A stretch of DNA of 64,000 nt, taken from NCBI GenBank assembly GCA_004431415.1, contig QPMI01000415.1, positions 241,823 through 305,822 of the forward strand, in the 5' to 3' direction. The notes under the pieces are model-generated. The model made no database searches. It was given only the letters and a program-made list of their open reading frames with translations, and was not told where the DNA came from. Positions 1 to 64,000 of the stretch are shown here, piece by piece. Made by a program: the position numbers and the translations under genes. Numbering within the stretch: position 1 is the first letter of the stretch; each line of letters begins with the position of its first letter. Origin of the DNA: Cyanophora paradoxa CCMP329 (taxonomy: Eukaryota > Plantae > Glaucophyta).

Positions 1-1734
1 GCCGCCGCCGCGAGCTGTCCCTCCAGCCACGCCAGCTGTGCCGCCGCGTCCTGGGCCGAGGGGCGGGGGGCGGGGCCATCAGCCGGGAACTTCGGAGGGG
101 CGGATGAGGGGGCGAGGATAGGGCGGAAGCGGGCGTAGAGCGGGGGAAGAAAACGAGGGCGGGAAGAAAACGAGGGCGGGGCGCAGAGCGGGGCGCGGGG
201 GCCCGGCCCGGCCAGCGGCAGTTTTAAATCTAAACTCAGCAGGTCCACATCTAAATTCTAGCCTGGTCGACTCTTCATCCCCGGCCTGGGCGGCGGACCT
301 GGACGCAGGGGTCCTCGGCGAAGATGTCGGCCCCGCAGTAGGAGGGCACCATCGCGTTCGTGTCCAGGAAGATCAGCGCGATCTGGGGGGGGGTTTCAGA
401 GGGGGGTAGTGGAAGATTAGGGCGGACTGGGGGGGGGGTGAAGGTGAAGGGGCGGGGGGGGGGGGGGGGCGGTTTTAGATGTGGGGTATGCAGGAGGGTA
501 GTTGAAGATTGGGGCAGACTGGGGAGGAGGGGGAGGAGGGAGGATCCGCGGGGCGCGGGATACGTACCCCCACGAGTTCGCCGCTCGCCAGCTCCGCCGT
601 CAGCATCGAGCTGTAGTACCTGCGCGCCGCACCGTACCCTCCCTCAGTCCCGCTCTCGAGGCCTAGGCTTGGCTCGGGCTCGCTCACCGCGCGGGGAAGG
701 ACCAGCGGGGGCTCTGGTTTGAGTACGCGATTTGCGCGGCTGGCTTCCCCATATAGTCTGCGCGGTGATTTCGTTCGCTCGGCTCGGCTTTTGCTTCGTT
801 CGCCTCGTTCGGGCGCGCGCGCGCACCGTGGTTGCCGAGGGTGGGGTACCAGCGCACGCCCAGCTTCGTCTTGTCGTAGACCTGCTCGTACGACGCGAGC
901 CAGTCGCTGTCCTCGACGGAGCTCACCCCCTTCGGATAGAACTGCAGATCAAATTAGTTCGACCTCGGATCAAATCTAGATCAAATTCGAATTCCCGCAC
1001 GTTGTCGCCGACGCTGACGACGAAGCGGCACTTTCTCCTAGCGCAGATCTCTCCCATCGCTTTCGCGAGCTGCGGGCCGGGCCGGGGCGCGTGAGGCGCG
1101 CGCGCTCCCGCCGCGGGCGGGGCGGGCCGACGCACCGCGAGCTGGTGGTGCTGCCCTTTGCGGCCCCAGTCTGCGCCGGCCGAGGTGCGGCCATCGGAAG
1201 AGAGCCGCGGCCGGCGGCGCGCGCGAGCGGACCTCCGATGGCGGCGAACGTGTATCCCTCCTCCTCGAGCGCCAGCGTGCAGGGGCGCGCATCGCAGAAC
1301 TTCGCCGCCAGCGCGTCGAACTCGAAATCGGCGCTCTCCCACGGCCACCGCGGCCAGCCCGCCTGCAGCGCGCCTGCGGGGCCACATTGGAGGCCGCGAG
1401 TCGCGGGGGGAGGCGCGCGCGGCCGCTTGGTCTAGCCGGCCGCGTATCGCGCGAACGCACCCAGAACGAGGGAGACCGCAAGGCCCGCCAGGATGAAAAC
1501 GCACACGCCCCTGGCGCCAGGCCTAGAGCGTCCGTGCCCGTTGCCAGCGAGCGCCGTGTACAGTGGCGCCGGCGGCAACAGCGGTGAGCTTTCAGACGCG
1601 TGCGGCCTCGGCGCCCCGGGCGCGTCGCCATGCGCCGACCCGGCGGAATGAGCAGGCGGGGTCGCTGGGTCGGGGGGAGGGCTGCTGGGTGGCATTCGAA
1701 TGTGCGATTGCGCGCGACCGTCGGCCGCGGACAT
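1..1734 (-). CDS. Purple acid phosphatase / ACP5-type metallophosphoesterase, multi-exon, 3' end beyond the window edge
   Basis: Spliced exons read YTFAAIG|DWGRKGQHHQLA|LAKAMGEICARRKCRFVVSVGDN|FYPKGV...RWYPTLGNH|DYMGKPAAQIAYS...RWSFPAR|YYS...|IALIFLDTN...|AAAQLAWLEGQL. These contain the GDWG, GDNFY and GNHD metal-binding motifs. There is an N-terminal TM anchor (GVCVFILAGLAVSLVLGAFA). Confidence 0.92.
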
Positions 1735-2168
1735 GCACAGCTGCGGCTGTCGCTGCGGCGCCGGCTCTTACGCTCCCGATGTCGCAACGAGGGAATGGGC
1801 GCGGCAGCTGGCCTGAGGTGAATGATGCTGGTGTCGCTGATGCCGGCACCAGTGGAATCGCTGATGCCGGTGCCGGGGTCGGCGCACGCTCGTCTAGATC
1901 TAGACCTGTTGATGATCGACTCGGATCAGGATCATGATGGTGAACTCGCCCATGTGCGCCCCTTGAGAGCTGCAGTCTGCAGTCCGGCCGCGCGCCGGCG
2001 CGTGTCAGCATCGGCTTGTCGCGCGAGTCGAGCGTGCCCGCCCACCCCTCCGCAGACTCGCACTTCTACCCTTGCTCGTTTCCCTCCCCCCAATTTTTCG
2101 GCGCATCGGTCTCGGGTCCCCGTCAGCCGGATTTTTTCGGAGTGCTAGCTATACACGCCAGGCGCACG

Positions 2169-3854
2169 ATGCTCGCCTTCGCAGTAACAGCCGTAGCTTC
2201 CAGCTCGTCGCGGGCGCCCAGCAGCAGAAGCGCCGCGACATGCGTGCTCCGCAGCGAGTTCGCCGGCGCGTCGGCGAGCGGCGCCAGCAGCGCGAGCTTC
2301 TTCGCCGGCGAGGAAGCGCGCACCTTCCACGCCGCGCGGTCGTTCGTCGCCTCGAGCCCGGGCCTGCCGTCTTTCGAGGTCGTCTGCATGGGGCGGCGCG
2401 CGGCCAAGATTGCTGCGAGGAAGGGCAAGGCTGACCTCCTCAAGGGCAAGCTGTACTCGCGCGTCGGCAAGAAGATCATCACGGCGTGAGCTCCGCGCTC
2501 CGCGCCGCCCTCCGCGAGGCCCCGCGCTTACTCCGCACGACGTCGACAGCGTGAAGCAGGGCGGCCCGGATCCCGTCGCGAACTCGGCGCTCGCTTCCGT
2601 GCGTGCCGCGGCGTCGCCGCGCCCCCGGAGCTAAGCTAAGGCCGCGCCGCAGATCCTGAAGGAGGCCCGCAACGCCAGCGTCCCGACCGTGCGCCCGCCG
2701 CCGCCGCGTCCCCGCGCGCCCCGCCCGCGCTGAGCGGCCGCGCCCTACCCCCAGGACATCATCGACCGCAACATCAAGAAGGCCTCCGAGGCTAACCAGG
2801 CACTCCCGCTCCCGTACCCCCGGCCCCGCCGCTGTACCCGGCGCCTGACCGGAGGGGGTTACCGCAGGCGGCCTTCAATGAGATCACGTACGAGTTCATC
2901 GGCCACGGCGGCGTCGGAATCCTCGTCGAGGCCCTTACCGGCGCGCCCTGCGCCCCTCGCGCCGTACCCCCCCCTCGGCGTCCCGCTCACGTACCCCCTC
3001 CGTCTCGCAGACAACCCGAACCGCGCCAACTCGGAGGTCCGAAGGGTGGCGCAGAAGGCGGGCGGCAAGATCGCCAGGTGGGCCTCTCTTCCGCTTACCC
3101 CCCTCCCTTCCTCCCCCCTTCCGGGACTGGACCGACGCCGTACCCCCCCCCGTCACTCCCTGCGAACGCAGCCCCGGCAGCGTCTCGTTCAACTTCTCCC
3201 AGGTCCGTCCCCCTCGCCCCTCTCATACCCCTGTACCCCGGATCCCGACGCCCGGGGGTACGCAGAAAGGCGCGATCCGCCTCTCCGGCGTCTCCGTCTC
3301 GGAGGACGCCATGTTCGAGGCCGCTACCGAGGTGCCCCCCTCCCCAGCCCCCGTACCCCCTCTTTTTCACGTACCCCTGCCCCCCTCCAGGCTGGCGCGG
3401 ACGACGTGTTCATGGAGGGCGAGGAGGCGAGCTTGCCCCCCCTTCTCCCCCCCCTCCCCCGCCCCCTCCCCCCCCCTGAGCCCTCACCTGTACCCCAGGA
3501 GGGCTCCTTCACCGTGCTGACGGCCCCGGGCGACCTGTACGCCGTCAAGGAGGCGCTCGAGGCGGGGCTCGGCATCCAGATCAGCCCCGAGACCGTCAAC
3601 CTCGAGGTCGGCTCAGATCTGATCTGTTCTGATCCGATCTGATCTGATCTGAACTTCAGATGATCCCGAACGCGGTGGCGGAGGACCTCTCGGACGAGGA
3701 CGCGGACGCGAACGACGCGATGATCGAGGCCCTCGAGGAGCTCGACGACGTCAACCACGTACGTGCTCGCGTCGCGTACCCCCCCTCGAATTCCCGGATT
3801 CGAAATTCTGAATCGGAACCCGTGCAGGTCTTCCACAGTATGCCCCGCGAGTAG
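2169..3854 (+). CDS. yebC: YebC/PmpR/TACO1-family protein with plastid transit peptide; 12 exons
   Basis: Mature protein reads MGRRAAKIAARKGKADLLKGKLYSRVGKKII...GGPDPVANSAL...DIIDRNIKKA...EITYEFIGHGGVGILVEALT|DNPNRANSEVR...KAGGKIA|PGSVSFNF...IEALEELDDVNH|VFHS. The Ser/Ala-rich N-terminus begins MLAF. Confidence 0.93.
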
Positions 3855-4005
3855 TGGCGCCTCTTTCCCACAGCTAGGCCCTAGCTATAGTGTTTCTTCT
3901 CAGAGGCTTGTTCCGTTGAAGCATGGAATTCGAATGCCCTGCGCGAGTGCTTGCTCGTGATCACGCTATGTCGATCGATATCGTCGCAATAGGTCTAAAT
4001 GTACA

Positions 4006-4175
4006 TGTGTCACAGTGTAGCTAATCGCTCGCCAGGCATGAGTAATAGTCGATCTAGATCTGTTCCACGCGCACGTGGGGCCGGCGCGCGGCGCCGGCCG
4101 GCTCTGTGTGACAGCCAGCTGCAGAACGGCGTGTTTGCATTCACGACACGCATATGCACAAGCGTATACTTCCTT
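4006..4175. repeat. Dispersed repeat, copy A (homologous to 8754-8980)
   Basis: Shared blocks in the same order: tgtgtcacag, catgag, aatag, gtgtgacagcc, gaacggcgtg(t/c)ttg(c/t)attcacgaca. Contains an internal inverted pair tgtcaca/tgtgaca. Confidence 0.7.
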
Positions 4176-4416
4176 CGGACAGCCTCCGATTCAACATTGC
4201 TTGGGGGAATTCGAAGACGTCGACGAACTCTAAAAAGCAATAGAAAATATCTAATTTAATGACAGTATACGTATGTATACGTAAACGACGTGCCCTGATT
4301 ATGAGTGCGGTTCTACGCTAGCTTTCTGCGATGACAAATTAAGAAGGCTCCACGGGAAATCTCAATTCAATGATTACAATCAATATAACGATCAAGGACT
4401 GCCCCCTCACACTCGA

Positions 4417-7400
4417 TTACTCGTGTTCCTCGTCATTCTTCCGCGCGCGCTTTGGATTCCTCGGGACTTCGAATTCTGGTAGATCGGCGGCCGCGACACC
4501 AAGCTGAATGCTGGCGGCCGATTCTCCAGCGACCGGTGGCGACTCTGGAGCATCGGGGCCCGCTGCAGCTGGGGGGCTGGCCGGCGCCGACGGCGAAGAA
4601 GGCAGGGACTCGACGGCGGGCAGGTGGGCGGAGTGGAGGCGCGACTTCCAGTCGGGGGGCATGAGGCGGCCCAGCGCGGGGCCACGGCAGGCTCGGCCGA
4701 GGGACGGTAGGGCGCCTGAGCGTCGTCTGCGCGTCAGCAACGAATCGCGATCGCGAGCGGCGAGGCTGGCCATGGGGGCCGGGCGCGCACCCTCCGTGGC
4801 CGGGGGCACGTGCATCACCAGGGGCGCTGCACTCCCAGCCGCCGGCAGAGGCAGCGCCCTGCGCCTGCCCCTTAGAGAGCGAAGCACACAAAGCTCCGTG
4901 AGTTGAGCTGAAGACGCACCGTCCGCAGTTGGGGTACTCGGAAAGGAAGGGGTAGCGAGCACTTATACACCTAGCGCAGATGTACTCCCACTCATCGCTC
5001 ACTTTCTGCGCACCGTGGCACGCGCAAAGGCTTAGCTTATAACTAGGCGTACAGGTATACGTAGATCTAGAGTGCACCACGGCACAAAGCCTGAGGCCTA
5101 GCTGGCAATTTTGATGGCAATTGCAACGCACCCCATTCTTTGGCATGCCAATGCAGGGGAAGTGGAACCAGTCCCAGCAGGTCGGGCACTGCTCAAGTTG
5201 GGCGACAAAGGGAAGGATAGAGCAGACATGCGTGCACAGAACCGATCGCGAATTCGAACCTGGAGCATATGATTCCGGCCGTCGTCCGCCCCATCACAAG
5301 TGCAGAATTTCTCGTAGAAGTTGTGCCCATAACTGAGGATGATCATGAGGAGGATGAATATAACATAAATTGCAATTGAATTTGAAAACGATGACGACAA
5401 GACAAGAGCGCACATATTCTTGGAGTTTTCGGGATCCCGCTCTTCCACGAGCGTGCACCGCTCCTCGGCTTCATGATCATGATCGGGTGGAAAAAATGCG
5501 TCAGAGCGTGGAAGAAGCACAGATCTAGAGATCGCAAAGTGATGGCACCAGGCATTCTGCTGCTTCCGCAGTCACAGCGGAACTTCCCCTTGCACCCGAT
5601 GCTGACAACCTGGGCGGCAGGGCTCGAGTGCAGCAAGGGGCAGGGGCCGCGCAGACTTGGCTCACGTGATGGCCACGGTCTTCATGGCATTCCTCAGCGC
5701 ATCTGCAGCATACGCCCGCCGGCAGAGGAAACTGCGTGTGCGAATTTCGAAGTCATATTCCGAAGTTCAAAATCTCTGTTTGGCGCAGAATTCGAATATA
5801 TATCTAGACCTGGAAGGCCGGGCGGGAGTCGTGGATCACTCACCTCGCCCTTCTTCTCCTGGCATGTGAGGCAGATGTACACGACTTGGTCCACGTAGCC
5901 CCTCCCATACGAGCACTCGGACTTGCCGAGGTTTAGCGGGTCCTGCTCCCAAACCTAGATTCGAAACCAGACGATCACGATCAAATACGGATGGCCATGC
6001 ATGCATATATGGCGAGGGGGGACCTCTTTTTCCTCCTCCGAATCCTCGGGGTCCTCCTCCTCCTCTTCCTCCTCCTCGACATCTTCGCTGTCCTCATCCT
6101 CACCGGCGGCGTCCGCATTGCGGTCGTTAATGTTGAGCTCGGCTTGCTCCCGGGAGTCCATCACGATTTTCTCGATCCGGCCGGCAGTGATTTCAGCATC
6201 CCGCCCGTCTCGCGATCGGTGCTGCATGGTTACGACGGCAGTCGTGTTCCCAAGACGCATGCTGATCCCGGGGGCCACTTTCTGCAGTAGCTTCCGCTGA
6301 TTTCCCAGAAAGCACGCAATTAATTTCTTCTGGCTGTCAAGACCGAAATGCAACTCCTCTGCGGAATAATGGCAGTCAGGATGGAAATACCAAGGATCGT
6401 GTACGTGTGCATTCGTACCCAGACAATATTTTGAAATCAAGGACGTTTCTGAAGCGAAAAAAAGCAGATGCGTGGCTAATTTAATCGCTATCCCAACTGC
6501 GGATGCAAAGCTCCTGATCAGCGTGAACCAGCGTGAACTCCTGTAATCAACAAAGCGCATGGAATGAAGTCGCACTCTCGTTCACCCATCTGTCCCCTGC
6601 AAAGCGCAGAAGTTAATTTAAAAACGATGTAAATTGCTGAATAGAAACGCACCCCCTTCCAGCTGAAACTCATCAAACCAGCACGCGACGCCACGCGCCT
6701 CCAGAGCCGCTTTGATAGCCGAAACGATATCGTTGTCGGCGTGCGAGTAGCTGATAAAGACACGGACTGCAGGAGGCGAGCTCTGTCCTGTGTGCCAGCC
6801 CTTGTACAGGAACGGATTTGTGTCCGGGCGTTCCCCCAGCACCGCACGGCGCGGCACGGGCTCAGCCGAGTCGCTCGCTGTCTGCTTTTTTAGCGCAGCT
6901 GCCAAGCTTCTGAGCCACCCGTCATAGCCGGGGCCGCGACTCCCGAAGAAGGGCCGCACTGACTGCGCCCAAAGTAAGCCCTAGCCTTGTGGATGTTGGA
7001 CAAGGCTGCCTATAAATATTTTTGCAGACTTGAAAGGATCTGATGCGCATGCTCAGCCCAGGGTTCGTGCGCTCCAGGTAGTGATCGCTCATGCCGAAGT
7101 AATCGATTGTTAAGGGCACAACGATGCATCCGTCGTCGATCGCTGGGCGCGGAGGAGAAAATCAGTCCGACGGTCTCGCGAGCTCGAGAGAAGCCGTGGC
7201 CGTGCACGTGAGCGAACCTTCATATAAAGCCGCAATCAATGCCTGGTTTTCTGCCGACTGCGATATCGATGCCTGGGATGCGATGAAGAGAAAGGAGTGG
7301 GCGTCGCAGCGGGCCGCCCTATGTCCAGCACTTTTGGATCCCACGGCTGATCCGCACAGCTGCAGCTGTAAGGTCGGCGCCGGCGTAGAGCAATCCGCGC

Positions 7401-7777
7401 CGGCGCGTTCCGGGACATCGTTGCAGCTGCGTCATGATCATGAGCAGCCTGGCAGCCGGGGCGCGGGCTCTATATCTGGTGTGGCCGGGGCCCGGGGCGG
7501 CCGGGGGACCGGCCACTCTACGTATGCGCCCCGCGCGGCGGCATCCGCCGGGCCGGGGCTGCGGCCCGGCAGCCGGCCGGTTGCGGCCGGCGGCCGCGGG
7601 GGCCGGGCTGGCGGGGGCCGGCCGCGGGCCGGCGGGGGCCCGGCGGCCGGCCGTATATACGCGCGCGCACCAGAGCACGAGCTCGAGTTCGCGGCGCAGG
7701 TGAAGATCATCCAGCACGTGAGAGAGCCGCACAGCATCCTCAGCAGTCGCCAGGACGTGCACGCGGCGCCCGAACAT
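4417..7777 (-). CDS. Tandem TIR domain - acidic tract - UBR box - PHD finger protein (UBR7-like E3 ligase fusion); 5' end unresolved
   Basis: TIR2 reads RVFISYSHADNDIVSAIKAALEARGVACWFDEFQLEG|GDRWVNE|IGIAIKLATHLLFFASETSLISKYCL|EELHFG. Its last exon runs in frame into the E/D tract. UBR box: CSYGRGYVDQVVYICLTC...GVCCRCAEECH...KGKFRCDCG. PHD: NFYEKFCTC...MLQ|CPTCWDWFHFPC...YICARC. A UBR7-like PPDWKSRL precedes the stop at 4417. A degenerate TIR1 lies at about 7766-6900 and needs one extra G near 7318. Confidence 0.82.
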
Positions 7778-8753
7778 CGCCGGCTGCGAAGAACGACATC
7801 ATCATGATCATTCGAATTCGTATATATATGTGTGTGTATGCACGCGTGATCATGTGCATGAGTGGCATGCATATGGCGCTGCAGTGTATTCGTACACGTA
7901 CGTGTGCATGTGCATGTACATGTGCTGATGAGGTTGACGATGGTGAGGATGGCGTGGACATCGCGAACATCGGCGAGGACAGGGCGATCCGTCGTGATGA
8001 TATCGATCGCTTTAGCTATGCCGATAGTATGCTGCCCGCTAGCTACTAGGCCAAGGCTAGTTAGTAGCGCTGCCGGGTGATCGTGACGCCGTGACGCGCT
8101 GCTGCGCTGGGACTCGGGAAGCTCCAGCTGGTCGCCAGGCTCTGCCGAGTGCACCGGTACCGTAGACTCTCAAGATCCGCTGAGCCTCGGAGTTGCAAGT
8201 TGCTGGGCGATGCTGGCTCCAGACCAAGTGCGATGGCAACTCGCCGAGTCGGCGAGATTGCGGAATCGAGTTCACCGTTGTTAACGTTGCTAAGTTGGCT
8301 TTTGGCAGCTGGCAGTTACGGGGGGTACGGTATACGGAGCTAAACTTTACTGCTTTCATTGCGCTTCAATTCGCGATCGCGATCGATCACGCGGATCCGG
8401 ATTTCGAATTCGGATCGAATATTCGAATTGGATTCGGTCGGCGCCCCCGCGGCCGCTTGTGCGCCGGCGCCGCCTCCTCGATCAGCCTCCTCAGCAGGCC
8501 CTCAGCCCGGGCCTCGCTGAGTCAGGGCCGGCGCCTAGCCATACTGTAGCCGGCCTGGATCCGGACGTCGACTCGATTCCAGAGCTACGCGTATGTGCAC
8601 CGCGGCCACCGGGCGCTGCGGCATGCGCAATGCAAGCCTTTTGAAGCGTGATGATCATGATGATCGGATCATCGATATCGATCGCGATCGGAGCAGTACA
8701 TTAATTTAAATCGGAGCTCGAGCACCGAGAGCCTCGAACTGAAGGCCCTCCCG

Positions 8754-8980
8754 TGTGTCACAGAGTCGCAGGGCCCCCGGCCCCGCGCGGGGCCTTGCCC
8801 CCGCGACCGGGCCAGGGGCCCTTGATCATGAGCTCAGGGCCTTCGCTTCGAGCTCCAATAGCTAGGCCTGTGCCCCGCGCGGGACCCGCGGCCCCGTAAC
8901 TATAGCTAGCCTAGTAGGGCCTCGTGTGACAGCCGGAACGGCGTGCTTGTATTCACGACAGTGTAACCAGCATTTTCTCC
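8754..8980. repeat. Dispersed repeat, copy B (homologous to 4006-4175)
   Basis: Same block order as copy A in direct orientation, expanded by GC-rich micro-duplications. Confidence 0.7.
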
Positions 8981-9273
8981 ACACATCTTGTAATATATAA
9001 CTAATACTACATTTTTGAAGAAAATATTGTGACCATGTCATGAAGGCGTTGAGGAAAAACGTTCACGGTTGCGAGCTATTATGCGTTAACGTTTACGGTT
9101 TTATTTACAAACCGCACCGGTCTGCAGTACTACGGTACCGCTTCGCGGGTTTGAAGGCATACCAAGTCGTACTCTATAGCTAATCAAATATACGGCAAGA
9201 AATAAGGGCGCGCACTAACCTAATAATACTTGCAAATTGTTCTAATAAAGATTACGTTCATCGGCTCATCGGC

Positions 9274-12200
9274 TCAGATTCGGATGGTGTCGAGCTGCGG
9301 ATCTCCGCGAGCGGAGGCGTCGACCTCGATCTCCTCGGGGAACACCTGCGATTCGTGGGTTCGAATCCGAATTCGAACACGTTTCTGTTCTATTTTCGGA
9401 ACCGATCTTCGCACCTTGCAGTGGGGCACGGGGACGGGGACGGGGGCGGCAGCCGCGGAGGCGGCGGCGGCCTCCAGATCCACATCCACTGGGCGGGCGG
9501 GGCCGGCGGTGACGGCCTCCGCGGCGCGGACGCGGCGGCGCCAGACGGCGAGCGCGGCGACAACCGCCGCGGCCGCAACTGATCATCGTGAATGGAAGTC
9601 AGAATTCGAAAGTAAAAGCGAAAGTAATTGAAGGGCGCACCGGCGACGGCGGCGCCCGCGGCGCCGGCGACGGCTGCGACGAGGCCAGAGGAGGACGAGG
9701 CGGAGGCGGCGGCGGGCTGGGCCGCGCCCGCGCCCGCGGCGGCGGCGCGGAGGGCGAGCTCGAGGTCCGTCTGACCGGAGCCGCCCGACCTGAACGAAGA
9801 AGAAGCAGTGCGGGGCGAGCAGGTGCCGGCGAGGTCGGGGAGGCCGTCGCGGTCGAGGTCGCCCACGACCGTCCAGCCCCACGTCGCCGGCGCCTGCGGC
9901 TGCCGCGGCAAGAATTCAGAAATCAGCGTTCCTTCGATTTCTATTCCATGATCTCTATTGATTCCTTCTCCTAGGCCTTTAAAATAAAATGAGAAGCTTC
10001 CTCCTGCTCGATTCGTACCTCGGCGGGGGAGCCGGTCGCGGGTGCAGGCGCCAGCGCGACCCCGCTGGCGACGGCGCCGGCGGCGGTGCCGAGGCCGCTC
10101 CCGACCCTGGCGCCCGCGCCCGAGCCCGCGGCGCCGGCGAGGCGGCGGCGGAAGACGAGCCGGGAGGAGGGGCGGCACTCCTGCGGGAGCACTCCGACCT
10201 GCAAAGGAAATCAGACGGAAATCGGACGGGAATTCGACCGATATCGATCCCACCTTTGCCTTGGCGGCGGCGGCGCCGCAGAGGTCCCGCGCGACCACGT
10301 CGAGGTGGATGTGGAGGGCGTCGGCGTCGGCGGTGGAGGCCGCCCCCGCCTCCGCCTCCGACGCGATCTTGGCCAGCAGCGCCCTGCAGGAGGTGAGAGG
10401 GCGCAGGCGGAGGCGGACCGGGCGGGCCGCCCCCCCCCCCCCCCCCCCCCCCCCTCGCTATGAAACGGTATGAAAACAGTACAATGACGTGGGGTTTACG
10501 ATATGAAAGATCTTATGTAATAATTAAAGGCAGGCAGGGGGTGCGAGGGGCGAGCCGGGGCGCACCGGTCGGCGAAGAGAGCGACGACGGAGTCAGTCGC
10601 GTAGACGCTGCGCGCGCGCTCAGACGATCAGAGCTAACGAGGTCTGGCCGTAGGCCAATCCAATCAAGTTATCAATAATCTATAAATTTCTAGAACGCTG
10701 AACCCAAGAAATCAAGAAGTGCGCCGGGCGCACCGCTCGGCGAGCCCGTCGCAGTCGTCGTCCTGGCGCCCGTCGAAGAGCGACGCCGGGTCCTGCGCGC
10801 GCGCCTCTTAGAAATGCAGCTACTAGCTCTCATAGGAAGAGCAGCTACTAATGCAGGGCACAATTAGGACCCGGCGTCGCTCTTCGTCACCCGCACCCGC
10901 TTCCCACCTCAGAGACGCTCCTGATCACTTAAACATAATCTCTCAAGATTCTTTCTTTCTTTCTTTCTTTCAAGGTAGAGGGCGGCGGTGGAGCTAATGC
11001 AGCTAATGAATTCCACCAGAAATGCTCTAGAAGCTGTTCTTTAGAAGCGCGAAAGTTAACGGCTCGCCCTCAATATTCGTGGATTGCTCTGACCTCGGGG
11101 GACCAGCGGTAGAGGACGGCGGCGGCGCCCTCGGCGATCGGGATCGGTTCGCCGGGGGCCGGCGGCGCGCCGTTGACGATCTTGACCGACAGCTGCGAGA
11201 GCTTGATGTTCCCTGCGCGCGCGGCCGCAGGTTCGAGTCCGCAGAGTCAGTTTCGCAATTGCAAGCCGAATTCGGGGAGCGGAGGATGTATATCTAGAAA
11301 CATGTACAGACCGAAATGGGCTCTGCCCGGGCGCCGGCGGAGCGCGGCCGACACGAACGTCAGCTCTGGCTGCGGGCCGAGCGTCAGTTTCGAAGCCAGT
11401 TTCCTATATATTGGTGTGTGGTTTTAATTCGCTAGAGCCACGAGTTAGACAGAGAGATGCCGTTTGTTAACAGCTGGCGCTGCGCATGCTCAATCGTTTC
11501 ATCTTCTGAGGGAGGCCCCTTGAGGATACACGTCGAGGGCGGACCATGAAGGGGAACATGCCCGAGTGGACGCCGGCGGCGAAGAAGCGGACGCCGACTC
11601 CCTCGGGGAGCCCCTTGGCGTAGTCCACGGCTGTCCCCGCCCGCGGGGCGAGCCGCTGCAGAAGGAAGGCGTAAGGAGGAGGAGGCGTAAGGAAAGGCGT
11701 GAGGGTTTGGAAAGCTTATGAGTAGGAAAGCTATAGCGATGTGGGTCGGAGGGCACCTCGAACTTAAGGCCCTGGCGGAGTCGGACCTGCGCGTTCGAAC
11801 CATCTCAACATACAAGATCTAAAATACCACGTTCGGCTTTACAGCTTCTTTGATTTACAGCTTCTGCCGCGCGGACCTTGGGCTCGCCCGTGGCGCCCGT
11901 CCGCGAGAGGGTCGTGAAGGCGATCCCCGTCGCCGCGTCCACGCGCACCGGCCAGCCTGGGGCAGAAGAAGAAGTGTTATAATTGGGAGAAGAACCGAAT
12001 CGAGGAGAAGAGGTCTAGGGCGCACATTCGAATGTGGCGCCGCCCTCGCCGAACTGCGGGTAGGCTGCGCGACAGGGTGCGAAATTGTCAAGCTTCGAGC
12101 TCCAAGCAAGCTTCTATTCGAGCTTATGCATGAGGGCATGCGTACCGTCGAGGAGGCGGCGGTCGTCGCGGGGGCAGGACTCGACCGCGTCCCACGAGGG

Positions 12201-15200
12201 GCGGCGCGGGGCCGCCGGCGCCCGGCACGCCGCCGGGCACCCCTGGCAGACGCGCGCGCGCGCGCATACATGTCAGCGTCGAAATCGTATGAGCGATCAT
12301 GAGCGATCGGGATCGCGGCTGACCTCGGTCGGCTTCTCGAGGCAGGTCGCGGGGCACGTCGGGAGCGACGCCTGCGAGATCGCGACGGTTGTCAGCTCGG
12401 GTCGGGGTCGAATTCGAAGGGGAGGGGGGAGGGGGAAGGGGGCACCGGCTCGAGGGTGCGGCGGAAGTCTGGGGCGGGCGGGGGGGGGAGGGGGGGGGAC
12501 GCAGCGGAGGGACGGGGTCAGATCAGATCAGATCAGAGAGCTCGAGGTCAGATGGAAGCTCAAGGGCAGCGCACGGCAGATCGAGGTCTGCAGCAGGAAA
12601 ACGCAAGTTCAGCGCCGGATAGAGCGAACAACGTGTGTAGAGAAATCGAGCTTAAGCTTCAGCACCGTCAGTTTGCACTTGGCGCAGCCCGTCAGCATGA
12701 AGTTCTCCGAGGCCCCGCCGAGCCTCGCGGCCACGAGGTTCATCGAGATGCGGTTCGGCATCCCGCCGCTGCCGGGGTTGATGCCGCGCCGCCCGGTGGC
12801 CATGCCCGAGGCGCTGTCGCGGGGCGAGCGGATCGCCGCCTGCAGGTACGACTGCGCACGAAAAGACGAGTCGGGAAGAGCGCCGATTACAAGTAACAAG
12901 TTACAGGTATTCATGTACATGAGTCGATCAACGGCATTAAAAGCGCGGAGCGCGGCAGATCGTTGTGAACGCGGCAGACGTGTTGGCGCGCACCTATATA
13001 TCATAGAACATTGTGCTATTATAGAATGTTACTTGAATGTTATTGTGCTATTATAGAATGTTACTTATAGAATAGAATCTTATATGATTAATACTTTACT
13101 ATAGAGCGCACCACGGGCTCGGGGTCCGGCTCCGCGGAGCCCTTCACGCTCGCCTTGAGCCGGCGGTACCCCGAGGAGCCGCCGCCCGGGGCGGCCAGCT
13201 CGAGCTCGAGCGCTGCCGGGGCGGGGCGGCACCGGCGTCACAACGAATCGGAAATTGGGAAATTGGGGTCCCGGGTCGGAATTGTGGCCATGGGCACCTG
13301 GGGCGTCCCCGCCGCTCAAGCTCAAGGGGCCGCGGCGCTCCAGAACGCTCCAGTCGCCCGGGAGCTGTCGCGAGAGCACGCTCGGGGGTTGAGAGGAAGG
13401 ACGCTTCTAAGCTTTCTAAATCTTAAGCTTAAGAAGCTTAAGAAGCTTAAGCTTCATTTTAAGCTTCCTTATTACGAAGGGGCCGAACCACGACGGACTG
13501 GCGCTCCACGACCGTCTGCGGCGGGTCCGGAAAAACCTGCGCATGCGCATCCGGCCCATGATCAGACTCCCGGGGCCGAATTCAAAGCAGCGGCGAAGTC
13601 AAGCTGGACGACACTTGCAGTTGCCGCGGAGCACGCACGGTGGCGCCAGCGGCGGCGGCGGCCTTGAAGTTGACGCAGTACTCGTGGAACGGCAGGGAGA
13701 CCTCGGCGCCCGCTGCGGCCCGTTCGAAATTCGCGAATTCCGCGGCCGGGGCCGGCCGGGCGGGCGCCGGGGGCGGACCGAAGGCGGGGTCGCGGCGCTT
13801 GACGAGCGTGTTCCACGCGCCCGTGCTCGACTGCGCGTGCGCTTGCCCGTCAGCCATCGGCCGCAGGGTGCTGTGTACGGTTTAATTGGGGTCGCGGCCG
13901 CGCGCGCCTTCAGGCTCGAGATGCTTCCGGAGCCGGCGACGACCACGCCCTGCGCATCAACGTCAACGAATGCGAAAATCTTAATATAACTTGATAAAGA
14001 GAGATCTCAATCTCATAATGAGATCGCATGTTGTGCGCGCATCAACGTTCACATGGTAAGCGTGCCATCAATTTATCGTTCGTCCTCTTTGAATTCGCAT
14101 CAGGATCACATTCGATGTTCAAGTCTCTCCCCCGGCCCCGGCCCCGCCCCCGCCCCACCGCCGGCGCCCCCGCCCCGCCCGCGAGGAGCGCGCGCGCGCA
14201 CCGCGGCGTGGCACCAGACCTCGTCGTCGAACGTGCGGTCCTCGGCGAGCTTCTCCGCCGGCAGGCGCTGCCGCGACCGTCAACCAAGCCAAGGCTCGTT
14301 GAGAGATGGAAGTACTAGTGTCGACTGGGCAGTGCGCACCGGGTAGAAGGAGGAGGTCGAGTCGGAGCCGGAGGGCGCCGGGCGTCCGCGGCAGACCGGC
14401 TTCTGGCCCTGCTCACGCGAAAGCAGACGTCGACGCGGATGCCGTCATGATCAGGTTCGAGCGAGAGGCGTCGCGAAACGATGGAGGGAAGAGGGAAAGA
14501 CCGGCAGAAGGATGCAGGACTCGATGATGCGGCCCGCGGCGTTCTGGAATAAACGTTAAAGTTAACGCTAGCGACGTCGACGCAGGCGTGATCATGAGCG
14601 CAGCGCACCCGCGTGCGCCTCATGGATATGCCCGGGTTATGGTCCTGCGCGCGCGCGTGCAGGAATTCTCAGAGAAACTCTCGATCGATCCCGAAACATC
14701 GAATTCGGATCGGCTTCGGCGTCGCACCACGTCGACCTTGCCGACGATGGCGCGCCAGCCGCCCTCGGGGCTCCACGTGTGCGCCGAGGACGGGCTCGCC
14801 GGCGGCGCGGGGCGGCAGACCTCCACGCTCGCCCCGCTCGCGTCCTGCACGCGCCGCTTCAATTTCCGTTCCAATTTCCAGACGCCGCAGGGCGGACCGC
14901 GGCGGACTCGCAGAGGGAGGCGAAGTGGAGGTGCCGGGGCTTGGCCGCCAGCTGCTCCTTCGCCGTCCCCGCCCGCGCGAACTCCAGCATCGCCGCGCCC
15001 TCCTCCGTACCCGCCACGGGCTGCGGCAAAGCTAAGTCGAGGCGAGCAATCTAATTTTAGCGTCGGTGTGGTTTGGTTTCGGGTACCCGGCAGGCGCCGC
15101 CCTCCTGGAGGCAGGGGGCGGAGCGGGCGTCGACGGGCGCCGCGCTCTTGTCCCACAGCGTCACGTCTTCCACCGGCATCTGGAATGCAGTTGAATATCA

Positions 15201-18200
15201 AGAAATGGTATCTTGGAATTTGAAATAGTAATATTAATCACCAGGAACGGCTTGTCCTTGTCGCGTGGGGGCAGTGGGACGTAGGCACGCTCGCCCTCGG
15301 CCTGCGCCGAAAGACTCGGACTCGCTGCGCCGAAAGACTGCGCCGAAAGCGCTCGCTCGCTCGCTCACGATGGGGAACGGGTTTCGGTCGTCGCGGGGCG
15401 GGAGCTGAACAAAGACAGGCTCCAGCCCGGCCTGAAATGAAACGAAGAGGTGGACTCGCGTGAGCAGAGCGGAGCGTTTGATTGCACGTTAGGTTCAAGG
15501 GACCGCGCGCACGATTTCGACGCGAAGAGCGCGGGAGAGTCCGTCCTGAGACCCGTTATAATTAATTACATTATGGTTTCTCGAATTCGAAGATAGTCAG
15601 GTTGAGGACGGACCACGCGGACGTAGCCGCCGGAGGCGGCGCTCAGCCCGTCGAAGTTGTCGCCCTGCGCATACGAACCCCGGCCCGGCCCTCTAGATCC
15701 GAAGAGCGGAGGCGGGCGGGCGCGGCACGGCACCGGCATGACCGAGTCGCGCTCGACGACGGGGACGTGGGCGGAGCCCTCGAGCCCGTCCTGCGAGAGA
15801 GCGTGCGTCAAGCGCGCTTCGGACTCTGTTCAACAGGCATAGGCACGGGCGCACGATTGTGACGCGAACGTAGGGCGTGGGCGGGACCGTCTCCTGCGCA
15901 AAAAGACTTTAACGCTGCGGCTTGGCGACGCGCGGCTGACTGACCATCGAGACGCCGTTGTCGGAGGCGCCGCCGAGCAGCACAGCGAAGCTGGTGCGGG
16001 CGGACCCGGCGAACGCGTCCGCCGGCTTGCCCGTGATCCGCTCCACGGCGGCGTTGTCGAGAACGAGGCGGCAGGCTCCGTCCCCGGGCGCGTACGAGAG
16101 CATGCGGCAGCAGAGGGGGATCTTCCTGTCGCAGGGGTTCCCCTGGTGCCTGAGGCAGCTGCCGTCGCCGGGGGCAAAGCAGGCGCCGTCGCCGGGCGCC
16201 GGGCATCCCATCTCGCCCGGCGCGAAGTACGTCAGGCGGCACGCGCCGTCGCCGGGGGCGAAGCTGACGCATTGGCCGGCCCCGTCGCTCTGCTTTTTGA
16301 AGCAGGCGCCGTCTCCTGGGGCCACGCACGACCCGTCGCCCGGGGCGAAGGTCGGCGCGCCGTTCTCGTCCACGGGCGTCAAGCTGAAAACGAAGCGTAA
16401 GCTTTAAATTTAGCCATCCAAAAATTTAGATGGGCCCGACTCGCCTGTAGAGGGCGCGACCGGGGCGCTTGTGGGTGATCGGGTCGTCCCCGTTCCGGTA
16501 CTCCACGCGGTTCACCTCCTCGTCGTCGTCCCTGGTCTGACGGGGTCCAATTTGAATTACATCCCGTTTCCGTTACAAATTATGAGCTACAAATATGTAA
16601 AAGCGCACAATAATTATGGAGACCGACTTGCGCTGGTTCGCCTCGCTCGGGATCGTCGGGAGGTAGCACGAGCCCGCCCCCGCCTGCGCGAAATTCAGAT
16701 TCGGAGGGCGCCGCGGAGCGAGCTCGGGTCGATATAATATATTTAAGCAACAAGCAACAAAGCTAACTCAAACGCACCACGGTGATTTTCTGGAGCTCGC
16801 CGTACTGCGTGGCGGAGACGCCGAGGCGGGGCGGGACGGCGATCACGTAGCCCGCGGGGTGCTGCGCCCAAAAGGAAGACCGGTAACGTTAACGTTATCG
16901 TCAGAAACGAGGTCTGTCCAAGGCAGGTTACAGCGGAATTTCAGCGGAATTTCACGCACGCTCCGGTCGAGCCCGCTGCCGCCCTGCACCTGCTTCGCCG
17001 CACGGCGGTGCCTGCGGGAAGCCTCGTTGAGCCGCTGCGGTCGCCCTGTGATCAGCGGGCCGCTCGATTGGATACGAATCCGAAATAGATCGTTAGCTGA
17101 TGGGTGTTGGTTGTTGGTCGTTTTGGTGTATTTAATGTTGGTCTAATCGTTGACCGTTATAATTAGCCAGTCAACGGCGCGCACCTTCTTGTACTCGATT
17201 GCTCTCTCGGTGTTGCGGATTCCGCGGCCCGGCCGGAGCTGGAGCGCGCCGCCGCCGCCCACGGTCTCGCCCTTGTAGCGCTCCTGGATGCTGCCCATGG
17301 CGTCCTGCAGGGACGGCGTTAGCTGTAGCCGCGAGACGAAGTCCGCCTCTAATATAGCAATCTACATATATTAAATATTGCAATATCTGCCGCACCTGGC
17401 TGGTCATGCGGGTGACGAGGGACTTTCCGGGGCCCTGCAACGACGTTAACAATATACATCAATGTCGCGGACAACCAGGAGAGCTGTAATGGCGGCGATT
17501 GTTCTGACCGACTGGGCGAAGCACTTCTCGACGTAGGCGCCCGTCTCGGCGTCCAGCGTCCCGTGGCACACGCTCGGCGTCTTCGGGCTCCCCTCGATCG
17601 AGATCTTCTCGGTCTGGCGCGCGCGCGCGCGGGCGGGTGCAGGGTCGACGTCAGAATAATCGGGATTTTTGCGACACGCATTTATATGGAGGGCCGGCGC
17701 GGCCGACTCGCCTGGAGGCCGTCGCCGTCGTCGTCACTATCGCAGCAAGGTGCCGCCTCCGCGGCCGCCAGCGAGTCCACCAGCGGCTGCCGGGTTCGAA
17801 GATCGAAAGAGGTCAGATCGAACGGTGCAGGTATATATGATGAAGGTTGACGGGGACCGGAGGCCTAGAAGAAAGCGGCCCGCGCGCTGGGGCGGACCTT
17901 GTAGAACGAGGCGACGAGGCGCCCGCTGGGCTCGAGCGGGTGGCAGACGACCGAGTCCTGCGCGTGCACGGCGGCGGTGCCCGACTAAGCGATCCATGCC
18001 GCGAGCGGGCGAGCGGGCGGGCGTGCCTCGCTGGGCGGAGAGGTCTGGGGCGCCTCGCGCCGAGTCCGCACGTGCCCCCCCGCGAACGAGTCCTCGTAGA
18101 GCGGGCTGGACGTCCCGCCCCCGCGCGGCATGTACGACAACGTGCCGCCCGCAGCGCCGGCGGCCTTGCCTAGCAGGCCCTTGCCCTTGTAGCAGCGCGC

Positions 18201-21200
18201 CGTCGGCTGCCCGCCGCGGTTCTGCTCAATCGTTCCCACACGTCAGCTAAGCGGAAGCTGAAGCATTAACTTGAAGAACGGCGTGCCCGAAGGGTGTATC
18301 TGAAGATGGGCGCGGGGGGGTTGGCCCCTCCGACCGGCTGCGACTCGCACGTCTCTAGGAGCTGCGAGCCGCCCCCGAACTGCGCCCGCGACCGGCGCCG
18401 TCGATGCCCGGAAATTCGGGAATTCGAGAATGCGGGCCCCACCGTGGAGAAAGTGCAGCGGGCGGGGGTAGACGCGTTGTAGTACAGAGCCTCCAGCTCC
18501 AGCGCCTCGTCATCCTAACATGAAAAAGAATGAAAGTAAGAAGAATGGTATCAGCAGGCTTAAGCCTATATTAAATTAGCTTGTTGCGAACCCGCTCGAC
18601 GTAGACGGCGGAGACGTAGGTCATGGCGGAGCCCGGCGTGCCGCTCGAGCCGGCCGCCGCCGCCTCCTTCGCCAGCGCCTCCAGACCGATGTACGACCAC
18701 TGCGAAGTAAAGCATACGTAAATATAAGGCGCTCGAACTCTGCAGCTGGGAATGCATGTATGTAGATATGGTGCGCGCCTGTGTAGTCCCGAGCGTCTCG
18801 TTCGTGACAGGGACCTGTTGATACGCGTTGAAAGCTGAAGTCAGCGCGAGCTTCAGACAATCATTGGACTTTTAGATTCCGTAGTGGCGCCATGCAGCGC
18901 TTTTTAGAGAGACGATAACGAAGCGCACGCACCGAGCCGACGATGGCGCCGCCCGTCGGGGGCACGACGGCGAAGCGCATGCTGGCCTTGCGACCGACGC
19001 CCTCGCAGCCCTTCGGGTCCGTGCACTGCCGCGGCGCCGGCGGCTGCGCCGCCGAGCTCGAGGTCCAGGCCGGGTCCCACGCCGGCGCGGGGCTCGCCTC
19101 CGGCCCCGGCCCATAGCTCTCCCTTCCGTTCTCCGCCAGGCTGCCGATCGAGAGGGCGTCAGATGAGCTCTAGATCAAATCGCATTGAACAAGCGCTCAA
19201 TTATTAGAGCTTAGGTCTTTATTTCAATAATTCTATATGAGTGAATAAAAGGGCAGACCGGATGGCGAGGCCGGCGTCGCCGCCGGGGTACGAGAAGAAG
19301 GTCCCGTCGGAGAGCACGGGGGGCCACTCGGGCAGCTGCTCCGCCGCCGGGGCGGGGGCCGGGGCCTCCTGCGCGCGATCAAATCAGTTCACCTACGCCC
19401 CAAGTTAACTTTAGTGTGTTAATGTACCTTCGAATTTTCGCCCCAATCGCCGCGGCCACAGTTCGGCATGGGCTTGGCCCCCGCGGGAACCTTCGCCGGG
19501 AACTGCCCCCAGCCGCCCTGCCGGTCGCGATCCCGCATTGTCAGCGAAAAACCGAAGGCCTGAGACCGCGGATCGGCTCGCCTGGGTTCTAGAGCAGTAG
19601 GTGGCCTCGCTCTGCGAGCACATGCCCCAGCCGCCCTGCTCCGATCCGGTCCGAACCGCACCGGGTTAGAAAGTTTGGGTGCTTGGGGGGGAGGGGGGGG
19701 GTAGACCGGCGTGAAGGTGCAGTACTCGCCGGCCGCGGCGCGCTCCTCGCACGAGGGGCCCTTGAAGCCTCCCCATCCGCCCTGCGCAGAAGCTTATCAT
19801 TAAGCTTAAGGTTGTATGTCGAAAGTTTAAGAAGCCCTAAAGGCTTTTAGGATCCTTTGAAATCGCGATTGGTTTCGAAATCGCTTTGAAAGCTTAAGCT
19901 TAAGGTTGCAGGTAGCAACTTTGAGAGGCCTTGAAGGCCCTGGATGCACAGAAGCTCAAGGCTTTATATATTATATATAAACTTGGAAGGGGGTCGAGGG
20001 ATAGAAATTGGGATCGGAAGCTTAAGCTTAAGGTTGTAGGAAGAAGCTTTAAGAAGCGCTAATCAAAGGCCTTAGAGATCCGTAACTTGCAATCGCGATT
20101 GGATCCGGATCCGGATCGCACCTGGGTGTAGGTGCAGAAGTCCCCGCCCGCGAGGGCCGGCCACGCCTCGTCCGCGGGGCTCGCCCCCGGGGGCGGCGCC
20201 CCGCAGGCGATGCGGCCCGGGAGCCCGCCGACCATGTAGGCTGGGAGGAGGGCCTGCGGTGCCGGCGCAAGCTCGAGTTTAGGTCGGGACACGCACTCGC
20301 GATAAAGATGTTCAATTCTAGTAGCGCACCAGCGAGGACCCGGCCTCCGGGGCGGCGGGGCAGAACGGGATCGGGAACAGAGCCAGCAGCTCCCCTGGGC
20401 CGCGAGGGACGGAGCAGTAAGCTTACGGATCTAAAAATAGGCCTGGACGGGCGCGGCGAGCGGGCGCGCTCGAGGCGCGCGCACCGGTCGTGGAGGGTAC
20501 GAGGACGGGGGCGCCCCCAAAGAGGAAGGGCGGCGACGCGTCGCGGAGCGAGTTGCCCTGTACCCCGGTCCGGCCCGGCGACCTCAGCAAAGCAAGCGGG
20601 GCGGCGGGGGGCGGGCCGGGGAGCGGCGGGAATTGAAGAGGGCCGCGCACGGAGATCGTGATACGCACGCCGCCGGCGAGGCACCGGCCCGAGTCCGGGA
20701 CAGGGTCCTTCGGCACCTCCGACTCCGCGGGGGTAGGCGGCCCCTGCTCCACCTGGCAAGGGGGTACTCGATTACCGAGGCTGAGAGGGGGGGTACCGGT
20801 GGGATAGGGGGGTACCGTCATTTCGCGGCCCTCGCAAAGGGTGATTTCGCCCGTGACATCGGTCGTCTTCTCGGCGGGGGGCAGCGTCAGGATCGTCTCC
20901 CCCTTGCCCTGGGGGGTACGCGAGTTCAGCCGTGAAGGGAGGAGGGGGGGTGGGGGGAGAGGAGGGTGCGGACCATAGCGACGTTGAACGAGAGCTCCAG
21001 AGGGGGCGCCCACGGCTTCGAAGCCTCGATCGTACCCAGCTGGCGCGACTGTACCGCGAAAGTGAGGCACACCCGCCCCCTTCCAGGGCCGAAGCTGCCC
21101 GCGCGTGCGCGTGCGCGGGCGCACCGTGATTTTGACGGTCTGGCCCTTCGTCGGCTCCCAGATCTGCAGGGGTTCGGGCATCGGCGGCGTCCCGGGGTAC

Positions 21201-21673
21201 CAGAGAGAAGCCCGGGGGTACCGGGATGGAAACGGCGTCGTTCTGCAGGGCGAGGGAGACCGACGCCGCGCACCCGATCCTGCGCCGCTGCTCTCAGATT
21301 CGGGCGCCGCGGCTCGCGTGGGCGCGCGCGCGCGCACTTCCCGACCGCGCCGGTCGTGTCGCAGGCAAAGGCAGCGTCGCCGGCGCGAAGGGCGAATACG
21401 CGGACCTCGGTCATCTGCGGCCGGAGCGAGATCAAATTCGATTTCGCTTCGCTAGGCTCGGATGCGCAGACCTTGCCGTCCTGGTCAGGTGCGTAGACGC
21501 CCCAGGTGCCGCTGCCGACTTGGGCCCGCGCCGGCGCCAGAAGCAGGTGGACGGCGCACAGGGCGAAGAGCGCTGCGGGGCGGGTCCGGGCGGGTTCGGT
21601 CCAGGCTTTGAGCGTTCTCTAGATGATCGATAATTCCCTGCGCACCGGTGCGGAGTGCAGCGGCGGCGGCCAT
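9274..21673 (-). CDS. Very large secreted Cys/Gly/Pro-rich multi-exon protein of unknown function (may be more than one gene)
   Basis: Signal peptide MAAAAALRT|ALFALCAVHLLLAPARA-QVG. It is followed by a long chain of minus-strand exons with cag acceptors and gt/gc donors. Contains 3x CxxT(Q/P)|GGWG, 7x APG(D/E)xxC, DGRQDDDCDG and an FG-GAP-like VGDLDRDGLPDLA. The last exon ends ...DPQLDTIRI*. Continuity across every exon was not verified. Confidence 0.6.
16070..16355 (-). repeat. Coding repeat: seven (F/V/P/Y)APG(D/E)xxC units
   Basis: ORF 15909..16382 contains FAPGDGSC, VAPGDGAC, FAPGDGAC, FAPGEMGC, PAPGDGAC, FAPGDGSC and YAPGDGAC. Confidence 0.85.
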
Positions 21674-23309
21674 GGGGGCGGTGTTCGGCGGCCGGCTGGA
21701 GGCGCCCATCGGACGCGTACGCGGCGCCGGCGCACTGCGCAGCGGGCCCTGCCGACGCAAGGCCGAGGCCCAAGTGTCGGACGGCGGGCGCGGCAGCCGG
21801 GCCGAGCGCGCCTAGCCCAGCAGCAGCGCTAGCGTGGCGCACGGGCGAGGCCGTCGGCGAAGCCTCCCTGGCTGCAGCTGCAGCTGGCGCAGAGACTGGT
21901 GAACTGGGCGGCGTTGACCTGACCATGAGCCTTCCGGTCAGCGCCGCATGCGCAGACCGGAGCGCTCCTTCTGGAACTTCGGCGGGCGCGGGCCGCTGGG
22001 CGGAAGCGTACGAGCGACTGCTGCAGGGCTCACCTGGAAGCGGGCGTGTGCGGCGGGGCGGTGCGCCAGGCGAAACTTCGGAAACGAGGGCTCCCCGACG
22101 TCCCCGTGCAGCTAGCCGCCTCCGACAATGCCACGTACACGGTACATCAACAGGCTGACAACAGCAGCACGACAGCTAGCGGAGCCTAGAGACTAGCGCT
22201 AGCCTCTAGCCTAGTAGGTCAGCTGGATCTAGATCTTGAACAGCAATGCGGAATCATTGCGGAATCAATGCGGATCCGACTTTCCGGTCCTCGGAGCTCG
22301 GAGAATCGGAAAAAAAGATCTGAGGATAATGCATGCGCACTGCATGTGTTCGTTGCTTCTATTATACCGTACCCACGCACTGCCGGCTGATAATGAACTT
22401 AATGAAGACTGCGAATATTAATTCAAATTCTCGAATTTTTTTTTTGGTGAATTACCGGCCACAGCCTCTAGTCTACTCCAGCACTGCGGGGGCGTATACA
22501 GGCAAGGTGGGACATGATCGATCGGAATTATGTGGAGCGGGCGGGATTCGAAGGCGTGATTCTCATCGCAGGGCGATTCGAACACGGAAGGCATGATATA
22601 GACAGCGTGTATGATAACCACACCGCTATCAAATTCTCGAAGCATTTTCGAGACTACTCAGTGACTGGCCATGGATACGTAGTATCGATATCGATATCGC
22701 CGCCGTGAAAGCATGATCACGCGTATTTCATTCACATTTCATTTCGAATTCTACATCCACATAGATCATCACGTTTACATCGTTTTCAAGCCGAAGTATC
22801 AGGTGCAGCCGAAGTATCGGGCGTACTAAACGGCATCGGATCGTGGCGGTCTAGATCTACGATCTGCGGCAAGCGCTGCTCTCTGAACTGACGAGCTCAT
22901 GATCAAGATGTCGACCCCTGCGGCGGGAGAAAATTACGCGCGGGGGCCGCAATACTAGTTTATAATCTCGACCTGCATAATGGGCTAAAACTCAAGTGAC
23001 TAGCGCTATACAACCGGAGATCGACAAGAAAAAAATCTATAATACAGGCGTCGACTACTAGAACTGTGTTATAGAATAGAAATACGAAAACGATGCACTC
23101 AACTACGAATCGAAATGAAATTGGGAGGAGAAATTGAAAGCGGCCGCGGCGCCCCGGACCCTACAAATACAAAGAAGTGAAAAAGACTGCGCGCGCGTGC
23201 ATCCGGAACCGGTTTCAAGGCCGCGTCGCTGGGCGGCCCCCCGGCCCGCAGACTTCACGAGGCTCGAGCTCAGCTCACGCCTCTTCTCCTTCTTCTTGAA
23301 GCCGGGGCC

Positions 23310-25385
23310 TCAGACGCAGATGACGTGGTCGCAGGTCGACTGGAAGAAGGGGGTCGGCGACGGCCGCACGGGCGGGACGGACTGCGCGAGGGTTCACGCA
23401 TCAGCGGCGCGCGCAGTTGGATGCGCGGCTGGGGCGGGATGTATGTGCCGACCTGGATCTGGGGCTGCGGGGAGGGGTTCTGGACGTCGGTCCCGGCCTC
23501 GGCCGCCGCCTTCTCCGCCTCCTCGGCCTCCTCCTGCTCCGGCGCCTCCTCCCGGTCCGAGGAATCCGACCCCGAGCCAGAGGACGTGTACATCTCGCCG
23601 GAACCGGAGCCGCCGACGGCGCCGGCCGGCGATTCCGAGCCCGGCTGACGGGCCCCCGCCAGCTTCGCGAGCTTCCGCCGCAGCAGCGCCGACCTGCGCG
23701 AGACGCGTACGGGACTTCAGAGAGATCGAATCGAATCGAATGCATCGAATGAGTGGTACCTGAGCGGAGACTCCGAGGAGGCGGAGCAGGACCGGGAGCT
23801 GGAGGAGGAGGGGCACGGGGAGGCGGCCTCGGCGCCGGCGCCGGCCCGGGACCCGAGGTCCCGCTTGGCGACGGGCGTGCTCCCTCCGCTGCTGGAGGCC
23901 GAGACCGTGGAGCCGGCCGAGGACCGGACCTCCTCCAGGACGCCCTGCCGGCAACTACGGTCGAAAGGGGTACGTGCGCACGGGGGCGGAGGGGGGGGGT
24001 ACCTTCACGGACTCCGGGTGGGCGGCGCGCGCCACGTCGAGGCGGGAGATGCGGATCGGGGTCGCCGCAAGGCGGAGGAGCTGCGGGGCGCGCTTGAGCT
24101 TCGGCGGGGGCGCGTGTGCGGGGGGGTACGGGGTACCATGGCGCGGCGGCTGAGCTCGTCCTTCTCGCTGAGGACCTCCTGCGTGGGCGGCTCCGGCTCA
24201 GAGAGGTACAGTCGAGGAAAAGGACGCGCGAAGAAGCTCGAACCTGGAGGTGGCCCCGCGCCTCGGCCAGCTGCGCCCTGCAGTCCTCGAGCTCCTTCAG
24301 CCGCGCGGCGAGCTCCAGCTCCCGCTCCCGCACGCTCGCCAGGAATTTGAACACGAGCACGTCCCCGCACTCGGCGTCTGCCGCGGATACGGACTTCCTG
24401 CGCGGCCCGAAGGGGCGCCGTCGCTCAGGGGCCGCTCGCGATCGAATTCGAATCCGACGGCGCAGCAACGTCGGAAGCCGCACCTGCTCTCCTCATTCGA
24501 CGCCTGCGGCGACGGCTCGGCGCTCTGCGGGGCGGCTTTCGCGACGGTCCTCAGAATCTGCGCCCCGGGTTGGAATGCGGCCTCCAAATCCGTCAAATTG
24601 CACGGCTGGGGACAGCGAACCTTGGTCTGCTTTTCCCGCTGCGCACCCTCAATCGCGCCGCTGCGCGGAAAGGCGTCAGCGAACTGACGAGGGTTCAAGG
24701 CCTCCCCCCGACTTCGAATTCGGGGGAGGACAGCGCTAGCGATAGCTGGATTCGGAGCCGCTGCGCTGCTCGGCGCCTAGCGAGAGAGCCGTGCACAGAC
24801 GTGCTTCGTTGCCGGGCAATGATGGGAAGTGCCCCCCCCCTGGCCGCCCGACGCGACGTACGCACCTGGGCTCGCAGCAGGCGGCGATCTGGCGAAGGAA
24901 GTCGAGGACACCGGCGTCAAGCATCGCGTCGGGCTGCTGCTGTTGCTGCTAAGGGCAGAAATCAGAATGGAAGCGAAGTCCGACGGACGGTGGTTTTTGG
25001 CTCTATGATGACGCTGTCATGTCGGGTCCCGATGATAGTGAGCAATACTGCGCGGCTGGCCAGGGCGCGGGAGTGAAGGCGGGACCACAGACAGAACGCA
25101 TACGACTCCAGGAGCGTGTCGAGGGCGCTCGCTGGGCCCCGGCTGGGCTAGGAGGCGGGCCATCGGATCAATTCCGTGTACCCTCGCTAACTAGGATCCC
25201 CCTCACCTCTGAACTACCTCGTAGCCTCTTTTCGTGTCTGAAGCGCTGCCCGCATGCGCGGCCACCTCTCGCGTCGCGGAGGCGATAGATGCACCGCTCC
25301 CCGCCGCCCTTCCTGAGCCACCCTTGACGCACTGCCCGCTGGCTGCAGCCTCAGCGGAAACGCAGCAGAAAAGCCCAGCATTCAT
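23310..25385 (-). CDS. Uncharacterised coiled-coil / low-complexity protein, multi-exon
   Basis: Exons include VLLTIIGTRHDSVIIEPKTT|QQQQPDAMLDAGVLDFLRQIAACCEP, the heptad-like VRERELELAARLKELEDCRAQLAEARGHLQ|EVLSEKDELSRRAM, an acidic tract and a C-terminus PFFQSTCDHVICV*. The start codon is tentative. Confidence 0.5.
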
Positions 25386-25487
25386 AGCTCAGTGATATAG
25401 TTCGATGCTATCTCGAACGGAGCCCGGGAGCAAGAGCGATAGGATACGTTAGCGGCGCCCGGCGGCGGCGCGCCGCCAGGTCGCGGG

Positions 25488-28400
25488 ATGGACCTCGACT
25501 GGGACGTGGAGCTCGATTTGGCGGAGCTGGAGTGGGAGCCCATCGCCCCTCCCGCTCTGTGGGACAACGGCGCACCCGCAGCCCCTGCGGCCCCTTCCGA
25601 ACCCACCTTGAACGCGCCTCCGGAGTTCGAGCTGCTCCGCCGGCAGACAGCAGGCGTGTCGCAGACCCTCTCGACCGCCTTCCAGCCCTTCGCCCCGCTC
25701 CCCGAGACTCTATGGTCCCTCCAGCGCGACCGCAGCGGCCGGCCCTACGTGCACTACCCTTTCGTCATGAAGCTCAGGCGCGGCGGCGCGAGCCTCGCGC
25801 TTAGTCAAGCGCGGTCGCTTATGCGGGGCCGCTCGCGCGCGCGCAGGAAGTACAAGCTGAAGACAACGGACGCTGGCAGCCGCTGGATCGGGCGGCAACT
25901 GGTCGTCGAGTTGGCTTTCTGGGGTTCGTGGCTAGCCCTCACATTCATTAGCCTTCCGTCGTCCGCCGCGGCTCGCTCACGGCTCCGCCGCGCCCGCGCG
26001 CAGACACGGGGGAGGTCTTCGACACGCACGACTGCTCGGCGCCGCAGGCGCCCGGCTCCATGGGGGCGATCGCCGGCCCGAAGAAGGGAAAGCCGACGTT
26101 CCCCTTCGTGGACGCGCCGCGCGTGTTCACGGGCGTGGACTCGCTGGGCGAGACGTGCGCGTTCGCGCTGGACGCCTGCCGCTGCCTCAAGCCCTTCTCC
26201 TTCGAGCTGCGCATAAGCGACGCCGAGACCGGCCAGCGGCCCGCCGTGCGCATCGTTCCGCCTACCCCCCGCACAGACTCCGTACCCCCGCCGACCGAGC
26301 GCGCCCCCCGCAGTGCCGCCTCAAGCTCGAGCTCGTCCGGAGCGGCGCGCCGCAGCCGAAGGGGAGCGAGACCGCGCCCCCTCGCTCCGTATCGACGGCC
26401 ACTCTACCCCCCCTCTCCCGCCACCTCGCCGGCAAGCACGCCGCCGGGGACGGGCCGCTGGACCCCCCGCAGGCCTTCAAGCGGCCCCGCGCGGGGGAAG
26501 TCGTACCCTCTTTTGACGATGCCCCCACTTTCCCAACCTTCGCCCCGGGCATCCCTTCCCACCCCGCGCCGCTGCCGCCGCCGCCGGCCGCCGCGAACCC
26601 GTTCCAGGCCCCGGCCATTTCCCACCAGCCCCTCTTCCCGAACCCGCTCCCTCTGCCGCCCCACGCGCTGGTTTCCTCCCCCCAGTCGGACCCCTCCCCT
26701 ACTACCTCGCAGGTCTCCTCGACCCAGGACTCCACCCCCCCTATGGACATATCACCCACCCTCCCCTCCGCCCCGCCCCAGTCCCCCGCCTCCTCCCTCT
26801 CCGTCGTATCCCCCCCGGGGTCCTCCTCCCACCCCTTCTCGCCCCCGCCCCCCACGTCCCCTCCGGTCCCCACGTTCCAGCCCAGGCCCCGCCGGGAGGA
26901 GGCGGTCCTGCAGGAGGCAGGGTACCTCGATTCCCTGCTCTCGTCGTTCGCGCGCTCGGCGCCGGCGCCGGACCGCTCTTCGGTCGCCGAGATCCTCTCC
27001 TCGGCCGAGCGGAAGTTCTGGGACGTCTTCGTCTCCGCCGAGACGCGCCAGTTCTCCTTCAAGCAGGAGAAGGAGGAGGACGAGGAGGGGGGTACGCGGC
27101 GCGGAGGGCGCGGGGGGCGCAGCGGGGCGGCGGCCGCGCAGCCGCCGGGGCGGGCGCCGGCGGGCCCATGCCCGACGCGGACGTGGACGCTCTGTTCCTG
27201 AAGCTGGCGAACCTCTCCGTCGATCCCGACGCCCCCGCCCCCGTCCTCGCCCTCAGCCCCGCCTCGCCCCCAACCGACGGGCCCCGGCCCCCCGCCCCGC
27301 CCCGGTCCCGCCCCCCGTGCCCTTCTCCCCCTCCCCCTACATCCTCGACCCCTCGGAGGAGGACGAGTTCATGGTACCCCGCCCCCGCGCTCGGCCCCCC
27401 CACCCCGCCCCGCCCGCGCCGACGGCTCGCAGCGGCGGGTGAACGCTGCGGAGGCCGCGGGGGCCGCCGCCGCCCTCGGGGTACTCCTCGGAGACCCCCG
27501 GTACCCCTCCCCCGCCCCCCCCCCCTCGCCCACATCCCGCATACGCCCCTCACCCCCCGCAAGGATCCTGGGTACGCCCCTCTTCCGGAAGCCCGCCGGC
27601 TGGATTCGTACCCGGCACCTCTACGTGGTGCGCCCCGTACCCCCCTCGACCCCGTCCCCGCCATCGTCGACCTTGAACCCCTCAGCTCGTCCGCACCCTG
27701 TCTCGCTCCTCTGGCCCTGGGAGGCCCCGCCACCTCTTCCCGCCCCCCTCGGTGCGGCCCCCGCAACCCCCCCCCCCCCCCACCTCCACCCCCACCTCCC
27801 GCACCCGCACCCCGGAGCTCACCGCGTACCCCCCTCCACCAAGTTCGACGCCATCCTCCGATCCCTTACCTTCAACCTCCTCGCCGGACCTGTCGCGTAC
27901 CCCACCCTGTGCGCCCCTCCCCCCCGCTCCGCCCCCACACCCCATCCTTAACACTGTACTCCCCAGGGAGGAGTCCGAGCGCGCATGCGAGAACATCTGG
28001 AACTACGTCACCGTCGTCACCTCGGGTGCGGGCCCCGTAGCCCCCTCGAGCTCTTCCCTCCCCCTCTCACACCCCATCTCCCCCTCGTCCAGAGTACATC
28101 CTCGTATCCCCCGACTTTATGTTCGTACCCTTCGAGGAGGTGCGGCACTTCGCACCCACCAGCCGTGCTCGTACCCCCGGCCGGCCGCAGCTCACCCGTA
28201 CCCCCCGCATCAGGTGCTGCGGCTCCACGAGCGAGCGATGGACCTCGCCGCGATCGCGATGGGGCGGTGCGCCGCCCTCTCCTCGGGCCCCGTCTCTTTC
28301 TCAAGGCCGCCCCCCTCCTTCCTCCCTCGCCGCAGCTTCGGGAGGGAGTACAGGACCGAGATGCTCGTCACGACCGCCAAGGCTCGTCGCGCCGTTCCCC

Positions 28401-30815
28401 TCGACCGCGCCCCCTGTCTGACTGACGCGCCGCCGCGCGCCTCGCCCCCCCCTGCGCAGGTGCGGGCTGCCTTCAGCCTGCGGATGTGGGGCCACCTGCG
28501 GTCCTCCCTCGAGCTCGTCTTCGAGGTTCGAATCCTCCCGCGGCCCTTCTTCGGTGCCCCGTTCGCCCGGGCTCACCCCTCCCCCCCCCCCCCCCCCCCG
28601 CGCTTACAGGCCTGGGACGACCTGCTCCGCCTGCGCGTGTACCCCCACCGGCTGGAGTGCGAGGTCCTCCGCGAACTCTGCGAGCTGCACGGTGCCTCCG
28701 TACCCCCCCCCCTTCCCCTGCGGCCCGCCCACGGATCGCGCGGGCAGTGCAAATCGAGCGGACGGACCTCGCCCGCCACTTTGCGGAGCGGCTCTATTGG
28801 TGCGGGCTCCACCATCAAACGCTTCGGCTCGGGCGGATCGCCCGAGCGCTAGTCGGGCCCGCGCCCTTTGGCGCGATGTTTGAAGCCGTGCCGCCCCTCA
28901 GGTTCGAGGAGACGGACGGCGACATCGAGTTCAAGGTCTCCTGCCTCCAGACCCTCGGTACCCGCCCCGCCCCGCCCCGCCCCTGGCGCGCTAGCCTCGC
29001 TTCGCCCCGCCCCGCCCCGCCTGGAGTTAGCTCGCCTGGAGTTAGCTGGGTCGAAGCTAGGCCCCGCCCCGCTCCGCCCCGCCCCGCCCCGCGCTTTCCC
29101 GCCGCCTCTGACGCGGGGCGCGGCAGCGTACATCGAGTGGCACGAGGGGTCGCCCGACGTGGCGGCCGACGGCTACCGCAAGGCCGTCGAGACCGGCCGC
29201 GGTCCGTCCCGCCCGCCCGCCCGCCGAGCGCCCCCCTTAGAGAAGCGAGCGAGGGTGCGAGCGAGGAAAGTGCCGAGCCGACTCGCCGGGGCGGGCCGCA
29301 GAGCTGGTGGAGCGGTCCGGGGGCAACCCCTTCTACGTCGTGCGCATGGGGCGCGCCATGAAATCCATGGGCCTCTGCGAGTTCGCCGCCGGTGCGCCCC
29401 GCCCCTGATCTAGCTAGAGCTGGATAAGAGCCAAGCTAGCTAGCGCTACGCTACCCAGAGCAGCGCGCGGTTTCCCCACTCGCCATGGCCTGGCCGCGCC
29501 CGCATCCCCGCCCGCGCGCCGCCCCATAGAGCTAGCTAGAGCCAGAGCTAGGGCTGGAGCTGGAGCTAGAACAGCGGTTCCCCCGCTCGCTCGCCTCGCT
29601 CGCTCTAGCTAGAACTGGAGCTGGAGTCTACGCGGCGCCCCTACTCGCCATGGCCTGGCCGCCCCTACCCCCCCCCTCCCCCCCCTCCCCCCCCTCCCCC
29701 CCCCCCCCCCGAGCTAGCTAGAGCTGGAGCTGGAGCTAGAGCTAGAGCTAGAGATAAAGCTACGCGACCGAGAGCAGCGGTGCCCCCACTCACTGACCCG
29801 GCCGCACGCAGGGCGCATGGGCCGCTCCTCGAATTCGATCATAGCCTCCGTGAAGACCCTCGACTCGGTCTGCGAGCTCTCGAACTCCGAGCACGACGAC
29901 TTCGGCCTCGCGGGTTCGAATCCCGCTCGGGCCGGATTTTCAAAGCGGATCCGAGAAAGGGACCGACGGGGCCGACTCGCGTGGGCTGATCCGTCGGGCA
30001 GCGTACGCGGTGGTGTTCCGGCCGGGTGGCTTCCAGCTGCGCCACGCCATCCGCCTCCTCCGCGCCGTCAACCTCCACCTCGAGGTCAGACGGCTCATAT
30101 ATATGAGCATCCGCGCTCTCTTATAAGCTCCTGAGCGGAGCTCTCTGTTAAGATCATAGGCCACAGCCTTCAAACCGATATAATATTACAAGGCAGCGCT
30201 TTCACGCCCCGCCTCGATCATTTGAGCACCAGCTGCGCCCTGCTTCGGCCCCTGACGCCCTTTTCCTCGCGCGCAGTGGGGCCACCAGCGGTACCGGACT
30301 CCGCACAAGGTCGCCTCGGCGACCTACCACATCGGCCTTCTCTGGTGAATGCCAATTTGAAAGATTCGCTATGATGCGTCGACTGTTTTTATTGTTCCGG
30401 ACTGATGTGTGCCTACTTTGCGCGCAGCGCGCTGGACGGGCAGCTGACGGAGGCGCTGGAGGCGTTCTCGGCGTCGATGGCCAAGTACACGTGCACGCCC
30501 GAGCTCGCCGCCTGCTTCGGGGACTCCCACACGCGCATCCGCAACCTCCGCCGCGCCGCCGCCTGGGTCGCCGCGCGCCTCGGGCGGCCCGTGCCGCCCG
30601 AGCTGGCCTGGCCCCCCGGGCACGAGCCCCCGAACGGGAGCCCGTGGGCGGGGCGCGGCCTGCGGCTCGCCCCTCCACCGTTCCTGGACGCGGCGCTCTG
30701 GGCGAGCCGGGGGGTAGACGCGGAGCTGATGGAGATCTTCATCGCGACGTACCCCGCCGACGCGGTCGTGCAGATCGGGGCCTGGCTCGCCAACTCGCCC
30801 CCGGCCGGCGGCTGA
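25488..30815 (+). CDS. Uncharacterised protein: acidic N-terminus, beta-rich domain, Pro-rich linker, helical/TPR-like C-terminal half
   Basis: Starts MDLDWDVELDLAELEWEP and continues through an exon chain with normal splice sites. Helical exons include AYIEWHEGSPDVAADGYRKAVET, VRMGRAMKSMGLCEFAA and ALDGQLTEALEAFSASM. Stop at 30815. Confidence 0.62.
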
Positions 30816-31942
30816 CCGCTCCTCCCGGCGCCGCACCCCCCCCCCCCCCCCCCCCCCCCCTGCCCCGGCTAGTTTACAAGGCGCGCCTGACGCTCTCTAC
30901 AAGGGGGGCTGACGGGCGGGAGCGGGGGGCGCGCGCAGGGGGGAGGGGGTTGCGCGGGCCGTTAGGGGGGGCGTGCTATGGGGCATGGAGGGGGGCGTCC
31001 CTGGGGGGGGGGGGGGGGGGGGGGGGGGCTTGGGGCGGGTCCAGCTAATGTGGCAGCTAATTGGCGCATGGACTCTGGAGTCTGGACCCGGCCCGGCGGC
31101 GGCCCCCCGCCGGCGCCGGGCCCCCGGGCCCGGGAGCCTCTGCAGCCTGCAGCCTGCAGGCTGCAGGCTGCAGCTGCCAGGCTGCTGAGGCTGATGGCAG
31201 CCTGATGCGCTGAAGCCTGACTCAGTGAAGGCCTATTGACTTCATTCATAATGGAAAAACCATGGCTGGTTCTTTCATGAAGCTTCGTTTTCTTCATTGT
31301 TTTTGTCGCTTTCGAGCACGTGCCGGACGAACTCGCAGCGACAATCGACAACGAAGTTTTTATCCGCATTGAAAACTGAATAGCCTCGTGAATGGCATTC
31401 CATTAGATATCGAACACAGGAGTCACCAACGAACGTCACTGTGTGAAAAACCAACGGGGCGGGGGGACCCGGCCAGGGTACACCGTACACTGCTGCTTGA
31501 TTTGCATGCGCAGCCAGCCACGGCCCACGGTCACCGAAGCAGCACGCTCTGCCAGGCTGCCAGCAGCCGCAGCAGCAGCGCAGCAGCAATTGCAAGTTTT
31601 TAAATTTGCAACGCACGCGGAGGAGCGCCGCGCCTCGGTCCCAGACGGACGCCAGCGCAGCGCCGGCCGGCCCGCGGTCGGCCGGTTCATCGGCGCTCGC
31701 TCGCCGTAGCGGCGTCGCCGTCTGCGAGGATCCCGGACTTCCCGACAACCAGACATCCGAGCAGATCTAGACGACAGGGGTAGCTCGTGGAACAGACGCC
31801 GAGCGCGCCGGTCGCGGGGTCTGAGCACGCCCAAAGTTGCCCTTGGCGGCCCGTAAGCGCGCCCCGCATGATCAGCACGTCCTTTTGCTTCCGAAGCGCG
31901 TGATCAAATCAGGAGACGGCCTCGCGCTCGCACTCGGCGGCG

Positions 31943-34900
31943 ATGGGCGTAGAGCATCAGGAGTCCGGAGGGGCCGCTCCGGCGCCGCCGCCGGCCGCCG
32001 GCCTCAAGGTCGAAGACCCCGTGGCCGGAGTCCACACCCTGGCCGAGCCGTATCTGGATCGGCCTCGCAGCGGCGAGCGGCGCGCGAGTGCCCGCGGCCG
32101 CAGCGCCGGCTTTCTCGAGCCTGACACCGCGGCGGACCGGCGGGGGTCCGAAGGGACGGCGGGCGCCAGGCGGCCCGTGTCTGCCGGCGTCGCCGCCAGC
32201 GCCGGCGCCCGCGTGAGCCCGGCGCCGTCGGCGCCGCTGAAGCCGGCCGCGGCCGCGTGGGCGGCCACCGAGGGCCCGGTCGCGGTGGCCGGGCGGGGCC
32301 TGGAGTCCCTGGCCGCGGTGGCCATGACCGATCTCCCCCTCGAACAGCCCACGCCGGGCGTCGCGGCCCCCGCGGCGGCATCGGATCCAGAGCTCGCCAC
32401 GCCCCGGCCCTCCTCGCCCGCCGCGGCCGGCTCGCGCTTGCCGCCCGCGAGTGTTGGCGCCGGCGCCGGCGCCGGAGCGGACGCCGCGGCTGCGGCCCGC
32501 CGGCAGAGCTCGCGCCGCCTGAGCCGCCGCCTGCGGCCGCCCTCCTCGTGGGGCGCGGGGCTCCGCACCCTCCTCCGGGGCTTCCCCCCGGCCCACGAGG
32601 CCGAGTTCCGGCGGCAGCAGTCGGACGCCCTCTTCCCCATCGCCCGGTCCGCCTGAAGCTCGCTGCCCGCCCCGCCCGCCCGCTCGCCCGCCCGCCCACT
32701 TCGTTCGCAGGAACTCCTTCATCGGCGCCCTCCTCCTCCCCCTCCTCGTCCTCGGTGCGAACGAAGCCTCCCCCCCCCCCGGCGCCCGCGGCTGGTTATT
32801 TTCGGCGCAGGGACGCTGCTGGCGTCCGGCGTCTTCGAGCCTCTCTTCGGCCTCCGCCCCTTGGAGAACCCCGCCCTCTACCGCTCGGTCCGCCCGCGCC
32901 CGCACCCCCCTCCTCCCCTCCATCCCTGTACCCCCTCACGTCTTCCCCCCCCCCCAGGCGATCGCGGTGGGGGCGCTGACGTCCCTCGTCGTCCTCGCGA
33001 CGTTCCTCGCGCCGCCCTCGTACCCCCCCCGCCGCCACTGGCAGGCGCGCCCCCGCCGCTCGAGCGGGCCCCAGGCCTAGACTCACCGTACCCCCGTTCT
33101 TACCCGCGGCAACGCGAACAGAGCACGGTGACCGTCGGGATTGCCGTCACGTACGCGTGCCTCTACGTCTACGCAAAGGCAAGCGAGCGAACGCAGGCCG
33201 CCCGGGGCCGGGCCGGGCGGGACGGCGCCCCCTAGCTAGCCCTAGCCCTAACCCTAGGCCCTCGACTTGGAGCCCCATCGGGTCCCCGGTGCCCGACTAG
33301 AGTCTTATCTACCGGTACTGTCGCCGCCTCTGACCTCTAACCGACCAATCCAACCAAGCCAAACCAACTCCAACCCCCCCCCCCCCCTCTCTCTAACTCT
33401 GCTGCGCGCAGAGCCTGCGGATCGCCTCGTGGTACAGGGCGAGCTACAACTTCGGGGCCCTCTTCTCCTCGGCGCTGCTGGGCCTCCGCTGGGGCCAGAT
33501 CCTCACCGCCAACGCCGCCGGCCTCGCATTTGCCTTCGCCGCCGCCGCCTCGGTCCGCGCCCCCCCGCCCGCCCCCCCCCCGCCCGCCCCCCCGCCCGCG
33601 TCTAGAAGCTTGAGGGGCCACCCCCGCCTTTCCTTCGCCCCCGCCCGGCCGCCGCTGCCTCCGCCTAGAGGGATGGAGGGACGGCTGGAGGGGACCCCCC
33701 CCCCCCCCCCCACCACCCTGTCTTCCCTGCTCACGTTTTCGGCGCAGGAGACGGAGGACCCCCTCTCGACCTTCCAGGCGGCGATCGGGCTCCCCGTGTG
33801 AGTCACGGGAGCGAATCCGAGCTTCTTTCGTTCGCACCCGCGCGCGCCCCGCTCACCGCGCCGCTTCGTTCGCAGCTGCGCGATCGCGTTCGTGACGTGC
33901 GTCATCAACGTCTCCGTCAACGAGCTCGCCGCCCGCCGCGTGCGTACCCCCCCCCCCGCGCCCGCCCCGCCCGCCCTGCGCTCGCCATCTGCCTGCGTTC
34001 CTTCCGGGAAAGCTGAGTCTCCGCTTAACGCCCGCGGCCGAGGCTAGAAGCCTTCTCCTCCTCTGTGAGGAGCCGGCCAGCCCGGCTCACGGGGCCAGCG
34101 CAGGCCTTCCTCAAGTCCCTGGACCTCTCCCAGGAGGTCGCCGGCGTGCGTACCCCCCCCACCCCCCCACCCCCCCCACCCCTCTTCGTGTCCGACCCTC
34201 CGCTCGCAGTTCCAGGCGGAGAACTCGCAGCTGATGGAGGAGGTCAGGGCCTTCCACCGCCACTGGCGCGCCCCGCCCCCGCCCCGCCCCCGCCCGCCCC
34301 GCCCCGCCCCCGCCCCGCCCCCGCCCCGCCCCGCCCCGCCCCGCCCCGCCCTCCCAATGGCATCCATCTTTAACCTTAGCCTACTCTATGTCGCCCCGCC
34401 CTCGCCCCGTCCCGCCCCGCCCCCGCCCCTGCTCCTGCTCTGCTCGAGCGCGCTCTGACTGCGTCGGCCCGGCAGCAACTCGCTGGAGTTCGGGAACTCG
34501 CTGGGCGCCGCCTTCGGACTCCTCTCCGACCTCCTCGAGCGCCTCACAACGGGTCCGCCCGCCCGCCGCGCTCCTAGACGCCCCCGCCCCCCCCCCCTCC
34601 CTCCCCCCCCCCTCCCCCCACCCCCCCACCCCCCGCCTGAGCTTCTTCGCTGCGGGTCCGCAGAGCAGCGGGTGCAGGAGGCCTTCACGCTCTCCGCGGC
34701 GCTCCGGCACCTCCTCCGCCGCATGCAGGCCCGCACGGTGCGCGCCCCCGCCCGCGAGGAGCCTCGAGCGCCGCCGCCGCGCCTTCCAGCTCCGCTCTAG
34801 ACCTCCGCTCTCAGGCCCAGCCGCCGCCCCCTGGACCTCTTCCTCCCGCCCCGCCCCGCCCCCCCGCTCGCTCGCCCCCGCCCCTCAACGCCCCCCGCGC

Positions 34901-37900
34901 TCGCCCCCCCCCGCACGCAGAGCGTGGGGGCGGAGGAGCTGGAGGCCCTCGAGTCCGGGGACGACGAGAGCGCGAAAAAGTTCCACGCCTGGCTCGTCTC
35001 CCTCGTGCGCCCCGCAGTAGACTGCCGCTCACCTGAGAACCCGTCGCTCTGCGCTCTGAGCCCGCCTCGCTCGGCAGACGGGCGCGGCGGGCTCCCTTGC
35101 GGAGCGCGCCGCCTCGACCCCGCCCAAGTCCACCTCGCTGCGCCCGCCGGCCATCGACCCGTTCTTCTTGGGCGGAGGAGGGGGTGGAGGGGGAGGAGGG
35201 GGCGGGTACCGCCCCCGCCCCAGCGTCAGCGTGACGTCGGCGTCGTCCCAGTCCGGGGTACGTCCTTTCGGACTCGTTCGTCTTCGCCTTCTTGCTGAAG
35301 CGCGCGAGTCAGATGGCGAGCCCGCTGGTACCCGTCGAGGGCGGCTCGGATCGGGAGCGCGAACAGGCGGCGGCCGACCGGGCCCGCGCCTTCCTACCCC
35401 CCGGGTGGGCGCCGCCCCTTGCCCCTCCCCGCTCGCGCGCTCGCTCGCTCGGGCGCTGAGAGGGCGGGCCGGCGGGCGTGCAGGGCGGCCGGACGCTCCC
35501 GCTCGGGATCCTTCAGCTACTCCTGGGTACCCGGCTTCGTCGACGTACCCCCCAGTGACGAGGCGCGCCTTTTCAACCTCTACCCCCCCCCCCCTCTGAA
35601 GACATTCCGCAGAACTCGGCTGCGGTGACGAAGGCGCTGCGGGCCGCCGCGAGCCCCGATTGGTGCGCCTTCGACATCACAGAGGTACTGTAGCCCCCTT
35701 CCTTCCCCCTGGTGTACCCCTCGCCGATCCCCGTACCCCCCGCCGCCGCAGCTGGAGCGCCTGACGAGCGGCCGCGTCCTGCAAGTCCTGAGGTCCCCCC
35801 CCCCCCCCCCCCCCAATCCGGCCCCTTCAGCTGAGGCTGAGCCTCGGCGAAGCTAAGCTAATCTATGAGCTATGTCCCTAAGCTAAGCTATGAGCTATAT
35901 CCAAGCCGCCCCGCCTCGCGCTCTCGCTGATCGACCGATGGACCGCAGCTACGCGCTGATATCGGAGTCCGGGTCGGCGGAGTGGGTGACCTGCGACGGG
36001 TCCCGCCTCGCGAGCTTCCTCGCCGCCGTCGAGGGCGGATACCACGCCGTCGTGCGCCTAGTCCTCGGGGCCTGGGCCGCAGCCTCCGCTGGGCTCGGAC
36101 TCACCGTGCCCGCCGCCCGCCCCGACGCCCGCCGCGCGCAGCCGTACCACAACAGCACGCACGCGGCCGACGTGACGCAGGTCCGGGCAGCTCCCTAACT
36201 AATTATAACAAAGCTACTTTCCGAGCTCTTCGGAGTCCCAATACTCCATTTTCGAGCGAGCGCTCCCAGCTTAAGCCGACCGACCGACCGAGCGAGCGCG
36301 CGCGCTGACGGCACGGCAGGCGATGTTCCACCTGCTGAGATCTTAGATCCGAGATCTTAAATCTTAATAGGATCTTAGATCTTTATAAGATCTTAGATCC
36401 AATATCTTACAGCTCTTAGATCTAGCTTCTTCTTAGATCTAGCTCCTTCTCCTGAGCTCTCCGGCAGGCGATGTTCCACCTGCTGCGGCACGGCGGGCTG
36501 GACCGCTGCGTGCCCCGCCGCGACGTCTTCGCCGCCCTCGTCGCCGCCGCCGTGCGCCCCGCGCCCCGCGCCCCCAGAAGCTCGAAGAAGAGGACCAGAC
36601 CGTCTTCGATTCGCTTAGCTTAGCTGTAGACAAGGCTCGAGCCCGAGCGCGAGCGAGCGAGCGAGCCCAGGCGCCGTCTCACGCCCGGGGCGGGGGCGCA
36701 GGTGCACGACCTCGGGCACACAGGGCGCAACAACGGCTTCGAGATCGCGACGCAGTCGGAGCTCGCCCTCCTCTACAACGACCAGTCGTGCGCCCCGCCC
36801 CGACCCGCCCCGCCCCGCCCCGCAGCGCCTTAAGATCCCAAGGACGGCCGTGCGCCCCGAGAGATAAGCACCTAAGCCACCGTGAGCCACGCCTAAGCCA
36901 CCTCGAGCTGTCCCTCCTCTACAACGACCAGTCGTGTGCGCGAGGAGCCGGGCGCAGCTCTAGCTTCTCCCGCGGAACTAGATCTAAGCCGAGCAACAAG
37001 CTCCAAGCTATGCGCTGTGGGCTAAGCCCCTCGTCCGATCCGAAGCACTAGACGGTTTCCCCGATTTCCTAGCATCTCCCAGGATTCTAACTCCAAGCTG
37101 GAAGCTAAGCTAGTCCAAGTTCTAATCCAAGCTTCGCCCCTCGCCAACGCTAACTAACCGCCCGCCGGCCCCGCCCCGCCCCGGGCCGCCCGCGCAGGGT
37201 GCTGGAGAACCACTCGCTGACGCAGGCCTTCGCGCTCCTGCGCGACCCCGCCCTCAACTTCCTCGAGGGCGCCCCGTGCGCTACCCCCCTCCCCCTTCCC
37301 CCCCCCGCCCCTTCCCCCCCCCCTCGTCAGGCTTTAGATCCTGCCTCTCCAAGCTTCAGAGGCTCTAGATCTAGACCGGATTCAAGGCTCCAGATTTTAT
37401 AGCCTTTTCGGGGCTTTCAAGATCAAGATTTGTGCGGCGGCGCCTGACGCGGGGCCCGCGGCTCGGCAGGCGGGAGGAGCGGGCGGAGTTCAGGCGAACG
37501 GTCGTCTCCCTCGTCCTCGCCACCGACATGGCCGTGCGCGGCGCCACCCGCCCCACCCGCCCTCCCCGATTGATCCCCCGCCCCTCCCCGCAGAAGCACT
37601 TCGAGGTCCTGTCGGCGTGGAAGGCGCACCTCCTCTCCCAGGTCCGACCCCCTCCCTTACTGTTTAGTTAGCTAGCTATAGCTAGCTAGCTAGACTCTTT
37701 AAGTTAGTTCTAGTGTGGTTGGGTCCGATCCGCTTCACCATTTGTAAATGGGTGGCCGCCCCGTCGGTCTGATTCGTGCGCTCTTTCGTTCGCAGGCGCT
37801 GGGCGGGGTGGACGCGGAGCAGGCGCGGAGCCCGACGGCGGCGGCGGGGCGCCGCGCCGGGCCCGTGGCCGGGGCCGCCCCCTCGGGCGCCCCCGCACAG

Positions 37901-38671
37901 CCGCTGACCCCCGACGAGCGCCGCCTCTACCTCATGAGCGCTCTCAAGGTCCGTTTGATTTGTTTATGAGGTTTAGAGTTGGGTTTGTTTACAGTTTCCT
38001 ATCTTCTGGATCTTTTTCTGGCGTCTATCTTCTGCATTTGCCTAGTTGGACCTCTAGAACGCGACGCACATCCATCTCGCTGGAGAGCACAGCGCGCTCC
38101 GTTGCGCGCGCTCGAGGGGGAGCTCCTGAATGGTTCCGCGGCGCGGCGTGCGCAGTTCGCGGACCTCTCGAACGCGGCGCGGCCGCGGGCGCTGCACGTC
38201 GAGTGGTGCCGCCGCGTCAACGACGAGTTCTGGTCCCAGGCGCGTCGTACCCCCCTCCTCTTCCCCCCCCCCTGACGCTCGCTGCGGGTGCAGGGGGACG
38301 AGGAGCGGCGGCTGCGGCTGCCGGTGAGCCCCGTCTGCGACCGCAGCACCGCCAACGTCCCCGAGTCCACCGTGCGCCGCGCACCGCAAAGCGGCCTCGC
38401 TCCTCCTTAAGCTTCCTCCTCAAGCTTCCCCTCTTTAAAGCTTTAAAGCTTTGAAGCTGAAAGCTTTACTGCTAAGCGGCCTCGCGCCTCCTCAAGCTTC
38501 CTCCTCACGCCCCTTCGTTCGCATTCGCAGGCCGGGTTCCTCAACTTCCTTGCGATCCCGCTCATGCAGGCGTGGGCGAGCCGCTTCCCCGGGGCGCGGC
38601 CGCTCGCCCAGACGGCGGAGGAGAACCTCGCGTACTGGGAGGCCCAGCCGCGGCCCCCCAAGGCCCCCTGA
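31943..38671 (+). CDS. Class I 3',5'-cyclic nucleotide phosphodiesterase with N-terminal multi-pass membrane domain
   Basis: Catalytic exons read PYHNSTHAADVTQ|AMFHLL...AALVAAA|VHDLGHTGRNNGFEIATQSELALLYNDQS|VLENHS...VLATDMA|KHFE...LMSALK|FADLSN...EWCRRVNDEFWSQ|GDEERRLRLPVSPVCDR...|AGFLNFLAIP...NLAYW. About 6 hydrophobic segments lie at 32.7-33.9 kb, followed by a coiled coil. Confidence 0.93.
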
Positions 38672-39725
38672 TTCGCATTTCTAAGTATACTTTCCTACTA
38701 CAACGTCGCCTCAAGATCGGAGTCCGGCCCGTGCACGTGCACGTGGCCGGCTGATAGCGATGTTGTTCATCTTTCGTCTTCGCTGATTTTTAAGCGGCCA
38801 GGCCCTTTTTTGAGAGATCTTATTACTTCTTACAGTATGCAGTTTTCGTCATCATTAGTCGACATTTAGTACTCGTATTCATGTACCATAGAACAAAGGA
38901 GTCCACGATCCGAGATTCATGATGAATCGTTGAGCTTTGTAGCACATCATATGTACAGATTTGAAGCTTGAAATTAAATTCGAAGTGCGTAAATGGATGA
39001 TGAATACTCGAATGATCACCGCGCCCTGGCCCGGCGGGCCGGCTCCTGACCATGCATATAAATGGGGGTCATGATTAGAGGAGGCTGACATATGATGTCG
39101 ACTGGAGAGGAAGACGTCGTCGCGATCGATCATCGCATATATATATATGCATGTACATACTTCGGGAGGATCCGGATAGGGAGGGCAGCTCAACTCTCAA
39201 CTCTAGCTATAGATCTGGATCTGGATATCCTTTCCCGAAGTCCCCATACCGTTCGCCCCGGCCCCGCCCCCTCCCCCCCTCCCCTCCCTCCCCCCCCCCC
39301 CCCGGCAGTCCAAAAATAATCGATGTGCCGATTATGTAATTGGTAATGTACCCGACTAGGGTAGCTGCAGGTCGACTCTGGTCGACACTGCACGTAGGAC
39401 TCTGTCTGCATCGAACCCTCAGGCGATGTACCCGACTGCACCCCTGCGGTCGGACGCCCTCGAACCCTCGAGTTCCCCGATGGCCCCAGATGACGCTAGC
39501 CTTTGCAGCTGCCTTTGCAGCTAGCGCTGGCGCTGCTGTGCCTGACAATATTAATATATTATTACATAGACGTAGTGGGGCTCAATGGATATCTAGACAT
39601 ATATAGTCGACACATTCAAAGCGAAAGCGAAAGTAGGGATTCTATTCATGTTACGCGATATCGAAATACAGCGGAAGCTGCTTTTTATTCAGCTTGAAAT
39701 CGCGCTGTGCTCGTCTAACGCCAGC

Positions 39726-41718
39726 TTACAGCTGGAAAGCGGCCGCCATGGCCAGAAGGGCCGCCGTCGCCATGCCAGCGAGCGTCGGGGTGCCGGCGAC
39801 GCCCGACGAGAGGTAGGGGATCCCCGCCGCAGCCGTCGGCGTCCACGTAAAAGCCTGCGAATCGCGATCGTCAACGTTCGCCGCGGAACGTTCGGAGAGA
39901 TCGTTCGCGTTAGGATGGATCGATGGCTCCAATTTTATGAGCATATTTATATGCATGCGCAAGCCATAATAACAAGACTCTCACATTCAGCAACGTGAAA
40001 GTGCTCTGAAGAAAGCGCGGAGCGGTCAGGACGTATACGCGTACGCGTACATACAAACGAAACAAATATCAATTATAATAATAATCATGGGCGCACGAAA
40101 GAGCCGGCGGGGCTGCTGAACCGGAGACCGTAGTTTGTGCTCGCCGTGAATGCGTTCGTGGCCTGCGATGTGATCAGCTGCAGATGTAGACATTTATCCG
40201 GGATCCGAACGGCTATATATCCGCGCACCGCGAGCAAAGAGCGCTCCATGCGGCGGCCGCTAGCGCTGTTGCAGATGTCTACGGAAGGGATGACTGCCGA
40301 TGATCGTTAACGTTAATGACACAAAACCAAATCGCACGCGTCGTGCACTCCCTGGGCTCGCGATCGTATGAATGTTAACGCATCTATTAATTTCACTGGA
40401 CACGACGTCGACTGTGATGTCGCCTATTTTTAATTCGGCCTCAATGTGGCCAGAACACGAGAACGCACGGAATGTGATCAGTGTGGCACTGATGATTCTG
40501 CCGTTTTGGGCCTTGCACTCGCGCGCCCCAGACACGATGAACACGTTGATGTCGGAGGGGTAGGGGCCGGGGAAGTCCTGGAAGGCGTTTATCACAAAAG
40601 TATTATAAAACCTCGACGTACACATTCGAATTCGAATTCGAACGTAGACGTTGCATTGACTAGAGTTAGGATTCGAATTGCTATTATCTCCGATGATGAG
40701 AGACGACGGTGAAGCAATCGGAAAGTAATTATAGCCCGGCCGGCCCGGCGGTTCGAATTAATCCATCGAACCTTTCCGTTAATGCTGACTTCGTTGCCGC
40801 CGGCTTGGGGCGCCCGGATGACAGGCTGGTTCGTGTCGGCCGTGTTGGTGTCGGGGTCGAAGGTCAGATTGAACGAGCCGCTGATGCCTTGCACCGTGAT
40901 CGTCGCCAAGTTCTGCGTGATGATCAGCCGAGCGCGGAGTTCAAAGCAAACACCGCAACAGACTGGAAATTGGCCTGAAAGTCTTAATTCGAATCTAGAA
41001 TTCAAATAAAATTCATGAAACGCACCAGCACCGGGGGCTTAGCCGTGGGCGAAGGCGACGGGGATGGGGACGGCGTGGGACTTGGGCTCGCAAAGGGCGA
41101 CGGGGTGGCAGACGCCGACGGGCTGGGCGACGGGCTCGGGCTCGGGGTGGCGGATGCCGACGGGCTGGGCGACGGACTGGGCGATGGACTGGGCGACGGA
41201 CTCGGTGATGGCCTGTCGCCGGAACGTGTCATATATTATCGGTTAATCGATGCAGTCTTGGAGCTCTGAGTCTTATACATTATACCGCGCGCAAATTCGA
41301 TGATATAATCAAATCTAAGAGTAGCGCACGAGGGAGAGGGAGTTGGCGTCGAGGGAGCAGAGCATACTCCGTTAGTGACGTTCCCCGTGCAGTAGCAAAA
41401 AACGTCCGCAACAACTGCGCCGTCGTAGCAGCTGTGGACGCAGTACGAGTCCCCATCCGTGAAGAGAATGAAGGGCCCAAGGCTGGTGCCGGCAGGATTT
41501 GCTTGGCTTACGTAGAATCCGCCCCGCTCTTGGGTGCACTCAGTGGAGGTGCAGGCATTGATGTCGCCAATGACACCGTTGGCTAAATCCAGGCAGTTTC
41601 CACTCGTGCATGCGGCGGACGCAACGAAGCCGCAGGCTGCGCGCGCGCTGCCGGAGAGGGCTAGCAGCAGAACGACGCCGAGGAGGGCGGGTAACGTTCG
41701 CGTAGCCAGAGATACCAT
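39726..41718 (-). CDS. Secreted, probably GPI-anchored glycoprotein with Cys-rich domain and (Ser-Pro)n hydroxyproline-type stalk
   Basis: Signal peptide MVSLATRTLPALLGVVLLLALSGSARA, a Cys-rich domain, (SP)n at about 41045-41215 and a beta-rich domain. Terminal exons splice in phase: IIPSVDICNSASGRRMERSLLA|...ATNAFTASTNYGLRFSSPAGSF|STFTLLN|AFTWTPT...SSGVAGTPTLAGMATAALLAMAAAFQL*. Confidence 0.75.
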
Positions 41719-42615
41719 GGTTCAACGGTAGTCTCTAGGTCGCGGCTTATACGTATACGTACGACCGTGCGTACGCGTAGCCTAGTAGTGCGTACTACAG
41801 CTGGCTGGGCAGGGGGCCTAGGCCTTGGGCAGCTTGGCAGCCTCGCAGTGCGAGCGGGGCATCTGGAGCCTGGAGAGCCTCATCATGAGCTGCAGCCTGC
41901 AGCTGGCCATGGGGCCCGCCGCCCGCGGCAGCCGCCTGGAGGCTGTGGCTACCGGTACTCAGTGAGCATGACTAGCTAAAAGCTTTATAATATATACTAG
42001 TAGTAGGCTACTAGTAGCCTGCGGTAGGACTCCGTAGGAGGTAGCTGCATGCGCAGCCCTGAGCCTGCAGGCTGCAGATCGGCGACGAATCGCCGACGAT
42101 TCGGCGTGGTACTAGTACCGTACTACGGTACGGTGCTCATGATCGGGGGCCCGGCCCGCCCGGGGGCTCAGCTACGGAGCCTACGGGCTCAAATGCATAT
42201 GCAGGGCATTCAATGATTGCAGGCCCCGGGCCCATACCGTATAACATGTACACTTAATAGCCGCTGAGCCGCTAATACCCGCTATTAGGAGGCTCAGGAG
42301 CCTCAGGTTTGAGTCCGACCGTTTGAGTCCCGGGAGTCAATCGATTTAGATATATCTGGACCAGTCGGCCCCAGTGGCCTAGGCCTGGCAGTGGGGGCCT
42401 AACTGATCGAGCTCCCACAAAAAAACGTCCTCGGGACGCATGGAGGGCTCTTACTAGCCTCTTAGACTCGAAGTCAGATTATGAGTCAGATCTAGTCATG
42501 AATCATGCATATGATTCTAGTCTTAAACTTAGCTAGGCCAGCCTGGCCAGCTAGGACTCTAGCCTAGGAGCCGGCCCTCAGCCGGGAGCCAAAATGGTCT
42601 CCCATGACCCGGTCC

Positions 42616-43249
42616 TTTTTGTTTTTTTGCAAAAGTGGACGTCGACGTCGCAACGGTCGCATTGATACACCACGGCACATGTACCAAATTACTACCAATT
42701 GCAATGTTCTACGTGACGTGCCCTTCCGAGTCACTTCCGACCAGTCGACTATCTACTATCTAGCCGAAGATGCTGGCTAGTTGCCGGCCATGGTCGCTCA
42801 ATATGGGAGGTTCGCCTGAGTGGGGGAGCCATGGTTTTCGGTGATAGCCGTATATACGTAGCCAGACCCGCGCGCCCACCCCTTGATCAACTCCTCCATC
42901 CCTCATGAGCCCTGGAAGTGAAATGTCCCGCAGTCCGGTCCGCCGCCCTCCCTTGCCGTCGCGATCGCTCCACCCTCCCTCCTCATCCCCGCCCCTCCTC
43001 CTCCCTCCTCCTCACCTGCGCCCCAGGACACCGATTAGTCGGTGTCCCGTCTTGTCAAGGTGAAGAAGGTGCTAGGAGGAGGAGAGGAGGAAGGAGAGGG
43101 AGTAGGCAGAGGCGGCAGCAGCCCTCAGGCTCCCAGCTCTCTGCTCCACCTGCATCTGCCCGCGCTCCCTCCACTCTGTCATCCCTGCGCCTCTTACCGC
43201 CCCGCCCCGCATCCGCTGCCCACCTTCGGGCCCCTGCTGCCGCCTCTGA
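42616..43249 (-). mobile_element. 5'-truncated, 5'-inverted copy of the LINE at 51024-64000
   Basis: 42616-43121 aligns to 51024-51456 (poly(T) plus 3' end). 43129-43249 is the reverse complement of about 51443-51557. Confidence 0.9.
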
Positions 43250-44674
43250 CTCCAGACTCCAGAGTCCCCGCCGACTCCCCGGGCCCCGGTCAGAGTCCCA
43301 GCAGGACTCCAGGTCCGGAGTCCAGGCCTAGGAGTCCAGGACTCCAGCCTCCAGGTCCAAGCCCAGGACTGCCAGTCTGGCAGGAGTCCGGTCCCAGCCT
43401 GAGAGCCTGGGACTCTGGGAGGCTGGGACTCCTCGCCGAGTCCTCGGCTTTTTAAACAGCCGGCCGCTCGCGATCGACCCTCGCCATCGTGAATCTTGAT
43501 TGACTGACATTGTCTGACAGATCTAGACAGTGACAGTGAGTTGTGTGCACTTTGCAATTGCATTCGGGTTTTGAACGATTCGATCCCGATTGCGGCGTCG
43601 AACGAAGGATCGAACAAACGAAAAAAAGTCGCCAGACAAGCCCAGCCGAAATCAAAGCGGATCCGGAGCACAGCGAGTGACTGGCGCGAGACCGGGCGCG
43701 TATACGTACTAGTAGGAAGTGCATTTTTGATCAGCCGAGATGAGTGGTCTCCCGCCAGAACCTCGCTACTAGGCTAGCTCGCCGCGCGAAAGTTGGCCTC
43801 CGAGGCTCGGAGGTCGCTGCGCCCCGGCCCCCTCTTCAGCCCTCGACAGCGCAAGGCAGCTCAAGGCCCGCTCAGGCTCCCCCGCTCCCCCCAACTGCCC
43901 TTCCCGGGACTCAAACGCTGGGGCAATAACTTAGTTGAGGGGCAACTTAGTAAGACGCCGGCCGGGCGCACTGCTAGCTCGGCGAACTCGCTGCGAAAGT
44001 CGGCTTTCCCTCGTCGCCTAAGACTCGCCTTTGCACGTATGACCATACATCTAGGAACGTTTTGTACGCAAATTGTACCGCGCCCGCGAGCCTCGGAGAG
44101 ACTGAGCATCTGATATGCATTAAGAGGCGTACTAGCTCCGAGTAGCTCGCCGAGTCGTGTTAAACGCTTCGGTCTCTCGCCAATCGCTCCCCCTAATTTA
44201 ATCGAGCCGAACCGAACAGAAGTACTACGGTACTAGTGTCCGACTCGGCGACGGTCACGGTGAGAGCGAAAATTCATTCTTTCGCATTAAGTAGTTATAA
44301 GCTGCTGGTACTCATAGCCTGCGGCACGGCTGCTGCATAGCACCGTCGGGCTGGGGCTCTCGTGCGCGCTGCCGGGCTGCGTGCGCGCTCTCGTGCGGGT
44401 TCGAATCCGGCCCGGCCGGTCCTCATTCATAAGCATAGACGACATTTAGTATACGAAGTCCCTTTAATTTCATGTATACGTACTATATATATAGACCAAG
44501 GAGTCAGGCAAGGCTAACCAACGACGTCGACAGGAGAGCCCTTGGGGAAAAGGCGACTGAGGAGGAGCTCGAGCTGGAGGACATGAACGTCGGAGAAAGC
44601 CAGTCCAACCTTCCCCCCCAGACCTTTCGCCCACGCTCCCCTCTCGTCCCCAACTTGCCCCCGTTCCTTGAGCG

Positions 44675-45918
44675 ATGATCCGCATCCGAAGCGCAACGCC
44701 GGCGTGCCTTCTCTTGTGCGCGATTATCGCGGCCTGCGCATGCGCGGCGGAGATCGATCTGCGCGGGGGCTCGAGCTCGGAGCTCGAGTCGGCCACGGAG
44801 CCGGCCGCGGGTGCACGTGACGACTTCGAGGACGTGCCCACGCAGAGCGCGACGTGGCTTCTCCCGCGCACGGTCTCGCATCTCGACATTGAGCGCTACT
44901 CAGGTGCCGCCGCGCGCGCGCGCGGAAGATACAAGATGCCGCGAAATTTATTTACATGCGGATTTTGCGAATTGGCCGCAAAAACTGTGATACGCGCGCT
45001 TGCAAATTGGTTCACGCAGGGCGCTGGTACGAGCAGGCATCCAGTGTATTTGTGAAGGTCGGCCATTATTTTCGCGCGCCGATCAACGTTGTCCGGTTGT
45101 CAGTACTAGCTACACGTGCCGACGTCGACGCTTTCGCTGCAGGCTGTTATCGAGCGCGGGTGCGCGTGCGTCACCGCGGACTACACCGAGCGCGATGACG
45201 GGAAAGTGGACGTCCTGAACCGCTGCACGGAGGGTGCAGGCGGCCGCGAAATCGTCGTCAAAGGCACCGCGGAGGTCCCCGGTCCGTCTCGCCGGGCCGG
45301 ATCCCGACGTCGACCCGAGCCCGAAGTTTTTTTCGCGCGCGCGTGCATGCACAGATCCCGAAGAGCCGGGAAAGCTGCAAGGTCGGCGCCATATGCTGGC
45401 CATATGAATGGTCACTGACCTTGGGTTTCCCAGTCCGGCTCTCCCCGAACCCCTTCCCCGCCCCCTACTGGGTCGCTCTGCTCGGCCCTGTCCGCGAGAC
45501 CGAGTGCGAGCCTCACTTCTTTGATTTCCTTGCTTTATGATTTAAGCAAATGCGATGTCTAATTCTTCAAGGCGCGCAGCGAGGGGCGCAAGGAGTACGC
45601 GTGGGCTGTCGTGACGGACCCGACGCGCCTCTCCCTCTGGATCCTCTCCCGCCCCCGCGCGGTCCGCATGTCCAATTCAGATTAAATCTTCGAATTCAAA
45701 CTGACGCACGTGCTTTGGCGGCGCAGATGGACGACGAGACGTACGCGCACGTGCTGGCCCGCATGCGCGGCGCGAGCCTGCCCGTCGCCCTGCTCCGCCG
45801 CACCGAGCAGGGCGGCGCCTGCAGCTACGCCTCTGCCCCCTCCGCGGGCGGCCCCGCCCCCGTCAACTTCGACGGCGACGCCGCGGGTGCGTGGCGGGGG
45901 CCGGGCGTCCTGGCGTGA
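44675..45918 (+). CDS. Secreted lipocalin (ApoD/Blc/TIL-like)
   Basis: Signal peptide, then TVSHLDIERYS|GRWYEQAS (SCR1), CVTADYTERDDGKVDVLNRC, APYWVALL, YAWAVVTDPTRLSLWILSR (SCR3) and MDDETY...TEQ. Confidence 0.92.
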
Positions 45919-46156
45919 GCTCGTGCAGACAGCGACTTCGCCCCTTCAGCTTCGCATCCCGCGAGCCCGCTTGGCATACACTTAAGCTTATTGCAGCGAA
46001 AGCCTTGTAGATTAAATCTTTGGCGCAAAATTTAAAGTAGAATTGTAATTACCGCTTGATGGCGCGCCCGATCGCAGCTATCTGCTTTATTTAGCCGTAG
46101 TGGGAGCGAGTTTACGCGGGGGCGGGAGAGGCGCGCGAGGGAGCTCGAGGCCTAGG

Positions 46157-46179
46157 GTGTGTGTGTGTGTGTGTGTGTG
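46157..46179. repeat. (GT)n microsatellite
   Basis: About 11 perfect GT units. Confidence 0.9.
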
Positions 46180-46463
46180 GATTTTTGCAGCACTGCGCAT
46201 GGGCATGCCCTCGGAATCATTAACAGTCACTGAGTGTTAATGAATCCGCCCCGGCCTCGACATTAATTTCTTATACGTTACTAAGTTACTTATACGTCTT
46301 ATACGAGGTATGTGCTGATATCGATGTCGACGCTGAAAGATCACGTGCGAAGGGCTCGAATTTCGAAGGGAGCGTGTCGTGCAAATTTTCAATGACCAAC
46401 TACAGAATCAGAAGCTCAAGCTTAAGGGGCCGGCACGGGTGCGGCGGGCGGGCCGGCGCGCGC

Positions 46464-49400
46464 CTAGGCCTGAACATGTACACAGCCCGAGCCGCCTACG
46501 AGCCGCTGGTCGCCTCCGCATCTGCATCGACGTCGACGCGGTTTAGGAGGCGCCTCTGCCGCCCGCGGACCCCGCCCGGGAGCAGCGCGGTCCGCGCGCG
46601 GCGCTCCGTTTCGAGGATCCAGCCGCGGACCTGCCGCGCGCCACCGGATCGAAACGGGCGCATGCGCGCGCTCGCGCATGCGCACGAGGGCGACGGCCCT
46701 TAGGCCCGCGAAGGCGCGAGCTGCGCCCCGAACGACCAGATTCGCTGCAGCTTTGCCGTACAGTTTGCGTGCCGCCCCGGCGGTCGCAGTGGGGACGAGG
46801 ACGAGCGCGAGGGCGGTGAAGAGCGTGCCAGGGTCCCCCTCCCCCCGCATGACCGGCCGCCAGCGGGAGTGGGCGGCGTCGCCCAAAAGGAGCCGCCCGG
46901 CGCGCGAAGCCAGCAGTGCCTGCGCATGCATATGCCACGCCGATCGGGAGTCAAGCCAAGAGGACGGTCGAGCACGATATCGATCGCGAAGCGCTCAAGC
47001 TACAGGCGGACCAAGAACAGAGCTCCTGCCGCCCAGCAATCGATGAAGAACCAGAGAGAATCGTAGCACAGAATGCACTGCAGCAGAGTTGGTGAGAAGC
47101 CTGGCGATAAGCCTAAGATATACGGTCCATTTTGGCAATCAGTCTTATTAGTATGCTTCATTAGTACCTGCTTCGCCTCGGGATCAGGCTCCTTGATGGT
47201 GACGGCGCCACTCCCAAAGAACAGAAACGACCCGAGAATCGCTGGCATTTCGACGATAAAAACGTACATTAAGATGTACTGCAGCAATAAACGCTGGAAT
47301 TGAAGCGATTCGCGAATACATATGCGAGGCGGGTCGTGGTCAGCGTTTTGCGAAATTTAAAGCAACCTCATATGCATTTAATTATAAGCGAAATCACGGA
47401 TATTCGATATTTATAAAAAATCTAAATCGATATTGTGCGCGGATCAGGAGAGCTCACGAAAGCTTGCGTGATTCGATTCGGCTCAAAGAAAGCAGTTTCG
47501 CCCTGCGCCCTGCTTTAATACATACGATAGATATATACGATTTCTCACGCGCGCGAGCACATTCGCCGACTGGTACGCGTGACGCAGGAACGGGAATATA
47601 AAAAGCGTGATACAATGGCACAAGAGCGCGAGCAGCGTGACGGCCAGCAGGTCGCAGCTGGGGGCGGCTACATCCGTTGCAGGGGCCGGAGTGTGCAGAC
47701 GCATGCGGAATTGCACGAGAAGACTCGGGATCCGGGTGAGCGCCACTGGCCGTATATTTCACGCTCGATTACACCGATATCATATTTAACAGAGGAACGC
47801 ACCGGGAGCGGAAAGTAGAACAATGAACGTGCAGAATGCACTGAAGAGAGCCGCCACGGAAAGAAGGAAGCCGGCGGCCTTCGCGAGCCACCGGTACCGG
47901 GGATCGATGTCTGGCGCCCAGAGCCATCCAAGGGGCGGAGATTCGGACTTCGCCAGCACTCTGCACGCGCTCAAAGATATCAGGAGGTCGGACTGACGTC
48001 GGACGTCGGGATTTATATTATCCATGCCGAGAGAAGCGGCGTCGACGTCGGATATTATATTATCCGTGCCGAGAGAAGCGGAGGCTCAAGGGCAGGACCG
48101 GAAGGGCCAGCAGGAGGCCTTGATGACGACGGCGAACGCAGGAAGCTTAAGCCCCAGGAACGGGCCGCGCTCCAACAGACAGAAGCAGATCCCGGCCAGC
48201 CCGCCCTGCAACCGTTGAAGTCGAAGGCGAGAGGTTCGTATTTGTACTAAGTATACAGGATTCTTATTTATTCGAACCGTTCTCTTGAAGGTCGTGACGT
48301 GGCACGGGAGCCATGGGAGGGACGCGCGGCAGAGGAGGCTGGCGATCAGCGCCTGCACGCGCAAGCGCATGGAATGAAGAACAACCAGCTAATTATATAA
48401 ACTACGACGCAGGTTCAATCCGAATTGAGGAGCGCACGGTTACGGTTGTGACGAAGCACCCCAAAATACGCAAGAAGAGGAGACGATAGAAAGCCCGCGG
48501 CGGCGCCTGCGCAAGCGCTCACACGACATCGATATATATATCGCGCGGGAAAATTCGACGCATGCGTAGAGTTTGAGCTTCGAATAAGCTTAAGCGAACC
48601 TCTTCGAGAGTGAAATTCCCCAGGGGACCGGGCTTGGCCGCAGGGAGGGTCCAGGCGTACATAGACCCGGCAGGGAGGTCCGGGACATTGCTGCCGTCGC
48701 CTCCCTCCCTGGACGCCTGCACACGAGAGGCGCAGGCATCGCCGACCGCGCGCTCGAACTCCTCGACCGCCCAACTGCGAGCTCGCAATTGAGCCGTTAA
48801 CGTTGAAGCGCCAAGCTTAAGGTCTGGCATCGACACAGCGGCGCGGCGCACGCGATCACGAAGACAGCCATCAGGTTCTCGCCCAACATGGATACGAAAT
48901 CCGCGAGCTGGAAGAACGAAGCTTCCGCGGGATGGGAACCGTTGTGGCGAGCGTGATGGCGAGTATTCGGTGCGCTCCGGGGCATGAACGGATGCGTCTT
49001 GACCAATCGAAATCGCGATTGCGCATGCGAGCCGCCGGCGCCGTTTCCGACCAGGAGGTGGAAGAGAACGAGTCCCGTCGTGAGGCGAGCCGCAAGAATA
49101 GCCAGGAGGGCGACGGCGCGTCTGCATAAACTTGCATAAGCCAAGCTCGCAACCGATCATGATCTTGGCTTCGAATTCAGGATCGTACCTCGAGCGTGTC
49201 CAAACAATCGCAGCGGAAGCAAAGGCGGCAAGCTTATGTGTCTGCCGGAATTGATTGATAAGTTATTATAAGATAGCGCAAGACTGGAATCAAATTACTG
49301 CATTGAAATTAGCGATTCGGCTGCCGAGATCGCGGTAGAGCGCCCTCCAAAGTCCCCAGGGCGGAAGCGGTGGAAGCGGATCCGGAACCTCCGAAAACCG

Positions 49401-49805
49401 AATCTGATCACCGAGCCATGACGGTATTTCGCGCAGGATTAGCGGGGAAATTCGAAGAATATAAGAGCTATGCACGCGCGCGCCGCTGCTGACGGCTGAC
49501 CTGAGCACTGCAGATTTCGCATTTCTTCGAATTCCAGTCGCTTTCCGACCTCTGCAGCCAAGTTTCGCAGCACTCCTGCGGGCGCCGACGTGAATCGCGG
49601 GCGCCGGCGCCGTCGCGCGCCGGCGCCACGCCCTTCTGTTGCGCACCTCGTGGACGAAGGACAAGCTGCCGACGCAATTACATGGCTGGAAGAGCTCCCG
49701 TTCGTCGTCCTCGATGGGCCCGCCACGGCAGATGCGGCAGACGCGTTCGTCCGCATCTGTGTGCAGATCCTCGCGATCGCTCCCCGCGCGGCGCCGGCGA
49801 TGCAT
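46464..49805 (-). CDS. RING-CH (RINGv) E3 ubiquitin ligase with many TM segments, MARCH6/Doa10-like
   Basis: CRICRGG...LFQPCNCVGSLSFVHE|ECCETWLQRS...KCEIC gives a C4HC3 RING, followed by many hydrophobic exons down to about 46.5 kb. The 3' boundary is approximate. A 14-aa coding tandem duplication lies at about 48002-48081. Confidence 0.8.
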
Positions 49806-50582
49806 GCAGCTGCTCTGTGTGCGACTAAAGAAGCTGTTGTCACCGTACACCACCGCACCGGCGCGGGGAAGAGCTTTGAGTTCGAGAGAGGGTCTCGCGA
49901 TCCGATGATCGATCCCTATAGATCTCGCGATCGCTTTGTCTGAAACAAATATCCCCTCTAGATCTCTTGTATAATTCCCTCCCCCCCCTCTATAGATCTC
50001 CTGAAACTCCCTTCCCCCAGTATATAATAGTGTTCGATTCGAGACGCGAAGCCGCTTTGTCTTCAGCCTGGCCTGTTTGTGTCTCTACGGCCGGGAAGAC
50101 CGCGGCAATATTAATAACGCGTTTCTAAAATTAAACCCAGATATAGAATGACTGCAACTGCAAGCTTAAGGTATACGTAGGGCGCCGGCCTCAGCCGGGG
50201 TCGATCAGCTGCGCGTCGGCAAATCGCCCGCGCAGGCTATTTTTAATAAGACAGCTGCTCCACGGCGGGTGAAATCTGCGCCACGGCACATGCCTTTCAA
50301 TTCGCCCGCCAAGAGGTTTAATTTGCGCCGCGAAAAAATATCTAGATCGACACCGCTGCGATTTTCGCAAGTCAAAGCCGCCGGTTCATGATCCGACCAT
50401 CAATATCGGATCGATATATCAGCATCAGCCGCATGAGCACCGTGGCACCTGATCGATCATGAATTCGAATATATCTGCTGCATTCGCAGCAGCAGCGACG
50501 CATAATCGAGCAGCTGTATCATAGTATGCCATGATGCGCATGTGCAGGTGCCGCCGGGCCGCATGCGCAGTGCTCGCTTAAA

Positions 50583-51023
50583 TTGATATACACAACCGGC
50601 TATATATGCACAGGTACGGGTGTTGCAATCATTGATCATTGAATTGACTCGCGATCAGTGATCGCGAAATTGCGAATAATTCTCGCCGGGAGAGATAGGC
50701 TGTACAGGTGCAGGGGAGACCAAAGGAAGATCTAGAAGGGCCTAACCAAAACTAGCTTTACGAACCACACAAAATTCAGACGGTTTTTACTAGCTACCAT
50801 CACATCACGAACGAACTAGTACTCGTCGAACGCGTGGTTGCATTGATATGCACACAACCAGCTATGCACAAGTACGGGTTTTGCAATTGAATCGCGATCA
50901 TTGATCATCGGATGCGCGAAACGAAGCGAGGGTAAAATTGCGAGTAGGCTGTACAGGTACAGGGGAGAACTAGACCAAAAGAAGATCTAGAAGAGCCTAA
51001 CCAAGACACACAAAAATTGCGGA
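50583..51023. repeat. Diverged tandem duplication of about 200 bp (50583-50790 and 50843-51023); the LINE tail abuts the end of the second unit
   Basis: Both units share ttgatat..cacaacc.gctat..gcaca.gtacggg..ttgcaat, taggctgtacaggt.caggggaga, gaagatctagaag.gcctaaccaa and cacacaaaa. Confidence 0.8.
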
Positions 51024-51606
51024 TTTTTTTTTTTGCAAAAGTGGACGTCGCATTGATACACCACGGCACATGTATCAATGTTCTACGTGACGTGCCCTTC
51101 CGACCGGTCATCTATCTAGCCGAGGGTGCTAGCTACGTGCCGGCCATGGGTCGCTCAATATGGGAGGTTCGCCTGAGTGGGGGAGCCATGGTTTTCGGTG
51201 ATAGCCGTAACCAGACCCACGCGCCCACCCCTTGATCAACTCCTCCATCCCTCATGAGCCCTGGAAGTGAAATGTCTCGCAGTCCGCCGCCCTCCCTTGC
51301 CGCCGCTCCGCCACGCCTCCTCCTCCCCACTCCGCCTCCTTCCTCCTCCTCACCTGCGCCCCAGGACCCCGATTAATCGGTGTCCCGTTTTGTCGAGGTG
51401 AAGAAGGTGGTAGGAGGAAGATATGAGGAAGGAGAGGGAGTGGGCGGAGGCAGCAGCTTGGGGCGGGCAGCGGATGCGGGGCAAGGCAGGGAGAGGTGCC
51501 GGGACGGCAGAGTGGAGAGAGCGTGGGCACTGACAGGCGACGCAGAGAGCTGGGAGTGCGGAGACGAGGCGGGCCGCGAGGGGTCGGGAGGGGTCGACCG
51601 GGTTAG

Positions 51607-51758
51607 AGGGGGGGGCCGAGGCCAGGGGGGTGGCCGAAGCCATGGGGTTGGCCGAAGCCAGGGGGGTGGCCGAAGCCGATGGGGTGGCCGAAGCCAAAGG
51701 GGGGGCCGAGGCCATTGGGGGGGCCGAAGCCATAGGGGTGGCCGGAGCCAGCGGGGGG
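51607..51758. repeat. 18-bp minisatellite near the LINE 3' end, encoding P(L/M)ASA(T/P) repeats
   Basis: About 8 units of ggggtggccgaagcca-type sequence. Confidence 0.85.
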
Positions 51759-52699
51759 TCTGACACTTGAGGGCCGGTTGGGGTCGGGGGGGAGACCGTA
51801 GGGGGCCGAGGGGCAGCGTCTTGCGAGGTCCCGAGCGGGGGGGTCAGCTGAAGCGAGGGGGGGGAGGGGGAGTTGGCTGCTTGCAGCGTCGTAAGTGGTT
51901 TGTACACTCCGGGTGCAAAGAGGGACGTGATTGTGGGTTGCCCCGTGGGTATCGGCATCGTTCGCGCTTTTTTGGTCATGCGCCTGGGAGTCTTGCGGCC
52001 GGTTGCCTTTCTTTTCGCCGTGGGTACGGGCGGGGCGGGTGTAGAGGCGGGAGGGGGAGGGGTCGCGGGGCGCGGGCATTTGGGTGCCGGGGCGGAGGGG
52101 GTATCGGCTGTCCGTTTACGTGAGGCAGGCGACGGGCGTGTTCGTTTTGGGGAGGGGCCAGGGGGGGCCCCGGAGCGGGGCGTTTGGAAGGTTGGGTAGT
52201 GTTCGTAGGACCCGCGGGCGAAGCGGGCAGGATGCCAGTGTCGGAGTTCTCGTGTGACTGTCGTGCTGGGGGTACCGCAGGTGAGGAGGTAGGGCAGGAG
52301 GTGATCTCAGGGCGGGCGGGGCATTTTCCCCGTCTGGCGTCGGAGTGGGCCTGGAGGGCAGATGCAGAGGCGAACCGAGTGCCGCAGGTGCAGGAGAAGT
52401 CAGACGTCCCGGCGGCGGGTCCTGCATCGGGCAGCTGGGGGGAGGGGGGGCCTGGGGGGAGGGGGCGACGGGGAGTCGTGCAATTGCTTGGCGGAAGTTT
52501 TCCAAGAGAATCCATGGTTGGCCTTCCGAGCCCAATTCGCAGCAGAAGTCGGTGATGGAGATGGTATCATGGAGGGAGGGGGCGGGGGGAGGGCGGGGGG
52601 GAGGGGGGGGACTGGGCGGCTGCACTAGAGGCGAGCGGGAGGGTTTGGAGTCTGCATGTTTGCGGTACCGACGTTTGGTTCTGTCATTGATGCCGTGTC

Positions 52700-53810
52700 G
52701 GAGCTCCCAGGCGTGGTTGCGGGCGCAGCGGTCTCTCCAGATCGCACGGAGGTGTTGGTCGAGGAGCAGCGCTAGGTCTTTTTGGATTGACGATGAGGTG
52801 GTCTTGTTGATGCCCAGAGCTGTGCAGAGGGCAGGCAGTCCTGCCGGGGTACCGAGGCGCAGGAGAGCGAGGGCGGGGAAGGGAAGCATGTCGGCCAGGG
52901 CCGGGCTGAGTTTTTCCCATAGTGTATCGGCGAGGCCGGGGGGGCGGAAGAGAGCCGGATTTGCGGTGGGGAGAGAAGGGCGGAATGGAGGGGAGAGGCG
53001 GGGTCAGGAGAAACGAGGCGGAGGAAGGGGAAGAGTTGAAAGATGGTATCGTCGTGTCCTAGTGGTTTGGGCGAGTGGCGGAGAACCCGGGTACGGAGGA
53101 AGGTCACGAGTGCGTCCTGGAAAGCTTGGAGAAGGAGGCGAGCGGCGGGGCAAGTAAATATGTGGACGAAGTCTTCGGGGGGGTGGGTTGTGGGGTCGGG
53201 CGGTCTGGGGTCTGCGGCCACCGGTGGGGAAAAGGGCGAGGGGAGCCCGGGGGGTGCATGTGGCAGGGGCGGGGAGGGGGGGGGTGGGGAAGCAGCATCT
53301 TCGGGATGGGGCAGGGGTGGGAGGGAGGTGACAGAAGGGGCAGTGGGCGGTGCCGTCGGGGAAGAGAGGGCCGTAGAGGTCGGGGTCGTGGAGGAGGCGG
53401 ATGGTGAGGGAGGGAAGGCTTCCAAGCATGCATTGGAATCTGACTTTGCGGAGGTGGTCGCCTGTGGGGGTGCGGCAGTCCGGTGGCTTGTCGGACACTA
53501 GGGAGAGGGCTGGAGCGAGGGTAACATGGGGGTTGCTGAGGATGGCCCCCGCGTTGCGAAGTTGGCGCCAGTCAAGGTATTGGGAGAGGGAGGCTTCGGC
53601 TAGGAAGTGAGGGCGGGGGTCCCCCTCGACGCGGTACGCATGGAGTCTGCCTCGGTAGGGCTCGGCCCCGGGGACTGGGCCGTGGGATAGTGGGGGCGGG
53701 AGGCCAACACGGATGAGGAAGCATTTGAAACTGTGGGGAATGAAAAGAAGGGCGGAGAGGGGGGCGTCGGGGGCTGTTTTAGCAAGCTTGTCAACGGCGT
53801 CATTGTGGCG
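52700..53810 (-). other. RNase H C-terminal helix, then CCHC zinc finger and LINE C-terminal domain
   Basis: HNDAVDKLAK (53807-53778) is in one open frame with VEGDPR...RKVRFQCMLGSLPS...CPFC. After frameshifts come EDFVHIFTCP and AIWRDRCARNHAWE. Confidence 0.8.
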
Positions 53811-54309
53811 GTTGTCAGGGGTGTAGGCTGGGTTCGGGATACGATTCTTAGCCGGGGTGCGGGCCGCCTCCTTCTGTGCGGCTGTTTTGGATGTTTTGGC
53901 GGACCGTGGTTGCGGCAGGGTGGCTTCACGGTGAGCGGCTTCAGTTAGGATGGACGCCGCTTCGAGTGGGGTAACGTGGGACGGCCGGAAGAGACGGCGC
54001 GCTGTGGCGGAGGCTTCGTTGCGAGCCAGGTCGGCGAGCTGAGAGGCGAGTTCTTGGGCGTAGCGGGCGCCGGGAGGGAGGGGGTGGCGGGCCCTTCGGG
54101 GCGGGGCGGGGGAGACTCAAGCACAGTTGGGGAGCGCGGGAGGGCTGGATGGTTGGGAGAGGATGGTGGGGAGTCGAGGGTAGGGAGGGTGCCGCCGGTG
54201 GAGACTGGGGGCGGCGCGGCGGATGGGTACGCCCGGGGAAGGTCGGCGGGGCCGGAGGGCCGGGAGGGTTGGGCTGCAGCATAGGGGGTCAAGGGTGACG
54301 GACCCGTAG

Positions 54310-54995
54310 CAGAGGCTGAGGGCAATATATTCACGGTATCTGCGGAGCGCTGCAGCGTCGGCCTGAATGTAGGCTGGGGGGCGGGGCAGGTCCGACGGGG
54401 TAAGTGCTGAGGAGCGACTGAGTAGGTCAGCTGTGAGGAGGAGGAGTGGACCGCAGGCCGTGCTGTTTGGGGGCTGGAGAACGGAGAGGGATGTCTCCGG
54501 GCGTAGATAGGTCCATCTGCAGAAGGGAGTGGGGGGGAGGGGAGATCCAGAGTCGCGCTGACTCCAAGTGGCCGCCAAGTCTTGTGCAAAGGAGACAAGG
54601 TGATCAGGGACGTCGAGGGAGCCATTGTAGAAGTAGAATGAGCGCGTCTGTGGAAATAGAGCAAGTAGGTGCCAGTGTCCCGGAGGTCTGCTGGAGGAAG
54701 GGGTCAGCGAGGGGGCTGGTGGGGTCTGTTGAATTGGGCAATAGGTGAGGATGGGGACGAGAACAAGGCGGGCATCGAGGAGTCGTCCGTGGGGGATGTA
54801 TCGGTGTAGGGGGAGGAGGGCAGAACCCCGAGAGTCGAAGTGGGAGGCTGCGCTAGCAGGGTAGGAGCTGGACGATAGGAAGTGAGCAGGGTGGGGCGAG
54901 GCCAGGGCGGCTTCACGGGAAGAGAGCAGGTCAAAAAAGGCTTCCACGAGGGGGAGGCTGAGGGGGGCATTCGGACGGAGGTGTATAAGGTCGCC
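54310..54995 (-). other. Ulp1/C48-like protease domain 2, intact-looking His-Asn-Cys triad
   Basis: DLIHLRP..LVEAFFDLL..HFLSSS..LVLVPI..GHWHLLAL (His 54677-54675)..YFYNGSL..LQPPNSTACG (Cys 54455-54453)PLLL..YREYIALSL. Confidence 0.82.
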
Positions 54996-55509
54996 TCGTC
55001 GAATGAGTGAGTAACAGTGAGGGTCGGCTCGGGGGGCGGGTGGGAGGGGGGGCTTCGACGCGAGGGTTGCTCCGCGCAATAATCATTGTCTGCGAAGCGG
55101 AAGGCATTCCCCAGCCAGCTTTCCTCCGCCAGCGTCAGCGGGCGAGGGAGGGGAATTCAGTCGGGTGGACGGGGGTTCGGCCTGGGGAGGCATGCGCAGC
55201 TGGGTGGGCCGCGGGCGCCGGAGGGCGTGGGATTGAGGAGTGGGCGTGGGAGGGGGTGGAGGGATGTGGGAGGGGGGAGGGGAGTTGGGGGACCGGGGGG
55301 GTGTAAGGGGCGAGGGGGAAGGGGGGGGACGGAAGGGAGGGGGGGTGGGGTCTCGTTTGCGTCGGACCCGGCGGCGGGCTTTTGCTGCCGTGTGCTGGGA
55401 GGGGCGGGAGCTGGTGCGTGGGGTCGTGCGCTGCCGTTTTGTTGTGAAAGCCGGGCCGTTGGCCTGGATTGTCCCCAGGAGGACCTCAGGGTCCCGGAGG
55501 AGGAGAGCG

Positions 55510-56140
55510 GCCGCCCAGCGTTCCCGGTAGATGGGGGCGTGGAAGGGAATGGGGCGGCCCCGTCCTTTGCCGTACAGGTGGACTTCCTCGCCGCGGCCAA
55601 TGAACTCAGCGGCGGTCATGACGAAGAGAGCGTCTTCACCCGTGTGGACGTGTTTCCAAGCTTGCGTGGGGAAGGTGCTGGTGTCGTATTTCCAGGCCGA
55701 GCGCGGGGAGGGGTCGCCGGGGCGGAGGGTCGCCGTCCACCATTTGAGGACCCAGTCTTTAAGAAGGACCGTGACGTCGGAGGCGGGTTTGCGGGTGACG
55801 TCCAGGATGCGGATTTCGCGGAGGCGGGCTGAGATGATTGCTAGTCGCCAGGGTCGGGACCCAGAGGGTGGTAGGGGAAGGAGAATATAGTCGTACTCCG
55901 TTGGGGAGAAGGGGTGCGGGACGTAGGATCGGTCCGTTAGCGGCCGGCCTGCGCGGGTCTTGAGCGAGAGGGTGGAGGGGGCTGTGCCCATGAGGATTGA
56001 GGTTGCGTGGGAGGACGAAAGAAAGAGGCACTTGGGGGTGGTGGGGGCGTGCAGCCGGAAGGAGACTTGCCGGTTCTGAAGAAGTCTGAAGAAAGCGTCA
56101 ATGGGTTCTGCAGGTATGGGTTGTTCGAGGAGAAGGGTGT
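55510..56140 (-). other. Ulp1/C48-like protease domain 1, catalytically degenerate
   Basis: PIDAFFRLLQNR...CLFLSSS...DYILLPL..GSRPWRLAII...IRILDVT...FPTQ...TGEDALFVMTAAEFI...YRERWAAAL. His is replaced by Pro and Cys by Asp. Confidence 0.7.
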
Positions 56141-57363
56141 GGCCAGGTGGGCCCCAGACCGGGGTTGGGGTCGATGAGGGAGAGAGGAGCCGCTCTAAGG
56201 GCGGCCAGGCGAGATTTTATGCCATCAAGGAGGGGAAGTACTCGGCGGTCATACCGGGGGCCGTCAGGATCGATGGCAGCCGAGTAGGGAATGGCTCGGC
56301 GGCCATATCGTTCGAACAGTATGGGGAGGGCGCCGGTTTGGTCGCGGAGTGGGAAAGTGGGTGGGGTGCCGGGCGGGGCGGGGGTGGGGTGGCAGTGCGG
56401 GCAGGATAGGGCAGGTCCCCGTGCCCATTGTTCTGCGATCAGGGAGGAAATGGGGAGTCCCCACATGCCAGGATCACAGCGGTGGTACGCGATCAGAGGG
56501 GCACCAGCCTCAGCTTGGGAGGTGGGGGCAAGCGTGAGATCTTCGTCCCAATACCAGGCGGGGAGAGGCGTGTCGCGGTCGGCGGGGACAGCCGGTTTGC
56601 AGAGGGAAGTTTGATAGAAAGTCCAGCTGGGGCCGGGGGCCCGAGGATGGGCTAAGTGGTGGTCGAGGGCGAGCTTCCTTGTAGGCCCGGGGTCGGGGTA
56701 TTCGGCGTCGGGGGGGTCCTCGGGGAGTGGGTGAAGGAAGATTGGGTTGGGAGGGGAGTACCATTGGAAGGAGATGTTGCGAGTGATGTTTTTGCGTCCG
56801 AAGGCTTCTAGGAAGGCTGAGTAGGCGCGGAGGATGTCGCAGTCCGAAGTGATGGTGAGATGTGCGTCGGAGGGGAGGAGAGCGTGGTTTTTGGGGATGC
56901 GGATGCAGCGGTTCCAGATGAGAGTTTCCTCCGCTGCGAATGCCCGTTCGAGTCTAGCCGACGCGAGGGGGACGAGGTCTAGGATCAGGTGGGTGTTGGT
57001 AGTATCAGAGGCGTCGACATATTCGGCTAGGTCCGCCTGGCAGCGGAGGAAGTTGTAGTCGGCCGGGCTATCTGCTAGAATATATGTGCGAAGATGCCGG
57101 CGAGGCGGAAAGAGGGACGAGAATAGCGACGGGGGGAGGGGCGAGGAGGAGTCGTCCGAAAAAAGGAGTCGGGCGTCGGGGATGTCCATTCCACCAATAT
57201 AATGATAAGGGGCCGAGGCAGGGAACGTCTGCGGGGCAGTAGGTGGGGGGGCAGCTGGTCCGCTGAGGGGGACGCGGGGTCGGCGGGGGGAGGAGGGGAC
57301 CGGGCGTCGGGTCGCCTGTGGGGTTGTAGCCGTTGCGGTTGGCCGCGGAATGGTCTTTGGTTG

Positions 57364-57780
57364 GTGAGAGGGGACCCATTGGAGCGTGATTTGGAAGTTT
57401 GGGTCTTGAGCGATACGAATGGCGTATTGCGTGCGAGCGTTGAGGAGAAGGGCCCCGTCTTCTCGGCGGAGCAGGGTGCGGAAATTGATAGGGTGGGAGA
57501 AAGAGGAGGGGTCTCGGAAGGCGAAGGCTGTCAGGGCCCGGATAGTGTTTTGGCTGTCCGTGATAATTTTCCCACCCGTGGGCCCGAAGTACGTGAATGC
57601 TGCGGAGATCGCGCCTGCTAGCTCTCCCAGGTTCACGTTGTGTTGGACACCGGGGAGGCGGTGGGCGAACTCGATGTGGTTAGGTAGGTCGGGATTATTT
57701 TCGAGGGGTGCAAGGCCGGCGTAGGTGGTTCGGACTGATGCGGAGCCCTGTTTTTGTGTGCTGGCGTCCGTGTATATTAC
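57364..57780 (-). other. RNase H, N-terminal part
   Basis: VIYTDAS (Asp 57768-57766), NLGELAG (Glu), IITDSQ (Asp), ITLQWVPSH (His 57366-57364). Confidence 0.9.
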
Positions 57781-59299
57781 CCGGGGAGTAGGGTCGGGGG
57801 GAGGAGGTGGGGAGTTTAGGGCACGGAGCGTGGGGCAGAGCTCAGCGAAGAGGGCTCGGGAGGTGGCGAAGAGGAAGTCGAGCCCGGCCGAGGAATCATA
57901 GAATTCGCGGTCGGCTTGTGAGGGAGGGGTCCTCGGGCGTGGGCGTCGCTCGAGGGCGACATTGGTGGCCTGGGCTTCCGCGCGGAAGGAGTCCCACCAG
58001 TCAGTTTCCCGGAGCCAGAGGTCGATGAAACCAATATGTGTGATTTCGCGGGGAGTTGGGAGGGGGAGTTCGGGGTCATATTGGGCGGAGGGGGTTTCTG
58101 AGGAGGGTCGAGGCGGGCTTTTTTAGCTGCTCTTGTGGGTTGAGCGCGGGTGGGCTGTTGTCCTCTGAAGCGGGAGCATGGGAAGGCGGGGCGGAGTCGG
58201 GCAGCTGCCGGAGCGGGTGGGAGCCGGCCTATTTAGGTTGGAGAGGCTCGGAGACCAGCCCTTCGATTCGCACGAGGAGCCCGCTGGAATTCGGCGAACG
58301 TGGGATGCGTACTCGACCCAGCGGCAGGCCGTTGTGGAGAGGCCCAGCTCGCGATGGAGCTGTTCGGAGCCGCAATATTTTGGGTGGGGGCAGAATTGGA
58401 ATTCGAGTCTGCGTTCACGCCAGGCAGGGTCGAGTTCAAGAGCTGATAGGCCGGGGTCGCGTGTGGAAAGTCCATCGTATGGGGTGAGGCAGTAATGGAC
58501 GAGTTCCACCCCATAATTATACTCTGAGTCTCGGGGGCAGTTAGGGTCCGCGTCGGGGTCCTCGGGAGCCAGTTCGTCCGGGTTTTCGTCCGGGAGAGGG
58601 GGTTTCCCGACGACGCGACCAACTAGGCCTTGGGACGTCCAGACAAAGTCACCAATTTTGAGTCCCGCAAGGACGGCGTCGGCTTGGAGAGAGCGACGGA
58701 TGTCTGGGATAGAGGGCGGCGGGGGCATGGGGTATCGGGGGAGGAAGGGGGACTGGATGGAAGGGCGGGGAAGAGAGAGTTCTTCGCGGACCGCGTCCCA
58801 CCAGGAGGGGGCACGTTTGTAGTATGCCGGACACGACATGACTCCAGAGGAGGGACCAATCAGCTAGTGAGCCGTCGGAGGACGTAATGTCACGGATGGT
58901 GAGGAGGCCGCAGCGATAGAGGCGCTGGCCGGCTCGTTGGAGGGTGAGGGGCGTCAACTGTGATGATATAATGTATTCTCGGCGAAGGTGGGACCGTCGG
59001 GAGGGGAGGCCGTGCGTCCAGGAATCGCATGTTGTGAGGATGTGGTGGGAGGTGGAAGTCAGGTCTGCCGTGATGGCGAGCGTAATATTTTTCTGTAGTG
59101 TAAGGGGCCCCGAAGGAAGGTTCGGATATTCATGTGGGAGGAGAGGGAGCCCGTACCGGGCCTGGGTGTCGAGGACGCGTTGTCGGTATATTTGGCCGTA
59201 GAGTGATGATGTGTGGGAGGCGAGTTCCTGGCGGAGGCGCTCGTCGACGCACTGCTGTTGGCGTTGGATGACTGCTATTGAGGGAAGGCGATAGATGGA

Positions 59300-60500
59300 G
59301 GAGAATGCAGCCGTGGAGACGGACTGGGCCAGGTTGGCAGTATGTTTGCCGCGGTGAGCCAAACAGCGTCGAGGGACTGGCATTGGGATGGCGTTAGGGT
59401 CATGATGCGGAGGGGGTATGACAGTTTAGGGAAGAGAACCCGGTGTAATATCACTTGGAATTCGTGAACGGTAATCTTTTTCGTGGCTAGGATCGAGATT
59501 GCGGATTGGAGCTGGGATTTGAGTAGGCGGACTTGGTGGGTCCAGGACAGGTTCGCAGTAAACTGGACGCCGAGGACGCGGAAGGGCGTTGTGGGGGAGA
59601 GGATGTGGCCAACCTCAGCTCTGGATCCCGGAATCGCCAACTCCGACATAGTATTTGCTCTTGACCGGCTCTTCGGATCGGGGGGGTTTCCAGTGAAAAA
59701 TTTCCGTCTTTTTGGCGTTCAAGTTCATGCCATGGACATGTAGAAATTCGGACAGCCAGTCAAGCATATGTTGGAGGCCCTGAGCCGAGCTGGCAAGCAT
59801 GGTGGTGTCGTCGGCGTATGCAAGCACAGAGACTTTGGGGCAGGGACCGGCGGGGAAGTAGAGGGGTTCGCCAGGGCATGGTGGGCGGGGGAACGGGGGC
59901 GGGTCGGATCAGATCGGTGCGGCCCAAGCTGGTAGCCGAAATTGGACTGAGTCGCTCGTTCTTCAATGGCGGTGAGAGCGGCGTCGAAGAAAATGCGCCA
60001 GTGGAGGGGGGCTTCGATGCCACCTTGGGGGAGGCCACAGGGGACTTGAAAATAATCAGTGCGGCCGTGGGGGGTAAGGATGCACGCCGTGCGGTGTTGA
60101 GCTGCTTTTTTGTGGAGGGCTATATATCGTTTCCCTTCAGGATGGAGGTGGAGTTGGATACGGTTAAGGCTGAGCTCTTGGCTATGCCAGGAGACACTGT
60201 CGTAGGCGCTGGCGATATCCCCAGGCCGCCAAAGATTGGCTTTTTGAACTGTGTGCGCGTCCTCGAGGGAGGATCGGAGGGCGTAGAGGACAGGGTCGGT
60301 AGATTCGCGGCGACAGAAACATAATTACGGCCGCGTAGAATGTTATGTGTATCAATGCGGTCTTCCATGCGGTGGGTCAGGAGGCCCGTGACCAGCTTCC
60401 AGGTGACTTCTTGAAGGGTGATGGGGCGGAGATCGGCGAGATCTGCTGAATTATCTCGTTTCGGGATAGCGTAGACTTGGCCGCGAAGTGCGTGGTCGGG
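59300..60500 (-). other. LINE reverse transcriptase domain
   Basis: VYAIPKR, LRPITLQEVTWKL, GDIASAYDSVSW, GLPQGGIEAPLHWRIFFD, LAYADD (YADD at 59818-59807), GMNLNAKKT, FRVLGVQF. Confidence 0.95.
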
Positions 60501-61789
60501 CACGTGGCGAGAAGAGTGGATTGAACTAGAGATCGGATGGCGTCGCGCGAGGTGGTCCAGTGGGCCGCGGACTCGAAGCTGTTTATCTCGTCTGTAGAGT
60601 GTGAGGCGGCTAAGGTCTGGCGTTCCGTCTTGGAGAGGCGGAGGGGGACCAGAGCATTTTAAGCATTCCGTTCGTGAGGCCGGAGGGACCGCCAGCGCCA
60701 TTGGACAGGGACGAGATGAGGCGATCGAGTTCGGGGTCCTCTGGCATGGCCATTAGCCCGTCCAGACGGCGGGGGCGAAGTGGGAAAGGGGTCGGTACTG
60801 GCTTTTCCAAAATCTGCCCAACCAGGCGCCGTTTTCAATGACCTCGAATTTCGTAGCTATGGCATCCAGGTTTGGGGCGGCCTTGCGGAGTCGCCAGAAA
60901 TTTTTGAAGTGATCCAGATGTGCGCGTTTAATTTCAGTGGGATCAGTGAGCACTTCGGGGAGTCCCGCTGCCGTGCGGGTAAGATACTGGCGAGGGGCGG
61001 ATCGGAAGCGGGAGAGAAGGAGTTGAATAGCCCGACCCATGCTTCGACAGTGGGACAGGAGGTGGCGGCGGGTGTCAATATTGCGAGCGATGTCGGCTTC
61101 GGTGTATGCGCGGCGATGATTGTCCAGGGCGGCCCGCGCCTGTAAATGCCACATGCTGAGTTGAGCATGGTACTCGGCGATTTCAGATCCTGTAATGATA
61201 CCATTCTCGAACTCAGGGTAATTAGGAGGGTCGGGGAAAGCGAGGAGGGAGGGCAAAATGCCAGCGTGGTGTCCGAGCCCGCAGATTTTCGGATGTCTGT
61301 CACGTCTTGGGAAGGTCCCGGAAAACGGCCCGAATAGTTTCGTCAGGCGGGTGGTCTGTGGAACCTTGGCGCGCCCAGTCGTTTAGGGCCTGTCCGACGC
61401 GGCCAACAAGTTGTTCGTCGTCAGCGTCCAGCGCAGACAAGTGGTTGAATTTAGCCATATCGCCCTGGGCGGCTACTCGGTGTTGGAGGACTTTTGCAGT
61501 AGAGAATTCTTTAGCGTGAGCGACGGACTTGATACTCTGGGCGATTGCGCAGAGGAGGAGCGGTGGGATTTCGTGGCGCGGCGGGCGTAGTCGGGGCTGT
61601 TTCGGGAGTGAGAAGGAGCTGGATATACCGCTGACCGTGTTTATTGAGAAAGGCTTCGACAGCGAGCTTGAAAGCAAGCCGGATTGGTGCAGGCTGGGCG
61701 GCATAGTTGAAGAGAGGGGGGAGAGGCTGGGGTCGGGGCTGGCGGGGGGCGGTCGGGGGGGCAGAGAGCACTCCTTCGGTTGTGAAAGT

Positions 61790-62655
61790 CGCCAGTACTG
61801 GGAAGTGATCGGCTGAGAGCAGGGGGGAGGGTCGTCCAGGGACAGCCAGTGTACGAGTGCCCAGCGAGCGGGCCGCTAGGGTGGGGGAGGCGAGGGCATA
61901 GTCGAGGCGGGCGGCGTTCAGGAGAGGGCGGTGGCCGTGCTCGTCGATGAAGTCTGCGTGGTGTGAGATGTGCGTGAAATCGCCGGGGGTACCGGTGTCG
62001 ATGAGGCCCCAGGTCGCTCGGAGGAGGGTCCAGATTTCCGCGTAGGAGTTCGGGGGTGTAGTTTCGGTGCGCCGGTTGCCCCCGGTGATCCGGTCGTTGC
62101 ACGGAGAGTGTGTGCTATTCATATCGCCGAGTACCAGGAGATGTGTCTGCCAGTCAGGCTCGTGGAGGTCAGGTGCGACCTTCGCGGTCAGGTATTCGGT
62201 GAGGTCGTGGAGCTCTTTTTGCAAATTGTCGTGCCCGCAGTCCGGTATAGAGTGAGAGGACAATGAGGCGCTCGCGCGTGCGCGGGAAGTCAAACCGAGC
62301 GCCGGCTACCCGGCCGTCAAACGCGTAATCCGCCTGGCGGTGCGCTGCATAGCTTGCTGAGATCCACAGCGCGGAGCCGGCGGTGCCAGGACGGGCCGCG
62401 GAGGGAGGGGAGTAGACAAGGTAGCTAGATTTATGGCGGCGGACTGCCGTCTTAATCAGGTGATCGCGGATATTGGGCGGAAAGGGCTTCGAGGGGGGGC
62501 GGTCAACGGGGACCATGTCGACCTCTTGAAGAGCAACGAAGTGACAGTCCCAATCACGGCGGCCATAGTCGATTGCGCTGATAAATTTAGTTGCAATATT
62601 GTTGCCGCTCGTCTTCCCCTCCAAGCGGCGAATATTCCACGTGAGGGCGCGGAGG
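61790..62655 (-). other. LINE apurinic-like endonuclease (APE) domain
   Basis: LTWNIRRL, VALQEV, GSALWIS, DGRV, LIVLSLY, VLGDMNS, LIDT, FTH, RLDYALAS, ADHFPV. One frameshift near 62248. Confidence 0.93.
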
Positions 62656-64000
62656 TTCAGCTTCGCATTAGCCGCGTCCGGGGGATGTGCTAGGACGGGG
62701 ATCTGGAGCACATCACGATGGCGGCGAGCGTCAATACGGTCAGCGGTGTAGAGGGAGGGAGGGTATAGCGTTAGAAGGGACGAGGCCGCCGTGACTAGTG
62801 TCGGGGAGGAGAGGGCAGCGGCGGCGGTAGCGACTGCAGCGGCCGTAGCTGTGCTGGGCTCAATGTCCGCAAGAGCGACGGGGACAAGGGCGGCGAGGAG
62901 AGCACAAAGGAGGAGGCGCGCGGGGAGAGGGGCCGGGCGGCTGAAGGTCCGTTGGACTTGTGGGGCGCGGCGCGCAGGCCGGCCCAGGAGTTCGAGACCG
63001 GCGTCATGCGGCGCAGCGTCCGTGGCGCCGGCGTCAGCGGGGCCAGCGCTGGCGTGCACGTAGGCACTGGCGCGGAAGCTAACTGCGAGGTACGCGGCCG
63101 TGCGCGTGGCTGGTACGCGTCCGGGTCCGTACAGCGGGGCTCGTACGACAGCTCTCGGCGTCATGCAGCGCGGCGTCCGCGGCCGAGCTCGAGGCGCCGG
63201 CGTTGGCGGGCTAGCACTAGCGTGGGCGCCGGAGCTAGCTGCGAAACCTGCAGTGGTAGTATCGGTGCTATAGCTAGGCGCCGGCACGCGACCGTACGCA
63301 GGGTTGGTGGTACTAGCTATAGTGCAGCTATTAAAGCGCCAATCGCGGATTGCGGAGGTATTGGGCCGCTTCGAATCATTGCCCGACTCACCGGTCGCAT
63401 GAATAGAAAAAACTGTTCGCGTTGGAGTTTTTTGACGGCACGCGGCGGGGGTACCGGTAGGCGCAGTTTCGTCCGGGGCCCTGAGACGTTCCGAACGGAA
63501 GGGGAGGCTCCACCGGCCACTGCAGTAGGCGGCGGCGCTGATGTGGCTTCCGTGCTCCAGTCCAGCGATCATGTTCTGGAGCATGCCGTAGCGCGGTCTA
63601 GCGAACGTGGTCCAGGAGGTGCTCCAGATGTAGACACGGCGACTGAGCTGCGAAAGTACTTGCGCGGCCTGCTGGATGCCGAGGCGAACAGCGCGGCGTG
63701 GAGCGGCAGCGACAGTAGCATCAGTACGGGGATTGGCCTCTCGCTGCGGGCCTGGAGACGCGCTCGCGCGGCGTTGCAGGGACCTCCGGGACACTTCTGC
63801 ACATCGAGGTTTGTTCTAGGGTCGGACAGTCGGCTCGGGAGGCGACAGCGTTCTGGGGGGGCCGACAGCGTCTGCAGGTCGAACGGAGGCGAGACAGGCG
63901 GCGCGATGGGCCCGGCGGCGGCTTCACTTCAGGTCCAGGTCCGTCAGCACGGGCGCGGCGCGGCAGCGGGGCGGCCGACAGCGTCTGCAGGTCGCGCGGC

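Follow-up and report, generated by a model that had tools for sequence, protein, structure and literature searches.

Introduction

Integrated decoys are defined in NLRs. To our knowledge, no pathogen and no downstream TIR pathway is known in glaucophytes, and little is understood of the means by which unicellular algae detect infection. UBR7 is a histone-binding protein, and the PHD of human UBR7, an atypical Cys4-His2-Cys2 finger (His163/His166), ubiquitinates histone H2B (PMC6438984). In Nicotiana, UBR7 binds directly to the TIR domain of the resistance protein N and lowers the level of N, while the p50 protein of TMV binds and displaces UBR7 (PMC6642208). In plants, immune triggers commonly induce TIR genes (PMC9153377). 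TIRs of algae can have enzymatic activity (10.64898/2026.04.20.719644).

We analysed a 64,000-nt stretch of the genome of the glaucophyte Cyanophora paradoxa, referred to below as the window, in which a preliminary description made from the sequence had proposed a fusion of two TIR domains with UBR7. The coordinates and features given there are present in the sequence. The TIR-UBR7 fusion is real, was found in a single species and is apparently undescribed.

Results

Gene model and reading frame of the fusion

A model of the fusion gene was built by three-frame reading of the minus strand, after which the splice sites were assigned. The model runs on the minus strand from the ATG at 7777 to the stop at 4417-4419, and includes 16 exons with 682 codons and no internal stop; the 15 introns (56-244 nt) are all of the GT-AG type. 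The joined 682-codon sequence was assembled only for checking of frame and intactness, and similarity searches with the spliced model were performed exon by exon. The order of domains is a degenerate TIR (TIR1), a second TIR of the TIR_2 type (TIR2), then an acidic tract followed by a UBR box and a PHD finger of UBR7 type, as listed below.

7671-7783, minus strand: first modelled exon, with ATG at 7777; possible N-terminal part of TIR1, of unsupported identity (not above shuffles against the TIR profile)
7218-7426, minus strand: TIR1 exon with betaC-alphaC and Ala at the catalytic position; 5' boundary uncertain (beats 500 of 500 shuffles)
7030-7142, minus strand: TIR1 betaD-alphaD exon, similar to the corresponding stretch of TIR2 (E 5e-5 by BLASTP against the TIR2 exon)
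6653-6962, minus strand: end of TIR1, linker, and betaA-alphaA-betaB with BB loop of TIR2 (Pfam TIR_2, E 6e-9)
6576-6596, minus strand: 21-nt micro-exon of TIR2, start of alphaB (gapless register to the TIR profile)
6419-6496, minus strand: TIR2 exon with alphaB-betaC-alphaC, ending in SKYCL (columns 50-71 of the TIR profile; score above all 500 shuffles)
6024-6358, minus strand: fusion exon with the catalytic Glu codon (6356-6354), the remainder of TIR2, Met 6260, Met 6161 and the acidic tract
5414-5954, minus strand: UBR7-type UBR box in four exons (5954-5844, 5731-5666, 5609-5549 and 5468-5414), zinc ligands kept (colinear to reference UBR7s)
4920-5332, minus strand: PHD finger, Cys4-His-Cys3, in three exons (5332-5260, 5188-5132 and 5005-4920; Pfam PHD, E 5e-4 on one exon)
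4417-4858, minus strand: C-terminal tail, in which a weakly preserved UBR7 motif (W-x-x-x-W-R/K) is followed by Pro/Ala-rich sequence and a basic, NLS-like end (introns taken from the published model)

The fusion exon (6358-6024) leads from the catalytic helix of TIR2 into the acidic tract in one frame, without a stop and without a competing donor. It is linked to the first UBR exon by a phase-0 intron (6023-5955), and the same intron is used in the published model of this locus, tig00020562_g11166.t1. The proposal of a fused reading frame was borne out by this open exon and its phase-0 splice, and from the continuous frame we infer that TIR and UBR7 are joined in one gene; the earlier wording of one gene and not two neighbours was, however, too firm for a reading made from DNA and not from RNA. 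The acceptor of the joining intron was the weakest of the 14 scored (4.3 vs 6.1-10.7), and upon retention of this intron the protein would end at an in-frame stop. The stretch of the model from TIR2 to PHD is well constrained; less certainty attaches to its first exons, to its start codon and to both introns of the tail.

Splicing of an upstream exon (7970-7902, minus strand) in frame to the first modelled exon is possible. The longest intron (7427-7670, 244 nt) carries a very GC-rich, self-complementary stretch at 7455-7542, possibly a small inserted element. A TCATGATCAT-like motif was found just before several acceptors (5335, 5467, 7428 and 7798), possibly representing a branch-point-associated signal in C. 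paradoxa.

Catalytic residues of TIR2 and degeneration of TIR1

TIR2 was detected above the Pfam TIR_2 cut-off on one exon. On a TIR profile built from 47 bacterial TIRs, the TIR2 exons were aligned without gaps across three introns and the 21-nt micro-exon. The SKYCLEEL motif of TIR2 is split by the intron 6418-6359, and its second Glu (codon 6356-6354) falls on profile column 74, which is Glu in 36 of the 47 bacterial TIRs and corresponds to E208 of AbTir. Four residues before this Glu, at column 70, TIR2 carries Tyr at the position of AbTir W204, where cyclising TIRs have an aromatic residue (10.1101/2022.05.07.491051). The FISYS motif of betaA and the Asp and Gly of the BB loop are also kept. 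The nearest solved structures were bacterial NADase TIRs including AbTir, with weak E-values, and the exon 6653-6962 matched TIR_2 clusters of the Atlas, which we take only as a lead. The intact catalytic Glu claimed for TIR2 in the preliminary description was confirmed by its position on the Glu column in this gapless register, and NADase activity of TIR2 is plausible from these residues.

TIR1 lacks the catalytic Glu, the residue at column 74 being Ala whether placed by the profile register or by a backward count from betaD. The C-terminal half of TIR1 was recognized from its betaC-alphaC exon, which beat all 500 shuffles, and from the next exon, which resembles TIR2. The exon 7783-7671, a possible part of the N-terminal half, was not above shuffles and had no measurable similarity to the TIR profile. 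TIR1 is a degenerate repeat, or pseudo-TIR. The proposed TIR-TIR tandem therefore stands for TIR2 and the C-terminal half of TIR1, but with Ala at the catalytic position of TIR1 and with its N-terminal half unsupported. Identity with ricin A was rejected, as the matches were weak (E 0.2 or worse) and rested largely on translated intron sequence.

The UBR7-derived part

The UBR and PHD exons matched UBR7 references from metagenomes exon by exon and in correct order. This colinear match takes in the UBR box, the linker motif of UBR7 and then the PHD. All 19 scored Cys/His zinc ligands of the UBR box and PHD are kept. The PHD of the fusion is of the Cys4-His-Cys3 type, the second His of the human finger being Cys; this Cys was also found in 2 of the 7 reference UBR7s. 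The C-terminal third of UBR7 (a zinc motif and a helical region, about 120 aa after W-x-x-x-W-R) is absent from the fusion gene. The start of the W-x-x-x-W-R motif gave a weak match only (E 5.8), no profile match was obtained across the tail, and a low-complexity, Pro/Ala-rich tail with a basic end stands in place of the C-terminal region. The label of E3 ligase is doubtful, because the second catalytic His of the PHD is Cys and the C-terminal domain is missing, and a role of the fused UBR-PHD as ubiquitin ligase is not established. By Pfam, none of the pieces contained an NB-ARC, NACHT or repeat domain; the 682 codons are accounted for by TIR, UBR, PHD and tail.

Between Met 6161 and the first UBR motif lie 59 codons. 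Reference UBR7s start at about this place, and Met 6161 is probably the old UBR7 start. Its location suggests that the TIR module was placed ahead of a duplicated UBR7.

Published annotation of the locus

A protein search with the PHD region gave a single match, EukProt tig00020562_g11166.t1, which is the published model of the same locus. This model of 266 aa starts at Met 6260, retains the acidic tract together with the first UBR exon and passes from there directly to the last PHD exon. Almost the entire TIR region is missing from it, as are five UBR/PHD exons. Since five real UBR/PHD exons are skipped, the published model is unreliable, and there is no sign that it derives from transcripts. 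The preliminary description had named transcripts starting near Met 6161 and excluding the TIR exons as the case against a fusion; the published model does start nearby, at Met 6260, but skips real exons. Its zf-UBR match was weak (E 0.09), its AlphaFold structure was uninformative (pLDDT 42), and an Atlas search with it gave only low ZZ-type leads.

Physical continuity and expression of the locus

Two contigs of the DNA run X1 covered the locus (3900-7551 and 7634-9300), both with no differences, and a contig of run X2 covered 5769-7332 with one inserted base, located in the joining intron. As the contigs of X1 (3900-7551) and X2 span the join, the TIR-UBR7 join is real DNA, and misassembly of the fusion was ruled out.

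Next to no words of the gene were found in 17 runs labelled with the same species, which we guess to be RNA. In run X4, no contig was found on the fusion gene, though both flanks (3900-4051 and 8935-9300) and a UBR7-like paralog were present. Contigs drop rare molecules, and low or induced expression is compatible with these blanks. A 6315-nt contig of X4 from 8935 suggests a long expressed upstream neighbour, for which no Pfam match was obtained in three open frames of 9390-16400.

A separate UBR7-like paralog

Run X1 also carries DNA of a paralog, with 2 differences in 42 nt and 7 in 59 nt from the fusion gene (5% and 12%, in the two best-matching windows). In X4, a contig aligned to the PHD exon over 41 nt and showed 2 differences there. 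The paralog matches in X1 and X4 map to 5151-5192 and 5861-5919 of the fusion gene. The contig ends were available as 30 letters and were read by eye; the loose end of the X4 contig continues into exon-like UBR7 sequence from the same splice position, indicating that X4 contains spliced RNA of a separate UBR7-like paralog. By eye, the next intron of the paralog seems to start with GC. No protein for the paralog was found in the protein searches, perhaps because its annotation is wrong or its length exceeds 465 aa. A separate UBR7 in the genome had been named as a check on the decoy model; a UBR7-like gene is indeed present in X1 DNA and spliced in X4, as known from short segments only.

Search for related fusions

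Searches with single exons or open frames returned only the published model of the locus or nothing, a result limited by query length and with little bearing on full-length fusions. An in-frame intron in the query lowered the power of a HMMER search of cluster representatives; besides the published model, this search gave a single repetitive protein (E 8e-4), which was judged a chance match. No TIR was found in any of 21 UBR7-like metagenome loci, most of them short. Ten contigs labelled human gut were left out of the analysis, and no contig that was read looked human. In the literature on UBR7 and TIR, Cyanophora and TIR, and zf-UBR and NLR, no description of a TIR-UBR7 fusion was found. Within these limited sequence and literature searches, the earlier statement that no such architecture is known holds.

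Base composition, selection and flanking elements

The GC content over 4900-7300 is 54% as compared with 65-69% in the flanks, in agreement with the lower GC content noted before. Every part of the fusion gene has a GC3 within 0.60-0.76, as against about 0.9 in the neighbouring TACO1/YebC exon, and the GC3-richest long frames reach 0.8-0.97. TpG and CpA are raised in the fusion gene. A drift toward AT is seen in both halves and would be expected of a weakly expressed locus, and the drop in GC3 fits relaxed or silent sequence.

The UBR-PHD frame, its 24 splice bases and the 19 ligands are all intact. In a simulation of neutral evolution, the probability that UBR-PHD stays intact was 0.06 at 3% divergence, 0.013 at 5% and less than 0.001 at 8%; the corresponding values for TIR2 were 0.24, 0.09 and 0.02. 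As 19 of 19 zinc ligands are kept despite divergence, selection is suggested; this evidence is supportive and not decisive, as the simulation does not fix how much divergence belongs to the fused branch or its timing relative to the fusion.

On both sides of the fusion gene, elements with the same layout and orientation were detected.

4008-4148, no strand assigned: left flanking element, a short piece bounded by inverted repeats, plus a 25-nt direct repeat
8756-8960, no strand assigned: right flanking element of the same layout and orientation, with the second copy of the 25-nt repeat

Each element is bounded by a 7-nt inverted motif, followed by the 25-nt repeat. Only two copies of this direct repeat exist in the 64 kb, at 4124 and 8936, bracketing the fusion gene, and the X4 contigs end at or within the flanking elements. 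No target-site duplication was found around the fusion gene, and the interiors of the two elements are dissimilar. The flanking repeats may be a relic of transposon-mediated insertion.

Elsewhere in the window, a TACO1/YebC-family gene (about 2170-3854, plus strand; Pfam) is convergent with the fusion gene, and its 3' flank is covered by an X4 contig. Frames at about 900-2010 (minus strand) resemble by eye a purple acid phosphatase-like gene with membrane anchor, one Pfam scan being blank. The region of about 52000-64000 has a strong GC skew and long minus-strand frames resembling by eye a non-LTR retrotransposon, including endonuclease-like (61511-62293 and 62169-63794) and protease-like (54117-55991) frames.

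Discussion

We tentatively propose, with somewhat less than even confidence, that the fusion gene is a lineage-specific chimera acting as an integrated-decoy sensor, with low-level or induced expression. A tandem-TIR module would have been fused in frame to a UBR7 duplicate, of which the gene has the 5' two-thirds, and the original UBR7 start is probably read through. The paralog would keep the normal UBR7 job, and because this spliced paralog exists, the fused copy would be freed from its housekeeping role. The UBR box-PHD copy could then be the bait for attackers of UBR7, such as a viral protein; alternatively, it might dock on its own TIR and hold it off, as plant UBR7 does in trans with N. 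When the bait is bound or modified, TIR2 would be released or clustered, leading to NAD+ cleavage or to a cyclic ADPR signal, and the Glu-less TIR1 could be a scaffold or a brake. Loss of the UBR7 C-terminal domain fits a bait role. The decoy model of the preliminary description gains from the separate spliced UBR7-like gene and from the precedent of N, UBR7 and p50, whereas the whole chain of events between bait binding and TIR activation is our inference and no transcript of the fusion was found. The blank in transcripts and the low GC3 count against the decoy reading, which also has no comparative support because no second TIR-UBR7 was found. Further points against it are the absence of NB-ARC and LRR from the fusion, given that integrated decoys are defined in NLRs, and the lack of a known glaucophyte pathogen or downstream TIR pathway.

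It is possible, though unlikely in our view, that the locus is a silent or decaying chimera, in which pieces of TIR and UBR7 were united by transposon capture or illegitimate recombination, with residues inherited from selected parents and no function. The absence of fusion-gene RNA, the low GC3 throughout with raised TpG/CpA, the eroded TIR1, the lost C-terminal third of UBR7 and the 25-nt repeats bracketing the gene as a unique pair in 64 kb would all be in line with such an origin, but the 16 exons are free of stops, frameshifts and broken splice sites, and a few percent of neutral drift would usually leave a lesion, as judged from the simulation. The lack of a target-site duplication and the internal difference between the flanking elements also argue against it, as does the AT shift common to both halves, which suggests that they have had a period of joint evolution in which nothing broke. 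Even as a silent gene, the fusion would clearly illustrate TIR shuffling onto host genes in the C. paradoxa genome.

The weak acceptor of the joining intron, retention of which reaches the in-frame stop, raises the alternative that the locus gives two products, a TIR-TIR-acidic protein made by retention of the intron 6023-5955 and a UBR7-like protein whose start is Met 6260 or Met 6161 and whose promoter lies within the TIR exons. The former Met is the start of the published model, and reference UBR7s start about at the latter, yet neither intergenic space nor UTR exists between TIR2 and the acidic tract, no stop precedes the joining intron, the published model is the one that skips five real UBR/PHD exons, and no UBR7-only transcript of the fusion locus was seen in X4; we thus consider two products rather improbable. 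We regard as very improbable that the fusion is a chromatin-tethered NAD+-consuming enzyme or ligase, in which histones would be read by UBR-PHD, with TIR2 depleting NAD+ locally or producing ADPR as part of ordinary nuclear signalling. UBR7 does bind histones and the human PHD ubiquitinates H2B (PMC6438984), and the acidic tract, the basic NLS-like end and the intact zinc fingers would suit a nuclear protein of this type. A routine regulator should, however, be transcribed in culture, and no transcripts were seen; the PHD is without the second His of the catalytic human finger (though some non-vertebrate UBR7s also have Cys), and the gene was found in one species only. The link between NAD+ signalling and chromatin ubiquitination, also raised in the preliminary description, is therefore a poor fit to the absence of transcripts.

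Fusion of two proteins that interact in plant antiviral immunity predicts a recurrence of the TIR-UBR7 link, or of pathogen targeting of UBR7, outside land plants. The fusion also offers a compact construct to ask whether a decoy domain gates a TIR enzyme without an NLR scaffold. We think it unlikely, on present evidence, that the full proposal is correct, namely that a UBR7 bait was wired to an NAD-cleaving TIR in one NLR-free glaucophyte protein, independently of the tobacco N-UBR7 relation. If true, UBR7 would be a recurrent antiviral guardee across Archaeplastida, and the fusion a minimal decoy-TIR sensor in a unicellular alga. Because the published C. paradoxa annotation truncates such genes, TIR surveys based on proteomes will miss them.

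Comparison with known systems

The fusion shares with UBR7 of human, rice (OsUBR7) and Nicotiana (NbUBR7) the acidic N-terminal stretch, the UBR box, the Y-x-H-N-F linker and the PHD, in the same order and with ligands kept. It differs from UBR7 in the two TIRs in front, in the Cys4-His-Cys3 instead of Cys4-His2-Cys2 PHD and in the low-complexity tail replacing the C-terminal zinc/helical region, and C. paradoxa carries a second, spliced UBR7-like gene. With bacterial TIR_2 NADases (AbTir, BtTir, PdTIR and TIR-SAVED) and SARM1, the fusion shares the FISYS start, the W-x-D-E-F entry of the BB loop and the catalytic Glu in gapless register; unlike these, it is intron-rich, has Tyr for the alphaC Trp, has no coiled coil or SAM oligomeriser, and carries a tandem pseudo-TIR in front.

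In the module of N, NbUBR7 and TMV p50 (PMC6642208), TIR and UBR7 are likewise linked, UBR7 binding there both the TIR and the viral protein. The partners of that module are, however, separate proteins, with N carrying NB-ARC and LRR, whereas TIR and UBR7 are in one frame here. Since the TIR of the fusion is of the TIR_2 type and not of the plant-TNL type, the TIR-UBR7 link would be convergent with the N module. NLRs with integrated domains (RRS1-WRKY and Pik-1-HMA) resemble the fusion in that a duplicated host domain is fused to an immune module while a separate copy remains; they differ in that the fusion is without NB-ARC or LRR, with no partner NLR seen and no effector known. The fusion is neither a full UBR7 nor an NLR; in its proposed mode of action it would resemble an NLR that carries an integrated domain.

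Follow-up and report, generated by a model that had tools for sequence, protein, structure and literature searches.

Protease Cargo and RNase H Insertions in Mobile Elements

Dualen/RandI are long algal LINEs that carry an APE endonuclease, an RNase H, and a cysteine protease; the protease is Josephin-like and N-terminal, and these elements possess a second, restriction-like endonuclease. RNase H-bearing non-LTR retrotransposons of the APE type are found in the I group, plant L1, and Proto1 (PMC4640811). An Ulp1-like cysteine protease within the ORF has been described for the non-LTR retrotransposons NeSL and Utopia-1_TSP (PMC4640811), while the DNA transposons Ginger1, Mutator, and KIU/Vandal carry Ulp1 cargo of unproven function, for which a role in the SUMO/ubiquitin pathway or in silencing has been proposed (PMC2836005, PMC13317346). 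Within the RNase H fold, the position between strand 5 and the last catalytic helix is a known insertion site that accommodates insertions of variable size (PMC3985635), and in HIV RNase H the last helix is mobile and required for activity (PMC3488238). Transposon-borne Ulp1 cargo is a known theme, as are insertions at this site of the fold.

The LINE described here was analysed in a window of 64,000 nucleotides from Cyanophora paradoxa. It shares with the RNase H-bearing APE LINEs the APE, the reverse transcriptase (RT), an RNase H with D-E-D-H-D residues, a CCHC knuckle, and a poly(A) tail. In the alignment rows of such LINEs, which were picked by a pattern demanding this very spacing, the last Asp stands 10 residues past the His, whereas here the distance is about 1,186. 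In NeSL and Utopia, the protease is single and N-terminal and accompanies a restriction-like endonuclease; the present element, in contrast, has an APE and bears a pair of protease-like domains, one apparently dead and one candidate live, inside RNase H. In Ginger1, Mutator, and KIU/Vandal, the Ulp1 domain is C-terminal or belongs to a separate gene, whereas in this LINE it is nested in a catalytic fold. The Hermes transposase resembles our element in that an insertion separates its last catalytic helix from strand 5 (PMC3985635), but the insert found here, in contrast to Hermes-type insertion domains, comprises about 1,180 residues with protease folds. Adenain (C5) and ASFV pS273R (C63) are CE-clan polyprotein proteases that process precursors (PMC4246237, PMC10318531), and the 17 and 7 spacings of adenain recur in domain B of the insert, a lead taken from spacing only (PMC4246237). 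In the literature searched, no RNase HI proper is described in which an insertion parts the last helix from strand 5, and no publication describing protease domains nested in a LINE RNase H was found.

Architecture of the Element

The host of the LINE is a GC-rich alga. Translation and profile searches of the window show the element on the minus strand, as are all features given below, with the domain order APE-RT-RNase H-CCHC. The APE endonuclease domain (61790–62660) has its motifs visible in translation and matches PF03372 with E 0.0023; frameshifts interrupt it in the assembly copy, which keeps the match under the gathering score. The RT (59560–60500), with its YADD motif near 59810, matches PF00078 (E 1.8e-5 on one piece), and its best matches in the RT comparison show 25–28% identity. 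The region following RNase H (53150–53771) includes a CCHC knuckle recognised by inspection, with CxxC near 53340 and HxxxC near 53165 separated by a Pro-rich gap; the region has no Pfam match and, beyond the last RNase H helix itself, no match to post-RNase H regions of the I-group type. The C-terminal part of ORF2 (52119–53003) is delineated by the codon-position bias of variants, 18 of the 30 listed falling on third codon positions (p 0.002), and no restriction-like endonuclease was seen in it by eye or with general Pfam profiles. The poly(A) tail at 51024–51034 marks the 3′ end of the element, an identical end being present in a fragment at 42618. The candidate target-site duplication (TSD) is a single 8-bp match at 63356, possibly a chance one, and the 5′ end of the element may be outside the window. 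A C-rich stretch at 25800–37500, considered as a second copy of the LINE, was rejected on translation and profile search.

The Split RNase H

The RNase H core without its last helix occupies 57364–57780. A preliminary description of this DNA had recognised RNase H by three carboxylates and a His motif ending at 57364, and the assignment is borne out by alignment and by PF00075, which the core matches with 26.9 bits (cut-off 25.8) over profile positions 5–123 of 141. The residues concerned are Asp 57768, Glu 57624, Asp 57558, and His 57366–57364. An AF2 model of the core matches RNase H structures, a fold match that is partly circular because the model is MSA-driven.

It had also been proposed that the last catalytic helix, normally close to the His loop, appears only at 53807, about 3.55 kb from the His. 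Both points hold. The His-to-Asp spacing equals 10 residues in 51 of 51 RNase HI sequences, while in the LINE it measures 3,574 nt, or about 1,186 residues, which leaves an insert of about 1,180 residues. The helix (53772–53807, with Asn 53804 and the fourth carboxylate Asp 53792–53790) was searched for with an ungapped profile of 40 RNase HI tails picked as homologues of the E. coli enzyme; it is the top match within 6 kb downstream, at 18.9 bits versus 5.9 for the runner-up, and no closer match, such as a GNExAD-like motif right after WVPSH, exists in these 6 kb. Its score was reached in 0–2 of 1,000 Markov simulations (p at most 0.002), and HMMER alone gives a weak match (E 0.18), the ungapped profile being what decided the identification. 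A LINE-tail profile carries the bias of a similar selection pattern, so the helix call relies on the RNase HI profile instead. All D-E-D-H-D residues are present (57768, 57624, 57558, 57366, and 53792), and the last helix retains its Asn as well. The RNase H is split, with the insert lying between the core and the last Asp helix.

The helix had been described as in frame with the core, which is not literally so: the assembly copy contains 8 frame breaks between the RNase H His and the last-helix Asp. At five of them (56160, 56134, 54247, 54206, and 54079), contigs from public runs supply an extra G, and the last three of these insertions support the frame through linker 3; the remaining three breaks would be located near 55260–55040. 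The insert was translated by reading through, with X placed at each break.

The insert is a family-wide trait of the LINE. Its contig depth is multi-copy and of the same order as that of the core and the tail, and no joint skipping the insert was seen among the public-run contigs, which are short, none spanning the whole insert. GC3 is 0.66–0.75 in the insert versus 0.68 in the core, and by codon usage the insert looks old. A nested transposon was rejected on the matching codon usage, the lack of an empty-site joint in the contigs, and the lack of a TSD or terminal inverted repeats (TIRs) at the insert boundaries; the two observations named beforehand as fatal to the original proposal, insert-less copies and a TSD or TIRs of the insert's own, were accordingly not made. 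The relatives found amount to one sister copy, P0001, which runs without a break in reading over the first two domains of the insert. No insert-less relative was found in length-limited homologue searches with the post-insert region and the RNase H core or among metagenome loci, and a contig search for P0001, a plasmid search, and a PDB sequence search returned no matches. The earlier suggestion of a cargo cassette in a surface loop is supported; the loop that joins strand 5 to the last helix is where the fold is known to accept insertions (PMC3985635).

Domains of the Insert

The insert starts with Pro-rich linker 1 (57183–57363 in the read-through translation), which has Gly-Gly at 57195–57190. 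It is followed by a domain of about 340 aa (56164–57182) that has no Pfam match and shares 88% identity with P0001; its His/Cys cluster at 56484–56391 is a possible Zn site. Domain A (55450–56140), Pro-rich linker 2 (55155–55449, read through inferred frame breaks), domain B (54290–55154), and linker 3 (53808–54289) come next. Linker 3, read in the contig-supported frame, bears Gly-Gly at 54196–54191 and then about 90 low-proline, probably helical residues leading to the displaced helix.

The preliminary description spoke of two Ulp1-like proteases. By ESM Atlas features, both domains are indeed C48-like (0.95 for each, with 190 shared for domain B), but only domain B has both His and Cys, and the Peptidase_C48 profile search that had been suggested as a check matched neither domain, with nothing for domain B at E up to 10. 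Domain A is homologous to domain B (E 7e-5) and, judging from its residues, is a pseudo-protease: Pro 55853 replaces the His, Asp 55802 is kept, and Asp 55634 replaces the Cys. P0001, 93% identical over this domain, has the same His and Cys losses.

The candidate site of domain B consists of His 54677, Asn 54626 (+17), Gln 54476, and Cys 54455, with Asn where the triad Asp is expected, Pro at Cys-6, the usual position of the oxyanion Gln, and Gln at Cys-7. Aligned with a true PF02902 domain, the His, the +17 residue, and the Cys are in register (blastp E 0.002, shuffle p 0.014), and hhalign gives a probability of 21% and E 0.001. A phmmer search of 1.8 billion representative proteins found no match for domain B, and its single-sequence AF2 model (pLDDT 32) is too low for use. 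The C48 assignment of the two domains is suggested by the ESM Atlas features together with a weak in-register motif alignment. On its sequence, domain B appears to be an atypical candidate CE-clan protease, possibly active, and outside Ulp1/SENP (C48) in the strict sense.

Possible Functions of the Nested Module

We see about an even chance that this family encodes ORF2p as one long protein with APE, RT, RNase H, and CCHC, that about 1,180 residues protrude from its RNase H as a looped module, with the last helix docking again on the core, and that domain B is a candidate isopeptidase. The module, comprising the ~340-aa domain and the dead and candidate live C48-like domains, would be looped between strand 5 with the His loop and the last helix. 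The latter may return to the core by means of the flexible Pro-rich linkers and complete the DEDD site, by analogy with the last helix that follows the insertion domain in DDE transposases. Domain B could act as an isopeptidase on SUMO or some other ubiquitin-like tag; brought to the RNP and to the site of integration, it might remove such tags from factors involved in silencing or repair, or else from ORF2p. For domain A, a putative tandem duplicate, the predicted role is that of a binding module without catalytic activity.

It is unlikely that the cassette processes its own polyprotein, with domain B cutting after the Gly-Gly at 57190 and 54191. Such cleavage would free a cargo of about 995 residues and leave a two-chain RNase H, the APE-RT piece keeping the core and the CCHC piece the last helix. 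RNase H would be gated or liberated in this way, and the free cargo may afterwards act on host proteins. To our knowledge, LINEs are not a class that processes its own ORF2p. The insert has just two Gly-Gly sites, one per outer linker with the folded cargo free of them, a placement with p 0.012 in shuffles (0.004 with none inside), but the test is post hoc, the count of 2 is in line with the 1.6 predicted from composition, a third Gly-Gly, at 57576, belongs to a loop within the RNase H core, and the one at 54196–54191 depends on the contig-supported frame. Domain B has the adenain spacings, 17 from the His to the third residue and 7 from Gln to Cys, but its ESM Atlas neighbours are C48 rather than adenain, the polyprotein maturation protease with His54, Glu71, Gln115, and Cys122 that cleaves a Met-Arg-Gly-Gly substrate (PMC4246237).

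The conservation of a dead domain A, along with the Asn for Asp and the Pro at Cys-6 in domain B, would also suit an insert with no catalysis at all, a scaffold that binds, e.g., SUMO- or ubiquitin-tagged chromatin and targets or shields the RNP. This is decidedly unlikely: domain B keeps both His and Cys in register, its Gln stands at Cys-7 as in adenain, and Asn is frequent as the third triad residue among papain-like enzymes (PMC10318531). We consider it very unlikely that the insertion inactivated RNase H, with a host RNase H substituting and the halves persisting as structural relics. Many LINEs function without RNase H, and so large an insert does adjoin the His loop, but the four carboxylates, the His, and the last-helix Asn have been kept despite the apparent age of the insert. 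An artefact, be it a nested element, a capture confined to one copy, or a helix matched by chance, is highly improbable; the 8 breaks and the lack of any single contig across the insert speak for it, but it is largely refuted by the simulation result for the helix, the missing TSD and TIRs, the even multi-copy depth, and the sister copy.

Significance

Within the literature searched, no earlier RNase HI carries several inserted domains between its His loop and last helix, and no earlier APE-type LINE has protease domains nested in a catalytic one; the present element would be the first of either kind. The split also points to a position at which RNase H naturally accepts inserts of very large size. 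Testing the dead/live pair, which shares a single tether with two candidate cut sites, would take one construct plus a handful of point mutants, and the layout of the LINE provides a handle on why transposons repeatedly capture Ulp1-type proteases.

A Split RNase H Domain

The preliminary description held that the RNase H domain of this LINE is interrupted before its last catalytic helix, and the split is confirmed. The core (57780–57364, minus strand) carries Asp 57768, Glu 57624, Asp 57558, and His 57366, and ends at this His, while the last helix is displaced to 53807. The core scores above the Pfam RNase H cut-off, yet only positions 5–123 of the 141 in the profile are covered; it can be aligned with LINE RNase H domains as far as the His, and a Pro/Thr-rich linker lies beyond. 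The predicted core model resembles RNase H structures, a match that is partly circular because the RNase H alignment drove the model.

The spacing from the His to the last Asp is 10 residues in each of the 51 RNase HI sequences compared; here it is 3,574 nt, or some 1,186 residues. A profile built from 40 RNase HI tails was run over the 6 kb downstream, where it gave a single outstanding match, at 53807 (18.9 bits vs 5.9 for the runner-up); no GNExAD-like motif closer to WVPSH competes with it. This score was equalled in 0–2 of 1,000 composition-matched simulations, and the displaced helix immediately precedes the post-RNase H and CCHC region, which is its expected place.

The Element and Its Surroundings

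The non-LTR retrotransposon lies on the minus strand; its 5′ part reaches at least to 62660, and it ends in a poly(A) tail at 51034–51024. It encodes an APE domain (PF03372), an RT (PF00078), RNase H, and a CCHC knuckle, followed by a C-terminal region in whose ORF 18 of the 30 listed variants fall at third codon positions (p 0.002). The RT and RNase H are separated by a long intervening region (58126–58863, minus strand) with a short, beta-rich, SH3/Tudor-looking stretch at about 58660–58600; its only match, a weak one, is to YajC. In the CCHC knuckle (53150–53345, minus strand), a Pro-rich segment some 50 residues long separates CxxC from HxxxC, so the RNase H loop is not the only one in which this family accepts insertions. 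The 3′ region bears an 18-bp tandem repeat (51607–51756, 8.4 copies).

An 8-bp match between 63349–63356 and 51016–51023 (minus strand) could be the TSD of a 5′-truncated 12.3-kb copy, or may be due to chance. A 3′ fragment of the same family (about 0.5 kb; 42618–43224, minus strand) is about 80% identical to 51024–51556 and has the same poly(A) end, differing by several short insertions. About 1.2 kb past the LINE 3′ end is an exon of the host (49293–49853, minus strand) that encodes a RING-variant E3 ligase domain of the MARCH type.

Contents of the Insert

The insert comprises a linker, a first domain of about 340 residues (56164–57182), for which Pfam gives no match, and then domains A (55450–56140) and B (54290–55154). 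The first domain has a His/Cys cluster (HxC ... CxHCH; 56391–56484, minus strand), kept in the sister copy P0001; the cluster may be a Zn site, either degenerate and RING-like or of another kind.

Domains A and B had been described as two Ulp1-like proteases, and only B retains the candidate residues. The two are homologous (23%, E 7e-5), which points to a tandem duplication. Neither matches the Pfam Peptidase_C48 profile; the similarity to the Peptidase_C48 cluster by ESM features is 0.95 for each. In domain A, Pro replaces the His and Asp replaces the Cys, both in the window copy and in P0001, and by these residues it is a conserved pseudo-protease.

A search of 1.8 billion representatives gave no relative of domain B. 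Over the stretch from His through Cys, the domain can be aligned in register with a genuine PF02902 domain, but the statistics are weak (E 0.002; p 0.014 by shuffling; 21% in hhalign). The residues concerned are His 54677, Asn 54626, Gln 54476, and Cys 54455 (minus strand). Asn thus occupies the position of the triad Asp, and Gln lies at Cys-7 rather than Cys-6. Asn as the third residue is common in papain-like proteases (PMC10318531), and adenain shows the same spacings of 17 and 7 residues (PMC4246237). Catalytic activity of domain B is plausible. For reference only, an 885-aa protein from a giant-virus MAG contig (L335:8787–11441, minus strand) has a canonical Ulp1 domain, after which come some 560 residues that carry no annotation.

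Reading Frame and Origin of the Insert

Taken literally, the continuous frame reported earlier fails for the window copy, in which read-through takes eight breaks. Five (56160, 56134, 54247, 54206, and 54079) each adjoin a G run where public-run contigs, some otherwise identical to the window, have one extra G; they look like assembly errors, not decay. With the extra G's, the frame no longer runs into the stops at 56098 and 54117, and P0001 is uninterrupted across the first two breaks. We infer three further breaks at about 55260–55040; the chosen frames are stop-free once X is placed at each break.

The insert is a trait of the family, and a nested element is largely ruled out by the lack of any TSD or terminal inverted repeat at the insert boundaries, by element-like GC3 (0.66–0.75 vs 0.68 in the core), by contig depth of the same order as in core and tail, and by the sister copy, which is 88% identical in the first domain and 93% in domain A. 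No joint skipping the insert was found among the public-run contigs; these are short, so depth and joints show the presence of the insert, not the absence of an empty form. Searches with domain B, length-limited searches with the RNase H core and the region after the insert, and a search of metagenome loci turned up neither an insert-less relative nor a distant one with this layout. Among the listed insert variants, 4 of 5 are at third codon positions, too few to test. A contig of run X20 matches 56973–57779 at about 90% and continues from 56973 into unrelated AT-rich sequence; it is a truncated or rearranged copy elsewhere.

Possible Role of the Insert

The last helix of an RNase H-fold enzyme may come straight after strand 5, or an insertion that varies in size may lie between the two, as it does in Hermes transposase (PMC3985635). 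In HIV RNase H the last helix is mobile and bears the fourth acid; deleting the helix abolishes activity (PMC3488238). In the simplest reading, the displaced helix would dock back onto the core, with the cargo looped out; that the RNase H is instead dead is improbable. Ulp1 cargo recurs, according to the literature, in Ginger1, Mutator, KIU/Vandal, and NeSL/Utopia, and its roles in SUMO/ubiquitin pathways and silencing have been proposed but remain unproven. Given such docking and this recurrence, a tethered isopeptidase is ranked first, at an even chance.

Self-processing at Gly-Gly sites of the insert is considered unlikely. SENPs are CE-clan proteases that cleave after Gly-Gly. Adenain, of the same clan, also does so (PMC4246237). 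In favour of self-processing, the insert has only two such sites, at 57195 and 54196, one in each outer linker, with the three folded domains between them (post hoc p 0.012); however, two is the number that composition predicts, and a third lies in a loop of the RNase H core. A purely non-catalytic scaffold appears somewhat less probable still. The tethered isopeptidase remains the leading reading of a layout absent from the open-access papers searched; within that literature, the ingredients are already known, and it is their nesting that is new.
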